Assembly (NCBI GenBank): GCA_965249725.1
Contig: CBDFMQ010000002.1
Location: 384,001-448,000, forward strand
Reading direction: 5' to 3'
Length of the DNA: 64,000 nucleotides
Source of the DNA: Longimicrobiales bacterium
GTDB taxonomy: Bacteria > Gemmatimonadota > Gemmatimonadetes > Longimicrobiales > Gaopeijiaceae
Under the pieces are notes generated by a model. The model saw only the letters and a program-made list of their open reading frames with translations. It ran no database searches and was not told where the DNA came from. A program made the translations under genes and the position numbers. This document shows, one piece after another, positions 1 through 64,000 of this stretch (the stretch's first letter is position 1; each line of letters opens with the position of its first letter).

Positions 1-1
1 G

Positions 2-658
2 ACGACCCTGGCCGCTCTCGTCGACAAGATCAACAAGGAACGCAAGGGACACATCATTACGATCGAGGACCCGATCGAGTTCATCCATCGCCACCAGCAT
101 TGCATGGTGAACCAGAGGGAGGTGGGAGCGGATACCCAGAGCTTCACCGCCGCACTCAAGTACGCGCTGAGGCAGGATCCGGACACGATCCTCATCGGCG
201 AGATGCGGGATCTGGAAACGATCGGGGCGGCACTCACCATCGCAGAAACCGGCCACCTCGTGCTCGCCACCCTGCACACCAACTCGGCGGCCGAGTCGAT
301 CAACCGGATCATCGACGCCTTCCCGGCTCACCAGCAGGCTCAGGTGAGGGCGCAGTTGGCGTTCGTTCTCGAAGGTGTCGTCACGCAGACGCTCCTGCCG
401 AAGGCGAAGGGACGCGGAAGAGTCGCAGCCGCCGAGATCATGATCTGCACGGCGGCGATTCGGGCGGTGATTCGAGACGAGAAAATCCACCAGATCTACT
501 CGCTCATGCAGGCAGGGAAGAAGCACGGCATGCAGACGATGAACGACTCGCTGCAGGTGCTTTATATGCAGGGTACGATTACTCTGGAAGAAGCGCTGAA
601 GCGCTCGGGTGATCCGAACGAGTTGCTGCGTGCCGTTGGTGAGCCGGCGCCAGCATGA
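2..658 (+). CDS. pilT: Type IV pilus retraction ATPase PilT (5' truncated by window edge)
   Basis: The frame is open from base 2 (TTLAALVDKINKERKGHIITIEDPIEF). It contains LRQDPDTILIGEMRD, AETGHLVLATLHT, an AIRNLIRE-like AIRAVIRD and GMQTM. Confidence 0.95.
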   Translation, partial: TTLAALVDKINKERKGHIITIEDPIEFIHRHQHCMVNQREVGADTQSFTAALKYALRQDPDTILIGEMRDLETIGAALTIAETGHLVLATLHTNSAAESINRIIDAFPAHQQAQVRAQLAFVLEGVVTQTLLPKAKGRGRVAAAEIMICTAAIRAVIRDEKIHQIYSLMQAGKKHGMQTMNDSLQVLYMQGTITLEEALKRSGDPNELLRAVGEPAPA

Positions 659-711
659 TAATGGCCCCGCGAGGGCTGTACCTCTTTCAACAGTTCTCTA
701 GGTAGACGAGT

Positions 712-1914
712 ATGCCGACGTTCAATTGGAGTGCCCGTCCCGCCGCTGGCGGCGACATCAAGCAGGGCGAGATCGAGCTTCCTACCAAGGACGAGGTCTT
801 AGCCTTCCTGCACAGGCAGAAGCTGATCCCCGTCGCGGTTCGGGAGAAGCCGAAGCAGTTCCAGATCCAGATCGGGACGGGTATCGCCACTCGGGACATC
901 GTCATCTTCACCCGACAGTTCGCGACGATGATCAACTCCGGGCTTCCGCTCGTTCAGAGTCTGGACATCCTCGGGGAGCAGACCGAGAACCAAGCCCTGG
1001 CTAAGGTCCTGGGCGAGGTGCTCTACGATGTTGAATCTGGGCACACGCTGGCCGACGCCATGGGGAGGCAGCCCAAGGTCTTCACCGAACTCTTCGTGAA
1101 CATGGTTGCTGCCGGTGAGGCCGGCGGTATCCTGGATACGATTCTGCTCAGGCTGGCCACGTTCCTCGAGAAGAACGACGCGCTCGTCCGGAAGATCAAG
1201 GGAGCCATGATCTACCCGGCCGTCATCTTCTCAGTGGCGGGCATGGCCATCATCATCCTTCTGATCTTCGTGATTCCCACGTTCCAGACGATGTTCGAGT
1301 CTGCCGGCATCCCGCTTCCGTTACCGACGCGGGTCGTTATCGGCATGTCGCAGTTCCTGCAGTCGTTCTGGTGGGCCTGCCTCATCGGGATCATCGGGTC
1401 TGTAGTGGCGATCCGGCAGATCTACACGACCGATGGTGGAAAGCTCTTCATCGACAGATTGATGCTGGCGTTGCCGATCCTGGGGGACCTCCAGAGGAAG
1501 GCGGCGGTCGCTCGTTTCACCCGTACTCTGGGTACGCTGGTGTCTTCAGGCGTGTCGATCCTCGAGGGACTCGAGATCACGGCCAAGACCGCCGGCAACC
1601 GGGTCATTCACGACGCCGTAATGAGCTCGCGCGCCTCGATCGCCGGAGGTGAAACGATCTCAGGGCCGCTCAAGGAGTCCGGTGTGTTCCCGCCTATGGT
1701 CGTGCAGATGATCAACGTCGGTGAGCAGACCGGAGGCCTGGACACGATGCTCACAAAGATCGCCGACTTCTACGACGACGAGGTCGACGCGGCCGTCGAG
1801 GCCCTGCTCGCTGCCATGGAGCCGATCATGATCGTGGTGCTGGGTGTGGTCGTCGGTGGCATGATTGTCGCCATGTACCTGCCGATCTTCGACATGATCA
1901 ACGCAGTGGGTTAA
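712..1914 (+). CDS. pilC: Type IV pilus inner-membrane platform protein PilC (T2SS F family)
   Basis: 400 aa with FTRQFATMINSGLPL, AGEAGGILD, KIKGAMIYP, GEQTGGLD and MEP..AMYLPIF; follows pilT. Confidence 0.95.
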   Translation: MPTFNWSARPAAGGDIKQGEIELPTKDEVLAFLHRQKLIPVAVREKPKQFQIQIGTGIATRDIVIFTRQFATMINSGLPLVQSLDILGEQTENQALAKVLGEVLYDVESGHTLADAMGRQPKVFTELFVNMVAAGEAGGILDTILLRLATFLEKNDALVRKIKGAMIYPAVIFSVAGMAIIILLIFVIPTFQTMFESAGIPLPLPTRVVIGMSQFLQSFWWACLIGIIGSVVAIRQIYTTDGGKLFIDRLMLALPILGDLQRKAAVARFTRTLGTLVSSGVSILEGLEITAKTAGNRVIHDAVMSSRASIAGGETISGPLKESGVFPPMVVQMINVGEQTGGLDTMLTKIADFYDDEVDAAVEALLAAMEPIMIVVLGVVVGGMIVAMYLPIFDMINAVG

Positions 1915-1930
1915 CGAGCACGGGTTCTGG

Positions 1931-1987
1931 CCCCCCGGAGCGGGGCGCGCCCTGCGGGGCCGCTCGCGGTCCGGGGGGTTTTTGTTT
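1931..1987 (+). terminator. Probable intrinsic terminator after pilC
   Basis: CCCCCCGGA (1931-1939) pairs with TCCGGGGGG (1970-1978) and is followed by TTTTTGTTT. Confidence 0.7.
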
Positions 1988-2181
1988 GCGCGCTCGCTAA
2001 GCGGTGCGGCGCATGATGCTTACTCCTCTCTTCATCTTTCGGCGCGGCGCCGCACCGATTGCCCCGCAGGGCGCGCCCCGCTCCGGAGGGCTCGACCGGT
2101 GGGTTTGCTGGCGTCTGCAGACGGACGTCAATTAGCGTTCGACCGTCGCGCCCCTGCTCCTTGCTGCTAGAAGGGACACAG

Positions 2182-2529
2182 ATGACAGACACGATCTTCG
2201 GAAAGATCGTCCGCGGAGAGATTCCTGCCGACGTGGTCTACCAGGACGAATTGGTTACTGCGTTCCGCGACGTCGATCCTCAGGCGCCGACCCATATCTT
2301 GATCGTGCCGAACAAGGGCGTGCCGACTCTCGCGGACGTGACGGATGCGGACGAGCCGGCACTGGGGAGGATGATCCGGATCGCTTCACGCCTGGCCGAG
2401 GAGGACGGCATCGATGAGGCGGGATACCGGCTCATCATCAACTGCCGAGCTCACGGCGGGCAGGAGGTGGACCATGTTCACCTTCATCTGATCGGCGGGC
2501 GTCCCCTCGGCAGGATGCTCCCGGATTGA
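2182..2529 (+). CDS. hinT: Histidine triad (HIT) nucleotide-binding protein
   Basis: [16 protein letters not shown] start, [17 protein letters not shown], and the histidine triad [14 protein letters not shown]. Start set at ATG 2182. Confidence 0.9.
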
Positions 2530-2611
2530 CCATCGCGGGTGGGCTCTGCCTTGCCCGGAACTAACGTGGGGACAATCTTCCTCGCTTTCACACTCTAGAT
2601 AGAGAGCGCAA

Positions 2612-4309
2612 GTGGAACGCTTCGAGAACTTCGTCAGCGCTGTGCGGGCCTTCGTATGGGAATGGGGCGTCCCGGCCGGCGATGGCGACATTCCCCTCGT
2701 CATCCTGGCCCTGATCGGGGTCGGCGGGTTCCTCACCCTCCGCCTCGGATTCATACAGCTCCGGCGATTCGGGCACGGTGTTGCGGTCGCCACGGGGCGA
2801 TATGACGATCCGGATGATCCGGGGGATGTCTCGCACTTCCAGGCCCTCACGACGGCGCTCTCCGCCACGGTGGGTATCGGCAACATCGCGGGGGTGGCGT
2901 TGGCCATTCACTGGGGTGGCCCCGGTGCGCTGTTCTGGATGTGGGTGACCGCCGGTCTCGGGATGGCGACCAAGTTCACCGAGGTGACGCTTGCCCAGCA
3001 CTACCGTCAGGTACATGTGGGAGCGGACGAGATGGTCGGTACCGTCTCCGGTGGCCCGATGTACTACATCGAGCACGGCTTGGGACCCAAGTGGAAGTGG
3101 ATGGGGGTCTTCTTCGCCACCGCGCTGGGGTTCACCGCGTTTCTGACGGGCAACGCCATTCAGGCGAACACGGTAGCGGATACCATCGGTACCGCCTTCG
3201 GGACCGCCCAGTGGATTACCGGTTTGGTGACCGTCTCGGTCGTGGCTGCCGTGGTCTTAGGGGGGATCGGACGCATCGGTCGTATCACGAGCATCCTGGC
3301 GCCCTTCATGGCGGCGGTCTACGTGCTCGGTGCTCTCTTGATCATCTTCATGAACCTCGGGGCTGTGGCCCCGGCGTTCGCCACCATCTTCGCCGAGGCG
3401 TTCAACCCGACGGCCGGCGTGGCCGGCACGGGTATCGGCGCCATCTTGGTGACTCTGATGTGGGGCGTGAACCGGGGTCTCTTCTCCAACGAAGCAGGGC
3501 AGGGCTCCGCTCCCATCGCACACGCTGCGGCCAAGACGGATGAACCTGTCTCTGAGGGCGTGGTGGCGCTCCTCGAGCCCTTCATCGACACCATCGTCAT
3601 CGTGACGATGACCGCACTGGTCATCATCATCACCGGAGTGTACAGCGAACGCATCCCGACGGAGATCACCTTGGCTGGCGGCGACCTCAGTTGGGTGTCC
3701 GGAGACGCTCGCGAGGGTTACGAGTCCGTGAATGCTCCTGATGAGATTCAGATTCAGAACGGGCGGCACGCGGCGGGAAGTACGATTCTCGTGGCGTGGC
3801 ACGAAGTGGCGCTGGACGAGCTCTTCACCGACGCCGGTATGACGCAGCGCTTCTCAGGCTCGGTCTTCCCCACACGCGATGAGGCCGTCGACGAGTCCGG
3901 CACTAGCCACGCGTCGTTGTACGGTATGGCCATCGAAAGCGGCGCTCCCCTTACCATGTATGCGTTCCGAAAGGGACTGTCGCCCTTGGGTGACTGGGGT
4001 CACTACGTCGTGATCCTCTCGGTCTTCCTGTTCGGGATCTCCACCGCCATTTCGTGGAGCTACTACGGGGACCGGTGCGCCAACTACCTCATGGGCGAAT
4101 CAGCGATCCGCCCCTACAAGGTGGTCTACCTTGTTATGCACTTCCTCGGGGCGATCATCTCGCTGAATCTGGCTTGGGAAATCGGCGATATCGCGCTCGG
4201 CATCGTCATCCTACCCAACCTGATCGCGTTGGTCCTGCTTTCGGGTAAGGTAAAGGAGCTCACGGACAGCTACTTCGAGCGCAGGCCGTGGGAGCGCGTC
4301 AGGGGTTAG
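2612..4309 (+). CDS. Alanine/glycine:cation symporter (AGCS/AlsT family) with an inserted soluble loop
   Basis: ALSATVGIGNIAGVA, GGPGALFWMW, GGPMYY, RGLFSNEAGQGSAPIAHAAA, LLEPFIDT, SWSYYG. Confidence 0.92.
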   Translation: MERFENFVSAVRAFVWEWGVPAGDGDIPLVILALIGVGGFLTLRLGFIQLRRFGHGVAVATGRYDDPDDPGDVSHFQALTTALSATVGIGNIAGVALAIHWGGPGALFWMWVTAGLGMATKFTEVTLAQHYRQVHVGADEMVGTVSGGPMYYIEHGLGPKWKWMGVFFATALGFTAFLTGNAIQANTVADTIGTAFGTAQWITGLVTVSVVAAVVLGGIGRIGRITSILAPFMAAVYVLGALLIIFMNLGAVAPAFATIFAEAFNPTAGVAGTGIGAILVTLMWGVNRGLFSNEAGQGSAPIAHAAAKTDEPVSEGVVALLEPFIDTIVIVTMTALVIIITGVYSERIPTEITLAGGDLSWVSGDAREGYESVNAPDEIQIQNGRHAAGSTILVAWHEVALDELFTDAGMTQRFSGSVFPTRDEAVDESGTSHASLYGMAIESGAPLTMYAFRKGLSPLGDWGHYVVILSVFLFGISTAISWSYYGDRCANYLMGESAIRPYKVVYLVMHFLGAIISLNLAWEIGDIALGIVILPNLIALVLLSGKVKELTDSYFERRPWERVRG

Positions 4310-4409
4310 ATCCGCACGAAGCCGGTAGCACGTCGAAGCGGGGGTGGCCATGGGTCGCCCCCGCTTTGTACGTCCTAGAGATTTCGGTCCGACCCTCGTC
4401 GCGTTCGTG

Positions 4410-5621
4410 TCACTTTCGGATCATCCTACCCGGCACGACCGCGCTGTCCCCGAAGCGGTCGCGAAGTCCGTCGACGGCCTTCCCGAGAGCCCGCTCGCGT
4501 GCCCCCTCGACACCGTCCTCTTCTTCGAATAGGCCGAGTTGAGCAGGATCGACACCGGGCACGAAGTTGGTCAGGCCCACGCCCAACAGTCGCGCACTCG
4601 TGCGGCGCTTGTTCCGCAGCTCCCTCAAGAGTTCGCGTGCCACTCCGAACATCGCCGCGTCGGTTTCTACCGCTTCCGGGACCGTCCGTCCGCACGAACG
4701 GGTCGTGAAGTCTCCGTCCCTGAGCTTGACGGAGATCGTCCGTGCCCTCAGACCCGACCTTCTCATGGTCCTACCCACGGAAACGGAGAGCCTCATGAGG
4801 GCTCCCTCGAGTTCTTCATCCGACTCCAGGTCACTGAAAAACGTGCGCTCCGAGCTGATGGACTTCCTCGGCTCACGGGGGTCGACGCGAGCGGAATCCA
4901 ACCCCCGCATGCGTCGATACAGCCAGCGGGCACGATGCTCACCGAACCATTTCTCGAGCCAGTCGAGCTCGACCTTCAGGGCGTCTTCGATCCGTACGAG
5001 CCCCCGCTTCTTCAGGGACTCCACAAGGGCGGGGCCGACACCCGGAATGTCTGCCAGGTCCAGCCCCTTCATGAAGGCGGCTTCCTCGCCGGGCGGCACG
5101 ATGTGGACTCCGCCGGGCTTGGCTACTCCCGCCGCCAGCTTCGCGATCATCTTACGAGTGCTTCCGCCGATGGAGACCGATATGCTCGTTTCCTCGAGAA
5201 CTGTCTCGCGAATGCGGGTGGCCGTCTGCTGGAGGGTTTCCCCCATGAGGCGGTCCGTGCCCGTGAGGTCGAGGTAGAACTCGTCGATCGAAGCGGACTG
5301 GACGACCGGTGAGAGGTCCTTCAGTAGCTCCCGAATCTCACGGCTTCTGCGGCCGCAGGCTCCCATGGGGACACCCACAACAGTGGCATTCGGGCAGAGC
5401 CTCAGCGCTTGGGCCGTCGGCATCGCCGACCGCACTCCAAACTCCCTGGCCGCGTAGGACGCAGACGTGACCACTCCTCGTCCCGTCGGGGATCCTCCCA
5501 CCATGAGTAGTTTGGCCTTGCCCGCCCCCTCCGGATCCTCGAGACGAGCTACCTGCACGTAAAAGGCGTCACAGTCGACGAGGAGAATCCGCTTGGTCGG
5601 TTCGGCTCCGTCGGGGTCCAT
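4410..5621 (-). CDS. dinB: DNA polymerase IV (Y family)
   Basis: ILLVDCDAFYVQV, SYAAREFGVRSAMP, SIDEFYLD, AKLAAGVAKP, KSISSERTF, RLLGVG and the clamp-binding QLGLF. Start set at ATG 5621. Confidence 0.93.
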   Translation of the reverse strand: MDPDGAEPTKRILLVDCDAFYVQVARLEDPEGAGKAKLLMVGGSPTGRGVVTSASYAAREFGVRSAMPTAQALRLCPNATVVGVPMGACGRRSREIRELLKDLSPVVQSASIDEFYLDLTGTDRLMGETLQQTATRIRETVLEETSISVSIGGSTRKMIAKLAAGVAKPGGVHIVPPGEEAAFMKGLDLADIPGVGPALVESLKKRGLVRIEDALKVELDWLEKWFGEHRARWLYRRMRGLDSARVDPREPRKSISSERTFFSDLESDEELEGALMRLSVSVGRTMRRSGLRARTISVKLRDGDFTTRSCGRTVPEAVETDAAMFGVARELLRELRNKRRTSARLLGVGLTNFVPGVDPAQLGLFEEEDGVEGARERALGKAVDGLRDRFGDSAVVPGRMIRK

Positions 5622-5796
5622 GCGATCTCGAGTGGTGGGGCGGAGTGCCGCGGTCCGATGGAAGTTAGACGTGCCTGACACATTTGCGAAGAGTGCTCGA
5701 ACGGGGATACAATCCGGCCTTCGAGTCGGCCCGCCCCGCCTCTGAAGCACAGAGAATCTGGGGCCTCGAGCGTCACGTAGAGCATAGGAGGAACCG

Positions 5797-6420
5797 ATGG
5801 CATATCCGTTTTCGCTCCCCGATCTGGGTTATGACCACAGCGCGCTGGAGCCGCACATCGATGCTCGGACCATGGAGATTCATCATGGCAAGCATCACCA
5901 GGGCTACACCAACAACCTGAACGCCGCCCTCGAGAACTACCCGGACCTACACGATATGTCCGGTGAGGGGTTGGTGAGTGGCCTCTCGGCTGTCCCCGAG
6001 GCGATTCGTACCGCGGTGCGGAACAACGGCGGCGGGTTCGTGAACCACAGCCTTTTCTGGCGGGTGATGACGCCGGGCGGGGCGGGGGCTCCTTCGGGCG
6101 CCCTAGCAGAGGCCATCGATAGGGCGTTCGGGTCCTTCGAGGACTTCAAGGCGACGCTCCAGAAGGCGGCGGGAGGACAGTTCGGGTCGGGGTGGGGTTG
6201 GCTCGTCGCCGGATCCACCGAGGGTCTCCAGGTGGCCGCTACCGCCAACCAGGACAACCCGCTCTCTCAGGGCTCCACTCCCATCCTGGGCGTCGACGTT
6301 TGGGAGCACGCATACTACCTGAACTACCAGAACCGCCGTCCGGACTATCTGAGCGCCTGGTGGAACGTCGTCAATTGGGACGTGGTCGCCTCGAACTTCG
6401 AAGCTGCGAACGGGGGCTGA
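5797..6420 (+). CDS. sodA: Fe/Mn superoxide dismutase (probably Mn type)
   Basis: [52 protein letters not shown] upstream. Confidence 0.95.
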
Positions 6421-6565
6421 CCGACTGGCCGGACCGATGGCGGGCGTGGGAAGACGGGGCCGGGCTGCCCCGGACGCCTGCCTGCACTTCCTGCAACTTC
6501 TGCCCCCTGTCCGGCGTCTGAGGATTAACGCCTTTAGCGGCCGGGGGCACGAGATACTTGTGTGA

Positions 6566-7393
6566 ATGACTACAGATGTTTACACATGGGGAGGTATGAT
6601 GCGGGGGTGGTTTGAACGGTTCTTCTCTAGACGTGAAAAGGCAACGACGTTGGTACGACCGAGCCTACTGATTACGCTCGCCGCGTTTCCTCTGATTGGC
6701 GCGGGTCAAGCTGCAGCCCAGAGCCTGGGTGGCTCCGAGGCCTCTGTGAATCGAGTTCACCGGCAGGCCCAGAATCACGACTACACCTTTCTTGCCACGT
6801 CTTCGCAGGTAAGGCGGTTCGCCGACGCCGGATATCTCGTTCGGGTCCGGCCCAATCGCGACTTCACTCTTCATGACGTCTCGTTCCCGTATTCGCGGCC
6901 GGAAGTGGCCATGTTCATAGAGCGGCTGGGCAACCAGTATCGCCGTGCGTGTGGAGAGCAGCTGGTCGTCACGAGTCTGACCCGACCCACGTCTCGCCAA
7001 CCGAGGAACGCCTCTCCTCTTTCCGTGCACCCCACCGGGATGGCAGTCGACTTCAGGAGGAGCCGAACCTCTACCTGTCGCCGTTGGCTCGAAAGCACGC
7101 TGCTGTATCTCGAGAAGGCGGGTGTCCTCGAGGCGACCAGGGAGCGCACTCCCTCGCACTATCACGTCGCGGTCTTCCCCCGGCAGTACGGCCAGTACGT
7201 AGCCAACCTGAAAGCGCACGCCCGCTCCGCGGATCGGATCGCCCAAGCGTCGCGGTACACCGTGCGCAACGGTGATTCTCTCTGGACCATCGCCCAGCGA
7301 CACGGCACGACGGTGTCTCGGCTGCGAGCCGCGAACGGAATCCGCGGCAGCCGCATATTCGCCGGTCAGGTGCTGACGGTCCCCACGAGGTAA
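6566..7393 (+). CDS. Exported DUF5715/peptidase M15-like protein with C-terminal LysM domain
   Basis: Signal-like segment ending AAAQS; VTSLTRP, SVHPTGMAVD and HYHVAVF (HxxxxxxD...HxH zinc motif); LysM YTVRNGDSLWTIAQRHGTTVSRLRAANG. The true start may be 6596 or 6599. Confidence 0.75.
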   Translation: MTTDVYTWGGMMRGWFERFFSRREKATTLVRPSLLITLAAFPLIGAGQAAAQSLGGSEASVNRVHRQAQNHDYTFLATSSQVRRFADAGYLVRVRPNRDFTLHDVSFPYSRPEVAMFIERLGNQYRRACGEQLVVTSLTRPTSRQPRNASPLSVHPTGMAVDFRRSRTSTCRRWLESTLLYLEKAGVLEATRERTPSHYHVAVFPRQYGQYVANLKAHARSADRIAQASRYTVRNGDSLWTIAQRHGTTVSRLRAANGIRGSRIFAGQVLTVPTR

Positions 7394-7397
7394 CGGT

Positions 7398-8030
7398 TTG
7401 ACCCACGACCCGTCGGAGACCGTCCGACACCGGGTCATCTCCACCGACGCGACCGACGGCGTCGGGAGGTATCAACTCCTCACGTCACTCGTGGTGCCGC
7501 GACCGATCGGGTGGGTTTCCACGAGGGGGGGCGACGGCACTCTCAACCTGGCCCCATTCAGTTTCTTCTCGGCCGTATCGGCTTCGCCCATGCTGATCAG
7601 CCTGTCGATCGGCACCAGGAAGGGTGTCGCGAAGGACTCCCTTCGCAACATCCAGGAACAAGGAATGTTCTGCGTGAACGTCGTCACCGAGGGGCAGCTG
7701 GAGGCCATGAACCGCACCGCGGCGAGCCTGCCACCCGATCAGGACGAGTTCGCCTTTGCCGATCTGCCGGTTGCCATGGCGGACTCGGTCGAGGCGCCGT
7801 TCGTCGCGAACTGCCCGGCCGTACTGGAGTGCCGGCTCTTCAAGGATGTGGATCTCGACGGCACGGGTACTCTGATCATCGGTGAGGTGATGGCGGTCCG
7901 GCTGGACCCGGCCCTGGAGATGATCGAGGGGTCCACATTCGTGGACAGCGAGGCGTTGAGGCCGGTCGGACGTCTTTGGGGTGCCGCCTACGCGCTGCTC
8001 GGGGAGATCAAGACCCTGGAGCGCCCCTAG
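7398..8030 (+). CDS. Flavin reductase family protein (DIM6/NTAB-like)
   Basis: VVPRPIGWVST, NLAPFSFF, KDSLRNI, FCVNVV, LECRL, PVGRL. Confidence 0.88.
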   Translation: MTHDPSETVRHRVISTDATDGVGRYQLLTSLVVPRPIGWVSTRGGDGTLNLAPFSFFSAVSASPMLISLSIGTRKGVAKDSLRNIQEQGMFCVNVVTEGQLEAMNRTAASLPPDQDEFAFADLPVAMADSVEAPFVANCPAVLECRLFKDVDLDGTGTLIIGEVMAVRLDPALEMIEGSTFVDSEALRPVGRLWGAAYALLGEIKTLERP

Positions 8031-8034
8031 ACGT

Positions 8035-9741
8035 CTAGTCCACCCAAAGATCCACGGGCTCGAAGGCGTCGACATCGACCAACCCCAGGTCCGTGATCTT
8101 CAACGTCGGGATCACCTCGAGCCCCAAGAAGGACATGGCCATGAAGGGGTCATGGAGGGGCGACCCGAGGTCACGGGCCGATTGCACGACCGCGTCCAAC
8201 CCGGCTCGGATCTGTTCAATGGTCGCGTCGGACATGAGGCCCCCGACCGGCAGGGGCAACACGGCCAACACCTCCTCGCCGGCCGTGACGGCGAGACCTC
8301 CCTCGAGGTCGGCGACGGTCCGCACCGCGTTTCGCATGGACGTGTCGTCCACGCCGATGACGATGATGTTGTGATGGTCGTGAGCCACGGTTCCCGCTAT
8401 CGCGCCTCGCTGCAGCCCGATACCGGTGACCAGGCCCAGGCCGACGCGCCCGCTGCCGCTATGACGTTCCACGACCGCGATCTTGAGCAGATCCCGGTCG
8501 GTATCCGCGACGACCATTTCGCCCTCGATCGACGGGGTCACAACCTCCTGATCCGTCACGATTTGATCGGGGACTGCGCGGATGACTCTCGTGCGGCCCC
8601 CCCGCCGGGGGATGGAGAAGTCGAGCGCCTCCACCGTGATGGCCATGGACGGCTTCGGGGGAGACGGGGCTGCCTTCGGAGACCACAAGGCCCTACCGTC
8701 CTCCGCCACGAGCTTCCCGCCGCAGAAGACTGAGTGGGCCCGCAGCTCGGCGAGCGAACTCACGACCACCAGGTCTGCCCGTCTGCCGGGAGCGATGGCG
8801 CCTCGGTCGTGCAGCCCGAAGTACTCGGCGGGGTTGATCGTCGCCAGACCGATGGCCTCGATCGGATCGACCCCCTCCGAGATGAGCGTCCTGAGCATGC
8901 CGTCGACTCCGCCTTCATCGAGGAGGTCGGCGGGCTGGCGATCATCGGTGCACAGGGCGATCCGCCTTCGTGATCGCTGCGACAGGGCAGGGAGGAGCGC
9001 CAGCAGATTCCTAGCGTTCGTGGCCTCGCGAAAGAAGACCCATAGGCCGCGGCGCAACTTCTCGATGGCCTCTTCGGGGGTCGTGCACTCGTGGTCGGAG
9101 CGGGGTCCCGAGGCGACGTAGGCGTTGAGGTCCTTGCCGCCCACACCGGGAGCGTGACCGTCAATGACCCGCCCGCTGAACGCCCTAAGCTTCTCGAGCG
9201 CGTCCGGAGCTCCATGGATCGCCCCTGGGAAGTTCATGAACTCGGCCAGGCCCAACACGCGTGGGTGGTCGAGAGACGCGAGGTCTGTCGCGTCCAGAAC
9301 CGCTCCTGCCGTACCCATATGGGTCGCAGGCACACAGGAGCTGGCCATCACGAACGTGGAGAGCGGCAGTCCCTCGCTTGCCGCGAGCATGTAACGAATG
9401 CCCTCCAGCCCGTGGACGTGGGCGATCTCGTGTGGATCGGAGACCACCGTGGTCGTGCCGCCGGGCACGACGGCTCGTGCGAACTCGGGCGGCGTCGCGA
9501 GGCTCGACTCGATGTGGACGTGGGCGTCGATCAATCCGGGGAGAACGAATTGCCCGGCCAGGTCGAGCGTCTCGGCGGCCTCGTAGCCCGGACCGATTCC
9601 CGCGATCCGCGGGCCGGAGACGGCGATCTCCGTCTCCTCCACCTCTTCGGTCAGGACGTTCACGACGCGCGCGTTCGTGAACTTGAGGTCGGCCGGCTGG
9701 TCCCCTCGAGCCACCGCGAGTAACGTCGATAGATCAGTCAT
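8035..9741 (-). CDS. ade: Adenine deaminase (AdeC)
   Basis: PGLIDAHVHIESS, DPHEIA, GLAEFMN, DGHAP, DHEC, CTDD, AGTVAHDHHNI. Start set at ATG 9741 (MTDLSTLLAVARG). Confidence 0.93.
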   Translation of the reverse strand: MTDLSTLLAVARGDQPADLKFTNARVVNVLTEEVEETEIAVSGPRIAGIGPGYEAAETLDLAGQFVLPGLIDAHVHIESSLATPPEFARAVVPGGTTTVVSDPHEIAHVHGLEGIRYMLAASEGLPLSTFVMASSCVPATHMGTAGAVLDATDLASLDHPRVLGLAEFMNFPGAIHGAPDALEKLRAFSGRVIDGHAPGVGGKDLNAYVASGPRSDHECTTPEEAIEKLRRGLWVFFREATNARNLLALLPALSQRSRRRIALCTDDRQPADLLDEGGVDGMLRTLISEGVDPIEAIGLATINPAEYFGLHDRGAIAPGRRADLVVVSSLAELRAHSVFCGGKLVAEDGRALWSPKAAPSPPKPSMAITVEALDFSIPRRGGRTRVIRAVPDQIVTDQEVVTPSIEGEMVVADTDRDLLKIAVVERHSGSGRVGLGLVTGIGLQRGAIAGTVAHDHHNIIVIGVDDTSMRNAVRTVADLEGGLAVTAGEEVLAVLPLPVGGLMSDATIEQIRAGLDAVVQSARDLGSPLHDPFMAMSFLGLEVIPTLKITDLGLVDVDAFEPVDLWVD

Positions 9742-9800
9742 GGCAGACAATATACGGTCCACGGTCCGATTGGCATCCGTGAGATGCGTCAAATGTTTGT

Positions 9801-9840
9801 CGTTGCAAAATGCCAAAACCAGAACGTTGCACTCTGCGAT
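9801..9840. promoter_or_regulatory. Two CGTTGCA-N3-TGC imperfect palindromes in the divergent ade/pilS intergenic region
   Basis: CGTTGCAAAATGCCAA at 9801 and CGTTGCACTCTGCGAT at 9825, 24 bp apart, within an AT-rich stretch. Confidence 0.35.
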
Positions 9841-9895
9841 AGCCGATGGTACCGTGAAGGGTGGCTCCCGTCCTGATGTCGAGTGATTCCTGTAA

Positions 9896-11590
9896 GTGGA
9901 GGCTGGCCTGAAGAAAGAAGCATCCCCAAGAGCCGAGTTCGGAAGAAGCGAGCTTCTCCGGTGGCTGTATGTGGGTCGCATGACTCTGGCCGCCGGCATC
10001 CTGCTCGGAATTCTCGTGGCATGGGAGTCGGCGCCGCCGCAGGCGAGCCGCACCGCGACGCTCATGTTCCTCGCGGCGTTGGCCGTGACGCTCGGTTCGG
10101 CCTGGCACACCCATTTCCGGGGCCGCTCCGTCGGCTACAACTTCCTCTACACTCATGTGATCCTCGACGTGGCGCTGGTGACGACCATCGTCCACATCAC
10201 CACGGTGGGGGACGAGGTGGTCTTCGCACCGCTCTACATTCTCGTGATCACCGAGGGCGCGCTCCTCCTGCCCCTACCGGGAGGGGTTCTGATCGGTGCG
10301 CTGGCGGCGATCGTCTACTTTGCCGACCTCGTATGGGGCCATCCGGGTGTCCCACTCTCCGGGGCGATCAGTCTCCAGATCGGCCTCTTCGCCGGTGTGG
10401 CGCTCATCACGGGCTGGTTGGGTGATCGGGTCCGCAGAACTGGCATGGCGCTCGGAGCGGTCAGGACCGAGCTGGCCCGCCTGCGCCTCGACAAGGGGGA
10501 CATCCTCGCCAACATCTCGACAGGCGTACTCACCCTGGTCGAAGGGGGCCGCCTAGCCTATCTGAATCCGGCCGCCGAGCAACTTCTAGGGTTTTCGCTG
10601 GAGCAGTGGGAGGGATCGGTCATCCTCGATGCCGTCGACGAGGTGGCTCCGGGCCTGGCCCAGGCTCTCCGAAGCACGGTGGAGCGGCGTCGGCCGGTGG
10701 TCCGCGTCAGAACGCCGGCCAAGCAGGCGGGGGGTCGGGAGACCACACTCGGTATCAGCACCACGGTCCTCGAGGGGCCCGAAGGAGAGGATCCGTCGGT
10801 AACGGCCATCTTCCAGGACATCACCGAACTCGAGCGGGTCGAACTGCTCAACCGCCAGAATGAGCGACTCGAGGCCGTTGCCGAGCTCAGCGCCTCGCTC
10901 GCTCACGAGATCAAGAACCCGCTTGCGTCCATCCGCAGCGCGGTGGAGCAGTTGGACAACGCTGCACTGGCCGGTGACGACCGGGCGCTTCTTCAGCGGC
11001 TGGTCCTTTCCGAATCGGATCGCCTGAGCCGATTGCTCAGTGAGTTCCTAGAGTTCTCGGGAATGCAGATCAATGCCGAGAGGGGAGTGGACTTCGCCCG
11101 CGTCGTGCGAGACGCCGTCGCGCTCGTGAAGCAGCATCCCGACGCCGAGGACGGCGCAACGATCGAGTGCGAGGGTCTCGACGAGCCGCTGACTCTACCC
11201 GGTGACTCCGATCTCCTCCACCGGCTGGTCTTCAACCTCATCTTGAATGCCGTTCAGTTCAGCGGGTCCGGGGGTTGTGTGAGGATCTCGGTGCAGGACT
11301 GCTCGGGCGCCGGAGAGCCTCCTGCTACCGGGGTCACCAATCCGGTTCGCTTGAGCGTCCAGGATTCCGGCCCTGGCATCCGGGCCGAAGACCTCGGGCG
11401 GATCTTCGACCCGTTCTTCACCACTCGGGAGGGGGGGAGTGGCCTGGGCTTGGCGGTGGTCCATCGGGCGGTCAAGGCACACGAAGGTACGCTCTTCGTG
11501 GAGGACACCGCCGACGGTGGAGCCCACTTTCTCGTCTACCTGCCGGGCACGCATAGTGCGCCCGTGCCGATCGGGAGTGCAGCATCATGA
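9896..11590 (+). CDS. pilS: PilS-like multi-TM sensor histidine kinase with PAS domain
   Basis: Several N-terminal TM helices, PAS (LAYLNPAAEQLLG), H-box LAHEIKNPL, N-box NLILNA, DSGPG, FDPFFTT, GSGLGL; immediately upstream of a sigma54 regulator in the pil locus. Confidence 0.85.
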   Translation: MEAGLKKEASPRAEFGRSELLRWLYVGRMTLAAGILLGILVAWESAPPQASRTATLMFLAALAVTLGSAWHTHFRGRSVGYNFLYTHVILDVALVTTIVHITTVGDEVVFAPLYILVITEGALLLPLPGGVLIGALAAIVYFADLVWGHPGVPLSGAISLQIGLFAGVALITGWLGDRVRRTGMALGAVRTELARLRLDKGDILANISTGVLTLVEGGRLAYLNPAAEQLLGFSLEQWEGSVILDAVDEVAPGLAQALRSTVERRRPVVRVRTPAKQAGGRETTLGISTTVLEGPEGEDPSVTAIFQDITELERVELLNRQNERLEAVAELSASLAHEIKNPLASIRSAVEQLDNAALAGDDRALLQRLVLSESDRLSRLLSEFLEFSGMQINAERGVDFARVVRDAVALVKQHPDAEDGATIECEGLDEPLTLPGDSDLLHRLVFNLILNAVQFSGSGGCVRISVQDCSGAGEPPATGVTNPVRLSVQDSGPGIRAEDLGRIFDPFFTTREGGSGLGLAVVHRAVKAHEGTLFVEDTADGGAHFLVYLPGTHSAPVPIGSAAS

Positions 11591-12948
11591 GCAGGGCAAC
11601 CAAGATCCTTTTGGTCGATGACGAGTCCGGCATCCTCGACACTCTACGCATCCTGTTCCGTGGCGAGGGTTACGACGTGGTCTCCGCCCTCAGCGGGCGC
11701 GAGGCCATGGAGGCTCTGCCGGAGCAGGCGCCGGACATCGTACTGACCGATATCCGTATGCCCGGTACGTCGGGACTCGAGGTGATGGCGAAGGCCCGTG
11801 AGATCGATCCTGAGGTAGCGGTCATCCTGATGACGGCACAGGCATCGCTGCAGTCTGCGGTGCGGGCGGTGAACGAAGGGGCCTACTACTACCTGCAGAA
11901 GCCGTTCGCCAACGACGAGCTGCTCGCCATCTGTCGGCGAGCCGCCGAGGCGAGAGAGCTTCGCGTCGAGAACAAGGCTCTCAAGAAGGAGATCCGGAGG
12001 CGTTCCAAAGCACCCAGCGGCAGGCCGGTCGGAATAAGCCGGTCGTTCGTTGAGGTGCTCCAGCTCGGAGAGACGGTGGCCCCGACCGAATCCACGGTCC
12101 TCATCAGTGGTGAGAGTGGGTCCGGTAAGGAGGTGCTCGCCCGGTACATCCACGGTCTGAGTGAGCGGTCCGAGGCGCTCTTTTCCTCGCTGAACTGCGG
12201 AGCGCTTCCCGAGGGCCTGCTAGAGAGCGAGCTGTTCGGGCACACCAAGGGCTCGTTTACGGGAGCCGTGAAGGACAAGGTGGGGCTCCTCGAGGCGGCC
12301 GAGGGAGGAACCCTCTTCCTCGACGAGATCGGTGAGATGTCTCCCGCCACGCAGGTGAGGCTACTGCGCGCCCTCCAGGAGCGGGAAGTCATCCCGGTGG
12401 GATCCACGGAGGCTGTTCCCATCGACGTCAGGATCATGGCTGCGACGCACCGGGACCTCAACGAGGAAATCCGGAAGGGCACGTTCAGAAGCGACCTCTA
12501 TTATCGGCTCAACGTCATCGCCCTTCACCTTCCTCCGCTCAGGGAACGCAGGGAGGACATTCCCCTTCTGGCTCATCACTTCCTCGATGCGATCATGGGT
12601 GAGGATGGTGACAAGATCCTCGGTGAAGAGTCCATGGAGGTCCTGTCCGCATATGACTGGCCGGGCAACGTCCGCGAACTCGAGAACGCCCTCGAGAGGG
12701 CGGCTGTCGTGGCGGAGGGGGCTCCGATCGGGCCCTCGCACCTGCCGGAGAGGGTCCGGCAAGAACACGCGCCTCCTCTGGTGAACGATCAACTGCCCCC
12801 GAACCCGTCCATGGAAGTCATCGAGCGCGCCTACATCCAATGGGTGCTCGTGGCGGAGGGAGGCAACAAGACGAGGGCGGCGGAGGTCCTGGGGATCGAC
12901 CCTTCCACGCTGTATCGCAAACTGAATCGATATGGGATCGAGGTCTAA
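11587..12948 (+). CDS. pilR: PilR-like sigma54-dependent response regulator
   Basis: Receiver (LLVDDE, TDIRMP), [39 protein letters not shown] and a Fis-type HTH; ATGA overlap with pilS. Confidence 0.85.
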
Positions 12949-12955
12949 TGTGAGC

Positions 12956-13816
12956 ATGCTTCAATTCCGCGAGGTCGATGCCAAGCGACACGACGATCTC
13001 GCGTGGGAACACGTGAAACTCTCCGTTGTCATTCCCGCTTACAACGAGATCAAGACGGTAGAGAAGCTGTTGCGGCGTGTGCGGGAGGTTCGACTCGACC
13101 TGGAGGTCATCGTGGTCGACGACGGGTCGACCGACGGTACCCGCGACCTGTTGCAGAAGCTGACCGAGCAGGGGCTCATCGATGTCCTGGTGTTCCAGGA
13201 GGTGAACAAGGGGAAGGGTGCGGCGCTGCGGGCGGGATTCGAGCGGGCGACGGGAGACATCATTGCCATCCAAGATGCCGATCTGGAATACGATCCCGTC
13301 GAGCTCCCCATGCTCATGGAGCCCATTCTGGCCGGGAAGGCCGACGCGGTGTACGGCTCCCGTTTTCTCGGAGGCCCACACCGAGTTCTCTTCTTTTGGC
13401 ACATGATGGGGAATCGGTTCTTGACTCTGCTCAGCAACATGTTCACGGATCTGAACCTCACCGACATGGAGACCTGCTATAAGGTCGTGCACGCGGATCT
13501 CCTGAAGAGGCTCCCATTGAGCGCCGACCGGTTCGGCTTCGAACCCGAGGTGACGGCGCGTCTGGCCCGGTCCCATGCGCGGATCTACGAGATGCCCATC
13601 AGCTACGACGGTCGGTCGTACGCGGAAGGGAAGAAGATCAACTGGAAGGATGGGGTGGCCGCCCTCTATTACATCGTCCGCTCCAATCTGCTGGGGCCCC
13701 GTTTGCAGCCGTGGCAGCCCCCGCAGGTCCAGCCCTGGGAGGGGCGCGCCCTCGCCGAGGGTAAGCACCCCGCTCTCTCGCCAGGCCCGGCCCCAGAGGC
13801 TGACGATCAAGGCTGA
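12956..13816 (+). CDS. GT2 glycosyltransferase, DPM1/Ppm1-like polyprenol-phosphate-sugar synthase
   Basis: [70 protein letters not shown]. Start uncertain (12932, 12956 or 13013). Confidence 0.85.
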
Positions 13817-13834
13817 CGAGGGCACCGCGTTCCC

Positions 13835-15661
13835 GTGATCGAGCCGCTGAGCATACCGCCGACGAGAGCCGCGGTTCTCATCTTCATCGCCGCCGTCGCG
13901 GCCTATGGCAACTCGCTCGGCAACGGCTACGCCTATGACGACGCGACGGTCATTGGTGGCAACCAGATCGTCACGGAGGGAAGGGTGAGGGACGCCCTGG
14001 GCGCTCCCTATTGGCCGGACATGGTGGACGGGATCGGGCTCTATCGGCCCCTAACGTCAGCCAGCTATGCCGCCGAGTGGCCCCTGTGGAACGGCCATCC
14101 CGCAGGCTACCACGCCGTCAATGTAGCCGTCCACGCCGCTGTCTCGATCCTTGTGTTCCTTCTGCTTCTCGGGCTTTCCGGACCGTTGCCCGCTCTCGTG
14201 GGGGGAGGGCTGTTTGCTCTGCATCCTGTGCATACCGAGGCCGTGGCCAATGTCGTAGGACGCGCGGAACTGTACTCTGCCCTCTTCGTGCTGGGGGCCT
14301 GCTTGCTGTTCATGCGAGGGGAAGGCGCGTCCCCGGCCCTCCGAGTCGGACGGCTCCTCGCTATCGGGATGCTCTTCCTGCTCGGTCTCGGATCCAAGGA
14401 AATGGCCGCCACCCTGCCGGCCGTGTTGGTGCTCCTTGCCTTGGCCAAGGAGGATGGTGACGAGAACCCCGTTGGTCGCGTCCTTTCGGATGCTCCGGTC
14501 TTGCTGCTCACCGGGGCTCTGCTCGCCGCGTTCCTGGGCTCTAGGATCCTGGTGCTCGGGTCTGTTTCGGGTGAACACCCCGCGGCGTACTTGGGGGGGC
14601 TGTCGACCGGACAGAGAATTCTCACGTCGCTGTCCGTCTGGCCCCACTACTTCCGGCTCCTGGTCTTCCCGCTCGATCTCTCGGCCGACTACGGTCCTGC
14701 CGTCTTGTTCCCGGCACTGACCTGGGGCCCCGATGTAATACTCGGCGTCGTAATGATCGCGGCCGCAGTTGTCGCAGCCCTTTGGCTGTGGCCCCGGGAG
14801 CCACTGGCGACGCTGGGCCTGTTTTGGTTCGGTGTGACGATCCTGCCCGTCACCAACCTCCTCATTCCGACGGGGATCCTCTTGGCGGAACGCACGCTCT
14901 ACCTGCCCTCGGTCGGGTGCGCCTTCATGATCGCCGGCCTGGTACGGTGGACGGCACGCGAAAGGCCGAGGTCGTTGGGCACGCTGCTGATTGTTCTGGC
15001 CGTGGTGGGTACCGGATTCATGACACGCACGGTTCTCCGGAACCCCTCGTGGGCGAGCACCTTCTCCATGTTGAGCACCCTGACCGAAGAGCACCCCGAG
15101 TCCTTCCTCGCCATACGGGCCCGGGCGCGGGGCTTGGACGAAGTCGGAGAAGTCGAGGCAGCGGCTCGCCACTACGAAGTCGCCGTAGAACTCGTCCCCG
15201 GCGAGTACAGCCTGCTCATCGAGGCGGCGCGTTTCCATGGGCGACACGGACGGTGGGCGATGGCAGAGCCGCTGCTCGCCCGAGCCATCGATCTGTTCCC
15301 GGCCCATCCGGTCGCCTGGCAGGTGCTGGCGGAGCAGAAGCTCCGGCAGGGCCTTGGGCGCGAGGGCCACAGCATCGCTCTTCGAGGCCTCTCCGTCGTC
15401 GGGACGAACAGGGATCTCTGGACGCTGGTCTCGGAGAGTTACGTGGCCAAGGGTGACTTCGAGGCGTCCGTTCGTGCGCGGTGGGCCGCGTTCGGTGCGG
15501 ATCCGCCGACCGCGGAGGCCTGGCGGCGCATGGCGCAGCTCATGGAGTTGGCCGAACGCCCGGTGGATGCGGCTGCGGCGTTGGAGCGGGCCCGCACATT
15601 GGAGGTTGGGGCTGCCGGTGCGACTCGCGAGGCCCCCACCGCGCCTGGAGCTCGCCGCTGA
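13835..15661 (+). CDS. TMTC-like GT-C membrane glycosyltransferase with C-terminal TPRs (copy 1)
   Basis: YAYDD after TM1, LYRPLT, HPVHTEAVANVVGRAEL, SKE, LVFPLDLSADY (DUF1736-like), LAERTLYLPSVG, RNPSW, then helical repeats. Confidence 0.85.
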   Translation: MIEPLSIPPTRAAVLIFIAAVAAYGNSLGNGYAYDDATVIGGNQIVTEGRVRDALGAPYWPDMVDGIGLYRPLTSASYAAEWPLWNGHPAGYHAVNVAVHAAVSILVFLLLLGLSGPLPALVGGGLFALHPVHTEAVANVVGRAELYSALFVLGACLLFMRGEGASPALRVGRLLAIGMLFLLGLGSKEMAATLPAVLVLLALAKEDGDENPVGRVLSDAPVLLLTGALLAAFLGSRILVLGSVSGEHPAAYLGGLSTGQRILTSLSVWPHYFRLLVFPLDLSADYGPAVLFPALTWGPDVILGVVMIAAAVVAALWLWPREPLATLGLFWFGVTILPVTNLLIPTGILLAERTLYLPSVGCAFMIAGLVRWTARERPRSLGTLLIVLAVVGTGFMTRTVLRNPSWASTFSMLSTLTEEHPESFLAIRARARGLDEVGEVEAAARHYEVAVELVPGEYSLLIEAARFHGRHGRWAMAEPLLARAIDLFPAHPVAWQVLAEQKLRQGLGREGHSIALRGLSVVGTNRDLWTLVSESYVAKGDFEASVRARWAAFGADPPTAEAWRRMAQLMELAERPVDAAAALERARTLEVGAAGATREAPTAPGARR

Positions 15662-17547
15662 TGCAGCTCTGGCGTTCCCCTTTCCAGCATGTCCGCACTG
15701 CGGCCTTCCTCGCGGCGGCGGTGGCGATACTCCTCTCGGCGAACAGCGTCCTGAATGATTTCGCCTATGACGATCGTCTCATCATCATCGAAAGCGAGTT
15801 GATTCAGGATCTCAGCACGCTGCCGGAGGCGGCCGTCTCACCGTACTGGCCGGGTGAGTTTGGAGAGGCGCTGGGATTGTGGAGGCCCGTTACGACCGGG
15901 CTCTTCGGCCTGCAGTGGGCGCTGTGGGGTGAGAACCCTGCTGCGTTCCATGCGCTGAACGTCCTACTCCACGGAGCCGTCACCGCCTTGGTGGTGCTGC
16001 TTCTCGCCGAACTCGCCCCCCTTGGTCTCGCCTTCGTTGCGGGCCTCTTGTTCGCCGTACACGCCGTCCATGTCGAGGCGGTTGCCAACGTGGTCGGATT
16101 GGCGGAGGTGCTGTCGTCGATCCTCTACCTCGGCGCGTGCCTCATCTTCGTGCGCCGACGGGAGCATCTCGGCCTCTTGCCGGGCGTGGCCATCGCAGGG
16201 CTCTTCGCCGTGGCGTTCTTGACCAAGGAGAGCGCCGTCACGCTACCAGGCGTGCTGTTCCTTTTGGACGGTGCTCGTGAGAATTCGAGCGCAAGGGGTG
16301 CACTCGCCTACCTGCGTCGCCGGTGGGCCATCTACTCCAGCCTTGTCGCTGTGGCCGCAGCCGTCCTCGTCGGACGCCAATGGGTCCTGGGTAGCATCGC
16401 CGACCCCCTGGCTCCCCTCGGCGCTGACCTACTCAGCGGCGCGGTGCCCCGGATCTGGACCGTGGCTTCTACCTGGCCGCACTACTTCCGCCTCCTGTTC
16501 TTCCCGTTGGACCTGAGCGTCGACTATTCCCCAGCAGTCATCCCGATCATGTTGGGGTGGAGTGCGAGTGGAATCTTGGGTGCGGTCCTCGTGCTGGCCA
16601 CGCTGGGTTTGGCGCTCCGGCTCTGGGGGCGCACGGAGATGGGACCCGACGCACATGTGGGTCGGGTCTTCTCGTTCGGAGTCCTCTGGGTGGTCATCAC
16701 GCTCTCTCCGGTCTCCAACGTCTTGTTTCTTTCCGGCGTGCTGCTGGCTGAGCGCACCTTCTACCTGCCTTCGGTCGGATTCGTGGCGGCCCTGGCCTGG
16801 ATGGGTCTGGAGCTGTACAAGGAGCGGCGGCACGTCGCCGTAGGCGCCTTGGTCGTGGTGCTGTCGTTGATGTCGCTCAAGACCTTCACCCGCAATGCCA
16901 CCTGGAGGAACAACGTCAGCGTGTTCGACGCGCTCCTCCGAGAGCACCCCGAGGCCGGGCGAGCTCAGTGGCTGCTCGGCGATGTCCAGTTCCCCATCGA
17001 CCGCAGCGCCTCCTTCCGCGCATACGGGATCGCCATAAGCCTGCTCGACGGCAGCTATCCACTACTGATGGAGGTGGGAAGGCGACTCCAGATCAGCGGA
17101 AGAACCGAGACCGCGAAGACCCTTTTCGAGCGGGCCTGGTCCGACTCGCCCGATCTCGGACCGGCGCCACAGGCTCTGGCCGTCATCTACCACCGGGAGG
17201 GCGACTTCGGGGCTGCGATCGAAGCGGCCAGTGCCGCATCTGCCGCGTACGGCGGGAGTGAGCCCGTTTCGAACCATCTGTGGGCGCACTCCTTGGCCGC
17301 AGAGGGTCGTTGGGCCGAATCGGTGACGGCCCGTTTCTTGACCATCGAATCCGGCGAGGGCCATCAATGGCAGCAATGGCTTTGGTTGGGTCAGGCCTAT
17401 GCCAACTCGGGCGACACGATTGGGGGACTTGCCGCTCTGGACAGCGCCCGAGTCCGCACGCAGCAGCCCACGAGCATCCGCCAAATTGACAGCATTCGAG
17501 CGACCCTCACGGACAGTGAAAATGCGACTGGTTCGCAGAATCCCTGA
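15661..17547 (+). CDS. TMTC-like GT-C membrane glycosyltransferase with C-terminal TPRs (copy 2)
   Basis: FAYDD, LWRPVT, HAVHVEAVANVVGLAEV, TKE, FFPLDLSVDY, LAERTFYLPSVG, RNATW. ATG 15661 overlaps the stop of copy 1 (TGATG). Confidence 0.85.
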   Translation: MQLWRSPFQHVRTAAFLAAAVAILLSANSVLNDFAYDDRLIIIESELIQDLSTLPEAAVSPYWPGEFGEALGLWRPVTTGLFGLQWALWGENPAAFHALNVLLHGAVTALVVLLLAELAPLGLAFVAGLLFAVHAVHVEAVANVVGLAEVLSSILYLGACLIFVRRREHLGLLPGVAIAGLFAVAFLTKESAVTLPGVLFLLDGARENSSARGALAYLRRRWAIYSSLVAVAAAVLVGRQWVLGSIADPLAPLGADLLSGAVPRIWTVASTWPHYFRLLFFPLDLSVDYSPAVIPIMLGWSASGILGAVLVLATLGLALRLWGRTEMGPDAHVGRVFSFGVLWVVITLSPVSNVLFLSGVLLAERTFYLPSVGFVAALAWMGLELYKERRHVAVGALVVVLSLMSLKTFTRNATWRNNVSVFDALLREHPEAGRAQWLLGDVQFPIDRSASFRAYGIAISLLDGSYPLLMEVGRRLQISGRTETAKTLFERAWSDSPDLGPAPQALAVIYHREGDFGAAIEAASAASAAYGGSEPVSNHLWAHSLAAEGRWAESVTARFLTIESGEGHQWQQWLWLGQAYANSGDTIGGLAALDSARVRTQQPTSIRQIDSIRATLTDSENATGSQNP

Positions 17548-17634
17548 CTCAGGGCCCCTGATCCGGGCCCGAATCCGAAGAGGGCAGTACCCCAAGTGGT
17601 TGCTAATAAAGTCCTTACGGGTCTGTACCACGTT

Positions 17635-17651
17635 TTGGACCCGGGCTTGCA
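17635..17651 (+). promoter_or_regulatory. Sigma54 (-24/-12) promoter of the pilin genes
   Basis: TTGGACCCGGGCTTGCA: GG at 17637-38, 10-nt spacer, GC at 17649-50 within TTGCA; about 60 bp upstream of the first pilin. Confidence 0.7.
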
Positions 17652-17712
17652 CTTGGAGAGCATCCTCTGAACGTCCATAAGTCAGAAGTGCCACCCACTA
17701 GCAGGAGAGTTT

Positions 17713-18111
17713 ATGATGCGGGACAACAAAGGTTTCACCCTCATCGAGCTGCTCATCGTGGTCGTGATCATCGGTATCTTGGCGGCTATCGCCATTCCGA
17801 AGTTCTCGGCGACGCGTGAGAAGGCTTATTTCGCGGCCATGAAGTCTGATCTCAAGAATCTGGCCAGTCAGCAGGAGATCTACTACTCCGACACGTACTC
17901 CTACACGTCGACCGTAGCGTCTCTCGGCTTCGTTACGTCTGACGGCGTCACGGTTGTGATCGCGGCTTCGACCGACGGTTGGTCGGCCTCTGGGGTGCAC
18001 GCTGCTCTCGCTGGTACTGAGGGCTGTGCGATCTACTACGGCAGTGGTCCGGCGCCCACGGTGGGTACTGCGACTCCCACTAGCCCCGGCGAGATGGCCT
18101 GCACTCAATAA
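17713..18111 (+). CDS. pilA: Type IVa major pilin
   Basis: Class III signal KG|FTLIELLIVVVIIGILAAIAIP, RBS AGGAGAG, upstream sigma54 promoter, two C-terminal Cys. Confidence 0.85.
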   Translation: MMRDNKGFTLIELLIVVVIIGILAAIAIPKFSATREKAYFAAMKSDLKNLASQQEIYYSDTYSYTSTVASLGFVTSDGVTVVIAASTDGWSASGVHAALAGTEGCAIYYGSGPAPTVGTATPTSPGEMACTQ

Positions 18112-18221
18112 CGCCGGCCAGCGAATACTAGGACGTGAGTTTCACGCCTAGCGAGAGCGTGGTCCGGGCGAGTCCCGGGCCACGCTTTCCGTCGGTTGGG
18201 CCCTTTGATCGGACAGACGAA

Positions 18222-18620
18222 ATGAGACAGACAATGCGGACGAGAGGCTTCACGCTGATCGAGCTCCTCATCGTGGTCGTGATCATCGGAATCCTGGCCA
18301 CAATCGCGATCCCCAAGTTCTCCTCGGTGCGAGAAAAGGCCTTCGTGGCCAGCATGAAGGCGGACCTCAAGAACCTGGCGACGCAGCAGGAGGTCTACCA
18401 CAACGGCAACTTCACCTTCAGCACCTCGTTCTCGAATCTGGGTTACGTCACGAGCAAAGGGGTGACCGTGAGCGTGAACGAGGCCACTGGAGATGGTTGG
18501 GCTGCTACTGCGGTTCACGGCGGCATGCCGGGTTCCCAGTGTGGTGTCTACCACGGGAACGCCACGCCGGCGAATGGTACGCCCGCCACGGCGATCAGCG
18601 TAGTGGGTTGCACTCCGTAG
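18222..18620 (+). CDS. Second type IVa pilin (tandem paralogue)
   Basis: RG|FTLIELLIVVVIIGILATIAIPKF; same architecture and Cys pair as the first pilin. Start 18222 or 18234. Confidence 0.88.
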   Translation: MRQTMRTRGFTLIELLIVVVIIGILATIAIPKFSSVREKAFVASMKADLKNLATQQEVYHNGNFTFSTSFSNLGYVTSKGVTVSVNEATGDGWAATAVHGGMPGSQCGVYHGNATPANGTPATAISVVGCTP

Positions 18621-18734
18621 CATGATCGCTGCTGTTGCAGCGGATCCTCCCGCTCCACACCTTTAAGCTCCGTTCATCCAAGGGCCTGAGCACCCGGCTC
18701 CGGCACCTTGCTCGTTCTGCCTCGGCCGACACCC

Positions 18735-20024
18735 ATGGCTTCCCCGACACCCCTCCGCCGTGAGTTGCTCGCCTCCCTGGGAGTCATCTTCGTAGGCGCT
18801 ACGCTGTTCTTGGCGGTGTCCCTCATGACGGTACTCCCCCTCATGCGGTCCACGGGAGGCACTCTGGCCTTCATCCTGACCATCGTCGTTGCCGACCTCG
18901 TCGCCTTCCTCGCGTTCGGCGGTTGGATGCTCAAGAAGGGCCTGATCAAGCCCGTAGAGGCGCTGGTCGATGGGGTCACGCGCATCACCGATGGGGACTA
19001 CCGGTACCGCGTGGAGCTCCCTGAGGGACTCGAGCTCCGGAGCATCACCGAGGGCGTGAACGTCATGGCCGATCGACTCATCGCCGAGCAGCAGGCCCTC
19101 GCCGATAACGTCGAGTCGCTCGATGACACCAACAGACAGTTGGTGGAGGCGCGAAACGAGGTGATCCAAGCGGCACGGCTGGCGTCCGTGGGGACGCTAG
19201 CGGCCGGCATCGCCCATGAGGTCGGGAACCCGCTGGCCGCGATCATCGCCTATGTGGATGTGATCGTCCGCCGGCTGGAGGCCGCTGGAGACGATCCCGA
19301 GTTGCTCCTTTCGATCCGATCGGAGGCGCAACGCATCGACGGGATCGTCAGAGGATTGCTCGACTTCGCTCGGCCCAAACCGGAAGAGGTCGGTCCGATT
19401 CACGTCGGGGAGGTCATCGGGACGGTGCGAGAACTGCTCGAGAATCAGGGCAAGCTGTCCAAGGTCGAACACGGGTGGCAGATCGATGAGGAGTGTCCAC
19501 CGGTTCTGGTCGCCGAGCAGCATCTCGAGCAGGTATTGGTGAATCTCTTATTGAACGCCTTGGACGCACTCGATGAACGCCCCGGTGGGGCGATCAAAGT
19601 GGCCGTCTGGAGTGAGGACGGTCCGGCTGCACACTTCCCTCGCCGCCGTGAAGACGATCCTCCTAGCATCAACTACATGCACCGGCGCAGAGTGGCTCAC
19701 GACTCCGAGGTCGAGGTCCTCGGCACGTTGGAGACGGCCCGGCGCATCGTCGTGATCACTGTGTCCGATAATGGGCCGGGACTCCCTGAATCGAGCACCG
19801 ACCATGTGTTCGATCCGTTCTTCACAACCAAGGAGCCGGGACGCGGGACGGGCCTGGGTCTCTTCATCTCGGCGCGCCTCGTTGGGGGCATGGGCGGCAA
19901 GATCGAGGTCGAGAACCAGCCCGGGGCCGGGGCCCGATTCATGGTACGCCTTCCGGAGGCCGTAGCGGCCGGTGTAATGTCGGAGAAAGCCGAATACTCA
20001 GAGTCAGCGGAGGAAGTAGAGTGA
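18735..20024 (+). CDS. HAMP-domain sensor histidine kinase (positional equivalent of PilS2)
   Basis: Two TM helices, HAMP, AGIAHEVGNPL, NLLLNA, DNGPG, FDPFFTTKEPGRGTGLGL. Confidence 0.88.
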   Translation: MASPTPLRRELLASLGVIFVGATLFLAVSLMTVLPLMRSTGGTLAFILTIVVADLVAFLAFGGWMLKKGLIKPVEALVDGVTRITDGDYRYRVELPEGLELRSITEGVNVMADRLIAEQQALADNVESLDDTNRQLVEARNEVIQAARLASVGTLAAGIAHEVGNPLAAIIAYVDVIVRRLEAAGDDPELLLSIRSEAQRIDGIVRGLLDFARPKPEEVGPIHVGEVIGTVRELLENQGKLSKVEHGWQIDEECPPVLVAEQHLEQVLVNLLLNALDALDERPGGAIKVAVWSEDGPAAHFPRRREDDPPSINYMHRRRVAHDSEVEVLGTLETARRIVVITVSDNGPGLPESSTDHVFDPFFTTKEPGRGTGLGLFISARLVGGMGGKIEVENQPGAGARFMVRLPEAVAAGVMSEKAEYSESAEEVE

Positions 20025-21409
20025 AGATCCTCGTCATCGATGACGATCAGGGACTCAGACGATCACTCTCGCTGATTCTCGACGAGGGGGGGCACGGCGT
20101 CGTGGTTGCAGCGAACGGTGCCGACGGACTCGCAGCCGCCAGGAACGAGAAACCCGACCTGATCCTCTGCGACGTGCGGATGCCTCAGATGGACGGGCTC
20201 GAGTTCCTGAAGCGGTACCAAGAGGAGGACGGCGGGGCGCTCGTCATCATGATGACCGCCTACGGTAGCGTCGATCTCGCCGTCAAGGCGATGACGGCCG
20301 GCGCGTACGACTACTTGGCCAAGCCTTTCGGTGCCGACGAAGTCCTGCTCACCATCCGGAAGGCGGAGGAGCGCGAGCGCCTTCGGGCCGAGGTGGGACG
20401 GTTGAGGGCCGAGGTCCGCTTTGAGCGTCGGATCGGAGACATCATCGCTCGATCACCGGCGATGATCCGGGCGATCGAGGTGGCCGACAAAGTGGCACGG
20501 CATCAATCGCCGGTGCTTTTGACCGGTGAGTCGGGGACCGGGAAGGAACTCATGGCCCGTCACATCCACCGCCAGAGCGATCGAGCCGACCTACCCTTCG
20601 TGCCCGTGAATTGTGGTGCGATCCCCGAAACGCTGCTCGAGTCCGAGTTCTTCGGTTATGTCCGAGGCGCCTTCACCGGTGCGGAACGGGACAAGGAAGG
20701 ACTATTCGAGATGGCCGATGGTGGCACCCTGTTCCTGGACGAAGTCGGGGAGTTGCCGACGGCGCTGCAGGTGAAGCTCTTGCGCGCCCTTCAGGAGGGC
20801 GAGATCAGACGCTTGGGCGGTGAGGGGACCACCACCGTGAACGTGCGGATTCTGGCCGCGACCAACACCGTGAACGTGCGGATTCTGGCCGCGACCAACA
20901 GAGATCTCGAGGCCGCGGTAAAGGCTGGCGAGTACCGACAGGATCTCTACTACCGGTTGGCCGTGATTCCCATACACCTTCCCCCGCTGAGGGAACGCAC
21001 GGAAGCGATTCCCGATCTCACCTATCACCTTCTCGAGCGTCTCCGCGAACGCCTGAACCTCGGGGTAGAGTCTGTGACCCCTGGAGCGATGAAGGCACTG
21101 TTGGCGTATCCGTGGCCGGGCAATATCCGCGAGTTGGAGAATGTGCTGGAGCAGGCGATCGTGCTCACCGAGGGAGACGCACTCGACGAGGAGAGCCTGT
21201 CCGGGCGCTTGGACGCTACCGACATGATACTCGAACCCGGCTACGCCTCGGACGATCTTTCTGTTAAGCGCCGGTCTGCCGAGCTGGAGAGCCAGCTCAT
21301 CCAACGCGCGCTCGAACGAACGGGTGGGAACCGCTCCAAGGCCGCGGCCTTGCTCGAGCTGTCACCACGTGCCCTGAGGTACAAGATCCAGGACTACGGA
21401 CTCGACTAG
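20021..21409 (+). CDS. Sigma54-dependent response regulator (positional equivalent of PilR2)
   Basis: Receiver [38 protein letters not shown]; contains an 11-aa internal duplication. Confidence 0.9.
20833..20898 (+). repeat. Perfect 33-bp in-frame tandem duplication
   Basis: CACCGTGAACGTGCGGATTCTGGCCGCGACCAA occurs at 20833 and 20866, encoding [11 protein letters not shown] twice. Confidence 0.95.
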
Positions 21410-21466
21410 AGTCGTAGGCCGCCTCGAGCATACCAACGCCCGCACTACCGCGACATCGTGTAAGCC

Positions 21467-21895
21467 ATGTGTCGCGGTTTTTCGATCCTTGAGCTGGTCG
21501 TCGCTCTCACGCTGATCGCAGTGGGCGTGAGTCTGCTGCTGCCGGCCGCCCGCCGAATCGATGAGCGACTCTCCGTCGTGGCGGCCCGCGAGGAACTCGT
21601 GGGCCTCATCATCCGGGCCCGTGGCCTCGCGCGCCTACACGGGGAGGCCGCCCTGGTCCTTGAGACAGGGCCTGCCAAGGCCTGGATCTCGGCGGGTGAC
21701 ACGATCCGCGAAATCATCGACCTCCGTGAGCTCCACCAGGCGGACCTGTTCATCTCCGGTGGGCGTGCCAGCGCTGAACTCCGTTTCGATGGCCTGGGCC
21801 TGGGGCGAATGGCGGCCCGCTCCATGACGCTGAGGCGAGGTCGCGCTCTGGCGCGCCTCGTGGTGTCGGCCTACGGCCGGATCCGGCGAGAATGA
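21467..21895 (+). CDS. Minor pilin, FimT/FimU (GspH)-like
   Basis: RG|FSILELVVALTLIAVG prepilin motif; LRFDGLG near the C-terminus; first of four pilin-like genes. Confidence 0.75.
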   Translation: MCRGFSILELVVALTLIAVGVSLLLPAARRIDERLSVVAAREELVGLIIRARGLARLHGEAALVLETGPAKAWISAGDTIREIIDLRELHQADLFISGGRASAELRFDGLGLGRMAARSMTLRRGRALARLVVSAYGRIRRE

Positions 21896-22233
21896 CCGAT
21901 AGACGTGGGTTCAGCCTGGTCGAGGTCCTGGTCGCTCTGGTCGTGCTCGAGATCGGCCTGCTCGGGGCGGTGGGTATGACTTGGCAGGCCCAACGGACGG
22001 TTCGGGCGACCGAGACGCACGAAGCGGTTACCCGGGCCGTTGAGGCCTTGGCGGATTCCCTGACCCGCGCCGGATGGACCGGACCGGGGCGCCGAGCAAT
22101 GGCCGGCGGGGAGTTGCGCTGGTCGCTCGCCGGGGCGGGAGTGGTCACGATCTCGTTCCAACGAGATCGTGAGTCGCGGCTAGAGGTTGGCCTCCCGGTG
22201 GGGGGCTCGGTTGGGGGTGCACGTGCTCCGTGA
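21892..22233 (+). CDS. Minor pilin, PilV-like
   Basis: RRG|FSLVEVLVALVVLEIGLLG; ATGA overlap with the previous gene. Confidence 0.75.
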   Translation: MTDRRGFSLVEVLVALVVLEIGLLGAVGMTWQAQRTVRATETHEAVTRAVEALADSLTRAGWTGPGRRAMAGGELRWSLAGAGVVTISFQRDRESRLEVGLPVGGSVGGARAP

Positions 22234-22951
22234 GCGCCGAGGGATCGCGGCCGCCGAAGCGCTCGTGTCCCTCCTGCTGGGACTGGCTTTGGTTGGACTC
22301 GGCTGGCGGGCGCTCTCGAGTCAGAGGGTCGTGGCCGGCCGCCTGGTCCACCGGATGGACGTGATCTCGGCCCGCAGGATGACGGCCGCCGTGATCGGGA
22401 GAGATCTCCGGCAGGGGGTGGCCGGTCGTGACTGGCCCGACCCCGCCGGCGACAGTCTTCCCCTGCGAGCCTTCCGGGGGTGGAGCTTGACTTGCTCCAG
22501 CGACCCGCTCCGTCCGGGTACAGCCGTAGTCGCCTACAGAGGTGAGCGATCTCCGAACCCCGCCAAGGACTCCGTTCTGGTCCTGACCGGGGGAGGGTGG
22601 CTGCCTGCCGACCTGGTGAGCAGAGTCGGGAAGGGCAAGGCGCTCTGTCCAACCGGGCTCGAGTCCGACGTGGAGCTGTGGACTCTGGATCCGCCTGTAT
22701 CCGGCTTCTTGATGCGCGTCTTCGAGCGCGGGAGCTATCACATCACCGATGGAGCCCTCCGCTATAGGAGAGGGAGGGGTGGTAGACAGCCGCTCACCGC
22801 CGAAGTGTTCACCAAATCGTCGGCCTTGAACGGGACCCACGGCCGGCTTCTGCTGACGCTGGCGAGCGGGCGGGACGTCTCGAGCGGCACGTGGATGGCG
22901 GAAATCGTCGTGTGGGCGCGGGAGGTCACGTCGTTCCCTATCGACGAGTGA
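22217..22951 (+). CDS. Minor pilin, PilW-like
   Basis: Degenerate prepilin motif RRG|IAAAEALVSLLLG, helix ending VIGRDLRQ; third gene in the cluster. GTG start inferred. Confidence 0.6.
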   Translation: MHVLRERRGIAAAEALVSLLLGLALVGLGWRALSSQRVVAGRLVHRMDVISARRMTAAVIGRDLRQGVAGRDWPDPAGDSLPLRAFRGWSLTCSSDPLRPGTAVVAYRGERSPNPAKDSVLVLTGGGWLPADLVSRVGKGKALCPTGLESDVELWTLDPPVSGFLMRVFERGSYHITDGALRYRRGRGGRQPLTAEVFTKSSALNGTHGRLLLTLASGRDVSSGTWMAEIVVWAREVTSFPIDE

Positions 22952-24111
22952 CCGCCGACCCGTTCCCACGAGTGACCCGCGGCCCGAGTCGACGTGCGAC
23001 GCGCGAGGGGGACGAAAGAGGCTACGTGCTGATCGTGGTCCTGGTTCTGCTCATGGCCACCACGGCCGCCGGGCACAGCCTCCTCGTGCTCGCCCGAGCC
23101 GAGCTCTCGGTTTCCGTCGCCCACTGGGCGGGTCTCGTTCGCCGCCTGGCCGCGGAGGGAGGTGTGCGACTCGCATCAGGCGGTATCGCGCGTATCGGGT
23201 CGCTTCCATTGAAAGCCTGGACCCCGGCTGGGGAGGGCATCATTCCGCCCGGGGCCCGATTCGCATCCACGGCGCTACGGCTCTCCTCGGAGGTCGTGCT
23301 GCTCCGTTCAGAGGCGAGGGTCGATCGGTTTGCCGGTACGCATGTGGTGCTGGGGGTCTATTGGGGGATGCATGCGGAAGCACGGGTCGGGGCCGCCTCA
23401 GGCATCGTGGTGAGCGGTGGGCCGATGATCCTGGGGGGTGGAAGCCGAATCGAGACGTCACGAGTCGGCGAAGCACCGCCGCCTTGGTCCGAGGCTCGTT
23501 GTGCCGAATATCGGCCGGGGCTCGACACGCTCTTCGGCGGTGGTGTGCCCGCCTGGGCGGATCTGAGGAAGGAGGGAGCGGCCTTCGGCTTCCTAGAAGA
23601 CCGGGCGATGGAGGGCGGACCTCTGGTACTGCCTTCCCTCGGACTTCTCGACCACGAAGCACTCTTGGAAGGGGCCCAGGTGTCGGCTCCGAGCCCGGCC
23701 TCCCCCGCACCGAGCAGAGTGGGACCGAGGTGCGATCAGACGTCTCCCCTGAACTGGGGGGCACCCATGGACCCGCTGGATCCATGTGCAGAGTATCGAC
23801 CCGTCGTGGTATCGGAAGGCCCACTGACCATGCGGGGCGGCGTAGGGCAGGGCGTGCTCCTGGTCGTCGGAGACGCCATCCTCTCCTCGGGAGCTCAGTA
23901 TTTCGGTGTGGTCGTCGTCGCGGGCGATCTCTCGGTTCGAAGCGGAGCCCGGATCAGTGGCTTGGTACGTGTCGGGGGGACCGTCTCGCTCGACGGCGGC
24001 TCCGAGGTCGTGGGCTCGTCCTGCGCGGCCCTCGCAGCACTCGAGTCCGCCGTGTCTCTGCAAGGCCTGATCCCGCTTCCGGAAGGGTTCTGGCTAGACG
24101 ACCCGTACTGA
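22948..24111 (+). CDS. Minor pilin, PilX-like, with C-terminal Gly-rich beta region
   Basis: ERG|YVLIVVLVLLM (no Glu5, as expected for PilX/GspK), ARxAAEGG-like RRLAAEGG; GTGA overlap. Confidence 0.6.
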   Translation: MTADPFPRVTRGPSRRATREGDERGYVLIVVLVLLMATTAAGHSLLVLARAELSVSVAHWAGLVRRLAAEGGVRLASGGIARIGSLPLKAWTPAGEGIIPPGARFASTALRLSSEVVLLRSEARVDRFAGTHVVLGVYWGMHAEARVGAASGIVVSGGPMILGGGSRIETSRVGEAPPPWSEARCAEYRPGLDTLFGGGVPAWADLRKEGAAFGFLEDRAMEGGPLVLPSLGLLDHEALLEGAQVSAPSPASPAPSRVGPRCDQTSPLNWGAPMDPLDPCAEYRPVVVSEGPLTMRGGVGQGVLLVVGDAILSSGAQYFGVVVVAGDLSVRSGARISGLVRVGGTVSLDGGSEVVGSSCAALAALESAVSLQGLIPLPEGFWLDDPY

Positions 24112-24219
24112 TCCGCCCTCTACTTCGATCGAGCTACGCCTCGGACTCCGTCGAATCTAATTGTGGCCCCGAAGTGGCGGTGTGCGTATCGTTTAGTGGC
24201 GCTTTGAGTGACGAATCGG

Positions 24220-24305
24220 GCGCCACGTCGGGCCCCGCGTAGGGCACCACGTCGAGCACCACGTCGAGCAGCACCGTCGAGCACCACCGTAGAGCATCAC
24301 CGGGA
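24220..24305. repeat. Degenerate 12-13 bp tandem repeat (about 7 units)
   Basis: GCGCCACGTCGG GCCCCGCGTAGG GCACCACGTCGA GCACCACGTCGA GCAGCACCGTCGA GCACCACCGTAGA GCATCACCGGGA. Confidence 0.75.
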
Positions 24306-24422
24306 GTCGGTTTCCCACAAATGGGGTTTTTGAGGGGGCATTTCTTTCCGCGTAGGGAAAGACTTGGCCGTTTTGAAGAGCGATTCGGGACGCGCCGGCC
24401 CGTACCTGATAGCATTTCGGTA

Positions 24423-24438
24423 TGGCACGGATCTCGCG
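24423..24438 (+). promoter_or_regulatory. Candidate sigma54 promoter upstream of pilM
   Basis: TGGCACG-GATC-TCGC: consensus -24 element and correct GG-N10-GC spacing. Confidence 0.55.
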
Positions 24439-24548
24439 AGGGAGCCTCCGGGTCGTTTCTCACGGACCAGGCGCGAGATTGGATGAGAATGATCGAAGTA
24501 TCATCAAATGTTTACCAATCTTTTGAATTGCGCTTCACGAAAAATCTC

Positions 24549-24578
24549 TTGACAATGCTTGGATTCTAGTGGTAACCT
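24549..24578 (+). promoter_or_regulatory. Candidate sigma70 promoter upstream of pilM
   Basis: TTGACA (24549-54), 18-nt spacer, extended -10 TG-G-TAACCT (24573-78), in an AT-rich region. Confidence 0.55.
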
Positions 24579-24631
24579 GATTCAGGTTTCAGATAAATAT
24601 ATGTTCCTGTGCCCCACAAGATGAGGGCTGA

Positions 24632-25669
24632 ATGGGCCTCTTCGGACGCAGCAAACAGTCGGTAGGACTGGATATCGGCAGCGGCTTTGTCAAAGTCGTG
24701 GTTGTCGATCATTCCGGTGACCAGCCCGAGGTTAGCCGTGTCGCGATGCGTCCGCTCGTAGCGGATGCGATCGTGGAGGGCGAGGTCATGGACCCCGGTC
24801 TGGTGGCCGACACTGTCCGAGGTCTCTTCCAGGAGATGGGCCTGAAGAGCAAAGACGTGATCACGGCGGTGGGGGGGCACGACGTGATCATCAAGAAGAT
24901 CGAGATGGATCGGATGAAGGAGTCCGACGCTCGAGAGGTCATCCGCTGGGAAGCGGAGCAGCACGTTCCGTTCGACATCAAGAGCGTCGAGTTGGATTTC
25001 CAGATTCTGAACCCCTTCGACGAGGGCCTCCAAATGGAGATCCTCCTGGTGGCTGCCAAACGGGAGCTCGTCGACAACAAGGTCAGCCTCCTCCTGGACG
25101 CCGGCCTTTCTCCAGTAGCCATCGACGTAGACGCCTTCGCGCTCCACAACGCTTTCGAGCACAACTACCCGGAGGCCATGGAGGGCATCGTCGCTTTGGT
25201 CAACGTCGGCCATGAGACGACCAACGTTAACGTGCTCGAGAACGGCAACCCCATCCTGACGCGGGACATCCCGTTCGGATCGAGGCGGGTGCGCGAGGAT
25301 CTGCAGAGAGAAAAGGGGCTCACGGCCGAGCAAGCGGAAGACGTCGTGCAGGGCCGAGAGGAACTTGCGGATCTGTCCACCCTGGTCGACGCGAGCGCAG
25401 ATGAGGTGGCGGTCGGAATCGAGCGGGCGTCTGCGTTCCTGATGACGAGGCAAGACGGTGGCGGCTTGGGGCGTATCTACCTGAGTGGTGGTGGAGCGCG
25501 GATTCCCGGCATGACCAGTGCACTGAGTACCCGCATGAACTTGGAAACCGACTTGGTGAACCCGTTCGAACAGGTCCCGGTACAGCCGGCGGCCTCGGAG
25601 ACGATCCTACTAGAGGAGGCGGCGCCGATGTTGCTGCTTCCCCTGGGCCTGGCCTTGCGGCCGCTCTAA
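24632..25669 (+). CDS. pilM: Type IV pilus assembly protein PilM
   Basis: VGLDIGSG, EAEQHVPFDI, LLVAAK, IDVDAFAL, LSGGGA, VNPF, LGLALR. Confidence 0.95.
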   Translation: MGLFGRSKQSVGLDIGSGFVKVVVVDHSGDQPEVSRVAMRPLVADAIVEGEVMDPGLVADTVRGLFQEMGLKSKDVITAVGGHDVIIKKIEMDRMKESDAREVIRWEAEQHVPFDIKSVELDFQILNPFDEGLQMEILLVAAKRELVDNKVSLLLDAGLSPVAIDVDAFALHNAFEHNYPEAMEGIVALVNVGHETTNVNVLENGNPILTRDIPFGSRRVREDLQREKGLTAEQAEDVVQGREELADLSTLVDASADEVAVGIERASAFLMTRQDGGGLGRIYLSGGGARIPGMTSALSTRMNLETDLVNPFEQVPVQPAASETILLEEAAPMLLLPLGLALRPL

Positions 25670-25688
25670 CTAGGACGAGGAACGCCCC

Positions 25689-26354
25689 TTGATCGAGGTC
25701 AATCTCCTTCCCGGAGTAAAAAGGCGCGCCACGAAGAAGGGCCGTGGCGGGCTTCTTTTCTCCATTCCGAGCATTTCGGCCATTCCGGCCGATCCGTATA
25801 TCCTCGGGGCTATCGCGACGGTGGTTGTCACGGTGGGGTTGCTGGGGTGGTGGTATCTCGGTCTTTCCTCGAGCACGGAAGAAGTCGAGGTGGCCCTGGT
25901 CGAAGCCGTCAGTGATTCCGCCAACTATGCGGATCTCATTCAACGGAATGAGCAGCTGACCGCACGCCGTGATTCGATTGCCGAGAAGGTCGACATCATT
26001 CAGGAGATCGACGCGGGACGGTACATCTGGCCCCATGTACTCGATGAGGTGGCCAGAGCTCTGCCGGACTATACGTGGCTCTCCCAGGTTCTCCAGGTCA
26101 CCGTAGGCGAGACCATCGAGTTCCAGATTCACGGCAAGGCCGGAAACAACTTCGCCCTGACCTCGTTCGGTGAGGCGCTCGAGGGGTCTCCGTTCATCAG
26201 GAACGTGGCGTTGGTGCAGACGGAGCAGGTGCTCGAGCCCACGGGCCAGCTCGTCTTCGTCTTCCAGTTGGACGCGGCATTCGAAGTTCCGCCGATGGAG
26301 CTTCTGGAGACGGTCCCGCTTTTCGGGTCCAATCCTTTGGACGGTAATCGGTAG
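25689..26354 (+). CDS. pilN: Type IV pilus assembly protein PilN
   Basis: N-terminal IEVNLLP motif, one TM, coiled coil, LPDYTWL. Confidence 0.9.
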   Translation: MIEVNLLPGVKRRATKKGRGGLLFSIPSISAIPADPYILGAIATVVVTVGLLGWWYLGLSSSTEEVEVALVEAVSDSANYADLIQRNEQLTARRDSIAEKVDIIQEIDAGRYIWPHVLDEVARALPDYTWLSQVLQVTVGETIEFQIHGKAGNNFALTSFGEALEGSPFIRNVALVQTEQVLEPTGQLVFVFQLDAAFEVPPMELLETVPLFGSNPLDGNR

Positions 26355-26362
26355 GCGACGAC

Positions 26363-26950
26363 ATGGCTCTGATTCCTGAAGATTCGAAACAGAAAAACGC
26401 CCTCGCCGGCATCGTTTTCTGCCTCGTGGCGCTGTACTTCGCCAATAGCTTGTGGTACAGCGGAGCCAAAGAGGATCTCGCAGCGCAGCAGGCGCGCCTG
26501 GAGAACCTCGATACGCAGAATCGCGTGGCGCAGACCCTAGCGATCAGCGGTGGCCGGGACCTCGAAGAGCGCATGGCGGTCTACGAGCGACACATCTCGC
26601 AGCTCGAACAGTTGATCCCCGAGTCGGGTGAGGTGCTGACCCTACTCGCGGAGATGAACCGCGTGGCCCGAGACGTGGGAGTCGATCTGGACCTGATGCG
26701 GCCCGAGGCGAGCGAGCCCGGTGCGTTCTATACCAAAGAGACCTTCGAGATTCGGGTCCTCGGCGACTACCACGAAGTAGGCCGGTTCTTGACACGAATT
26801 GCCTCACTTCCGCGGATCATCACGCCGAGCGACCTGCAGATCGAACCGTACGCCGACCAGAGGGGGGTGAGCGAATACCAGGCCCCCATACAGGTCACCT
26901 TCCGAATCCAGACGTATGTGGTACCGGACCGTGAGGGGGGAGGCCCATGA
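26363..26950 (+). CDS. pilO: Type IV pilus assembly protein PilO
   Basis: TM plus coiled coil, LIPESGEV, FY, GDYHEVGRFLTRIASLPRII. Confidence 0.9.
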   Translation: MALIPEDSKQKNALAGIVFCLVALYFANSLWYSGAKEDLAAQQARLENLDTQNRVAQTLAISGGRDLEERMAVYERHISQLEQLIPESGEVLTLLAEMNRVARDVGVDLDLMRPEASEPGAFYTKETFEIRVLGDYHEVGRFLTRIASLPRIITPSDLQIEPYADQRGVSEYQAPIQVTFRIQTYVVPDREGGGP

Positions 26951-27435
26951 CCGGCAAGCTCCTTTCCCGGTTCGTCATGGTCGCCGTGTTCCTTGCCGTG
27001 ATGCCCGGAGCCGTGTGGGCCCAGGATCCGGCCGGCCCTGCGACACAGGACTCGACCGAACTCTCGTTCGAGAGAGAAGTCTTCGAGTATCCGCAGTACG
27101 CGCGTCGGAATCCCTTCGCGCCGCTTCTGTCGGCCGAGGGGGGCGGGCCCCGTTGGGAACGCCTCGTTCTTCTGGGGATCGTCTTCTCGTCCGATGGGAC
27201 AAACAGCGTTGCACTCTTCGGTGAGGGGACCAGAAACACCGACACCGATGGCGAAGAGACGGTCGATGTGACCGGGAGTACTTATCGCCTTCGAATCGGA
27301 GAGAGTGTGGGGAATACCACCGTCCAGGACATTCAACGTCTCCACGTGGTCGTCGAGGTTGAAGAGTTCGGACTTACTGAGACGCGCATTATGGAAATGC
27401 CGAATCGCACTGCGGGCCAAGGAGGCCCTGAATGA
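26947..27435 (+). CDS. pilP: PilP-like pilus assembly protein
   Basis: RRNPFAPL motif, LVLLGIV, YRLRIGESVG; lies between pilO and pilQ; has a signal peptide without an obvious lipobox Cys. Confidence 0.7.
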   Translation: MTGKLLSRFVMVAVFLAVMPGAVWAQDPAGPATQDSTELSFEREVFEYPQYARRNPFAPLLSAEGGGPRWERLVLLGIVFSSDGTNSVALFGEGTRNTDTDGEETVDVTGSTYRLRIGESVGNTTVQDIQRLHVVVEVEEFGLTETRIMEMPNRTAGQGGPE

Positions 27436-29158
27436 GCTCCATTCTCGCCGTACTGACTGGTTTGCTCCTGGCGGCCGGTGATCCTGTCACCGCCGTGAGC
27501 ATCGTGCCGAACCTCACACGCACCGAAGTTCTGGTGTCTGTGGAGGGTGCGGTGTCGTATCGGGCGTTCAACATGGAAGGCCCGTCACGCATCGTGTTGG
27601 ATCTCATCAATGCCCAGCACGCCCTACCACAGAAGGATTTCCTGGGGATCAACCGGGGTGGCGTGGTGGCGGTTCGCACCAGCCAATACGCCGAGGACAT
27701 CGTGCGCGTGGTGGTGGAGCTCGAGCGAACGACGGCGTATCTCGTCGAGAGTACCGACGGTACCGTTCGAATCTCGATCGAGAATACCTCCGGGGCTCTC
27801 AATTTCGACCCATGGGAGACGCAGGAGATGTTCTCCTCTCCCGCCCTGCTCGTGGATCCGGCCCCGGTGATTCCGGACGCCGTACCGACCGTGCAGCAGG
27901 CTTCGCGCCGGATTTCGATTTCATTCGACGCCACACCGATTCAGGATGTGCTGTTCACATTCTCAGAGGTCTCGGGCAAGTCGATCGTGCCCGGAGACGC
28001 CGTTGTCGGAACGGTCACGGCTGACATCAGAGACCAGGCCTGGGACGACGCTTTGGAGGTCATTCTCGCCTCGCGAGGACTCATCGGCATCGAGGATGCC
28101 AACGGCATCATTCGGGTTGCCGGAATCGAGAACCTGAATCAGAGGGAGGCCGTCGAGCCTCTGCTGACCGTCCCGTACCGGATCAGCTACGGAACGTCGT
28201 CTGAAATGGCTTTGGCCACGGCCCAGCTCATCAGCGAGCGGGGCCAGGTCGCGGAGGCCCCCGGCACGAACACGGTCATCGTGACCGACATTCAGCGGGT
28301 TCACGACGCCATCAGCGGCCTGATTGCGAGTCTGGACATACCCACGCCGCAGGTCATGATCTCCGCGAAGATCATCTTCGTGAACCGGACCGACCTGTCA
28401 GAGCTCGGGGTGACCTACGAGCTGAAGGACTCGCAGGGGAATCAACTCAACGTTGTCGCCCCCGGATTCGCCGACCTCGATGGTGACGGTGAGGGTGAGG
28501 CGGTCGATATCGGCACGAACGTGTTCACGCTGGGGGGCAATTCGGTTGCCGCCCTCGGCAACGCGGGTGCCCGCATCGCCGCTCCGAGCTTGCGACTGCT
28601 CACCTCCTTGGTGATGGGGCGTCATACACTGGTCAACTTCATCGAGGCTCTCGAGTCGTCGAACCTCTCTGACATTCAAGCAGCACCCTCGGTGACGGTT
28701 GCCGACAACCAGCAGGCTTGCTTGCAGGTCGGTGAGCGGACCCCGATTCGGGTCATCGACGCGGCGGCCGGTGGAGCAGCGGGAGGTGGGTTCCCCACAG
28801 CCAACGTCTCGTTCGAGGAAACGGGGATCATCCTCGAGGCCACGCCCCACATTACCGGTGGCGATCACGTTCTCTTGACGATCCATGCCGAGCGTTCGGC
28901 CGCCGACGTGGCCGAATCCGACATCGGTCTGATTTTCCGGACGCAGAACGCCGACACGAGAGTCCTCGTCCGGGATGGCGAGACCGTTGTCATCGGGGGA
29001 CTCACGGTGACCGAGCTCCAAGAGATCCGGTCTGGAATTCCGCTCCTCATGAATTTGCCCCTTATCGGTGGCCTGTTCCGTACACACACGGAATCACAGG
29101 TCCAGCGGGACCAATGATCTTGGTGACGCCGCACATCGTTCGCGGAGACTTCAACTAG
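27432..29158 (+). CDS. pilQ: Type IV pilus secretin PilQ with AMIN domain; apparent frameshift near 29112
   Basis: AMIN (PSRIVLDL, VRVVVEL), PQVMISAKI, GIILEATPHI, DGETVVIGGL, IPLL..LPLIGGLFR. The ORF stops at 29117, but MILVTPHIVRGDFN* continues in another frame to 29158. Confidence 0.9.
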
Positions 29159-29182
29159 CCTCGCGTGCGAGGGAGACGTCTG

Positions 29183-31915
29183 ATGCTTCGGCTACGAACA
29201 AATAAGAGTGTGAAGGGCCTCCTCGGAGGGCTGACCGCCGGTCTATTGATGCTGGCATGCGACGGCCAGAACCTGTTCGTGGGCCCGCCTCTGCTCGACC
29301 AGCAGACGGACCGCGGAGCCCCCACCGTGATCATCATGACCCCGGGCGACTCCGCGGCATCGCCGCTAGGCGACTCGGTGCTGGTCACGGCACACGCTAC
29401 GGACGATGCCGGTCTGGCAAGCCTCCAGTTCGACGGACTTTCCTTCAGGGGAGACGCGAACTTGGGCACGGACGAAATCGTACCGCGGTTCGAGACCAAG
29501 GTCGTTCAGTTTCAGGAGCCGGTCGAAGACACCATCATCAGCCGTTGGCTGATTCCCGTAGCGGATACTCTCAAGGAAGAGACGAACCTGATCGTTACGG
29601 CCGTCGACGCGTTGGGCAACTCGTCCTCGGATACGATCCCACTCACATTGGGCGGGCCGGAAGTCGACCTCGAGGATCTCGTCGGCTTGGTACCAGCGGG
29701 GGCCAACCTACCCTTGAACGTGCGTGCAGCGGATCCGCTCGGGGTCCGGTTGATCGAACTGTTCGTGACGGGAGCGGTCGAGGCGACCATCAGTGTACCG
29801 ATCGTACCGGTCGACACGGTGGCGGTGCTGGACACGTTGGTCTTCATTCCGCCTGGAGTCACGGGCACGATCGACGTGCGGGCGAGAGCCTTCAACACCC
29901 TCAGCGTGCCGGGCAGTGACGGTCCGTTCGAGGTAGAGATCGTCATCGGTGGCACCGGCGATACCATTCCGCCGGGTGCTCAGGTGACGGTGACTCACGA
30001 TGACCGCTTGGAGCTGCAGGACTTTGTCACGGTGCAGGTAAAGGCCCGGGACGACGTCCTCGGAGATGGCGTCACGGAGATCGGGTACACGGCACTCGCC
30101 ATCTCGGCGACACGCTCTGACACCGTGATCCGGACTGAGAGCGTCACGTTTGCCACGCCTCGCGTAGGAAACTCGACGCAGACATTCCAGGTGCCGGTGT
30201 TCAATGCCGATTCCCTGGCGCTACCGGACACATTGATCTTCGAGTTGACCGGCTTCGTAAGGGACCAGCAGTCCAATTGTGCGACTTCAGTGGGCCTCGA
30301 CTCACTGGTCAGTCTGGGCTGCGGCACGCTGGGTGGTGCCACCGTCTCGCAGGACAATCCGGGGAACCGGACCACCGCGGTCATCGTGGCCGGCCGGACG
30401 GTACAGCTGCCGAGCGGTGGCCAGATCATGGACGCCGTCGTCGATACGGTTCGCAGAAAGCTCTACATGTCGAATATCGACGAAGGCCGGATCGAGATCT
30501 TCCGGCTTCAGGACGAGGCCTTCGAGCAGGCTGCGGCCGTGGGATCGGAGCCTTGGGGGCTCACGCTCAATCGAGTGGGTGACACCCTGATGGTGGCCAA
30601 TTCGGGTGGCACCAACATCTCTATGGTGCGGTTGGGCGCGACGGACGGTAGCGACACACCGCTCGAGGATCCGCTCACGCGCCTGCTCACACCCGACGTG
30701 GTCCTGTTCGACGTCGAAACTATTCTCGACGACGCGGGGGTCATCCGGTACAACGTCTTCTTCACCCCGGATGGTGAAGCGCCGGGATTCACTGATCGGC
30801 CGCAATTCGTGGCGGTGGACTCCACGGGCCGGATCCTCTACTCGACCAAGACGACCCTTCCTCTCGGCGACTTCGGTACCATTCGGAAGGCTGCCGTGCC
30901 GGCGGGTGGTGGAAATGTCGAGGTCAAGATGTTCGTCGAACACGCGGCGATGACCGAGAATCCGGACTTCACCGGGATCGCCCATGCGGATCTGGTCTTC
31001 AGGTCTGCCGGGGGCGCCATCACTGCCGACCAGGTGGGCGTCGTCGACCACACTCCGGGCGACTTCTTCGGCCCCCCACTCATCGCGACCGACTCCACGG
31101 CATCACTGGCTGCGGCTGCGAACGTCGTGCTGGGTGGCGACCCGATCGCCCGAGGGGGACGCTGGAGCGTCCCGGCCCTCGGTTTCCGTGACACGACCTT
31201 CGTGTCGGCGTCTGGTGACGGCGGGTGGGTCGTCTTCGGGGAAGGCTCCCGGGATCCGGTTGGTAGGATCATCATGTATGAGGCGGCGACGGATCAGATC
31301 AGCTCCGCGATCCAGGTCTTCGACGACATGATTAACGCGGGTGAGACCGTGCGCGGTATCGGCCTAAACTACGACGGCACGCAGGGTGTAGCGCGTGGTG
31401 GGGACGCATACTTCTTCACGACGGACCTGCGTCTACAGGGTGTCGGGGATCTCCCGGCCGGAGGAGCCGGGGCCGTATTGCACCCGCTCCACGCGAATGC
31501 CAAGTCCCTTCAGAACAACAGCGGCGTGTATCATCCCGACACGCATGTCGCATTCCTGGGCACCGGCGATCGCACGCTCGACATCATCGACACGTTCCAC
31601 TTCTTCCGTTCGGGACGGATCTTCATCAAGGACGTTCCGGCTGGACCGCTCAAAGCGGTACTGCCGTTCCCGGAGGACAACGCGAACTTCACCTGCACTA
31701 TGACATCCGTCACAGACCAGGCGGGCAACACCATCGGTAGTGCGGTCGAGGTCTACTCGGGCGGTGACTTCAACAGTCCGCACCCGGCCAGTGGCGGACC
31801 CACCGAGGATTCATGCATCGTCGTGAAGCTGGTGGGTATCACTGATGCGGGCGGAGTGGTGGTGGTCGACGTTCGGAAGAGCGACCTGCTAAGGGACCAT
31901 CCGGCGAGAAACTAG
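29183..31915 (+). CDS. Large lipoprotein with Ig-like N-terminal domains and a beta-propeller-like C-terminal half
   Basis: Lipobox LMLA|C; Ig-like strands (PTVIIMTP, VTAHATDDAGL, VTAVDALGN, DTIPP); YVTN/YncE-like blade motifs (LYMSN, VGSEPWGLTL, LMVANSGGTNIS). Confidence 0.7.
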   Translation: MLRLRTNKSVKGLLGGLTAGLLMLACDGQNLFVGPPLLDQQTDRGAPTVIIMTPGDSAASPLGDSVLVTAHATDDAGLASLQFDGLSFRGDANLGTDEIVPRFETKVVQFQEPVEDTIISRWLIPVADTLKEETNLIVTAVDALGNSSSDTIPLTLGGPEVDLEDLVGLVPAGANLPLNVRAADPLGVRLIELFVTGAVEATISVPIVPVDTVAVLDTLVFIPPGVTGTIDVRARAFNTLSVPGSDGPFEVEIVIGGTGDTIPPGAQVTVTHDDRLELQDFVTVQVKARDDVLGDGVTEIGYTALAISATRSDTVIRTESVTFATPRVGNSTQTFQVPVFNADSLALPDTLIFELTGFVRDQQSNCATSVGLDSLVSLGCGTLGGATVSQDNPGNRTTAVIVAGRTVQLPSGGQIMDAVVDTVRRKLYMSNIDEGRIEIFRLQDEAFEQAAAVGSEPWGLTLNRVGDTLMVANSGGTNISMVRLGATDGSDTPLEDPLTRLLTPDVVLFDVETILDDAGVIRYNVFFTPDGEAPGFTDRPQFVAVDSTGRILYSTKTTLPLGDFGTIRKAAVPAGGGNVEVKMFVEHAAMTENPDFTGIAHADLVFRSAGGAITADQVGVVDHTPGDFFGPPLIATDSTASLAAAANVVLGGDPIARGGRWSVPALGFRDTTFVSASGDGGWVVFGEGSRDPVGRIIMYEAATDQISSAIQVFDDMINAGETVRGIGLNYDGTQGVARGGDAYFFTTDLRLQGVGDLPAGGAGAVLHPLHANAKSLQNNSGVYHPDTHVAFLGTGDRTLDIIDTFHFFRSGRIFIKDVPAGPLKAVLPFPEDNANFTCTMTSVTDQAGNTIGSAVEVYSGGDFNSPHPASGGPTEDSCIVVKLVGITDAGGVVVVDVRKSDLLRDHPARN

Positions 31916-31969
31916 CCGGACCCTTCATTGCAGGAGTAGGAACCGTAGGAACCGGTGGTTGGTTGGAAG

Positions 31970-32020
31970 CCCCGGTGGGTGAAGCCCCTATGGGTAGACG
32001 CCCACCGGGGTTTCCCTTTA
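31970..32020 (+). terminator. Probable intrinsic terminator
   Basis: CCCCGGTGGGTG pairs with CGCCCACCGGGG and is followed by TTTCCCTTTA. Confidence 0.6.
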
Positions 32021-32080
32021 TCGTTGCCACGCCATGGCGGGCGGGGCTCCGGATTTCATGACTCTGTAGGAGCAGACTAG

Positions 32081-33289
32081 ATGAGGCGGGTGTCGTTTCG
32101 CACAGCGGGAGAGTCCCACGGACGTGGACTGACCGCACTTCTGGAGGGGATCCCCGCGGGGCTCTCCCTACAGATGGAGCGCGATGTCGACCCCGATCTC
32201 AAGCGGCGCCAGGGTGGGTACGGTCGTGGCCGTCGAATGGAGATCGAGTCGGACCGCGCCGAGCTTCTTTCGGGTGTCCGCCTCGGTGAGACGTTGGGGT
32301 CTCCAATCTCGATGATCATCTGGAATCGGGACTGGGAGAACTGGGAGGAGGCGATGTCCGCGTTGCCCCCCGACCCCGACGGCAATCCGAAGGCCTTACG
32401 CTCGCTCTACCTGCCTCGGCCCGGACATGCGGACCTGGTGGGCCTCCTGAAGTACGATCGACGTGACACGCGAGATATTCTCGAACGTGCCAGCGCGCGG
32501 GAGACTGCGGCCCGGGTGGCTTGTGGAGCCGTGTGCAAGACCCTGTTGGCGGAGTTCGGTGTCAGCATCGGAAGCCACGTCACGTCCATCGGGTCCATCG
32601 AGGCGGAGGTGCCCTCGGAGTTGCCCGACGATCTCAACGGAGCCGTCGATCCGTCACCTCTGCGGACCCTCGATGATGAGGCCTCGGCCCGCATGATCGA
32701 GAGCATCGATCAGGCCAAGGAGGATGGCGACACACTCGGCGGCATCTTCGAGGTCGTTGCCAGAGGCCTGCCTGCCGGCCTCGGGAGCTACGTCTCGTAC
32801 GACACGAAGCTCGACGGACGTCTGGCAGGTGCGGTCATGTCCATCCAGGCCATCAAGGGTGTCGAGATCGGCGCGGGGTTCGAGGGAGCCCGGCGCCCCG
32901 GCTCGAGGGTTCACGACCCGATCGTCGCGGATGCGGACGCCGATCGCGCCGGTGGCATCGGTCGCGCCTCGAATCGTGCCGGCGGCCTCGAGGGGGGCGT
33001 CACGACGGGAGGGCCACTCGTGGTCCGTGCGGCCATGAAGCCGATCTCTACCCTGCGGAAGCGCCTCCCCAGCGTGGACATGCGAGACGGATCCGCGGCC
33101 GATGCCGCTGTGGAGCGGAGTGACGTCTGTGCGGTCCCGGCTGCGGCGATCGTGGGAGAGGCCATGGTGGCACTGGTCCTGGCCGACGCGTTCCTCGAGA
33201 AGTTCGGAGGAGACGCGATGAGCGAGACCCGCCGGAACTTCGATTCCTACATCGCACACCTGAGCGAGCGCGGGTACGGTGTCCGGTGA
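32081..33289 (+). CDS. aroC: Chorismate synthase
   Basis: TAGESHG, RRQGGYGRG, PRPGHADL, ERASARETA, NRAGGLEGG, MKPISTL, ERSDVC. Confidence 0.97.
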   Translation: MRRVSFRTAGESHGRGLTALLEGIPAGLSLQMERDVDPDLKRRQGGYGRGRRMEIESDRAELLSGVRLGETLGSPISMIIWNRDWENWEEAMSALPPDPDGNPKALRSLYLPRPGHADLVGLLKYDRRDTRDILERASARETAARVACGAVCKTLLAEFGVSIGSHVTSIGSIEAEVPSELPDDLNGAVDPSPLRTLDDEASARMIESIDQAKEDGDTLGGIFEVVARGLPAGLGSYVSYDTKLDGRLAGAVMSIQAIKGVEIGAGFEGARRPGSRVHDPIVADADADRAGGIGRASNRAGGLEGGVTTGGPLVVRAAMKPISTLRKRLPSVDMRDGSAADAAVERSDVCAVPAAAIVGEAMVALVLADAFLEKFGGDAMSETRRNFDSYIAHLSERGYGVR

Positions 33290-33815
33290 GACGCCCTGCC
33301 GCGTGCTGCTGGTCGGCTTCATGGCCAGTGGGAAGACCAGTGTGGGAAGGGAATTGGCGGACTTGCTCGGGTGGGAGTTCCATGACTTCGACGCCGTGGT
33401 GGAAGAGAGGCTCGGCGTAACCGTCTCCGAGATCTTCCGTACTCAGGGCGAGAAGTACTTCCGGCGCATCGAGGCCGAAGTGGCCTCTGGGTTGCTTACA
33501 AACGAGCAGGTCGTGTTGGCGACAGGGGGCGGGTGGCCCGCCCAGCCGGGAAGCTGGGAGGCGGTGCCCGACGGCACGCTGAGCGTCTGGCTGCGTGTAT
33601 CGCCGGGGGTTGCGGTTCGGCGCGCATCAGGCGAGGGTCCGGTTCGGCCGCTCCTGGCGGGTGAACGCCCTCTGGACCGCGCTGTGGAGTTGATCAAGCA
33701 GCGTGAGACCTCCTACGGGAGGGCGACGGTTGCCCTCGATTCCGATGAGGATGACCCGGCCGCGTTGGCCGCGGCCATCACCGAGATCATTCGCAGTGAA
33801 TCCAACCGAGCATAG
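33279..33815 (+). CDS. aroK: Shikimate kinase
   Basis: LVGFMASGKTSVG, GEKYFRRIE, ATGGG, RPLL. Confidence 0.95.
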   Translation: MSGETPCRVLLVGFMASGKTSVGRELADLLGWEFHDFDAVVEERLGVTVSEIFRTQGEKYFRRIEAEVASGLLTNEQVVLATGGGWPAQPGSWEAVPDGTLSVWLRVSPGVAVRRASGEGPVRPLLAGERPLDRAVELIKQRETSYGRATVALDSDEDDPAALAAAITEIIRSESNRA

Positions 33816-36302
33816 ATGACGACAGCGAACAAAAAGAAGAGCCTGGTCATCGTCGAGTCGCCCGCAAAGGCGAGGACGATCGGCCGTTACCTGGGCAGCG
33901 GCTACGAAGTCGCGGCCTCGGTCGGACATGTACGAGACTTGCCGAAAAAGGAGTTGGGGGTCGACGTGGAGGGCGGCTTCGAGCCGCAGTACGTCACGAT
34001 CCGCGGCAAGGGCAAGATCATCAAAGAGCTCCAGGGCAAGGCCAAGAAGGCGGACAGCATCATACTCGCCACCGACCCGGATCGAGAGGGTGAGGCGATC
34101 GCCTATCATGTGGCGCATCAGCTCGGCTTCGACGGCAACGAGGACCGCTTTCAGCGTGTGACCTTCCGGGAGATCACCAAGGGCGCCGTACAGCGGGCCC
34201 TGGAGACCCCTGAGCCGCTCGATATGGGCAAGGTCGAGGCCCAGCAGGCCCGGCGGATTCTCGACCGCCTGGTGGGCTATCAGGTCAGTCCGTTCCTTTG
34301 GCAGCCGATCCGTCCTGGCCTTTCGGCCGGGCGCGTCCAGACCGTCGCCCTCAGAATGATCTGTGAGCGCGAGGACGAGATCAACGCGTTCGTGACCGAA
34401 GAGTATTGGTCGATTACGGCTCGGCTGCAGAAGGACGACCAAGCGTTCGAGGCCAAACTGCAGAAGATCGACGGCAAGGCGTTCCACCTCGGCGACGAGG
34501 CATCCGCCCAGAGTGTGGTCGACGAGGTGGGGAGTCTCGACTTCCGCGTCGGTGATGTGAAACGCCGTGAGCGCCGGAAGAACCCCGCGGCTCCCTTCAC
34601 AACCTCGACGCTCCAGCAGGAGGCCGCCAAGCGGCTCGGGTTCTCGGCGAAGCGGACCATGAGCAATGCCCAGAGATTGTATGAGGGAGTGGAGATCGGG
34701 AGCGGGGGCGCCGTGGGGCTGATCACCTATATGCGGACGGACTCCACGCGGGTGTCAGGTGAGGCCGTCGGTCAGGCGCGCGACTGGGTGACCAACGAAT
34801 TCGGCGAGGATTACGTTCCCGCCTCTCCCCGGTTGTGGGGCGGTAAACAAGCGAAGGCCGCACAGGACGCACACGAGGCCATCCGGCCGACCGACGTCTC
34901 GCTGCATCCCGACGATATGCGCGCCTTCCTGGACCATGATACGGCTCGTCTCTACGAGGTGATTTGGCTGCGCTTCGTCGCTAGCCAGATGTCACCCGCA
35001 GTCCACGATACGACGACGGTCGACTTCCCCCTGAAAGGGGGGAGCGGGCGCGGATATCTGTTCCGGTCCACCGGGTCTATCGTGAAGTTCCAGGGCTTCA
35101 CCCGGCTCTACCTCGAGGCGACGGAAGCAGGCGAACACCGGCGGCTGGATGACCTGGAGCCGCTGCCGGACCTGAGCGTGGGTGATCAGGCGGCGCTCGA
35201 CGGAATCGATCCCAAGCAACACTTCACACAGCCCCCGCCGCGCTTCAGTGAAGCGTCCCTTGTACGGGACATGGAGAAGCTGGGCATCGGCCGCCCCTCC
35301 ACGTACGCGCAGATCATCTCCACGATCCAGGACCGTGGGTATGTGGATCTGGAAGAACGGCGATTCCACCCCACGCCACTCGGTGACACCGTGTCGAAGC
35401 TGTTGGTTCGGGTATTCCCGAACATCTTCGACGTCGACTTCACGAACCGCATGGAAAACGAGCTGGACCGCGTGGAAGAGGGTGAGCTCAAGTGGCAGAA
35501 GTTGCTTGCAGATTTCTACCCCCCCTTCAAGGGCCAACTCGAACAGGGCGAGGCCCGCTCCGAGGAGATCATCAAGGAACTCCTCTCGGCCGAGGGCGAA
35601 ACGTGTGACCTGTGTCAGAGCCCGATGCAGGTGCGCTGGAACCGTTTCGGTCGTTTTCTCGGGTGCTCGGCCTATCCCGACTGTAAGGGTACTCGCCCGC
35701 TGGACGGACAGGCCGAGGAGATCGTGCTCGGGAAGGACGAAGCGACGGGGCAGGATGTCTACGCCAAGGTGGGCCCCTACGGCCCCTATGTGCAGTTGGG
35801 TGATGGAGAAGACGGCAAGAAGCCGAAGCGCTCGAGCCTTCCCAAGGACAAGAAGCTGGAAGACGTGGATCTGGCCGAGGCCCTGCTCCTGCTTTCGCTG
35901 CCTCGGACGATCGGAGTCGACCCGGAGTCGGGCGAAGAGGTCGTTGCCGGTCTCGGTCGTTTCGGTCCGTTCGTTCGCAGAGCCAAGACCTTCGCCAGCT
36001 TGGCCACCCACGACGACATGTTCACGGTGAGTATCGAAGAGGCTGTTCGGCTCCTGAACGAGAAGAAGGCAGGCCGCTCCGTGCTGCGGGAGTTGGGCGC
36101 TCACCCCGAATCGGGCGTCGATCTACAGATCCTCTCTGGGCGCTACGGCCCTTACGTCACCGATGGCAAGGTCAACGCGAGCCTCAAGAAGGGCACCGAG
36201 CCAGAGGACCTGACCATGGACGACGCCGTCGAGCTGCTGGTTCAGGCGGCTGCTCGGAAGAAGGCCGGTGGTGGCCGTGGACACGGTCGCAAGAAGAAGT
36301 AG
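33816..36302 (+). CDS. topA: DNA topoisomerase I (type IA)
   Basis: IVESPAKA, ATDPDREGE, SAGRVQ, LITYMRTDS, AHEAIRPT, GIGRPSTY; C-terminal zinc ribbon and GxYGPY repeats. Confidence 0.97.
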   Translation: MTTANKKKSLVIVESPAKARTIGRYLGSGYEVAASVGHVRDLPKKELGVDVEGGFEPQYVTIRGKGKIIKELQGKAKKADSIILATDPDREGEAIAYHVAHQLGFDGNEDRFQRVTFREITKGAVQRALETPEPLDMGKVEAQQARRILDRLVGYQVSPFLWQPIRPGLSAGRVQTVALRMICEREDEINAFVTEEYWSITARLQKDDQAFEAKLQKIDGKAFHLGDEASAQSVVDEVGSLDFRVGDVKRRERRKNPAAPFTTSTLQQEAAKRLGFSAKRTMSNAQRLYEGVEIGSGGAVGLITYMRTDSTRVSGEAVGQARDWVTNEFGEDYVPASPRLWGGKQAKAAQDAHEAIRPTDVSLHPDDMRAFLDHDTARLYEVIWLRFVASQMSPAVHDTTTVDFPLKGGSGRGYLFRSTGSIVKFQGFTRLYLEATEAGEHRRLDDLEPLPDLSVGDQAALDGIDPKQHFTQPPPRFSEASLVRDMEKLGIGRPSTYAQIISTIQDRGYVDLEERRFHPTPLGDTVSKLLVRVFPNIFDVDFTNRMENELDRVEEGELKWQKLLADFYPPFKGQLEQGEARSEEIIKELLSAEGETCDLCQSPMQVRWNRFGRFLGCSAYPDCKGTRPLDGQAEEIVLGKDEATGQDVYAKVGPYGPYVQLGDGEDGKKPKRSSLPKDKKLEDVDLAEALLLLSLPRTIGVDPESGEEVVAGLGRFGPFVRRAKTFASLATHDDMFTVSIEEAVRLLNEKKAGRSVLRELGAHPESGVDLQILSGRYGPYVTDGKVNASLKKGTEPEDLTMDDAVELLVQAAARKKAGGGRGHGRKKK

Positions 36303-36332
36303 CCGGCTGGGAGCCGGGAGCGGATCAGAACG

Positions 36333-37673
36333 GTGACGGACCGAGTCGTCGTAGTGGGAGGTGGGCTGGCCGGCTGTGAGGCCGCGCTGCAGCTCGCTAG
36401 CAGGGGACACCCCGTCACCCTGCGTGAGATGCGACCGGTACGGAAGACCGAGGCGCACCAGAGCGATCACCTCGGCGAGCTCGTCTGCACGAACTCCTTC
36501 AAGAGCGAGAGCCCCGAGAATGCGCACGGGCAGCTCAAGAGGGAGATGCGCGCCCTAGGCTCCGTGCTCCTCGATTCCGCCGACGCCACCAGCGTGCCTG
36601 CCGGCTCGGCCCTGGCGGTGGATCGTGTGCTCTTCGCCGAAGCCATGACCCAGGCGGTCACGTCCCATCCGGACATCGAATTGGTGAGGGAAGAGAGCAC
36701 GGAACTGCCTGAGGGACCCGCCGTGATCGCGACCGGACCCCTGACCTCCGATGCCTTGGGCGAGTCCATCCGGGGCGCACTAGGAGATGACGGGCTCGCC
36801 TTCTACGACGCCATCGCACCGATCGTTCATCGTGATTCCTTGGACGACAGCATCGTCTTCGAAGCCGGCCGATTCGACGAGGACAGCGACTACATCAACT
36901 GCCCCATGTCCAAGGAGGAGTACGAGGTCTTCATTCAGGCGCTCATCGAAGGGGACATCCACGACGGACACGACTGGGATGCCGTCCCCTACTTCGAGGG
37001 CTGCCTTCCCATCGAGGTGATGGCGTCCCGAGGTGTGGACACGCTCCGATTCGGACCGATGAAGCCGATCGGACTCACCGATCCCAGGACCGGTATGCGT
37101 CCCTGGGCGGTGGTGCAATTACGGCGCGAGGACCGGGCGGGACAGATGTGGAACCTGGTGGGCTTTCAGACCCGGCTCCGGGTGGGAGCGCAACGGGACG
37201 TTTTTCAGCGTATCCCGGGACTGGCCGATTGCGAGTTCCTGCGCTGGGGGTCCATCCACCGGAACTCCTATCTCAACTTTCCCGGATGCCTCACGACGTA
37301 TGGATCGCTTCAGGACCGGCCGGATGTGATCTTCGCCGGGCAGCTCACCGGAGTGGAGGGGTACACCGAGTCCGCCGCCAGCGGCATTCTGGCGGGGATC
37401 AACCTGTGCAGGCTTCTCTCCGGCGAGGAGGCGGCCGTGCCTCCGCCCACGACCATGCTCGGAGGTCTGTTTCGGTACCTGCGCGACAGCAAGCCGTCGC
37501 GCTTTCAGCCGATGAACTCCAACTGGGGTCTTGTGGATCCTCTGAACGAGCGCGTGAAGGACAAGAAAGTGAAGCGGGTGGAGCTCGCGAAGCGGGCCGC
37601 CTCGGACTTCACGGCGTGGATGGAGGCCAACGGCATCACGAGGCGATCCGCCGCCGTGGCCTCCGCCGGATGA
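36333..37673 (+). CDS. trmFO: Folate-dependent tRNA (uracil-5)-methyltransferase TrmFO
   Basis: GGGLAGCEAA, ELVCTNSF, FEGCLPIE, FGPMKPIGL, NLVGFQT, FAGQLTGVEGY. Confidence 0.96.
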   Translation: MTDRVVVVGGGLAGCEAALQLASRGHPVTLREMRPVRKTEAHQSDHLGELVCTNSFKSESPENAHGQLKREMRALGSVLLDSADATSVPAGSALAVDRVLFAEAMTQAVTSHPDIELVREESTELPEGPAVIATGPLTSDALGESIRGALGDDGLAFYDAIAPIVHRDSLDDSIVFEAGRFDEDSDYINCPMSKEEYEVFIQALIEGDIHDGHDWDAVPYFEGCLPIEVMASRGVDTLRFGPMKPIGLTDPRTGMRPWAVVQLRREDRAGQMWNLVGFQTRLRVGAQRDVFQRIPGLADCEFLRWGSIHRNSYLNFPGCLTTYGSLQDRPDVIFAGQLTGVEGYTESAASGILAGINLCRLLSGEEAAVPPPTTMLGGLFRYLRDSKPSRFQPMNSNWGLVDPLNERVKDKKVKRVELAKRAASDFTAWMEANGITRRSAAVASAG

Positions 37674-37734
37674 TCCGATCGGATGACCGGACCGAATGAC
37701 CGGACCGGATGACGCGATGGGTGACACGATGGGT
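37668..37734. repeat. Short degenerate tandem repeats at the trmFO-xerC junction
   Basis: GGATGATCCGATC GGATGACCGGACC GAATGACCGGACC GGATGAC, followed by GCGATGGGTGAC ACGATGGGT. Confidence 0.65.
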
Positions 37735-38655
37735 AAGCCACGCATGGATCCCGACGTTACTCGCTTTCTCGGGTACCTCGAGCATCAGCGCCGGTTGTCA
37801 CCCCGCACCGTTGTGTCCTACCGAAAGGACCTCACGGATCTCGCCACGTTTCTGGATGAGCACATCGGTGGTTCGGGTTGGACCTGGGCGGGCATCGACC
37901 GCCTCGATCTGCGTGGGTTCATGGGCTGGTGCGGCCGAAAGGGGCTGGGACGTCGCACGGTAGCGAGAAAACTCTCGGCGGTGCGGACGTTCTACCGGTT
38001 CCTGAACCTCGAGGAGCGCCTCCCCGCCGATCCGACACGCGCCCTCAGGACTCCCAAGCTCGACAAGCCGCTCCCGGCGCACGCGACTCAGGCGGACCTG
38101 AGATCCGTCTTCGCCGTCGCCGAGGGTCGCGCTGCAGAGAACACAGCGGGGGGCACGAGGGACCTGGTCATCCTCGAGCTGCTTTACGGGAGTGGTCTCA
38201 GGTTGGCCGAGATCCATGGGCTGGACGTCGCTGACCTCGACCTGGGGAGAGAGCAGCTCAAAGTGCTGGGGAAGGGGCAGAAGGAGCGGATCGTCCCACT
38301 CACGGGCGCGTCACGTAGGGCAGTGGGACTGTACCTGCCTCGCCGCGACGAGGTGCGCCAAAGGCGCGGATCGTCGGAGAAGGCTCTACTCCTGAACCTG
38401 CGGGGCAACCGGCTCTCACGGCGATCGGTTCAGAAGATCGTACGACGCCTTCTGGATGATGCCGCGGCCGGCGAGGGCCTCTCGGCTCACTCTCTCCGTC
38501 ACAGCTTTGCGACCCACCTTCTGGACGCCGGAGCGGACCTCATGGCCGTGAAGGAGCTTCTCGGCCACGTGTCCCTGTCGACGACGCAGATCTACACCCA
38601 CACGTCCAAGGAGCGGCTCCGTAAGGTGTACCGAGACGCCCACCCACGGTCCTGA
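37729..38655 (+). CDS. xerC: Tyrosine recombinase XerC
   Basis: LLYGSGLRLAE, GKGQKER, HSLRHSFATH, ELLGHVSLSTTQIYTH, HPR; canonical topA-trmFO-xerC-hslVU context. Start uncertain (37696-37744). Confidence 0.92.
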   Translation: MGKPRMDPDVTRFLGYLEHQRRLSPRTVVSYRKDLTDLATFLDEHIGGSGWTWAGIDRLDLRGFMGWCGRKGLGRRTVARKLSAVRTFYRFLNLEERLPADPTRALRTPKLDKPLPAHATQADLRSVFAVAEGRAAENTAGGTRDLVILELLYGSGLRLAEIHGLDVADLDLGREQLKVLGKGQKERIVPLTGASRRAVGLYLPRRDEVRQRRGSSEKALLLNLRGNRLSRRSVQKIVRRLLDDAAAGEGLSAHSLRHSFATHLLDAGADLMAVKELLGHVSLSTTQIYTHTSKERLRKVYRDAHPRS

Positions 38656-38759
38656 GGTTTCAGGGGATCTTTCGCGGCCTGGATAGGGTTCAACCTCCCC
38701 CGCAGTTGGTGTATCGTTGAGGCCCGCTTCGAAACACCGGTGACGAGTCGAAGGAATAG

Positions 38760-39314
38760 ATGAACTATCCCACGGAAAAGCCGCCGATTCACGCGACGAC
38801 GATCGTTGCGGTACGCAGAGACGGCAAAGTCGCCCTTGGAGGTGACGGCCAGGTCACGATGGGCGATTCCGTCGTGAAGAATACCGCCCAGAAGGTGCGG
38901 ACCCTGCGAGACGGTAAGGTCCTCGTAGGATTCGCCGGGGCCGTGGCCGACGCGTTCACCCTCTTCGAGAAGCTCAAGGAGAAGCTGGAACGCTTTCCGG
39001 CCAACGCGACGAGGGCCGTCGTGGAGCTCGCCAAAGACTGGCGGATGGATCGCTATCTGCGGAGGCTCAACGCGCTCCTGCTCGTGGCGGATTCGGACCA
39101 TCTCTTTCTCGTCAGCGGTGAGGGCGAGGTCATCGAGCCCGACGACGATGTTCTCGCCATCGGGTCGGGGGGCTCGTACGCCATGGCCGCGGCCCGGGCC
39201 CTGATGGCCCATTCCGACCTATCGGCACCGGACACCGTCCGGAGAGCGCTGGAAATCGCCGGAGAAATCTGCATCTACACGAACATGCAGATCACCGTTC
39301 TGGAGCTCGAGTAG
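38760..39314 (+). CDS. hslV: ATP-dependent protease peptidase subunit HslV
   Basis: [35 protein letters not shown]. Confidence 0.96.
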
Positions 39315-39315
39315 C

Positions 39316-40839
39316 GTGGCCGACACTACGGCCGGGGTGCCCGAGGTTGTCCCCGCTTCGTCCAAGGTTGCCCCCGGATCGTCGGAGGTCCCAGAGGATG
39401 CCTGGCTGGACGAGTTGACGCCCCGTCAGATCGTAGGCGAGCTGGACAAGTACATCGTGGGGCAGGACGACGCGAAGAAGTCGGTGGCGATCGCGCTCCG
39501 AAATCGTTGGCGTCGTCAGCGCGTCGAGGAGGAGCTCCGAGACGAGATCGTCCCCAACAACCTGATCCTCATCGGCCCGACCGGGGTGGGCAAGACCGAG
39601 ATCGCGCGGCGCTTGGCGCGGCTGGCCGGGGCCCCCTTCGTGAAGGTCGAGGCCTCGAAGTACACCGAGGTCGGCTACGTGGGACGGGACGTGGAGTCCA
39701 TGATCCGCGACCTGGTGGACGTAGCCGTCAACATGGTGCGCGCGGAACGCGAGGACGAGGTGCAGGAAGTGGCCGAAGCTCGAGCCGAGGAGAAGCTTCT
39801 GGACCTCCTCCTTCCCGCCCCGGTGGCCACGCCCAGGGTCGAAACCGCGCCTGCGGGAAACGGAGAAGAGGTCAGGCCCCACGTCTTCGTGGTGGGCCCG
39901 GAGGGTGTCGAGGCGCGGGACAGCGACGAAGGGGACGATGCCGTGGAGGTTCGGCGTCAGCGGACCAGAGACAAGCTTCGAGGCTTGTTGCGTGATGGGA
40001 AGCTCGAAGAGCGCGAGGTGGAGATCGAGGTGTCGCAGACCGCCTCGTTGGAAGGTATGGTCGTCCCCATGGGCGGCGGCATGGACGGGATGGACCACAA
40101 CTTCACCGAGATGCTTCAGGACATGCTCCCGAAGCGGAAGAAGAAGCGGACCGTCACGCTCGCCGAGGCGCGTCGCATTCTCGTCCAGGACGAGCTCGAT
40201 CGCCTGGTCGACATGGATGAGGTGATCAACGAAGCCCTGGTCAGGGCCGAGGACATGGGCATCGTATTCCTCGACGAGATCGACAAGATAGCGGGGGACC
40301 GGGGTGGAACCGGGCCCGATGTGAGCAGGGAGGGTGTGCAGCGAGACATCCTGCCCATCGTCGAAGGCTCCACCGTCCAGACGAAGTACGGGCTGGTGCG
40401 TACCGACCACGTCTTGTTCATCGCGGCCGGTGCCTTTCATGTCGCCAAGCCCAGCGACCTCATCCCGGAGCTGCAGGGTCGTTTCCCGATCCGTGTCGAG
40501 CTCAAGAGCCTCGGCGAGGCCGAGTTCGTGCGCATCCTGCAGGAGCCGAAGAACGCCCTTGTACATCAATACAGCGCGCTCGTCGAGACGGAGGGTGCGT
40601 CGCTGGAGTTCAAATCGGACGGGGTGGCGGAAATCGCGAGGATCGCAGCCGTCTTGAACGACCAGATGGAGAACATCGGGGCCAGGCGGCTGCAGACGGT
40701 CATGACCACCCTGCTGGAATCGCTACTCTACGAGCTTCCGGAGGAAGGCGTGAGGGAGTTGGTGATCGATCGCGAGTTCGTGCAGGAGAACCTGAGCGCC
40801 ATCGTGGACGACGCGGACCTGAGGCGGTACATCCTGTAG
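39316..40839 (+). CDS. hslU: ATP-dependent protease ATPase subunit HslU
   Basis: [53 protein letters not shown]. Confidence 0.97.
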   Translation: MADTTAGVPEVVPASSKVAPGSSEVPEDAWLDELTPRQIVGELDKYIVGQDDAKKSVAIALRNRWRRQRVEEELRDEIVPNNLILIGPTGVGKTEIARRLARLAGAPFVKVEASKYTEVGYVGRDVESMIRDLVDVAVNMVRAEREDEVQEVAEARAEEKLLDLLLPAPVATPRVETAPAGNGEEVRPHVFVVGPEGVEARDSDEGDDAVEVRRQRTRDKLRGLLRDGKLEEREVEIEVSQTASLEGMVVPMGGGMDGMDHNFTEMLQDMLPKRKKKRTVTLAEARRILVQDELDRLVDMDEVINEALVRAEDMGIVFLDEIDKIAGDRGGTGPDVSREGVQRDILPIVEGSTVQTKYGLVRTDHVLFIAAGAFHVAKPSDLIPELQGRFPIRVELKSLGEAEFVRILQEPKNALVHQYSALVETEGASLEFKSDGVAEIARIAAVLNDQMENIGARRLQTVMTTLLESLLYELPEEGVRELVIDREFVQENLSAIVDDADLRRYIL

Positions 40840-40869
40840 CGTCGGGGTCGACGACCCCTCTCGTGCCGC

Positions 40870-41214
40870 CTACAGATCGAGGACGAGCTTCAAGCCTGCG
40901 TTGACATGGGCCATCAGCTCAGGAGTGATTCGCCCCGCTCGCTCCGAGAGATAGGCCTCGTCCAAGGCGACGATCTGCGTGACGTTGGCCACCGAGTCCT
41001 TGGTCAGGCCGCTTACTTTGGCCGGAAGAAGGACGTTGCCCGGAGCGTCCAGGAGTCGGGTGTTCGAGGTCAGGACGATGCCCAGAACGGTCCGTAGTCG
41101 GCTCCGGTTGAAGGAGTCTGCCTGCACTACCAGGAGGGGGCGACGAAAGCCCGGCTCCGAGCCACGGGGTGCATCGAGATCTGCCCACCACACCTCGCGG
41201 CGCAGTACTACCAC
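40870..41214 (-). CDS. mazF: PemK/MazF family toxin
   Basis: EVWWADL, GSEPGFRRPLLVVQADSFN, LTSN, APGNV, SGLTKDSVANVTQI. Confidence 0.9.
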   Translation of the reverse strand: MVVLRREVWWADLDAPRGSEPGFRRPLLVVQADSFNRSRLRTVLGIVLTSNTRLLDAPGNVLLPAKVSGLTKDSVANVTQIVALDEAYLSERAGRITPELMAHVNAGLKLVLDL

Positions 41215-41444
41215 TCGTCGGAACTCACACTTCTGGCCTGGGCGGTACGGAGCGTCGGGTCGATGCCGCTGGGTGCGTCCGCGAAGACATCGTTCAATCT
41301 GGAGGTAACGTCCTCGTCACGGTGCTTTGCCAGGTACTCGGCGACCGCCGTAGCGTAGAGCTTGCTTCTGGATAAGCCTAAGCGTTCTGCGAGGGCGTCG
41401 GCAGATGCGAAAAGGTCATCGGGGAGAGAGACGGCAGTTTTCAT
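41208..41444 (-). CDS. Ribbon-helix-helix antitoxin (ChpI/MazE-like)
   Basis: MKTAVSLPDDLF..ADALAERLGLSRSKLY; its stop overlaps the toxin start. Confidence 0.88.
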   Translation of the reverse strand: MKTAVSLPDDLFASADALAERLGLSRSKLYATAVAEYLAKHRDEDVTSRLNDVFADAPSGIDPTLRTAQARSVSSDEW

Positions 41445-41467
41445 ACTGGAAGTATACTACGGTATGA
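41441..41467 (-). promoter_or_regulatory. TA promoter/operator: -10 TATACT just upstream of the ATG, inside ATAC..GTAT inverted repeats
   Basis: The minus strand reads TCATAC-CGTA-GTATAC-TTCCA-GTATGA, and no Shine-Dalgarno sequence precedes the ATG. Confidence 0.6.
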
Positions 41468-41619
41468 CCAGTCACGACAACTCCCACCGAAGAGGCCAGG
41501 GGAGACCCCGAATTCCTTTGAATGCTAGCATATGCTCGCCCGCCCCACCCGAGTTCATGAGGCTCGGATAGGGCGGGCGTAGCCGGTCGCGACGGACAGG
41601 CTGTAGGGAGGACTCCCTG

Positions 41620-42072
41620 CTAGAGGGTCTGCTCGCGGATATCGAAGCTCGATGTCGAGGCATCACGCAGAGCCCGGAACACGACCACGGGCTGGCTGTC
41701 GCTCGAGAAGTGGATGTCGTCGGTCTGGAACGCCAGCCTCGCCTCACCGGCTGAGGCTGAGAGGAGCTCAGCTCCGGACCCGTCCGCCTCGAGATCGAGG
41801 TAATCGAAGCTCGAACGGTCCCAGGTCAGCACGACCTGGTATTCGCCCTCTCCCGCCAGCCGCTGACCCGAAATGGCCAGTTCCACCCGAACCATCTCAC
41901 CCGCTTCGGCCTGGGCGCTGGACACATAGAACGTGATTCCCTGGTCCGCCGACTGCACGGCGTCGGAGATACTCTCCGGCGCTATCACCGAGCTGTCGCA
42001 GGCCATCAATCCGGCCACCAGAGCCAATGCCATCGCACCCTGTCCGAGCCTTCTACCGTTCACGTTTTTCAT
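41620..42072 (-). CDS. Lipoprotein with cohesin-like beta-sandwich domain
   Basis: Lipobox GLMA|C; AGEMVRVELAI, YQVVLTWDRSSFDY, VVFRAL; RBS AGGAG. Confidence 0.6.
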   Translation of the reverse strand: MKNVNGRRLGQGAMALALVAGLMACDSSVIAPESISDAVQSADQGITFYVSSAQAEAGEMVRVELAISGQRLAGEGEYQVVLTWDRSSFDYLDLEADGSGAELLSASAGEARLAFQTDDIHFSSDSQPVVVFRALRDASTSSFDIREQTL

Positions 42073-42104
42073 GATGATCTCCTGGCAGGTGGAGCGGCGT
42101 CGTT

Positions 42105-42149
42105 GCCGTTCTCATACCACACACAGGAAACCGTGCACGGGCGTGCTCA
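42105..42149 (-). promoter_or_regulatory. Conserved promoter-like motif, copy 1
   Basis: Minus strand TGAGCAC-N11-GTTTCCTGTGTGTGGTATGAGAACGGC; matches 54752-54796. Confidence 0.7.
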
Positions 42150-42237
42150 TCGGAGTCGGCCTTTCGCCGTCGGAAGTGAGTCGCTATCCCTCAGACGCCC
42201 TCCCCAGGGGCAGACCGAGGGGGCTCTGTTGAGCGAT

Positions 42238-42801
42238 ATGGACACCATCTCGCTGCTGCGCATGGCAGCGACCGGCGACTTACATGCTCGGGATCAGGCG
42301 TGGGCCCGTGTATATGACGAAGTACTGGTCGTCGCTCGCGCCCAAAGACGCCGCTGGAGTGGCGACTGGACCATGGAGACCCGGGTCCTCGCCAACGAGG
42401 TCTTCATCAAGGTCTTTGGTGACAATCCCCCGGAACTGAAGGACCGAAAGCACTTCTTCACGTTGTTGGCGAAGGCCGTCCGGCAGATTCTGGTCAACTA
42501 CTCGGAGGCACGCCGCGCCGCGAAGAGGGGAGGAGGACAGGCTCAAGTCACACTGTCGGAGGCGGGCGGCCTGTCGCTCGAGCCCGAGGTGTCGGATCGG
42601 ATCCTGGACCTGCACTCCGCGCTCAAGCGCTTCGAGTCGTTGGACGCGCGAGCTGCACGCATCGTGGAGCTTCGTTTCTTCGCTGGGCTGAACTACGACG
42701 AGATCGCGTCCGCATTGGGAGTATCACGCGCCACCGCGGTGCGTGACTGGGAAGCGGCCAAGCTCTGGCTCCATCGTGAGATGGGCGGGGCACCGGCATG
42801 A
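42238..42801 (+). CDS. ECF sigma factor of the kinase-associated (TIGR02999-like) type
   Basis: VYDEVLVVARAQ, DRKHFF, RQILVN, RRAAKRGGG, IVELRFFAGL, EIASALGVSRATAVRDW. Confidence 0.9.
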   Translation: MDTISLLRMAATGDLHARDQAWARVYDEVLVVARAQRRRWSGDWTMETRVLANEVFIKVFGDNPPELKDRKHFFTLLAKAVRQILVNYSEARRAAKRGGGQAQVTLSEAGGLSLEPEVSDRILDLHSALKRFESLDARAARIVELRFFAGLNYDEIASALGVSRATAVRDWEAAKLWLHREMGGAPA

Positions 42802-43907
42802 CCTCCGACGAGGCGGCGTTGTGGCAGCGCGCCAGGGCCGTGCTTGAACTGACCCTCTCCCAGCCCGAAGATACGCGCCGTCGCTTCGTTCTCGAGACAT
42901 GCGACCAGGACCCGGAGCTGGTAACGGAGGTGCTATCGCTCCTCGAGTCCGAAGGTGGCTCGGAGACCTTCTTCGACCAGCTCGGTAGCGCCATCGACGA
43001 CGGCCTGGCCGGGGCAGAGGAGCCGGATCCTTGGTTGGGTCGATCTGTGGGCCCTTATCGGATTGTGGAGCTTCTCGGGCGAGGCGGGATGGGATCGGTA
43101 TACAAGGCCGAGCGGGAGGGAAGCTCGGGGGAGCCTCCTGTCGCGATCAAGATTCTCAGAAGCGAGTCGGAGCATCCAACCTCTCGCGAACGGTTCCTGC
43201 GTGAACGCGACAGACTTGCCGGACTCGACCATCCTTATATAGCCCGCATTCTGGATACCGGTGAGGGCGAATCAGGCGTCCCGTTCTACTGCATGGACCT
43301 CGTTGAAGGTGAGCGGATCGACCACTACGCGGATCGGCATCGCTTGAGCGTAGCACCGCGCATAAGGCTGATCCTCAAGGTGTGCGACGCCGTAGTCCAC
43401 GCCCACGCACGGCAAGTCATCCACCGAGATCTCAAGCCCTCGAACATTCTTGTTCGATCAACGGGCGAGCCGAGCCTGGTGGACTTCGGCATCGCCAAGC
43501 TCTTGGATCCCGTGACACAAGGTGACCCCACACTATCGTTGCAGGCGGCGGCCTACACTCCGGGTTATGCGAGTCCGGAGCACGTGGTAGGTGACTCCGT
43601 TTCTGCAGCCAGCGATGTCTATTCGCTGGGTGTGCTCCTCTACGTGGTCCTGGCGGGGGCGGAGCCTTCACTCAAGCGCAGTCTGGACCGGCAGTCACCC
43701 GCGGAGGTGCTACAGCTGAAGGGGGAAAAGGCGACGGCCCTGGCGGCGGCTCGTGCCGCGACCGTGGACGATTTGCTCGACACGTTCGAAGGAAGGCTCG
43801 GCGATGTGCTCTTGAAGGCTTGTCAGATGCGCCCCGAGCGGCGGTATCAGACGGTCGGTGAGTTGGTGCAGGCGCTGGAGAGCTACCTGGATTCCGTGAA
43901 AGACTAG
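42798..43907 (+). CDS. Hanks-type Ser/Thr kinase, ECF-coupled, kinase domain only
   Basis: N-terminal EVLSLL helical segment, LGRGGMGSVY, VAIK, HRDLKPSN, DFGIAK, TPGYASPE; no TM or TPR tail; ATGA overlap with the sigma gene. Confidence 0.9.
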   Translation: MTSDEAALWQRARAVLELTLSQPEDTRRRFVLETCDQDPELVTEVLSLLESEGGSETFFDQLGSAIDDGLAGAEEPDPWLGRSVGPYRIVELLGRGGMGSVYKAEREGSSGEPPVAIKILRSESEHPTSRERFLRERDRLAGLDHPYIARILDTGEGESGVPFYCMDLVEGERIDHYADRHRLSVAPRIRLILKVCDAVVHAHARQVIHRDLKPSNILVRSTGEPSLVDFGIAKLLDPVTQGDPTLSLQAAAYTPGYASPEHVVGDSVSAASDVYSLGVLLYVVLAGAEPSLKRSLDRQSPAEVLQLKGEKATALAAARAATVDDLLDTFEGRLGDVLLKACQMRPERRYQTVGELVQALESYLDSVKD

Positions 43908-43942
43908 TGGCAGCCCGCACACATTAGGCGCATGTTAAGGCG

Positions 43943-46366
43943 ATGTCTGATCCCGTTACCCGCCTGAACGCAGCCCTAGAAGGCCGCTACGCCATCGAGC
44001 GTGAGCTGGGCGAAGGCGGGATGGCTACGGTGTACCTGGCCAAGGACCTAAAGCACAACCGCAACGTCGCGCTCAAGGTGCTTAAGCCAGAGCTCGCGGC
44101 GGTAGTCGGCGCCAAGCGGTTTCTCGCCGAGATCGAGACCACCGCGAACCTCCAGCACCCCCACATCCTGCCGCTCTTCGATTCCGGCGAGGCAGATTCG
44201 TTCCTCTTCTATGCCATGCCGTACGTGGAGGGAGAGACCCTGCGGGAAAAGCTGGACCGCGAGCATCAGCTCTCCGTGGACGAGGCGGTCAGGCTCACGA
44301 CGAATATCGCTGAAGCCCTGGAGACCGCTCACGAACAAGGCGTCGTCCACAGGGACATCAAACCCGCCAACATCCTACTAAGCCGGGGTAGCCCCCTCGT
44401 CGCGGACTTCGGGATCGCCCTGGCGGTCAGTTCGTCGGGTGGCGATCGCCTGACCGAGACCGGCTTGTCCATGGGCACGCCCTACTACATGAGCCCCGAG
44501 CAGGCCGCTGGGGAGAGCCATGTCGACGCGCGCAGCGATATCTACTCGCTGGCGGCGATGCTCTACGAGATGCTGGCGGGTGAGCCGCCCTATACGGGCC
44601 GGACCGCACAGGTCATCCTGACCAAACGAATCACGCAACCGGTCCCGTCGGTGCGAGACATCAGGGATAAGGTGCCCGCGAGCATCGACGGGACGCTCAA
44701 GCAGGCCCTTTCCCCGGTACCTGCCGATCGGTTCTCTACGACCGGCGAGTTCATCTCCTCGCTGACGACGTTGGTGGTGAGCGAAGCGAAGAAACCACTT
44801 CCCTGGAAGCCGTGGGCGGCAGCGGGTGTCGCGGCGACCGTGGTGAGCGCCATCGGGATCGGACTCGCGCTCACCCGCTCCGGCGGTGTGGGTCCCGCAG
44901 GGGTAGATGGCCGCGTGGGGGAGGACGGCCAGTCAACCGCGGAAGGCACGGCAACGGTCGCCAGCCAGGCCGGTGCCCCCGTAGAGATCATCGATCCGAA
45001 CTCTATAGTCGTGCTGCCGTTTCTGGACCTGTCGGGCCAGGATCAAGAGTTCATGTCGGACGGCATTGCCGCAGAGCTACTCACCCTGCTCGCCCGGATC
45101 CCGGGCTTGAAAGTTCCCTCACGGACCAGCGCGTTTTCTTTCAAGGATAAGGATCTGACCATTCCGGAGATCGCCGCGCAGCTCGGCGTCGCCCACGTGC
45201 TGGAGGGCACGGTGCGGATGGCGGGCGACGTCGTTCACATTACTGCGACGTTGATCGATCCACGGTCCGACGAGCAGCTCTTCTCCGAGGACTACGACCG
45301 CCCGCTCGACGACATCTTCACGGTTCAGGACGAGATCGCGGCCAGGGTCGCGTCCGAGCTCAGGATTGAGTTGCTCGGTGAGCTACCGCGGCAGCGCGAG
45401 ACCGACCCTGAGGCGTACAGGCTGTTCCTGCAGGCGAGCCATATCGCCGACTTGGGGTTGGTGGAGAGCCTCGAGACAGCCATCCCAATGTTCGAACGTG
45501 TGCTCGAGATCGACCCTAATTACGCTCCGGCCTACGTTGAGCTCTCCGCTGCGTACCGTGATCGGGGCTACAATGGCCCACGGTCCTATGAGGAGGGTCT
45601 CCAGATGGCTGTCAGCGCGGCGGAGCGTGCCGTCTCTTTGGACCCCGACTTTGCCTACGCTCATGCGATCCTCGGATCGACCATGGCTATGGGTGGCGAC
45701 TGGGAAGGCTTGAGACACGTCGAGCGGGCACTCGAGCTGGCGCCCACTGACACGGAGGTCCTCATGTTAGTGGGAATCAACCTCTGGGCTCTGGATCGTA
45801 TGGAAGAAGCCATCTTGGCGTTTGAATACGTTACAGAGCTCGACCCCCTGTATGGGAATAATTTTTACAACCTCGGCAACGCCTACATGTTGGCGGGTCG
45901 TCATGAGGACGCGGCGGCGACGCTCCGCACGCTATTGGAGCTGAATCCGTCGGAGCCCGATGCGCCTGGCGACCTTGGCCTGGCGTTGCTAGGGATGGGT
46001 GAGCTTGACGAGGCCCTGGCAATCGCTGAGTCGGCGACGGACGCTATACGCCGCCTTCATCTCTCGGCGCTGGCCTATCATGCACTTGGGCGACAATCCG
46101 AGTTTGAGACTGCGTTTCAAGAACTGCGAGGGGGATGGGGCGAATCGTTCCCGACCGTCATCGCAAGCGTGTATGCCTACACGGGAGATGTAGACGCTGC
46201 CTTCGAAATCATCGACCAGGTGGAATCTCTGGACCCCACTACCATCTTCGATCCGCTTTTCGCCAATCTTCATGACGATCCGCGCTGGACGGCGTTCCGT
46301 GAAAGAACAGGCCAGTCCGAGGAAGAGCTCGCGGCGATTCAGTTCGAGGTCAGTCTGCCGGGGTAA
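43943..46366 (+). CDS. Ser/Thr kinase with TM, TolB_N-like domain and TPR repeats
   Basis: Kinase motifs HRDIKPAN, DFG, GTPYYMSPE; TM WAAAGVAATVVSAIGIGLAL; SIVVLPF, SRTSAFSFK, IFTVQDEIA; TPRs; LHDDPRW. Confidence 0.92.
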   Translation: MSDPVTRLNAALEGRYAIERELGEGGMATVYLAKDLKHNRNVALKVLKPELAAVVGAKRFLAEIETTANLQHPHILPLFDSGEADSFLFYAMPYVEGETLREKLDREHQLSVDEAVRLTTNIAEALETAHEQGVVHRDIKPANILLSRGSPLVADFGIALAVSSSGGDRLTETGLSMGTPYYMSPEQAAGESHVDARSDIYSLAAMLYEMLAGEPPYTGRTAQVILTKRITQPVPSVRDIRDKVPASIDGTLKQALSPVPADRFSTTGEFISSLTTLVVSEAKKPLPWKPWAAAGVAATVVSAIGIGLALTRSGGVGPAGVDGRVGEDGQSTAEGTATVASQAGAPVEIIDPNSIVVLPFLDLSGQDQEFMSDGIAAELLTLLARIPGLKVPSRTSAFSFKDKDLTIPEIAAQLGVAHVLEGTVRMAGDVVHITATLIDPRSDEQLFSEDYDRPLDDIFTVQDEIAARVASELRIELLGELPRQRETDPEAYRLFLQASHIADLGLVESLETAIPMFERVLEIDPNYAPAYVELSAAYRDRGYNGPRSYEEGLQMAVSAAERAVSLDPDFAYAHAILGSTMAMGGDWEGLRHVERALELAPTDTEVLMLVGINLWALDRMEEAILAFEYVTELDPLYGNNFYNLGNAYMLAGRHEDAAATLRTLLELNPSEPDAPGDLGLALLGMGELDEALAIAESATDAIRRLHLSALAYHALGRQSEFETAFQELRGGWGESFPTVIASVYAYTGDVDAAFEIIDQVESLDPTTIFDPLFANLHDDPRWTAFRERTGQSEEELAAIQFEVSLPG

Positions 46367-49149
46367 TGTCAGATCCCGTCGCCCGCCTAAACGCAGCCCT
46401 CCAAGGCCGCTACGCCATCGAGCGCGAGCTGGGTGAGGGCGGCATGGCCACCGTCTATCTGGCCGACGACATCAAGCACGAGCGCAAGGTCGCCCTCAAG
46501 GTCCTGAAGCCCGAACTAGCAGCCGTAGTCGGTGCCGAACGCTTCCTCGCCGAGATCAAGACCACCGCAAACCTGCAGCACCCCAATATCCTGCCGCTAT
46601 TCGATTCCGGCGAGGCGGACTCGTACGTCTTCTACGTGATGCCCTACGTGGAAGGGGAGAGCCTTCGGGACAAGCTCGACCGCGAGCACCAGCTCCCCGT
46701 GGACGAGGCGGTCCGGATCGCGAGCGAGGTCGCCGAGGCCCTCCAGGCCGCGCACGAGCAGGGCGTCGTCCACCGCGACATCAAGCCTGCCAACATCCTA
46801 CTCAGCCGGGGTCGCCCGCTCCTAGCAGACTTCGGGATCGCGCTTGCCGTGAGCTCGGCAGGGGGCACCCGCCTCACCGAGACGGGGCTCAGCGTCGGCA
46901 CACCACACTACATGAGCCCCGAGCAGGCGGTGGGCGACCGGACCACGGGACCGTCCACGGACATCTATGCCCTGGGCTGCGTGCTCTACGAGACGCTGGT
47001 CGGAGAGGCTCCGTACACCGGCACCACGGCGCAGGCGATTTTGGGCCGGATCATCACCGGTGAGCCGGTATCGGCCACGAAGCACCGGCCGTCAGTGCCG
47101 GCCAACGTGGACGCGGCAGTCAGGAAGGCGCTGGAGAAGCTGCCGGCAGATCGCTTCGGCAGTGCCCAGGGCTTGGTGCAGGCTTTGGCCGACCCCGGCT
47201 TCCGGCACACGGTGGTGGGTGGGGACGAGCCTGCCGAGGTGGAGCCACGCCCACTCTCGCGTAGGGCCCTCCCTTGGGGGCTCACGGCGGTACTCGCGGT
47301 CACGCTGGTGGTCCTCACCTCGAGACCACCGGTGCAACCAGCGCCCGAAGTCGTGCGTTTCACCGTACCGATTGCGCAGGGTGACACGACCTACCTGGGT
47401 GGCCCATTCACCTGGAACTGGGGGGTGCCCGTTAGCACGTCCGTCGCGATGTCGCCGGCCGGGGACCTACTGGTCTATGCGGCGCGGGGCGGACCAGATG
47501 CCCCGCTGACGGACGGACGGCTTTATTCGCGCCGATTCGATCAGGACGTCGCCGAGCCGATCGCGGGAACGGAGGGGGCCCAAAGTCCGTTCTTTTCGCC
47601 GGACGGTGCCTGGATCGGCTTTTTCGTCGAGGCGTCGCTGAAACGAGTCTCCATGGTTGACGGTACGCTCGAGACGATCGTAGCGGAGGCTCCACTCGGG
47701 GAAGGCAACCCGTCTGGTGACCCTGGCAGCGGACCTTCCTTAGGCGCGACCTGGGGAGACGACGGAACGATCGTGTTCAGCGGCGCGGGTCTTCTGTACC
47801 GGGTCGCGGCCACTGGGGGAGAACCCGAGTTGTTCGCCGAGGGGCTCCTGCCCGGCGCCGGGGATTCTGTATTCTATCGCCGCCCCGAGATCCTACCGGG
47901 AAGCCAGGCAATCCTGCTGCAAGCCATCCCATCCCAATCCCGCGATCCCGAAGACGCCGAGATCGTTGCGCTGGACCTCGCCGGGGGCACGCGGAGGACC
48001 GTGCTGACCGACGCCATGGACCCGCGCTACGTGCAGACGGGACATCTGCTATTCGTGCGCCAGGGGACACTCATGGCGGTCCGGTTCGATCCGAACCGTC
48101 TCGAGGTGCAGGGCCAGCCCGTGATCATGATCGAGGATGTCATGCACGCGGTGCTCATGCCCAATGGCCAGTCTGAGACCCACGCCGCTCAGGTAGCCGT
48201 ATCGGGGTCCGGTCACCTGGCCTATGCCCGCGGCGGTATTTTTCCAGAGGAGCGCAATCGTGTGGTGCGCATCACGAGTGCGGGCGACACGGTTCCCCTC
48301 GAGACGGACGGTCGTGACTATCTGAGCCTTATGGTGTCCCCCGACGGAAGCCGGCTCGCCTTCATGGCCTTCGAAGGATCAGGCTTACGGCTCGGCGTCC
48401 ACGACCTAGGTCGTGGTGTGACCCAACTCCTGAACGGTCTCTCCGACGAGCACCCCATTTGGAGCCCTGATGGCCAATCGCTGGCAGTTTATTCAAACGA
48501 TGACGGGCACATGTATCGCCGCGCGGCGGACGGCAGCGGCGAGCCGGAGCGGTTGGCGCCCTCGGACAGAAGTCAGTACCCGTCTTCGTGGTCCTCCCAA
48601 GGGGTCATCGCGTTTCTGAGCGAAGAATCGCCGGAGTCTGGTGAATCGGATATCTGGCTGCTGCCGCCGGGCGAGGAGCCTGCGCCCTTTTTCACATCAG
48701 GGTCGGTGGAGTGGGGACCGACTTTTTCCCCGGACGGCCGGTGGCTCGCGTATTCGTCTGACGAAAGCGGGCGGCGGGAGGTTTACGTACGACCGTACCC
48801 GGGGCCGGAACCTGCAACGCAGATCTCCGGCGATGGCGGATTGAACGCGGCGTGGTCGCCCGATGGTCGGCAGATCTACTACGTACAAGATATGGAGGGG
48901 CCCCGACCCTGGGTCCTGATGTCTGTAGATGTGACCCCTGGCGATGAGCTTCAGGCGGGTCGCCCGGTGCCGCTCATCGATTCCTGGATCTTCGGAATGC
49001 AAGGAGTGCGAGGCTATGACGTCTTCCCTGACGGCTCGTTTGCCACGTACACGGCGGACATTCGCCCTTATCTAGAGCAGCACGGGGTTACCGAGCTGCA
49101 CGTCGTGCTCAACTGGTTCGAGGAGTTGAAGGAGCGGGTGGGGAATTGA
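46366..49149 (+). CDS. Ser/Thr kinase with TM and PD40/TolB-like beta-propeller sensor (copy A)
   Basis: Kinase domain, TM LPWGLTAVLAVTLVVL, repeated FSPDG/WSPDG blades, VVLNWFEELK C-terminus. Confidence 0.93.
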   Translation: MSDPVARLNAALQGRYAIERELGEGGMATVYLADDIKHERKVALKVLKPELAAVVGAERFLAEIKTTANLQHPNILPLFDSGEADSYVFYVMPYVEGESLRDKLDREHQLPVDEAVRIASEVAEALQAAHEQGVVHRDIKPANILLSRGRPLLADFGIALAVSSAGGTRLTETGLSVGTPHYMSPEQAVGDRTTGPSTDIYALGCVLYETLVGEAPYTGTTAQAILGRIITGEPVSATKHRPSVPANVDAAVRKALEKLPADRFGSAQGLVQALADPGFRHTVVGGDEPAEVEPRPLSRRALPWGLTAVLAVTLVVLTSRPPVQPAPEVVRFTVPIAQGDTTYLGGPFTWNWGVPVSTSVAMSPAGDLLVYAARGGPDAPLTDGRLYSRRFDQDVAEPIAGTEGAQSPFFSPDGAWIGFFVEASLKRVSMVDGTLETIVAEAPLGEGNPSGDPGSGPSLGATWGDDGTIVFSGAGLLYRVAATGGEPELFAEGLLPGAGDSVFYRRPEILPGSQAILLQAIPSQSRDPEDAEIVALDLAGGTRRTVLTDAMDPRYVQTGHLLFVRQGTLMAVRFDPNRLEVQGQPVIMIEDVMHAVLMPNGQSETHAAQVAVSGSGHLAYARGGIFPEERNRVVRITSAGDTVPLETDGRDYLSLMVSPDGSRLAFMAFEGSGLRLGVHDLGRGVTQLLNGLSDEHPIWSPDGQSLAVYSNDDGHMYRRAADGSGEPERLAPSDRSQYPSSWSSQGVIAFLSEESPESGESDIWLLPPGEEPAPFFTSGSVEWGPTFSPDGRWLAYSSDESGRREVYVRPYPGPEPATQISGDGGLNAAWSPDGRQIYYVQDMEGPRPWVLMSVDVTPGDELQAGRPVPLIDSWIFGMQGVRGYDVFPDGSFATYTADIRPYLEQHGVTELHVVLNWFEELKERVGN

Positions 49150-51923
49150 TGACAGATCCCGTCAGCCGCCTAAACGCAGCCCTAGAAGGCCGCTACGCCA
49201 TCGAGCGCGAGCTGGGCGAGGGCGGCATGGCCACCGTCTACCTGGCCGATGACCTCAAGCACGAACGTAAGGTCGCCCTCAAGGTCCTGAAGCCCGAGCT
49301 GGCCGCCGTGGTTGGAGCCAGGCGCTTCCTCGGCGAGATCAAGACCACCGCCAACCTGCAGCATCCGAACATCCTGCCGCTCTTCGATTCCGGGGAAGCC
49401 GACTCGTACGTCTTCTACGTGATGCCCTACGTGGAGGGAGAGAGCCTGCGGGACAAGCTCGACCGTGACCACCAGCTCCCCGTGGACGAAGCGGTCCGGA
49501 TCGCGAGCGAAGTCGCCGAGGCCCTCCAGGCTGCCCACGAGCAGGGCGTCGTCCACCGTGACATCAAGCCCGCCAACATCCTGCTCAGCCGGGGCCGCCC
49601 GCTCGTCGCCGACTTCGGGATCGCGCTGGCCGTGAGCTCGGCGGGGGGCACCCGCATTACCGAGACGGGACTGAGCGTCGGCACGCCCCACTACATGAGC
49701 CCAGAGCAGGCCGTGGGCGACCCGACCACGGGACCCTCCACGGATATCTACGCCCTGGGCTGCGTGCTCTACGAGACGCTGGTCGGAGAGGCTCCGTACA
49801 CGGGTACCACCGCACAAGCGATTCTGGGCCGGATCATCACGGGTGAGCCGGTATCGGCTACCAAGCACCGGCCGTCGGTGCCGGCCAACGTGGACGCGGC
49901 AGTCAGGAAGGCTCTGGAAAAACTGCCGGCAGATCGCTTCGGCAGCGCCCAAGGCTTGGCGCAGGCTCTGGCCGACCCCGGCTTCCGGCACACGGTGGTG
50001 GGTGGGGACGAGCCTGCCGAGGTGGAGCCACGCCCACTCTGGCGTAGGGCCCTCCCTTGGGGGCTCACGGCGGGACTCGCGGTCACGCTGGTGGTCCTCA
50101 CATCGAGACCACCGGTGCAACCAGCGCCCGAAGTCGTGCGTTTCACCGTACCGATTGCGCAGGGTGACACGACTTACCTGGGTGGCCCATTCGCCTCGGC
50201 CTGGGGGGTGCCCGTTAGCACATCGGTAGCAATTTCGCCGGCCGGGGACCTACTGGTCTATGCGGCGCGGGGTGGACCCGACGCCCCGGAGACGGACGGA
50301 CGGCTTTATTCGCGCCGATTCGATCAGGACGTCGCCGAAGTGATCGCAGGAACGGAAGGGGCCCAAAGTCCGTTCTTTTCGCCGGACGGTGCCTGGATCG
50401 GCTTTTTCGTCGGGACCTCGTTGAAACGAGTCTCCATGGTTGACGGTACGCTCGAGACGATCGTAGCGGAGGCTCCACTCGGGGAGCTCGAAACTGGTAG
50501 TGGACCTCCCTTGGGGGCGACCTGGGGAGACGACGGAACGATCGTGTTCAGCGGCGCGGGGACTCTGTACAGGGTCGCGGCCACTGGTGGCGAACCCGAA
50601 TTGCTCGCCGAGGAGCTCCTGCCCGGCGCCGGGGATTCTGTATTCTATCGCCGCCCCGAGATCCTACCGGGAAGCCAGGCAATCCTGCTGCAAGCCAACT
50701 CATCCCAATCCCTCGATCCCGAAGACGCCGAGATCGTTGCGCTGGACCTCGCCGGGGGCGCACGGAAAACGGTGCTGACCAACGCCATGGACCCGCGCTA
50801 CGTGCTGACGGGACATCTACTATTCGTGCGCCAGGGCACACTCATGGCTGTCCGGTTCGACCCGGACCGTCTCGAGGTGCAGGGCCAACCGGTGATCATG
50901 GTCGAGGATGTCATGCACGCGGTGTTCATGCTTAACACCCGTAGCGAGACTCAAGCCGCTCAGGTCGCCGTGTCGTCGTCCGGTCACCTGGTCTATGCCC
51001 GCGGCGGTACCTTTCCGGCGGCGCGTACTAGTGTGGTGCGCATCACGAGTGCGGGCGACACCGTTCCCCTCGAGATGGACGTTCGTCACTATATCAACCT
51101 TAAGGTGTCCCCCGACGGAAGCCGGCTGGCCTTCATGGCCAGGGAAGGATCAGCCTTCCCGCTCGGTGTCCACGACCTAAGCCGAGGCGTGACCCAACTC
51201 CTGAACGGTGTCTCCGACATAAATCCGATTTGGAGCCCTGATGGCCAATCGCTGGCAGTTGTTTCAATCGATGACTACAACATGTATCGCCGCGTAGCGG
51301 ACGGCAGCGGCGAGCCGGAGCGGTTGGCGCCCTCGGACAGAAGTCAGTACCCGTCTTCGTGGTCCTCCCAAGGGGTCATCGCATATGTGAGCGAAGAATC
51401 GCCGGAGTCTAGAGAACACGATATCTGGCTGTTGCCGCCGGGCGGTGAAGCTGCGCCTTTCTTCACATCAGGGTCTGAGGTTATGGGCCCGACGTTTTCC
51501 CCGGACGGCCGGTGGCTCGCGTATGAGTCTGACGAAAGCGGGCGGTTCGAGGTTTACGTACGACCGTACCCGGGTCCGGAACCTGCAACGCAGATCTCCG
51601 GCGGCGGCGGAACGAACGCGGCATGGTCACCCGATGGTCGGCAGATTTACTACGTACAATGGCCTGAGGACTCGCCCCCACCGGGGGTCCTGATGTCTGT
51701 AGATGTGACCCCCGGGGATGAGTTTCAGGCGGGTCGCCCGGTGCCGTTCATCGATTCCTGGGTCGTCGCAACGAGTCCAGTGCGAGGCTATGACGTCTTC
51801 CCCGATGGCTCGTTTGCCACGCTCGTGGTGGACGATCGTCCCTATCTCGAGCAGAACGGGGTTACCGAGGTGCATGTCGTCCTCAACTGGTTCGAGGAGT
51901 TGAAGGAGCGGGTGGGGAACTAG
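49149..51923 (+). CDS. Ser/Thr kinase with TM and PD40/TolB-like beta-propeller sensor (copy B)
   Basis: Collinear near-duplicate of 46366..49149; TGATG overlap. Confidence 0.93.
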   Translation: MTDPVSRLNAALEGRYAIERELGEGGMATVYLADDLKHERKVALKVLKPELAAVVGARRFLGEIKTTANLQHPNILPLFDSGEADSYVFYVMPYVEGESLRDKLDRDHQLPVDEAVRIASEVAEALQAAHEQGVVHRDIKPANILLSRGRPLVADFGIALAVSSAGGTRITETGLSVGTPHYMSPEQAVGDPTTGPSTDIYALGCVLYETLVGEAPYTGTTAQAILGRIITGEPVSATKHRPSVPANVDAAVRKALEKLPADRFGSAQGLAQALADPGFRHTVVGGDEPAEVEPRPLWRRALPWGLTAGLAVTLVVLTSRPPVQPAPEVVRFTVPIAQGDTTYLGGPFASAWGVPVSTSVAISPAGDLLVYAARGGPDAPETDGRLYSRRFDQDVAEVIAGTEGAQSPFFSPDGAWIGFFVGTSLKRVSMVDGTLETIVAEAPLGELETGSGPPLGATWGDDGTIVFSGAGTLYRVAATGGEPELLAEELLPGAGDSVFYRRPEILPGSQAILLQANSSQSLDPEDAEIVALDLAGGARKTVLTNAMDPRYVLTGHLLFVRQGTLMAVRFDPDRLEVQGQPVIMVEDVMHAVFMLNTRSETQAAQVAVSSSGHLVYARGGTFPAARTSVVRITSAGDTVPLEMDVRHYINLKVSPDGSRLAFMAREGSAFPLGVHDLSRGVTQLLNGVSDINPIWSPDGQSLAVVSIDDYNMYRRVADGSGEPERLAPSDRSQYPSSWSSQGVIAYVSEESPESREHDIWLLPPGGEAAPFFTSGSEVMGPTFSPDGRWLAYESDESGRFEVYVRPYPGPEPATQISGGGGTNAAWSPDGRQIYYVQWPEDSPPPGVLMSVDVTPGDEFQAGRPVPFIDSWVVATSPVRGYDVFPDGSFATLVVDDRPYLEQNGVTEVHVVLNWFEELKERVGN

Positions 51924-51931
51924 GCAGACCC

Positions 51932-54632
51932 CTACCGAATCGTCACCCCGATCTCCGCCTGTCGCTTGTGGAACGCGAGCGAGGACACCCCGAACGTCGG
52001 CTGATCCAGAACGGTCCCCATCCCAGCTGGATCGAAGTTCGTCCGATTCAGGAGGTTGTAGACGCTGAACTGTACGCCGGCTGTTCGGCCGTCTGCGACG
52101 TCGAAATTCCAGCCCAGTCTCATGTCGACACGTAGGAAGTTCGGACCTTCGTGGCCGTTTCTGGGCTCTCCTGGAGGACGGTCTGCATTAATGCCGTCCC
52201 TGTTCAAGTCGTCGACGACGATGGCCGTGTAAGGCCGACCGGAGGAGTACACGAGTTTCCCCGACACCGAGAGGCCGAACGGATAGTCGAACCCCCCGGT
52301 AGCGACGATGCGGTGCCTCTCGTCCCACGCCGCTCGTCCTTTGAGACCCGAGAAGTCCGTCACCTCGGGGTCGAGCGGGCCTTGAATGAAGTCGTTCCAG
52401 GCATCGCTCGTGTTCTGGCGATCCGCGAGGGTGTAAGCGAGGGTCATCCAGCCGCGATCGAGAGTCTTACTCGCCTGCATCATCAGGAGCTTGGCGTCCG
52501 CCTCGCCTTCGGTGAGCATCTGAAACAGATCCCCGTGGTCGGGATACTTCCGGACCTCATAGTCGGCGTCCCACGTGTTCAGGGATCGCTCCATCGGGAT
52601 GTTCCGGCCTTGAATCACCAGGCCGTCGACACGAAGCACGACTCCGCCCGTCACCTCCTGCTCAAATCCGAGCGAAAACTGCCTCGTCATGGGGGTCTTG
52701 AGTTCAGCGGCATTGGGCCAGTGGAGCTCGCCGAAGAAGAGGGGATTGTCCCGAAGCAGCTCGTCCACGTTGAGCGAGGCGGGTTCGGGGATCCCACCAA
52801 ACAAGAAGGCGCCGGAATGGGACTCCAGGCCGTCGCCTAGCGAATGCTGCGGCAGGGCGTCGTAAAAGATGCCGAATCCGCCACGGATCACCGTGCTACC
52901 ATCCTCCGCCGCATCCCAGGCAAAACCGAGTCTCGGCCCGATGTTGTTCTTGTCGACGGGGCGTGGTGTAGTGCGAATGAACGGAAGTTGTCCCGCCAGG
53001 GGCGACACGTACCCCTGGTTCGTTCCGTTGGTCTCGATCTCGTAGCGTAAGCCGATGTTCAGGGTCAGCGACGGCGTGGGATTCCATTCGTCCTGGGCGA
53101 ACACCGCTACTTGGGTATTCTGCGACACCGTGCCGATCAGTCCGGATCCCACAAGTGCGAACTCGGGGTCCACGGCTTCATCGGAGGGAAAGAAGAAGAG
53201 GCCGTCTTCAAGGATGTGGTATCGGGCGTGGTTGTCCTGCCAGCTTACCTGTGTCCCAAGCTTGATGCGGTGCGTCCCCGAGGCACCGGTCGCGACGAAC
53301 GACAGGTCCTCGATCAGTTCGATCCGAGTGTAGTTCGTCGGGCCCCACTCCGGAACCGGTCCGACGCAGATGGATGGATAACAAAGTGTTGGACCAGCAT
53401 CCGCGATCCGACCTTCATTGAAGTTTCGGTGGATCACGTGGAACCGCGCCTGGTTCACCATCCCGCCACCCAGAGACCACCGATGCGTGAGCAGAGCACC
53501 GTGCAGATCCGATGAGAGCAAGAGGCCTGTCGATGGGCTGGCCGGGGGGTCGTCCGCACCGACTCCGACAACCTTCTCCGCGATCTCGCCGGTGTATCGC
53601 AGGCTCAATTCGTGGGTGTCGCTGATCCTGTGATCCAGGCGCGCGAACATCAGATTGTCGGTGAACGGCGTCTTGAAGGTCCCGTTGACCCCGGGTATTG
53701 GGCTGGCCGTGTTGATGGTGGCGAAGTTGTTCTCCACCTTCCGTTCCATGGCCATGAAGAAGTGCGTTCGGTCCTGAGCAATCGGACCGCCGACGGCGAA
53801 GCCCCAGTGCGAACGGCTGAAGTCCGGTTTCGTTTCTTCGAAATGGCCGAGGGCCGTCATCTGGCGGCCTCGGAAGAGCCCGAAAGCCTCGATCTCAAAC
53901 TCGTTCGTACCCCGACGGGTGACGGCGTTGACGACGCCGGATGCCGTCCGCCCCAGCTCCGCGGAATAGGACGTCTGGATGACCTCGAACTCCTGAATGG
54001 CGAGTAGAGGTACTCCGCCGGTCACGTCCCCGAACGCCGGCTCAGTAAAGTCGCCACCGTCCACGAGCACACCCATGGATTGAGCGTTCAACGCTCCGAC
54101 GGAGATTTCGGTGCCGAGGTTCGTGTACCCTACGCCCGGCCCGGTGGTCGCGCCGGGCGCGAGGGCCGCGAGGTCAATGAAGCTGCGGGACTCCTCGGGG
54201 AGGCGTTGGATCATCTCTTGATCCATCGCGAACGCAACGTCGGCGTCGGTGGAGGCGACCAGAGTGCGGGGAGCCAGGACCCGAATACCCTCCAACTCGA
54301 GGGCGCTGACAGCGACGGTGAAGTCCAGTGTCAGCGTCTTGCCGATCGGGAGCGCGACGTCCTCTTGGGCGGTCGATTCCAAGCCGATGCGGCTTGCGAG
54401 AATGTCGTAGCGCCCCGGGGGGAGCCCGGTCAGCCAATATCGTCCCGTCGGCGTCGTTGCCGCCTCATACCGGAAGCCGGTGGCCACGTTGGTCGCGGTG
54501 ATCTCCACAGCGGACAGCTTCGGAGTCTTGTACCACGCCCGTGAGTTCTGCTGTGGCGGTTTGGCCGAGGGCTGGGATGCTGGTGGCTGCCAGCAGCAAA
54601 GAGACCGCTAGAATGGGTCGTAACTGACGCAT
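51932..54632 (-). pseudogene. Oar-like TonB-dependent receptor with an N-terminal frameshift (pseudogene or sequence error)
   Basis: The signal peptide MRQLRPILAVSLLLAATSIPALGQ starts at 54632 but is out of frame with the main ORF (VEITATN.., 54508-51932). That ORF carries a carboxypeptidase-regulatory-like domain, plug (AIQEFEV, YSAELG, GVVNAVTRRGTN) and barrel (FAQDEW, NIGPRLGFAWD). Confidence 0.8.
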
Positions 54633-54751
54633 GGCGGGATTCCTTTTTTAGGTGGTTTCCACTGCGGGGTGGAAACCGTTGTGTCTAGGGTGTGCGGCTC
54701 CGGTGGGGATAGCAAGAAAGCTACGTTCTCTGCGACGACTCAGATCCCATC

Positions 54752-54796
54752 GCCGTCCCCATATCACACACAGGAAACGGGGTAGGGGAGTGCTCA
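54752..54796 (-). promoter_or_regulatory. Conserved promoter-like motif, copy 2
   Basis: Minus strand TGAGCAC-N11-GTTTCCTGTGTGTGATATGGGGACGGC; matches 42105-42149. Confidence 0.7.
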
Positions 54797-54870
54797 CGGC
54801 CGTATAGCGTGCCCTCTTTCGGCCCAACTCGCCCGTGGCACTCCGCGCACACTAGGGACATTTTGAAGCG

Positions 54871-55467
54871 ATGCCCGATCCCCGATTGCTAGATACCGAG
54901 CTTCGCGAAGAGCCGCTGACCAGTCTGGCTGCACATGCCGAGATCTCCATCGCCTTTCAGGGGGACCGCGTCCTGATCCCCAGCACCGAGCCAGGAGGTC
55001 TCGAGGCACTGACTCTCGTGGAGGTCCTCCAAGAGCCTCCCTATATGAATGACTATGATGCCATCCCCGGGAACGACCCACTGGACTGGCCTCGCCGCTT
55101 CGATACATCCGGTTGGGCTCTGATCTCGGCGTGGCTTGGCGGCGAGCGGGTTGGTGGCGTCGTCATCGCTTACTCGACCGAGGGTGTCGATATGCTCGAA
55201 GGCCGCTTGGACCTCGCCGTGCTCTGGGACTTCCGCGTGGCGCCTGAAGTGCGCGGCACCGGGGTAGGGGCGGCACTCTTCGAGGCCAGCGAGGAATGGG
55301 CGCGAAGCAGGGGCTGCATCGAGCTGAAGGTGGAGACGCAGAACATCAATGTGCCCGCCTGCACGTTCTACGAGAGGCAGGGCTGCGAGCTGCGCGCGAT
55401 CGATCGATTCGCCTACCCAGACGTACCCGACGAGATTCAACTACTCTGGTACAAACGGCTTACTTAA
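54871..55467 (+). CDS. GNAT acetyltransferase, streptothricin acetyltransferase (Sat)-like
   Basis: VAPEVRGTGVGAAL acetyl-CoA motif, KVETQNINVPACTFY, LLWYKRL. Confidence 0.8.
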   Translation: MPDPRLLDTELREEPLTSLAAHAEISIAFQGDRVLIPSTEPGGLEALTLVEVLQEPPYMNDYDAIPGNDPLDWPRRFDTSGWALISAWLGGERVGGVVIAYSTEGVDMLEGRLDLAVLWDFRVAPEVRGTGVGAALFEASEEWARSRGCIELKVETQNINVPACTFYERQGCELRAIDRFAYPDVPDEIQLLWYKRLT

Positions 55468-55618
55468 GCCATATAACAGGACTAGTCTGCCAGAATGGCT
55501 GAAATGCCCTACCCCTTCGCCAGCCGCTGTGATACCTTGGTTCTCCGACTCACGAAGTGCTCCGCCGGGGCCTTCGTCCTCACGTGACTCCTCCCCTCGA
55601 ACCGCGACACCGACCGAT

Positions 55619-56734
55619 ATGACCGACACCTTGAAGCGGACCCCTCTTTACGACGAACACGTGGCTCTAGGCGGCAAGATGGTCCCCTTCGCCGGCTATG
55701 AGATGCCGGTGCAGTACCCGACCGGCATCACGGCCGAGCATCAGGCGGTTCGCACCGCCGCCGGGCTCTTCGACGCCTCTCACATGGGAGAGTTCATTGC
55801 CCGAGGTCCCCAGGCCCTCGATCTGATCCAGAGGGTCAGCGTCAACGATGCGTCGGTTCTCGATGTGGGCCAGTGCCAGTACACCGCGCTCTGTCTCGAG
55901 ACCGGTGGCATCCTGGACGACTTCCTGGTCTACCGCGGGGGAGACCACTACATGCTGGTCGTGAACGCGTCGCGACGAGAAGAGGACTGGGAGTGGTTCA
56001 ACAAGCACGCCGAAGGATTGGACGTCGAGCTCGAGGACATCTCCGACGGCACGGCCCTTCTCGCGCTCCAGGGACCCCGTGCGCAGGAGATACTGGCCCC
56101 CCTCACGGACGCGGATCTGGACGCTGTAGGGTACTACCGGTTTACATCAGGCAGCGTCTCCGGATCCGATTCGCATGCCATCATCAGCCGCACCGGGTAC
56201 ACGGGCGAGGACGGCTTCGAGCTCTACGTTGCGTCGGACGATGCCGCGGCCGTATGGAGGAAGCTCGTCGAAGACGGACAGGCCGCCGGGCTTCTGCCCG
56301 CCGGTCTCGGCTCGCGCGACTCGCTTCGCCTCGAAGTCGGCTTTGCCCTCAACGGCAACGACTTGGATGACGAGCACACCCCGCTGGAGGCAGGTCTTGG
56401 CTGGCTCGTGAAGCTCGACAAGGAAGACTTCGTGGCCCGCGACGTCCTGGTTCAACAGAAGGGAGACGGCGTGCCCCGGAGGTTGGTGGGCATCCGGCTG
56501 ACCGAGCGGGGTTTCCCGCGTCCGGGGTATCCCATCGTCTTCGAGGACACCGAGGTAGGCGTCGTGAGCAGCGGCACGGTAAGCCCCTCGTTGGGCTACG
56601 GGATCGCCATGGGCTACGTGCCGAGTAGTATGGCGGCGCCCGACACGCCGCTCGGCGTCCGGGTCAGGGACAAGGTGATCCCCGGAGTGGTCCAGCGTCC
56701 TCCGTTCTACACGGAGGGCACGGTCCGCCGCTGA
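55619..56734 (+). CDS. gcvT: Glycine cleavage system aminomethyltransferase T
   Basis: [57 protein letters not shown]. Confidence 0.96.
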
Positions 56735-56753
56735 GCGGAGCCGAGGAAGCGAT

Positions 56754-57338
56754 ATGCGCGTTGCGATCCTGACCGTGAGTGACGGGTGTTCCCGTGGCGA
56801 GCGGGAAGACAGGAGCGGCGACCTCATTGCCGAGTGGTGTGCCCGCCTCGGATACGAACTGGCGGATCGTACCGTCGTCCCCGACGAGAGCCAGGAGATC
56901 GTGCCTCATCTGGTGACGTGGGCGGATTCGGGCCAGGTAGACGCCGTGCTGACCACTGGCGGTACCGGATTGTCTCCACGAGACGTCACTCCCGAGGCGA
57001 CCGCGAGCGTGCTCGACAAGGAAGCGCCGGGCATCGCCGATGCCATGAGACGCCAGGGCCTCCCGGGCACACCTACGGCCGTATTGTCGCGGGGGTTGGC
57101 GGGATCGAGGGGCACGACCTTCGTGGCCAACCTCCCGGGGAGTCCGGGTGGGGTTCGTGACGGACTCGAAGTGCTGGAGGGTCTCCTTCCACACGTCGTC
57201 GATCTTCTGCACGGCAAGACGGCTCACGAGCCCCCGGCTGGGGACACAGCGGTCGACCCGGCGGGCGACCCGACGACGGGCCCGGTGGGGGGCCCAGTGG
57301 GGGGCCCAGTGGGGGGCCCGGTGGGGGAGACGCCATGA
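56754..57338 (+). CDS. MogA/MoaB family molybdenum cofactor biosynthesis protein
   Basis: [40 protein letters not shown]; low-complexity C-terminal tail. Confidence 0.92.
57278..57327 (+). repeat. 12-bp G-rich tandem repeat (four units)
   Basis: GGGCCC(G/A)GTGGG four times, encoding [16 protein letters not shown]. Confidence 0.9.
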
Positions 57339-58996
57339 GCAGTGTCGACACGCAGGGCAGGGTGCTCGTGTCCACGCACGATCTGGAACGGGCCGGAGCG
57401 TTGCGGACCGCCCTGAAGGGGGTGGGATACTCCGTCGAGTTGGTCACGCCCGGCGAAGATGTCAGCGGGGATACGCCGATCCAGCTGCTGGTGATCACCT
57501 CCGAGGCTAGTTCCCAGTCGGCTCAGGACCTCCGCGACCAGGCGCGCGCCCTCTACCAGGCACCCGCTTTCGCGATCACGGACGACCGAGAGGCGTTACC
57601 CCGCCTATCGCATGAGTACGCAGAGGTGTTCACAGCGAGCACGCGCCCCGATGACGTGGTGGTCGTAGCGCGTGCGTTGATCGAACGCCGGCACCTACAG
57701 GCCATGGCGGGAATCGTAGGCGAGACCGACGCCATGAAGGAGGCGTTGGAGCGAGTGGTGCAGTTCGCCCCTGTGAACGCCACCGTTCTCGTCACAGGCG
57801 AGTCGGGCACCGGGAAAGAACTCGTCGCCAGAGGCATTCATCACTTGTCTCCCCGTCGACACAAGCCGTTCATCGCCGTCAACGTGGCCGCCCTTTCCGA
57901 GACGCTGTTAGAGAGCGAGCTGTTCGGACACGAAAAGGGGGCGTTCACCGGCGCGATCGACTCCAGACGGGGTCTTTTCGAGCTCGCGGACAAGGGCACG
58001 ATTTTCCTGGACGAGATCGGCGAGATGCCGATGGCCACTCAGACCAAACTCCTTCGCGTGCTCGAGCAGCGAGAGTTCTACCGGGTGGGTGGTGAGGCCC
58101 TGATCCATGTGGACGTCCGGATCGTCACCGCCACGAACCAGGATCTCAAGCAGTTGGTCGCGGTGGGCCAGTTCAGGAAGGACCTCTACTACCGGCTGCA
58201 CGTGCTTCACATCGAGCTTCCCCCGCTTCGCCGCCGTCGCGAGGACGTCCCGCTGCTGGTCGAGGCGTTCATCAAGGATGCCAGCGCTCGTCACGACCGG
58301 CAGTTCGAGGGCATCTCACCCGCGGCGATGCAGATCCTCCAGGAGCACCATTGGCCCGGCAACATCCGGGAGCTTCAAAACCTGGTCGAGAGCATGGTCG
58401 TGCTGGCCCCGGGGCGTGAGGTGCTGCCCGAGGACATTCCGAAGGAAGTGCGCGGCCTGGAAAAGGGCGTGGGCGCGTTGGTTCCGGTCGGGCGCGGAGC
58501 CGAACCGGGCGGTGACGTCGCGGCCGGGCAGGGCCTCCGACCCGAGCTCGAGTTCATCTTCCGGACGCTGGTGGATCTGCGCTTGGACGTGGACGACCTG
58601 AAGCAGGAGTTCGATGTCTATCGGGACCGGGGCCCGGACGCTTCGCAGGCCATCGAACCCTACCGAGTAGGAACCGGAGACCGGCCGGCGGGGACGGACA
58701 AGGTGGAGATCGGGGTGCGGCCCCGGGAGTCGAAAGGCGAGGACGCTTGGGTGGTCGGAGACGGTGAAGCGTCAGGGATTTCGGATGCGTCGTACGGGGT
58801 CGAGCCGGTCGAGGTGGAGCCGCCCGGTACCGTCGTCTACCGCTCGGGGATGACCATGGAGGATCTCGAGCGTGAAGCCATCACCGCCGCGTTGGACGAG
58901 ATGCGTGGGAATCGACGGAAGGCGGCGCAGCTCCTCGCGATCGGTGAGCGGACGCTCTATCGCAAGATCAAGAAGTTCGGGTTGGACGACGAATAG
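57335..58996 (+). CDS. Sigma54-dependent Fis-family transcriptional activator with degenerate receiver-like N-terminus
   Basis: [39 protein letters not shown]-terminal HTH GNRRKAA..RTLYRK. Confidence 0.92.
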
Positions 58997-59012
58997 GGCG
59001 CCTGCCGACCGT

Positions 59013-59672
59013 CTAGAAGAGCGGACCCCCGGTTCGGCCCCGGACCCGCACTCGCTCCAGCTCGAGCCGGGTCAAGATCCCCTCCCAGGACGTATCCCGG
59101 GCGCCTTCGTACTCTACGGTCAGCGCGATCTCGAGATCTATCCTCGGATCAAAGGCATAGACGGCGATCTGTGTCTCTTCTTGCCGTAGACGCTGCCCAC
59201 CCCAGCCGGGCGTAATGGCATGGATGGCCTCAGGCCTGTAGCGGAGCCCCCGATTCACGATGTGCAGGCTCTCCGGCTCGTAACGCACTGTCGGATCGCG
59301 GCTGAACAACGACACCAGGAAGAGGGAAGGGGTGGTCCCGGCTTGGGATCGCAGCGCCGCCCGGCTCGACCGGGCGAGCCCGGCCAACCGCTCGTAGGTA
59401 TCTGGAGCGGCCAGGCGGATGACCGATTCGGAGAGCGGCGTCACCTTGAGCTGCAACGCCCCGCTCTCCAGCGTGAGCGTGAACTCGTCCTGGATGAGGG
59501 TGCCGTACCCCGCAGGCACGAGCACCCGTTCCCCGGCGGGGCCCGTCGGTTGCCCGACCGTCGCGGGAGTGCCGACCCCTCCACATCCCGTGAGGACCGT
59601 CAGCATCAGCGGCAGCAGCAGTATGGTCGCTCGCGTGCCGCCCAAGGAACGTCGGGTCATGCGTCGGGTCAT
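59013..59672 (-). CDS. Hypothetical lipoprotein
   Basis: Lipobox VLTG|C after a hydrophobic stretch; ATGA overlap with the engB stop. Confidence 0.65.
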   Translation of the reverse strand: MTRRMTRRSLGGTRATILLLPLMLTVLTGCGGVGTPATVGQPTGPAGERVLVPAGYGTLIQDEFTLTLESGALQLKVTPLSESVIRLAAPDTYERLAGLARSSRAALRSQAGTTPSLFLVSLFSRDPTVRYEPESLHIVNRGLRYRPEAIHAITPGWGGQRLRQEETQIAVYAFDPRIDLEIALTVEYEGARDTSWEGILTRLELERVRVRGRTGGPLF

Positions 59673-60274
59673 GCCCGCGGATCCTCGGGGCCTACCAGGC
59701 CCTCTAGCGCGTCCAGGAGGTCCTCACGCCCTTCCCCCGTCTTCGCGGAGAACGGGAGGAGCTGATCCTCATCGAGGCCCAGTTGCTCCATGGCCGTCGC
59801 GACGGCTCGCTGGCGCTGTGCCTTTTTCAGTTTGTCCATCTTCGTCAGTACCACCAGCGTGGGCAGCTTCCGTTCGGCCAGATACGAGACCATCTGCCGA
59901 TCGGTGGCAGTCGGTTCGTGACGAGCGTCCACTAGGTGTACGACTCCCCGCAGCATCCGTTCCCCTTCGAGGTATTGCTCGATCAGGGTCTTCCACGACG
60001 CTCGAACCTTGGCCGAGACCTTGGCGTATCCGAACCCGGGGAGATCGACGAGGAAGAAATGATCGTTGACCCGGTAGAAGTTCAGCGACTGGGTCTTGCC
60101 GGGTTCCCCCGAAACGCGGGCCAGCTTCTTTCGAGTCCGCTTGAGAAGGACGTTGACCAGCGAGGACTTTCCGACGTTCGATCGTCCGGAGAAGGCGACC
60201 TGAGGAAGCTCCTCCGGAACGGGCTCGCCCGGCACATAAAGGCTCGCGGCGAACTCCACCACCCTGACCTTCAT
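59669..60274 (-). CDS. engB: Ribosome biogenesis GTPase EngB (YihA/YsxC)
   Basis: GRSNVGKSS, PGKTQ, DLPGFGY, TKMDK, FSA. Confidence 0.95.
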   Translation of the reverse strand: MKVRVVEFAASLYVPGEPVPEELPQVAFSGRSNVGKSSLVNVLLKRTRKKLARVSGEPGKTQSLNFYRVNDHFFLVDLPGFGYAKVSAKVRASWKTLIEQYLEGERMLRGVVHLVDARHEPTATDRQMVSYLAERKLPTLVVLTKMDKLKKAQRQRAVATAMEQLGLDEDQLLPFSAKTGEGREDLLDALEGLVGPEDPRA

Positions 60275-60275
60275 G

Positions 60276-62699
60276 CTACTGGGACAGCTGAGTACCCAGG
60301 GCCGCCGCGCCCTCGATGGGCCCCCTGCGCGGCTCGGGCTGTTCGGATAGGGCCTCGGTGAGTACCTCGTCCATCGTTCTCACCGGCACGAACTCGAGTC
60401 CCTTCACCACCTCTTCGGGCAGCAGTTCGATCTCCGGAGCATTGGCCACCGGCAGCAGCACCTTCTGTAGTCCGTCGCGCAGGGCCGCCACCATCTTCTC
60501 CTTGATGCCCCCCACGGCGAGGATGCGGCCGCGAAGGGTAATCTCACCCGTCATGGCCACGTCGGAGCGCGAGGGAATGCCCGTGAGCGCCGAAATGAGC
60601 GCGGTCGCAATGGTGATCCCGGCCGACGGCCCGTCCTTGGGCGTCGCGCCCTCCGGGATGTGGATGTGGATGTCCACGTCCTTGTGGAACTGTGGGTCCA
60701 GCCCCAGCCGACTCGCCCGGGAGCGGGCGTAGGTGACCGCGGCGAAGGCCGATTCCCTCATGACGTCGCCCAGGGTTCCCGTGAGCTGCACCTGGCCGCT
60801 CCCGGGAATGACGGCGACCTCGACATCGAGCACCTCGCCGCCCGCTTCGGTCCAGGCCAGCCCGTTGGCCATTCCCGACCGCTCGCCCTCGTCCTCCGTG
60901 CTGCGGCCCAGATAGCGCGGTGGCCCCAGGAGCGCCTTGAGATCGTCGGCGCCGACGGCCAGCGGACCCTCTGAAGCGGCGTCGGGCCGATCGACCTGCT
61001 TGCGGGCGATCTTCCGGGCGACCCGAGAGATGCGACGATCCAGCTCCCGTACTCCGGCCTCGCGCGTGTATTGCCGGATGATCCCCTTGGTGGCGCCTTC
61101 GGTGAGCGCCACCTCTCCCGGATCCAGACCGTGGCGTTCGGCCTGTTGAGGCCACAGGAAGCGGAGACCGATCGCCAATTTTTCCGTGTCCAGATAGCCC
61201 GGCAGACGGATGATCTCCATGCGATCACGGAGCGGATCGGGGATGCCGGCAAGCGTATTGGCCGTCGCCACGAAGAACACATCCGAGAGGTCGTACTCCA
61301 ACTCGAGGTAGTGGTCCGTGAAGCTCTTGTTCTGCTCGGGATCCAGGACCTCCAGTAGGGCCGCACCCGGATCCCCATGGAAATCACGCGCCAGCTTGTC
61401 GACCTCGTCGAGCAGGAACACCGGATTGACCGTGCCGCTGCGCCGCATCCCCTGGAGGACCCGGCCGGGGAGCGCGCCGACGTAGGTGCGCCGGTGACCC
61501 CGGATCTCCGCCTCGTCCCGGACGCCGCCGAGGCTCACCCGCACGAACTCCCGCCCCAGGGCATCGGCGAGGCTACGGCCCAGGGAGGTCTTTCCCACCC
61601 CCGGAGGACCGACCAGGCACAGGATCGGCCCCTTCAGCTGGCCCACCAGAGAAAGCACGGCGACGTGGTCGAGAATCCGTTCCTTGACCTCATCGAGGCC
61701 GTAGTGGGCCTCGTCCAGAACCGCGGTCGCATGCGCGACGTCGAGATTGTCGTCCCGCCGCTGGGTCCAGGGAAGGCCCACGATCCAGTCAAGATAGGTA
61801 CGAATCACGGCGGCTTCCGGGGCCACGGGATTCAACTTCTCCAATCGCCCCAACTCCCGCTCGGCGCGCTCCAGGGCATGCTGGGGGAGGTTCGTCGAAA
61901 CCACCTTGGCGGCCAGGTCGGCCCAGTCGTCGCTCGAGTCGGATCCCAACTCGGAGTGGATGGCCTTCAACTGCTCCTGCAGGTAGAGTTGGCGCCGATC
62001 CGAGTCCATCTGCATGCGAATCTGTGCGTCGAGTTTCTCTTCGATACGGAGAATCTCGAGCTCGCGGACCAGGATCTCCTTGAGCAGCCCGAAGTAGGCC
62101 GGCACGGCGGGCGCCTCCAGGAGTTCCTGCTTCTCCTTCGGGAGCACGAGAAGATGGCCGGAGATCAGGTGCGCCATGCGTAGGCGATCGCCCTCGAGCG
62201 AAACCGACCCCAGGAGTTCGTCGGGCACCCGGTCACTGAGGCGGACGTACTCGCTGAAGAGGCGTACGACGCCCCGCGAGAGTGCTTCGTCTTCGGTGGA
62301 GTCCTGCGAGCTGGCCTGCTCCTCGACCACGAAGGGCTCGATGGAGGCTCTCAGGCCCGCGTCGGAGGGCAAGAAGCGGCGAACCCGGACTCTGCCCAGG
62401 CCCTCGAGCACCACCCGTGCGTTGCCGTCCGGAATCCTCGAGACCTGGAGGATCCGCGCGACCGTACCCACGCGATGGATGTCGTTCCGCTCGGGATCCT
62501 CCACCCCGACGTCTTTCTGGGACAGAAGCAGGATGTATCCGTCGCCCTCCTCCGCCGCTTCGAGGGCGGCCACCGACGGCGGGCGGCCGATGAGCAGGGG
62601 CAGGACCATGTAGGGAAAGAAGACCAGATCCCGGAGGGCCACCACGGGGAGTTGGTCTGGGATCTCGTTGGTCTGATCGACCCGGATCAGCGTGGCCAT
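60276..62699 (-). CDS. lon: Lon protease
   Basis: LPVVALRD, GPPGVGKTS, GHRRTYVGA, PKDGPSAG, GGIKEK. Confidence 0.97.
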   Translation of the reverse strand: MATLIRVDQTNEIPDQLPVVALRDLVFFPYMVLPLLIGRPPSVAALEAAEEGDGYILLLSQKDVGVEDPERNDIHRVGTVARILQVSRIPDGNARVVLEGLGRVRVRRFLPSDAGLRASIEPFVVEEQASSQDSTEDEALSRGVVRLFSEYVRLSDRVPDELLGSVSLEGDRLRMAHLISGHLLVLPKEKQELLEAPAVPAYFGLLKEILVRELEILRIEEKLDAQIRMQMDSDRRQLYLQEQLKAIHSELGSDSSDDWADLAAKVVSTNLPQHALERAERELGRLEKLNPVAPEAAVIRTYLDWIVGLPWTQRRDDNLDVAHATAVLDEAHYGLDEVKERILDHVAVLSLVGQLKGPILCLVGPPGVGKTSLGRSLADALGREFVRVSLGGVRDEAEIRGHRRTYVGALPGRVLQGMRRSGTVNPVFLLDEVDKLARDFHGDPGAALLEVLDPEQNKSFTDHYLELEYDLSDVFFVATANTLAGIPDPLRDRMEIIRLPGYLDTEKLAIGLRFLWPQQAERHGLDPGEVALTEGATKGIIRQYTREAGVRELDRRISRVARKIARKQVDRPDAASEGPLAVGADDLKALLGPPRYLGRSTEDEGERSGMANGLAWTEAGGEVLDVEVAVIPGSGQVQLTGTLGDVMRESAFAAVTYARSRASRLGLDPQFHKDVDIHIHIPEGATPKDGPSAGITIATALISALTGIPSRSDVAMTGEITLRGRILAVGGIKEKMVAALRDGLQKVLLPVANAPEIELLPEEVVKGLEFVPVRTMDEVLTEALSEQPEPRRGPIEGAAALGTQLSQ

Positions 62700-62841
62700 T
62701 CGGCTCCTGGGAGCTGCGTCGGTTCGGGCGGACGGATCGCCGCGTCGGCGTCGTCCCGGACGCGCGCTATCGTACTCCGGGAAACAGATGTGGGGAAGGG
62801 GCCTAGCGTGGTGTCCGACACACTCGTGGGATCACATCAGA

Positions 62842-63999
62842 TCAGGCTTCCTTCTTCTGCTCCTCTGGATGGAGCACGAGAAGCGGCGGGACATCCTTGT
62901 CCACGCAATCCGACGTGACGACTACCTCGCGCACATCGGTCCGTGAGGGGACCTCGAACATGACGTCGCGCATGAAGTCCTCGATGACCGAACGCAGACC
63001 GCGCGCGCCCGTACCCCTGTCGAGGGTCTTCTGCGCGATTCTGCGCAGAGCTTCCTTGTCGAACGTCAGACCGATGCCTTCGAGCTCGAACATCTTGGTG
63101 TACTGCTTGACCAAGGCGTTCTTGGGCTCCGACAGGATCTCCACAAGCGAATCCTCGTCGAGGTCGCTGAGGTTCACCGTTACCGGCAGGCGCCCCACCA
63201 ACTCCGGAATCAGTCCGAACCGCTGAAGGTCCTCGGGCTCGACGTAGAGGAGCAGCTCGTCGCGCTTCTCGTCGGAGGCCTTCTCTCCGAATCCGATGCG
63301 CCGCTGGCCCAGCCGGCCCTCCACGATCTGCTCCAGGCCGTCGAAGGCCCCGCCGCAGATAAAGAGGATGTTCTTGGTGTCGAGCTGGATGTACTCCTGC
63401 TGAGGGTGCTTCCGTCCGCCCTGCGGTGGTACCGAGGCGACCGTTCCCTCCAGGATCTTGAGCAGCGCCTGTTGCACACCCTCACCCGAGACGTCCCTCG
63501 TAATGGACGGGTTCTCGGACTTGCGGGCGATCTTGTCCATTTCGTCGATGTAGACGATGCCCCGTTCGCACTCGGCCACGTTGAAGTCTGCCGCCTGCAG
63601 CAGCCGAACCAGAATGTTCTCCACGTCTTCGCCCACGTACCCCGCTTCGGTGAGCGTCGTGGCGTCGGCGATGGTGAAGGGGACGTGCAGGATCCGGGCG
63701 AGGGTCTGCGCGAGCAGCGTCTTGCCCACTCCGGTCGGCCCCATGAGCAGGATGTTCGCCTTGTCGATCTCGACCTCGTCGAGAACGCCCCCGTGGTTGA
63801 CCCGTTTGTAGTGGTTGTAGACCGCGACGGAGAGGGCACGCTTTGCCAGTTCCTGACCGATCACGTACTGGTCGAGAACGTCTTTGATCTCCTGCGGAGT
63901 CGGATTGGGAACTACGGATTCCGCAGCCTCTCGCTCTTCTTCCTCAGCGAGGATTTCGTTGCAGAGCGAGATGCACTCGTTGCAGATGTATACGGACGG
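62842..63999 (-). CDS. clpX: ATP-dependent Clp protease ATPase ClpX (5' truncated by window edge)
   Basis: The frame is open from the window end ([11 protein letters not shown] zinc domain); [25 protein letters not shown] loop, TGARGLR. Confidence 0.97.
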
Positions 64000-64000
64000 T

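Follow-up and report, generated by a model that had tools for sequence, protein, structure and literature searches.

Candidate pilin O-glycosylation cassette with TMTC/TfpW-family transferases between pilR and pilA in a Longimicrobiales bacterium

Gene content and layout of the locus

We analyzed a window of 64,000 nucleotides from a Longimicrobiales bacterium of the phylum Gemmatimonadota (assembly GCA_965249725.1, contig CBDFMQ010000002.1, positions 384,001 to 448,000 of the forward strand). A first-pass annotation had placed a GT2 gene and two translationally coupled GT-C genes directly between pilR and two pilin genes, and both the coordinates and the gene overlap bear this out. The order is pilS-pilR, a DPM-synthase-like GT2 gene, two coupled genes for GT-C proteins with TPR domains, a sigma-54 site, and two pilin genes (Table 1). 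The GT2 gene starts 7 nt past the stop codon of the regulator gene, the start of paralogue b shares one base with the stop of paralogue a (TGATG), and 166 bp separate the stop of paralogue b from pilin 1. The names pilS and pilR are proposed from domains and position; the 6TM_PilS membrane domain of the kinase scored 23.9 bits, below the cut-off of 27, and orthologues of the regulator adjoin pilA in relatives (57 to 73% identity). The PilW- and PilX-like labels in the downstream run are provisional, given from position only.

The site 5' of pilin 1 matches GG-N10-GC, which we take to be the sigma-54 -24/-12 promoter consensus, and pilA is therefore probably under its own promoter. The same pattern was found 5' of the first pilin gene in 28 of 36 loci with a transferase (5.7 expected from shuffles) and in 22 of 26 loci without one (3.7 expected). 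Contigs from public runs matched the cassette nearly unchanged, one of them over positions 12900 to 17775 with 2 differences, and these may derive from the window's own source; plasmid records gave no match to the locus.

Table 1. Features of the pilus locus (window positions)
Feature	Position	Strand	Basis or remark
PilS-like sensor kinase	9896..11590	+	HisKA, HATPase_c, PAS; start uncertain
PilR-like sigma-54 response regulator	11587..12948	+	Response_reg, Sigma54_activat, HTH_8
GT2 protein, probably a polyprenol-phosphate monosaccharide synthase that makes the donor	12956..13816	+	PF00535, 122.8 bits
TMTC/TfpW-family GT-C + TPR protein, paralogue a (P0001, 608 aa)	13835..15661	+	Motifs, blastp, profile
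TMTC/TfpW-family GT-C + TPR protein, paralogue b (P0002, 628 aa)	15661..17547	+	Motifs, blastp, structure model
Sigma-54 (-24/-12) promoter-like site, 5' of pilin 1	17636..17651	+	GG-N10-GC match
Major type IV pilin 1, likeliest candidate acceptor	17713..18111	+	PF07963; Ser/Thr run, mature residues 54-60
Type IV pilin 2, possible acceptor	18222..18620	+	PF07963; S+T at background level
Downstream pilus genes: second kinase/regulator pair, FimT/PilV/PilW/PilX-like, PilM, PilN, secretin	18708..29117	+	

Family and predicted fold of the GT-C proteins

The two GT-C proteins are 39% identical across 506 columns and, by tblastn against the genome, are its sole two copies. All hallmark motifs of TMTC proteins named in the first-pass annotation were located in both, in paralogues a and b, respectively, at the following positions: DD at 35 and 37 (pairs D35-D36 and D37-D38, first external loop), RP(L/V)T at 71 and 75, HxxHxEAVAxVVG at 130 and 134, PLDLSxDY at 279 and 282, and AERxxYLPS at 351 and 363. 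TPR families, likewise claimed, scored above the cut-off in both proteins. Animal TMTC1-4 (CAZy GT105, cadherin O-mannosyltransferases) have the same two-part build and share the HPxHxEAVAxVVG motif, whereas the window proteins have fewer TPRs and a DUF1736 score below the cut-off. Among the animal motifs, M1 (DD), M4 (KExxT/KExxxT), and M7 (ERxxY) are present in both window proteins, and DD, KE, and ER were each conserved in 100% of 86 Gemmatimonadota proteins. Four others were unmatched: only (Y/W)RP is present of M2 (SHKSYRP), RAE/LAE stands for M3 (RxD), DY for M5 (DW), and the second Pro alone is kept of M6 (PxxP). The Gemmatimonadota proteins thus differ from animal TMTC in the loss of SHKS and of the first PxxP Pro and in the changes of RxD to (R/L/Q)AE and of DW to DY; all 119 animal sequences contain SHKSxRP, compared with 0 of the 86 Gemmatimonadota proteins. 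SHKSxRP and RxD were modelled as mannose contacts in animal TMTC in a study that mentions prokaryotic TMTC homologues without assignment (PMC7801869).

The homology searches led to the following results. (i) With the Pfam model TMTC_DUF1736, the two proteins scored 14.0 and 17.1 bits, below the cut-off of 27, and 14 of 70 alignment members matched at E ≤ 0.01 (best, 1e-4); in the Atlas, a eukaryotic DUF1736 cluster stood at 0.93 (196 features). (ii) Profile A2, which comprises 70 Gemmatimonadota membrane domains, aligned by hhalign with the animal TMTC2-like protein P0276 at 99.9% (E 8e-34, 399 columns) and with TfpW at 98.7% (E 1.5e-16, 378 columns). The HMM comparison with TMTC proposed at the outset therefore missed the Pfam cut-off but established homology at the level of profiles. 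(iii) By blastp, paralogues a and b matched P0276 with E values of 6e-22 and 7e-19, respectively, and paralogue a matched TfpW with 5e-11. (iv) Paralogue a scored 115.6 bits with the animal TMTC2 profile, and other bacterial proteins exceeded the window proteins on this profile (up to 208 bits versus 116). In total, the family amounts to 125,939 clusters at E ≤ 0.001, and some relatives carry the JGI annotation "protein O-mannosyl-transferase."

The membrane domain of paralogue b was folded alone, and a Foldseek search with the whole protein yielded mostly TPR matches. The model had a pLDDT of 91.1 and 11 helices, in the expected places as read by eye; a hydropathy scan of the two proteins gave 8 and 9. 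When this model was compared with 48,161 chains, the best 20 matches were all of the GT-C fold, with Z values from 20.6 to 9.6, and the next, unrelated chain reached 7.7. The best match was oligosaccharyltransferase 3WAJ (Z 20.6, rmsd 4.4, 327 aligned), and Pmt2 (Z 19.1) and ArnT (Z 17.3, rmsd 5.0, 337 aligned) were also retrieved. PDB sequence searches with the transferases gave TPR proteins only or no match, the structure searches returned no TMTC-family chain, and NCBIfam holds no model for the GT-C membrane domain or for TfpW. As judged by profile alignment and the predicted structure, the window proteins are true TMTC-family homologues with a GT-C fold, as had been claimed.

TfpW of Pseudomonas aeruginosa group IV strains/P. 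paraeruginosa is described as a GT-C protein with 11 predicted TM segments, DD in loop 1, and a periplasmic TPR domain, whose gene adjoins pilA and which O-links arabinofuranose to pilin Ser/Thr, mainly Thr64/Thr66, from a lipid-P-monosaccharide donor (bioRxiv 2020.04.19.049825). Because no database entry is named TfpW, the identity of our query, a 639- to 641-aa gene product encoded between the P. paraeruginosa-group pilin and the TfpX/TfpZ gene, was taken from position, motif, and DprE1/DprE2-like genes. The window proteins resemble TfpW in the GT-C plus TPR build, the loop 1 DD, and the location beside pilA, and homology (E 3e-26) extends over profile positions 6 to 389 of 391. The Y, P, P spacing of the TfpW loop 4 motif Y-X6-PF-X7-P is retained in both as Y-X6-P-L-X7-P; the exact motif occurs in 0 of 86 Gemmatimonadota and 2 of 27 Pseudomonadota proteins. 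GT-C plus TPR pilin O-glycosylation from a lipid-phosphate monosaccharide has thus already been described, so that neither the statement that no characterized example was known nor the contrast drawn with TfpW can be upheld. TfpW is nevertheless a distant branch (29% across 200 residues), encoded downstream rather than upstream of pilA; unlike its locus, the cassette has two paralogues and a linked GT2 donor synthase and lacks TfpX. TfpW also polymerizes arabinose, and there is no sign of polymerization for the window enzymes.

The proposed phylogenetic comparison with eukaryotic TMTC proteins placed the window proteins on the animal TMTC2 side of a 95/93 branch, with TfpW apart, in unrooted trees of 24 rows, drawn from a set of 47, in which TMTC2 alone represented eukaryotes and whose metagenome rows were picked by two motifs common to window and animal proteins, a selection that favors this grouping. 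One clade of TfpW and the window group was rejected (AU p 0.004 with LG and 0.009 with a mixture model, 24 rows), and an exclusive clade of Gemmatimonadota and animal proteins was neither recovered nor rejected (p 0.11 and 0.06, 24 rows). On sequence grounds, TfpW, the window enzymes, and the animal TMTC enzymes are one family.

Conservation of the pilin linkage, pilin composition, and the GT2 protein

The linkage of the transferase to pilA is conserved, far above chance. In the neighborhood survey that had been suggested, 39 of the 60 Gemmatimonadota loci, from 38 of 53 genomes, had a major pilin no more than 600 bp from the transferase, and 42 of the 60 had one within 5 kb; the value of 39 was obtained with a wider pilin pattern, the strict one giving 35/60 and missing four adjacent pilins. 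As a scale for chance, the source genome has four major pilins in two places over 4.16 Mb. At several loci the transferase gene is inverted yet still adjoins the pilin. Where a genome has no transferase, pilR and pilA are usually direct neighbors (no more than 800 bp apart in 17 of 26). Pilin adjacency was also seen at 11 of 29 short loci from Pseudomonadota. No major pilin was present in the DNA examined at 18 of the 60 loci, 3 of which stop at a contig edge immediately past the gene, and genomes carry up to 7 transferase copies; some family members therefore have other acceptors. In the animal-proximal part of the family, the examined DNA of 4 of 24 metagenome loci, many on short contigs, contained a pilin. 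About half of the sampled Gemmatimonadota genomes (102 of 201) have the transferase gene, and at least 11 changes in the state of the cassette were counted on a 48-row PilR tree, in line with expectation for a surface-masking trait.

Both pilins had been called Ser/Thr rich, which held for pilin 1, the source of both peptides quoted, with 29% S+T (22/75) after mature residue 50. Pilin 2, with 23% (17/73), is not enriched, since pilins of 24 transferase-less genomes average 23.7%. Across genomes, pilin S+T was 0.271 in 36 with a transferase and 0.237 in 24 without (p 0.007; 2 truncated, 1 fused, and 2 frameshifted pilins excluded), and the excess was concentrated at positions 54 to 60 and 91. 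The difference is modest; it was absent in family f5 (0.280 versus 0.270, p 0.47) and in genus g3 (0.28 to 0.29 with and 0.24 to 0.28 without a transferase), and a phylogeny-aware test with only 5 pairs gave 2.3 in the same and 0.3 in the opposite direction (median p 0.5).

The best solved relative of the GT2 protein was dolichol-P-mannose synthase 5MLZ (E 1e-19), followed by ArnC (6e-15) and GtrB-type sll0501 (4e-9); its best NCBIfam model was AglJ (110 bits, cut-off 325), and no family cut-off was met. It has the GT2 fold family and DADL motif of polyprenol-phosphate sugar synthases (DPMS/Ppm1, ArnC, GtrB, AglJ) and differs in the lack of a GtrA-like membrane part. An orthologue was detected in 39 of 40 genomes with a transferase versus 16 of 40 without. 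Its description as DPM1/Ppm1-like thus stood as to synthase type and association with the transferases but not as to mannose, a specificity not readable from sequence. Three genomes without a transferase still have it beside pilA, so it either has a further role or is a leftover.

Proposed function and alternatives

We consider it probable, from sequence comparison and the structural model, that these genes, which lie as an insertion between pilR and pilA, form an accessory cassette for pilin O-glycosylation. Both characterized relatives, TMTC and TfpW, are reported to O-glycosylate protein Ser/Thr (PMC11292533; bioRxiv 2020.04.19.049825), and membership in one family with them makes the cassette a putative variant of a known system. 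We infer its activity, acceptor, sites, sugar, and purpose as follows. On the cytoplasmic side of the membrane, the GT2 protein would use a nucleotide-sugar to load undecaprenyl phosphate with one sugar, probably a hexose-type monosaccharide. A flippase, or the GT-C protein itself, as proposed for TfpW, would move the sugar-lipid across; the 96% complete genome gave no GtrA family match, so that the claim of a complete pathway is not borne out as far as a GtrA-type flippase is concerned. The two GT-C enzymes, through periplasmic DD/KE/ER residues, would then transfer the sugar to Ser/Thr of membrane-held pilin subunits, with the run at mature residues 54 to 60 of pilin 1 as the main target. 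The TPR domains may select the substrate, and the paralogues may split sites, pilins, or priming versus extension. A sugar coat on the pilus could hide phage-binding sites or stabilize pilin, as in Pseudomonas, for which a block of phage by pilin glycosylation is reported (bioRxiv 150227). PglL/TfpO enzymes (Wzy_C) also act in periplasmic pilin O-glycosylation but form a different family with an oligosaccharide-PP-lipid donor; Wzy_C had no match in the cassette proteins and two in the genome, both away from the cassette.

If pilin O-glycosylation is correct, mannose is a plausible sugar, though short of the likelier outcome. The narrower proposal that a single mannose passes from polyprenol-P-mannose to pilin beta-strands, as with TMTC1-4 on cadherins, is more doubtful. 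The position in the tree, the rejected grouping with TfpW (p 0.009), the closest solved relative of the GT2 protein, and a ManC-like gene in the genome (238.8 bits, cut-off 373 missed) agree with it, as does the absence of a DprE1-type gene. Against this, the earlier claim of mannose is weakened by the complete lack of the mannose-contact motif SHKSxRP in Gemmatimonadota and by RAE/LAE for RxD and DY for DW; the GT2 match to dolichol-P-mannose synthase is distant, with AglJ as the best NCBIfam model, and the S/T excess sits past the long helix, where strand status is not established. A TfpW-type arabinose route was rejected, as the genome gave no ALO-family, DprE1, or GtrA match, unlike the TfpW genome with its DprE1/DprE2-like genes.

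General periplasmic O-glycosylation, in which many exported or membrane proteins are modified, with or without pilin among them, and the genes owe their placement to pilSR co-regulation, appears unlikely. It would fit the unlinked transferase copies at about 14 of 60 loci, the cassette's location within the pilSR gene run upstream of the sigma-54 site of pilA, the TPR domains as generic binding modules, and the weak S+T signal in f5, but not the direct pilA adjacency, which 38 of 53 genomes show and which persists after inversion, the TfpW precedent, or an S/T excess at a defined pilin segment. Considerably less probable is that the acceptor is no protein and that the enzymes, in the manner of ArnT, use this lipid-linked donor to modify lipid A, LPS, or another envelope glycan. 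The structural matches include ArnT, the GT2 protein resembles ArnC too, and other PMT_2- or GT87-like GT-C genes fill the same slot in relatives; however, seven other GT-C proteins from this slot were unscored by the TMTC profiles, the sequence family and TPR match protein-directed TMTC and TfpW, and pilA adjacency would be left unexplained. N-glycosylation of pilin sequons was rejected as highly improbable: 3WAJ is the best structural match, pilin 2 has three N-X-S/T, and linked pilins have more sequons (1.38 versus 0.87), but Pmt2 is nearly level in Z value, pilin 1 has no sequon, the counts are close to those in shuffles of the same pilins (83 versus 71 ± 7), and TMTC and TfpW are both O-linking.

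For pilin O-glycosylation by this family, the literature open without subscription yielded nothing linking TfpW with TMTC or TMTC with pilin, and the two literatures appear unconnected. Homology makes TfpW a characterized bacterial TMTC-family member and suggests what some members of this family, which comprises >100,000 sequence clusters, may act on. As no TMTC-family chain was found in the structure searches, the compact bacterial set of GT2, transferase, and pilin may be practical for enzyme study, and the enzymes behind human TMTC disorders may be approachable through it. A bolder and rather unlikely scenario is bacterial TMTC-type pilin O-mannosylation, in which the family of TfpW, the window enzymes, and TMTC1-4 ancestrally glycosylated pilin-like surface proteins and cadherin O-mannosylation arose from the cassette's bacterial branch. 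Were this ancestral pilin glycosylation true, the three-gene bacterial system would be the first tractable model of TMTC catalysis.

Organization of the cassette between pilR and pilA

The GT2 gene and the genes of the two GT-C + TPR proteins, paralogues a (P0001) and b (P0002), form a cassette between a PilR-like regulator gene and two pilin genes.

Cassette, pilin genes, and putative promoter element in the window
Feature	Position	Strand or location
GT2	12956-13816	+
Paralogue a, membrane protein, 608 aa	13835-15661	+
Paralogue b, membrane protein, 628 aa	15661-17547	+
Type IV pilin 1	17713-18111	+
Type IV pilin 2	18222-18620	+
Sigma-54-like site	17636	5' of pilin 1

The region 12956-18620 is flanked on one side by a PilS/PilR-like pair and on the other by a second kinase/regulator pair, minor pilins, PilM, PilN, and secretin. 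The regulator and GT2 genes are 7 nt apart, GT2 and paralogue a 18 nt, and the paralogues overlap by 1 base. Of 36 loci, 28 (5.7 expected) have a sigma-54-like site ahead of the first pilin; since it recurs and lies ahead of pilin 1, the cassette is probably transcribed with pilSR, and pilA from its own promoter. The second sigma-54 regulator contains an exact tandem duplication of 33 nt (20833-20865) that adds 11 residues to its AAA domain; the duplication is absent from the contigs of all four public runs and is thus probably an assembly artefact or a private variant. The window also contains four tandem Ser/Thr protein kinase genes (42798-51923); TPRs occur in one and PD40 propellers in two.

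Relationship of the transferases to TMTC proteins and TfpW

All motifs listed by the first-pass annotation, which had described both transferases as TMTC type, were found in the proteins. Their named homologues are from Gemmatimonadota. A profile of 70 Gemmatimonadota membrane domains (A2) retrieved P0276 at an E value of 1.5e-57, an animal protein that has relatives named TMTC2 and itself scores 108 bits on Pfam DUF1736; an hhalign comparison gave 99.9% over 399 columns. In the reverse direction, a profile built from 40 TMTC2 domains of animals gave 115.6 bits for both P0001 and P0002 and no score for seven other GT-C proteins of the same gene slot. The folded membrane domain (pLDDT 91.1) had only GT-C-fold chains among its top 20 structural matches. 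Of the seven TMTC motifs defined in PMC7801869, M1, M4, and M7 are retained, M2 is reduced to (Y/W)RP, and M3, M5, and M6 are changed. SHKSxRP, a mannose contact by modelling in the same source, was present in 119/119 animal and 0/86 Gemmatimonadota sequences. At the sequence level, the relationship to the TMTC family is thus clear despite a DUF1736 score below the family cut-off in the profile search; the TMTC assignment stands as homology, but the window proteins depart from animal TMTCs in this cut-off and in four of the seven motifs. With 125,939 clusters at E ≤ 0.001 and 43,616 at 1e-30, the family is very large.

TfpW, the pilin D-arabinofuranosyltransferase of Pseudomonas, is predicted to have 11 TM segments and carries DDX in loop 1 and a TPR domain on the periplasmic side; its gene adjoins pilA, and it modifies several Ser/Thr residues, chiefly Thr64 and Thr66 (10.1101/2020.04.19.049825). 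Two versions are described in PMC12369383. Among 34 Pseudomonas genomes, located via a published pilB primer, 7 had A2 matches. The match in G218 is a gene of 639-641 aa flanked by a TfpX/TfpZ gene (211.9 bits) and by a pilin whose sequence is identical to that of a P. aeruginosa-group/paraeruginosa entry. Given these flanks, its exact YX6PFX7P motif, DprE1/DprE2-like genes in the genome, and the P. paraeruginosa name of its cluster, we take this gene as TfpW, although it may differ from the version characterised biochemically. It matched A2 at an E value of 3e-26 and P0001 at 5e-11, and hhalign aligned it to A2 at 98.7% over 378 columns. TfpW is hence a divergent member of the family of the window transferases, and the contrast initially drawn between a TMTC-type system and TfpW no longer holds. 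Five loci from Pseudomonas and other Gammaproteobacteria (L227, L229, L230, L232, and L233) carry one or two TMTC-family genes directly behind pilA, with a GT2 nearby where TfpX would stand; the L227 protein is the sister of TfpW in trees.

We built quick trees of 115 rows and, under a mixture model, 47 rows, and a careful tree of 24 rows; all are unrooted, with TMTC2 alone on the animal side and motif-biased sampling. One branch placed the class-level Gemmatimonadota group of the window proteins with animal TMTC2, metagenome proteins, and a Planctomycetales protein, and TfpW on its other side, with support of 92, 93, and 95/93, respectively. A clade of the window group with TfpW was rejected (p 0.004 and 0.009). 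In these trees the window proteins lie nearer to animal TMTC2 than to TfpW; an exclusive clade with animals was absent from the trees, though the topology test does not reject it (p 0.11 and 0.06). Other bacterial proteins outscore the window proteins on the animal TMTC2 profile. At metagenome loci L348, L352, and L362, animal-proximal TMTC-family genes have pilins of different sequence types in their vicinity; two of these loci also have PilR-like genes.

Linkage to pilA across genomes

Transferase matches were found in 102 of 201 phylum genomes, a tally including the unpublished G156. Of the 99 match-less genomes, 80 (G156 included) were re-searched by profile: 75 remained empty, and 73 contained PilM. 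From 150 listed of 212 matches, 60 loci from 53 genomes were chosen by score and contig size. Among these, 39 had a major pilin within 600 bp, 42 had one within 5 kb, and 38 of the 53 genomes had a linked copy, which bears out the predicted conservation of the linkage; at 18 of the 60 loci no pilin was seen, and a contig end truncates three of those 18. As the four major pilins of the window's genome occupy just two places, chance adjacency would be well under 1% per locus; related genomes are not independent. For 40 genomes without the transferase, drawn from the 73 with PilM, the region upstream of pilM was examined: PilR was present in 26, with a pilin within 800 bp in 17 of these. The cassette is thus an insertion between pilR and pilA, and on a PilR tree of 48 rows it changes state no fewer than 11 times. 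In Pseudomonadota, matches occurred in 34/301 genomes and an adjacent pilin in 11/29 short loci; in metagenomes, 26/80 loci had an adjacent pilin, the majority Gemmatimonadota-like by score.

Several other arrangements were observed. (i) The transferase genes of L053, L059, L073, L075, L082, L084, and L086 run on the strand opposite to pilA, in divergent orientation, yet remain within ~310 bp of it. (ii) L045, L055, L061, and L079 represent a second conserved site, 3' of GMP-synthase-like and 5' of PTS IIA-/Dus-like genes (labels by eye), where a pilin follows the TMTC-type gene only at L055. (iii) Within the family of the window's organism, one genus has three genomes in which GT2 directly precedes the pilin without a transferase (L263, L264, and L265), whereas three congeners have the order GT2-transferase-pilin (L034, L035, and L036), a clean one-gene gain or loss with pilins barely altered. 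(iv) Between pilR and pilA, four kinds of gene are found repeatedly, both with and without a TMTC-type gene (L039, L044, L046-L048, L050, L051, L058, L067, L083, and others): two further unannotated GT-C-like families with weak PMT_2 or GT87 matches, a SAM methyltransferase, and a membrane protein of ~1000 aa that includes a spermidine-synthase domain. Judged by gene content, this slot appears to be a variable pilin-decoration island.

Proposed donor, acceptor, and function

The closest solved relative of GT2 is dolichol-P-mannose synthase (E 1e-19), followed by ArnC and a GtrB-type enzyme; it meets no NCBIfam cut-off. Orthologues were present in 39/40 genomes with and 16/40 without transferase, consistent with a required donor maker that also supplies other GT-C enzymes. 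The window's genome has a ManC-like gene scoring under the cut-off; DprE1 and a GtrA family match were not found in it. The window system would work like TfpW, yet is non-orthologous and lacks the TfpW donor pathway.

After residue 50, Ser and Thr amount to 29% of pilin 1 and 23% of pilin 2. The per-genome mean was 0.271 for linked pilins (n=36) versus 0.237 for pilins of genomes without the transferase (n=24; p 0.007), a gap strong in family f4 (0.274 versus 0.211), slight in genus g3, and absent in family f5. A phylogeny-aware test pointed in the same direction, with only five pairs, too few for significance. The excess is located at mature positions 54-60, in pilin 1 comprising T54, S56, T58, S59, and T60, and at position 91. 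Outside the window, a second two-pilin pair (G000:C3:30396-31329; 85.6% identity over 978 nt) has no glycosyltransferase among its listed neighbours, and its pilin 1 copy retains the Ser/Thr run; it is possibly an extra substrate, a silent cassette, or a source of pilin variation.

By analogy with two characterised relatives (10.1101/2020.04.19.049825 and PMC11292533), on which all catalytic steps are modelled, we consider it likely that the cassette serves periplasmic, lipid-P-monosaccharide-dependent O-glycosylation of pilin: GT2 would make the donor, and the GT-C enzymes would transfer the sugar. On this reading, mannose is a tentative candidate, with less than an even chance. General protein O-glycosylation is unlikely, an acceptor other than protein is considerably more so, and N-linkage is least probable of all, as sequon counts in the pilins are close to shuffle levels. 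The modification may mask pili from phage or stabilize pilin, by analogy with Pseudomonas (10.1101/150227). Beyond the papers cited, nothing relevant to a link between the TMTC family and pilins was found in the open-access literature searched. The main value of these data lies in the connection between TfpW and TMTC proteins and in a testable three-gene set.

Follow-up and report, generated by a model that had tools for sequence, protein, structure and literature searches.

Tandem receptor kinases of a Longimicrobiales bacterium differ mainly on one face of a predicted double propeller, probably through selection after duplication

We analyzed a window of 64,000 nucleotides from a Longimicrobiales bacterium (assembly GCA_965249725.1; contig CBDFMQ010000002.1, positions 384,001 to 448,000), to which all coordinates below refer. 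A first-pass annotation made from the sequence alone had described two near-identical tandem receptor-kinase genes, and we found both open reading frames where it had placed them. These genes, here called A and B, belong to a same-strand cluster that opens with a sigma factor:

42241..42801, forward strand: ECF-type sigma factor, first gene of the cluster and a candidate output (PF07638, 133 bits)
42798..43907, forward strand: short Ser/Thr kinase of 369 aa with no further Pfam domain, overlapping the sigma-factor stop codon
43943..46366, forward strand: kinase with a TPR domain (Pfam), 807 aa, whose stop overlaps the start of A; nonsense variant at 45711 in three of the four sequencing runs examined
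46366..49149, forward strand: gene A, Ser/Thr kinase, hydrophobic segment, and double six-bladed propeller, 927 aa (Pfam, AlphaFold2 model)
46411..47172, forward strand: kinase domain of A, residues 16-269, with Gly loop, VALK, HRD, and DFG motifs (Pfam, motif check; dN/dS against B, 0.06)
47266..47319, forward strand: predicted single transmembrane segment of A, about residues 301-318, with two Arg before it (Kyte-Doolittle, hydropathy only)
49149..51923, forward strand: gene B, tandem paralog of A, 924 aa, with its ATG at 49149 (Pfam; alignment to A)

A and B adjoin on the same strand, and the start of B overlaps the stop of A. By sequence tests, both encode Hanks-type receptor Ser/Thr kinases. 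The Pfam Pkinase model scores 168.6 bits in A and 164.5 bits in B against a curated cut-off of 31.7, PD40 scores 80.9 bits in A and also exceeds its cut-off in B, and the catalytic Gly loop, Lys, HRD, and DFG motifs are intact in both. The Kyte-Doolittle peak over 19 residues reaches 1.86 in A and 1.62 in B, compared to at most 1.07 inside both propeller regions; a peak of at least 1.5 occurs in 19 of 22 paralogs. From the domain layout, we infer an N-in/C-out topology, which would make the propellers a periplasmic sensor domain. The ECF sigma factor scores 145.2 bits with TIGR02999 (cut-off 126.15). The cluster of sigma factor, short kinase, TPR kinase, A, and B is absent from the hslU-gcvT interval in both same-genus genomes. 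It sits at a variable site, where a PemK-type toxin gene is also present.

Aligned as proteins, A and B are identical in 822 of 928 columns (kinase, 96%; propeller, 85%), and the alignment contains all eight peptide pairs quoted in the first-pass annotation. Differences fall in 11 of 280 aligned codons in the kinase region, 2 of 45 in the linker and transmembrane segment, and 88 of 598 in the propeller region, which also has five gap codons. The kinases had been called almost identical. This is true of the protein but not of the DNA: by NG86 codon counting, dS is 0.35 in the kinase (dN 0.021, dN/dS 0.06) and 0.19 in the propeller (dN 0.096, dN/dS 0.50; bootstrap 0.37-0.69).

Such a tandem might have arisen during assembly, from two strain alleles of a single gene, and the genome is probably metagenome-assembled, with no listed contig piece covering the whole tandem. 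Among the sequencing runs listed, 20 from 10 studies, none of them RNA, carry some of the stretch and 13 carry at least half; we examined four (X2, X3, X5, and X9). A-specific and B-specific contigs were present in all four, which come from four studies, at a depth similar to that of the upstream gene. A-type and B-type proteins also lie on equal-sized contigs in three assemblies (5467737, 805531, and the window's own, 2960749), and dS values of 0.2-0.35 are far above allelic differences. Since both copies recur in four runs of four studies, mis-assembly is refuted and retains next to no probability.

To place the differences on a structure, we modeled residues 326-927 of A with AlphaFold2, using a 117-row alignment as input. 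The model (pLDDT 93.3, pTM 0.91) has 12 four-stranded blades, which structural searches divide into two propellers:

47353..48243, forward strand: most of propeller 1 of A, which is discontinuous, with its closing strand near the C terminus (top face, 24 of 166 codons changed; bottom face, 6 of 116)
48244..49065, forward strand: propeller 2 of A, TolB-like and predicted to be inserted in a BC loop of propeller 1 (38 of 129 top-face codons and 8 of 131 bottom-face codons changed)

Propeller 1 matches the sensor of M. tuberculosis PknD (1rwi; Z 20.2 with 239 aligned, rmsd 3.0, model range 6..598). Propeller 2 matches 2ojh (Z 28.3, rmsd 2.6, 255 aligned, model range 302..575) and TolB (1c5k; Z 26.5). 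A single 12-bladed ring was rejected, as six-bladed targets match each half with rmsd values of 2.6-3.0. Foldseek by itself gave only matches with TM scores of about 0.3. The strand order of the model suggests that propeller 2 is inserted in a BC loop of propeller 1, in which case both inter-propeller linkers would exit from the top faces.

We set the faces from DSSP strand midpoints alone, taking the DA and BC segments as top and the AB and CD segments as bottom. The expectation that variable sites would map to one face was borne out on this blade topology: 74 of the 88 propeller substitutions lie on the top faces, where 74 of 329 codons changed, compared to 14 of 247 on the bottom (p = 9e-9). 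The excess persisted when both inter-propeller linkers, which changed at 12 of 34 codons, were left out (62/295, p = 2e-7). Synonymous-only changes were evenly distributed (32 top, 31 bottom; p = 0.89), as was dS (0.19 and 0.20). Propeller 2 holds most of the divergence, with a dN of 0.224 and a dS of 0.131 on its top face.

The substitutions are clustered, forming 41 neighboring pairs against 23.8 expected, a number that none of 10,000 shuffles reached; synonymous changes cluster weakly (p = 0.016). The clusters had been assigned to short loops, which is only partly correct: of the 74 top-face changes, 29 fall outside loops, at the upper ends of strands, and the loops of the bottom face are conserved (8 of 116 codons changed; dN/dS 0.24). 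In loops alone, 45 of 192 top codons changed versus the 8 of 116 on the bottom (p = 1.5e-4), so the pattern is not merely one of loop versus core. Equivalent blade positions changed repeatedly, one of them in 7 of the 12 blades (p = 0.015 overall, 0.08 in propeller 2 alone). By motif analogy, three recurrently changed positions appear to correspond to R1, R1-2, and D-1, the top-face binding hotspots of WD40 proteins (PMC3419727, accessible text).

Between A and B, dN/dS is 0.82 on the top face and 0.15 on the bottom. Using custom-scripted MG94 site models on these two sequences only, we found that a positive-selection model fitted better than three neutral nulls (p = 3e-8 to 0.03). In the propeller, M2a improved on M1a by a 2dlnL of 34.5, with about 8% of sites at a dN/dS of about 13, and the signal was confined to the top face (32.4, versus 1.4 on the bottom). 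The margin was 10.4 over a null with multinucleotide changes (7.2 without indel flanks) and 9.8 over a two-state divergence-mosaic null (p = 0.007). On the kinase, M2a brought no gain over M1a. The kinase data do not require multinucleotide changes. Among 18 hotspot-equivalent codons of propeller 2, a set picked after the blade table had been inspected, 11 differ; their pN of 0.45 exceeds pS in the propeller (0.17, p = 5e-5) and in the kinase (0.28, p = 0.02). Hotspot codons across all 12 blades gave a weaker result (14 of 36; p = 0.025 against propeller pS, 0.61 against kinase pS).

A and B are tandem duplicates in which selection after duplication probably retuned the ligand specificity of the predicted sensor on its top face while the kinase stayed fixed, and this is likely why substitutions are concentrated there. 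Diversifying selection, as first proposed, stands insofar as dN/dS is raised on the variable face only and a subset of sites fits a value above 1, but the top-face mean of 0.82 is not significantly greater than 1. Nor is the value of 1.70 obtained for the top of propeller 2 with local dS (p = 0.02-0.22 by choice of dS, 0.96-0.99 against kinase dS). When kinase dS serves as the clock, the set of 18 hotspot codons alone stays above neutral.

Values near 1 could also arise if constraint were relaxed, with a redundant ligand face drifting neutrally on a constrained fold and one copy on its way out. The top-face dN/dS fits such drift, as do the position of the differing sites in the most variable columns of the family (entropy 2.74 vs 1.80), the symmetry of A/B divergence (24 vs 24), and the broken copies in other strains described below. 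However, the model with dN/dS above 1 was superior to all three neutral nulls, 38 of the 88 changed codons differ at two or three bases, the bottom-face loops are still conserved, and equivalent blade positions were hit repeatedly. We therefore consider neutral drift rather unlikely. Acceleration of a single copy was rejected, as derived states in B and A numbered 18 and 20, 24 and 24, and 28 and 35.

Gene conversion is a further concern. Synonymous divergence is a mosaic along the gene (pS 0.28 in the kinase, 0.035 in the linker and transmembrane segment; p = 0.006), and conversion in such a mosaic can inflate dN/dS. The possibility that A or B acquired its kinase from another paralog was rejected, since the two kinases are 91% identical in DNA and each is at most 80% identical to any other paralog. 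As they are closest to each other, their high dS more plausibly reflects conversion in other parts of the gene. We detected one probable tract, within 18 bases of B:

50273..50290, forward strand: likely gene-conversion tract in B; five A-type letters in other strains (runs X2 and X5), all five matching A, with E381L in database protein P0124

One could suppose that A and B are older duplicates homogenized by conversion, and that the top-face differences are old and were kept where selection blocks conversion, a history that needs divergent function but not acceleration. The synonymous mosaic and the polymorphic tract agree with it, as does the occurrence of 33 synonymous changes near nonsynonymous ones, where 24 were expected (p = 0.011); the same pattern has been described for opsins (PMC3924837, accessible text). 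Yet dS is equal on the two faces and lowest on the most diverged surface, the top of propeller 2 (0.13), and the selection signal survives the mosaic-rate null. Old differences preserved in this way are an improbable explanation.

Selection after duplication, the reading we prefer, was further examined in control pairs, with orthology defined by best hits and same-genus pairs drawn between this genome (G000) and two others. In all six same-genus pairs and one Acidobacteriota pair, top-face dN/dS was 0.08-0.27, near bottom-face values, and the M2a signal was absent. Seven other within-genome pairs gave top-face values of 0.52, 0.46, 0.30, 0.28, 0.26, 0.23, and 0.23, with M2a reaching p < 0.05 in only one (0.016, at high dS). 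The two youngest, both from genome G038 (90% and 81%), showed no acceleration (0.23). Hotspot codons changed in 49 of 100 cases in the seven within-genome pairs versus 48 of 177 in 12 cross-genome pairs, while bottom-face divergence was equal (18% and 17%). A rank test of eight paralog against 11 cross-genome pairs, omitting G000/G014 because its top-face dS was saturated, gave p = 0.003 for top-face dN/dS (0.007 without A/B) and 0.055 for the bottom, values that are optimistic because the pairs share ancestry. Thus, the top face diverges in connection with duplication, though episodically, and most strongly in A/B.

We also asked whether the faces vary among strains, since population hypervariability in metagenomic reads had been put forward as a check. 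None was seen. Database alleles differ from the window proteins by 1-3 residues (at most 3 ahead of any break), and the four runs show 0-1 differences among those listed over the variable regions, where covered, in contigs, which drop rare variants. No homolog between 85% and 62% identity to A/B was found. At E 1e-60, among at most 32 best candidates per genome, 39 of 40 relatives had no close ortholog and one had a match at 37% identity. Other strains do carry broken copies:

49009, forward strand: nonsense variant in A, codon 882, in another strain (run X9; database protein P0122 ends at residue 881)
51675..51679, forward strand: run of five C in B; one base is missing in three of four runs (X2, X3, and X5, not X9), giving a frameshift and an 847-aa product

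The frameshifted B C terminus matches database proteins P0126 and P0127, and the three runs that carry it also have the stop in the upstream TPR kinase (45711). Both decay states are represented in the database, one by P0126/P0127 and the other by P0122/P0123, alongside intact P0002. Further interruptions of B occur in other assemblies near codons 628, 677, and 816, and the interrupting DNA has no source match in G000. Loss is reciprocal, and since other strains have a broken A or B, neither copy is now under firm retention.

A and B belong to a large family. In this genome, 22 genes encode full-length kinase-propeller proteins that carry the HRD and DFG motifs; comparing 21 of these gave a median identity of 78% for the kinases and 36% for the propellers. 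Kinases and sensors appear to have been swapped: one pair has kinases 97% identical and propellers 32% identical, and the propeller data reject a clade of the three most similar kinases (p-AU 9e-5). This discordance means that kinases and sensors were reshuffled or that kinases were homogenized. Relatives G011, G014, and G038 contain 27, 20, and 15 matches, and G012 and G034 none. Of 77 GTDB loci, 59 are in Acidobacteriota and 6 in Gemmatimonadota. Among named loci, the kinases most similar to those studied here come from Gemmatimonadota (63% and 61%), with at most 45% in other phyla, which weakly suggests that the organism belongs to that phylum. Among 14 selected homologs, an N-terminal TIR domain is present in three and Trans_reg_C in five, one of which also has BTAD. 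Related propellers thus occur fused to TIR, winged-helix, or BTAD outputs.

The paralogs showed no common neighborhood among 78 proteins scanned, which are mixed metabolic and housekeeping neighbors. The two propellers matched no PADLOC family, and the kinases scored far below cut-off against defense-kinase models. A search for phage carriage returned one weak 27% match in 50,697 records. Our literature searches, which reached few subscription papers, found nothing on this kinase-propeller family or on selection in it.

The first-pass annotation had likened A and B to immune receptors. For an immune-like repertoire, kept continuously diversifying by an arms race against molecules of phages, hosts, or competitors, one can cite the 22 paralogs with near-constant kinases and diverse propellers, the TIR fusions, and the fact that the same surface is selected in the WD repeats of fungal NLRs (PMC4986451, accessible text). 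The near-invariance of alleles in databases and in the four runs, the gap in homologs from 85% to 62% identity, the conservation of the top face between orthologs, the two unaccelerated G038 pairs, the top-face mean of 0.82, the absence of PADLOC matches for both propellers, and the mixed neighbors of the paralogs all speak against it. A standing hypervariable repertoire is largely refuted, and we regard an arms race of this kind as very unlikely.

The ligand would most probably bind the propeller top face, mostly that of the TolB-like propeller 2, and by analogy with TolB and WD40 top faces its likeliest class would be a peptide or protein surface. Binding would drive dimerization and hence autophosphorylation of the single-pass kinase, as proposed for other bacterial receptor kinases; dimer activation has been described for PknD (PMC3601408, accessible text). 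The signal may leave through the neighboring ECF sigma factor, a candidate substrate, or through other cytoplasmic substrates. ECF factors activated by kinases are known. Selection following duplication would have altered the binding face of both copies, after which specificities were fixed and copies often lost. The family behaves as a birth-and-death sensor repertoire, in which specificities arise at duplication, are then held, and are often lost. More speculatively, and with clear doubt, Gemmatimonadota and Acidobacteriota might share a bacterial analog of plant receptor-like kinases: a modular repertoire for pattern recognition, built on a double TolB-like propeller that detects host, phage, or competitor proteins. 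With each duplication, positive selection would give the top face of this propeller a new specificity, and the sensor would be exchanged between outputs of the kinase, TIR, winged-helix, and BTAD types.

Most bacterial receptor Ser/Thr kinases still lack a known ligand, and expansions of these kinases have mostly been counted and seldom tested for adaptive change. A and B form a natural experiment: on almost the same scaffold, one propeller differs at about 11 hotspot residues, which indicates a candidate binding surface and permits a specificity swap. With 22 genes here and 15-27 matches in each of three relatives (two others have none), the family is large, and its sensor recurs in combination with TIR and transcription-factor outputs. 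One ligand found would open a widespread signaling system of two abundant, little-cultured phyla.

Several known systems resemble parts of this one. PknD of Mycobacterium tuberculosis (PDB 1RWI) shares the kinase-transmembrane-propeller layout, propeller 1 matches its sensor, and its ligand has been proposed to bind the propeller "cup" (PMC3601408, accessible text). PknD is a single gene with one highly symmetric six-bladed propeller, whereas A and B have two divergent propellers (12 blades), one of them inserted, in a 22-gene family. The lineage-specific expansions of single-pass WD40 and TPR kinases with predicted periplasmic propellers in Planctomycetota (PMC11032199, accessible text) are similar to the A/B family, highly repetitive prokaryotic WD40 proteins have diverse hotspot residues (PMC5587647, accessible text), and PkwA of Thermomonospora curvata (5yzv) matches A/B at E 2e-9. 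The A/B family differs in having PD40/TolB-type blades instead of highly repetitive WD40 ones and in occurring mainly in Acidobacteriota and Gemmatimonadota (65 of 77 loci). We saw no dN/dS test in the accessible text of PMC11032199 and PMC5587647. TolB is the closest fold for propeller 2, but A and B differ in being fused to a kinase and a second propeller, and they score 74.1 and 72.3 bits with the TolB (Tol-Pal) equivalog TIGR02800, below its cut-off of 343.15. The target of a diversity-generating retroelement is one short variable repeat; the A/B changes, in contrast, are spread over about 1.7 kb.

The closest parallel for selection is in fungal HNWD/NLR proteins of the het-e family, where a few sites in each repeat, on the interaction surface of the propeller, are under positive selection, accompanied by gene conversion (PMC4986451, accessible text). 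Selection on the propeller face of A and B is similar, as seen between paralogs in two sequences only. The fungal proteins are cytoplasmic NTPases with near-identical repeats and allelic hypervariability, whereas the blades of A and B are dissimilar, their alleles are nearly invariant, and neither has a Pfam family of the central NACHT or NB-ARC NTPase type. The layout was already known from PknD, PkwA, and the Planctomycetota kinases, and propeller-face selection from fungal NLRs, as far as the accessible text of these sources goes. To judge from our literature searches, what is new is the double sensor with one propeller inserted in the other, the evidence, backed by controls, for face-specific adaptive divergence, the output swapping, and the reciprocal loss. 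Although it fails the test of an immune-type hypervariable locus, the A/B family works like a diversifying receptor family.

The interval between hslU and gcvT (window 40870-55467) is a variable site when the window is compared with two genomes of the same genus: it is nearly empty in G001 and holds different cargo in G002. In the window, the cargo comprises a PemK-type toxin, the ECF-kinase cluster, a GNAT protein and a TonB-dependent receptor; a small ORF divergent from the ECF gene matched nothing in Pfam or NCBIfam.

41620-42072, minus strand: small ORF (150 aa) whose N terminus resembles that of a lipoprotein
51932-54508, minus strand: TonB-dependent receptor, possibly 5′-truncated

The tandem kinase-propeller genes A and B and the upstream TPR kinase are all intact in the window's strain. 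Among the four sequencing runs compared, B and the TPR kinase are both broken in three and A is broken in one. Loss is reciprocal between conspecific strains, at window positions 49009 (A), 51675 (B) and 45711 (TPR kinase).

Other assemblies also carry an interrupted B: the break lies at a CTAG (51028-51031) in proteins P0124, P0125 and P0127 and near a CTAA (51177-51180) in P0126. These sites suggest insertion sequences with a YTAR-like target, the preference of IS5. The inserted DNA had no match in G000, a genome with 22 kinase-propeller genes.

Broken family members recur in G002, where many (L009, L011, L015-L020) are cut by frameshifts or stops, reflecting either decay or assembly errors. 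G038, from the same order, carries seven members in a tandem array (C5:2682-22214; L167, L168, L170, L172, L173, L175 and L179), whose two closest pairs showed no acceleration on the top face, the propeller side where A/B substitutions concentrate.

Three kinase-propeller genes of G000 share 93-97% identity in the kinase, yet their fused propellers are just 32-37% identical.

C2:308380-311010: L102
C3:955371-958187: L106
C3:2834242-2836926: L114

The contrast could reflect sensor swapping or kinase homogenisation. Most of the 22 G000 paralogues end in a conserved strand and a short acidic helix (F-x-EEL-like motif), which are predicted to follow the closing strand of propeller 1.

The double propeller is joined to other N-terminal domains as well: Trans_reg_C and BTAD in one set of proteins (P0014, P0051, P0073, P0093, P0118) and TIR in another (P0080, P0085, P0156); records of the TIR forms are named from Pseudomonadales MAGs.
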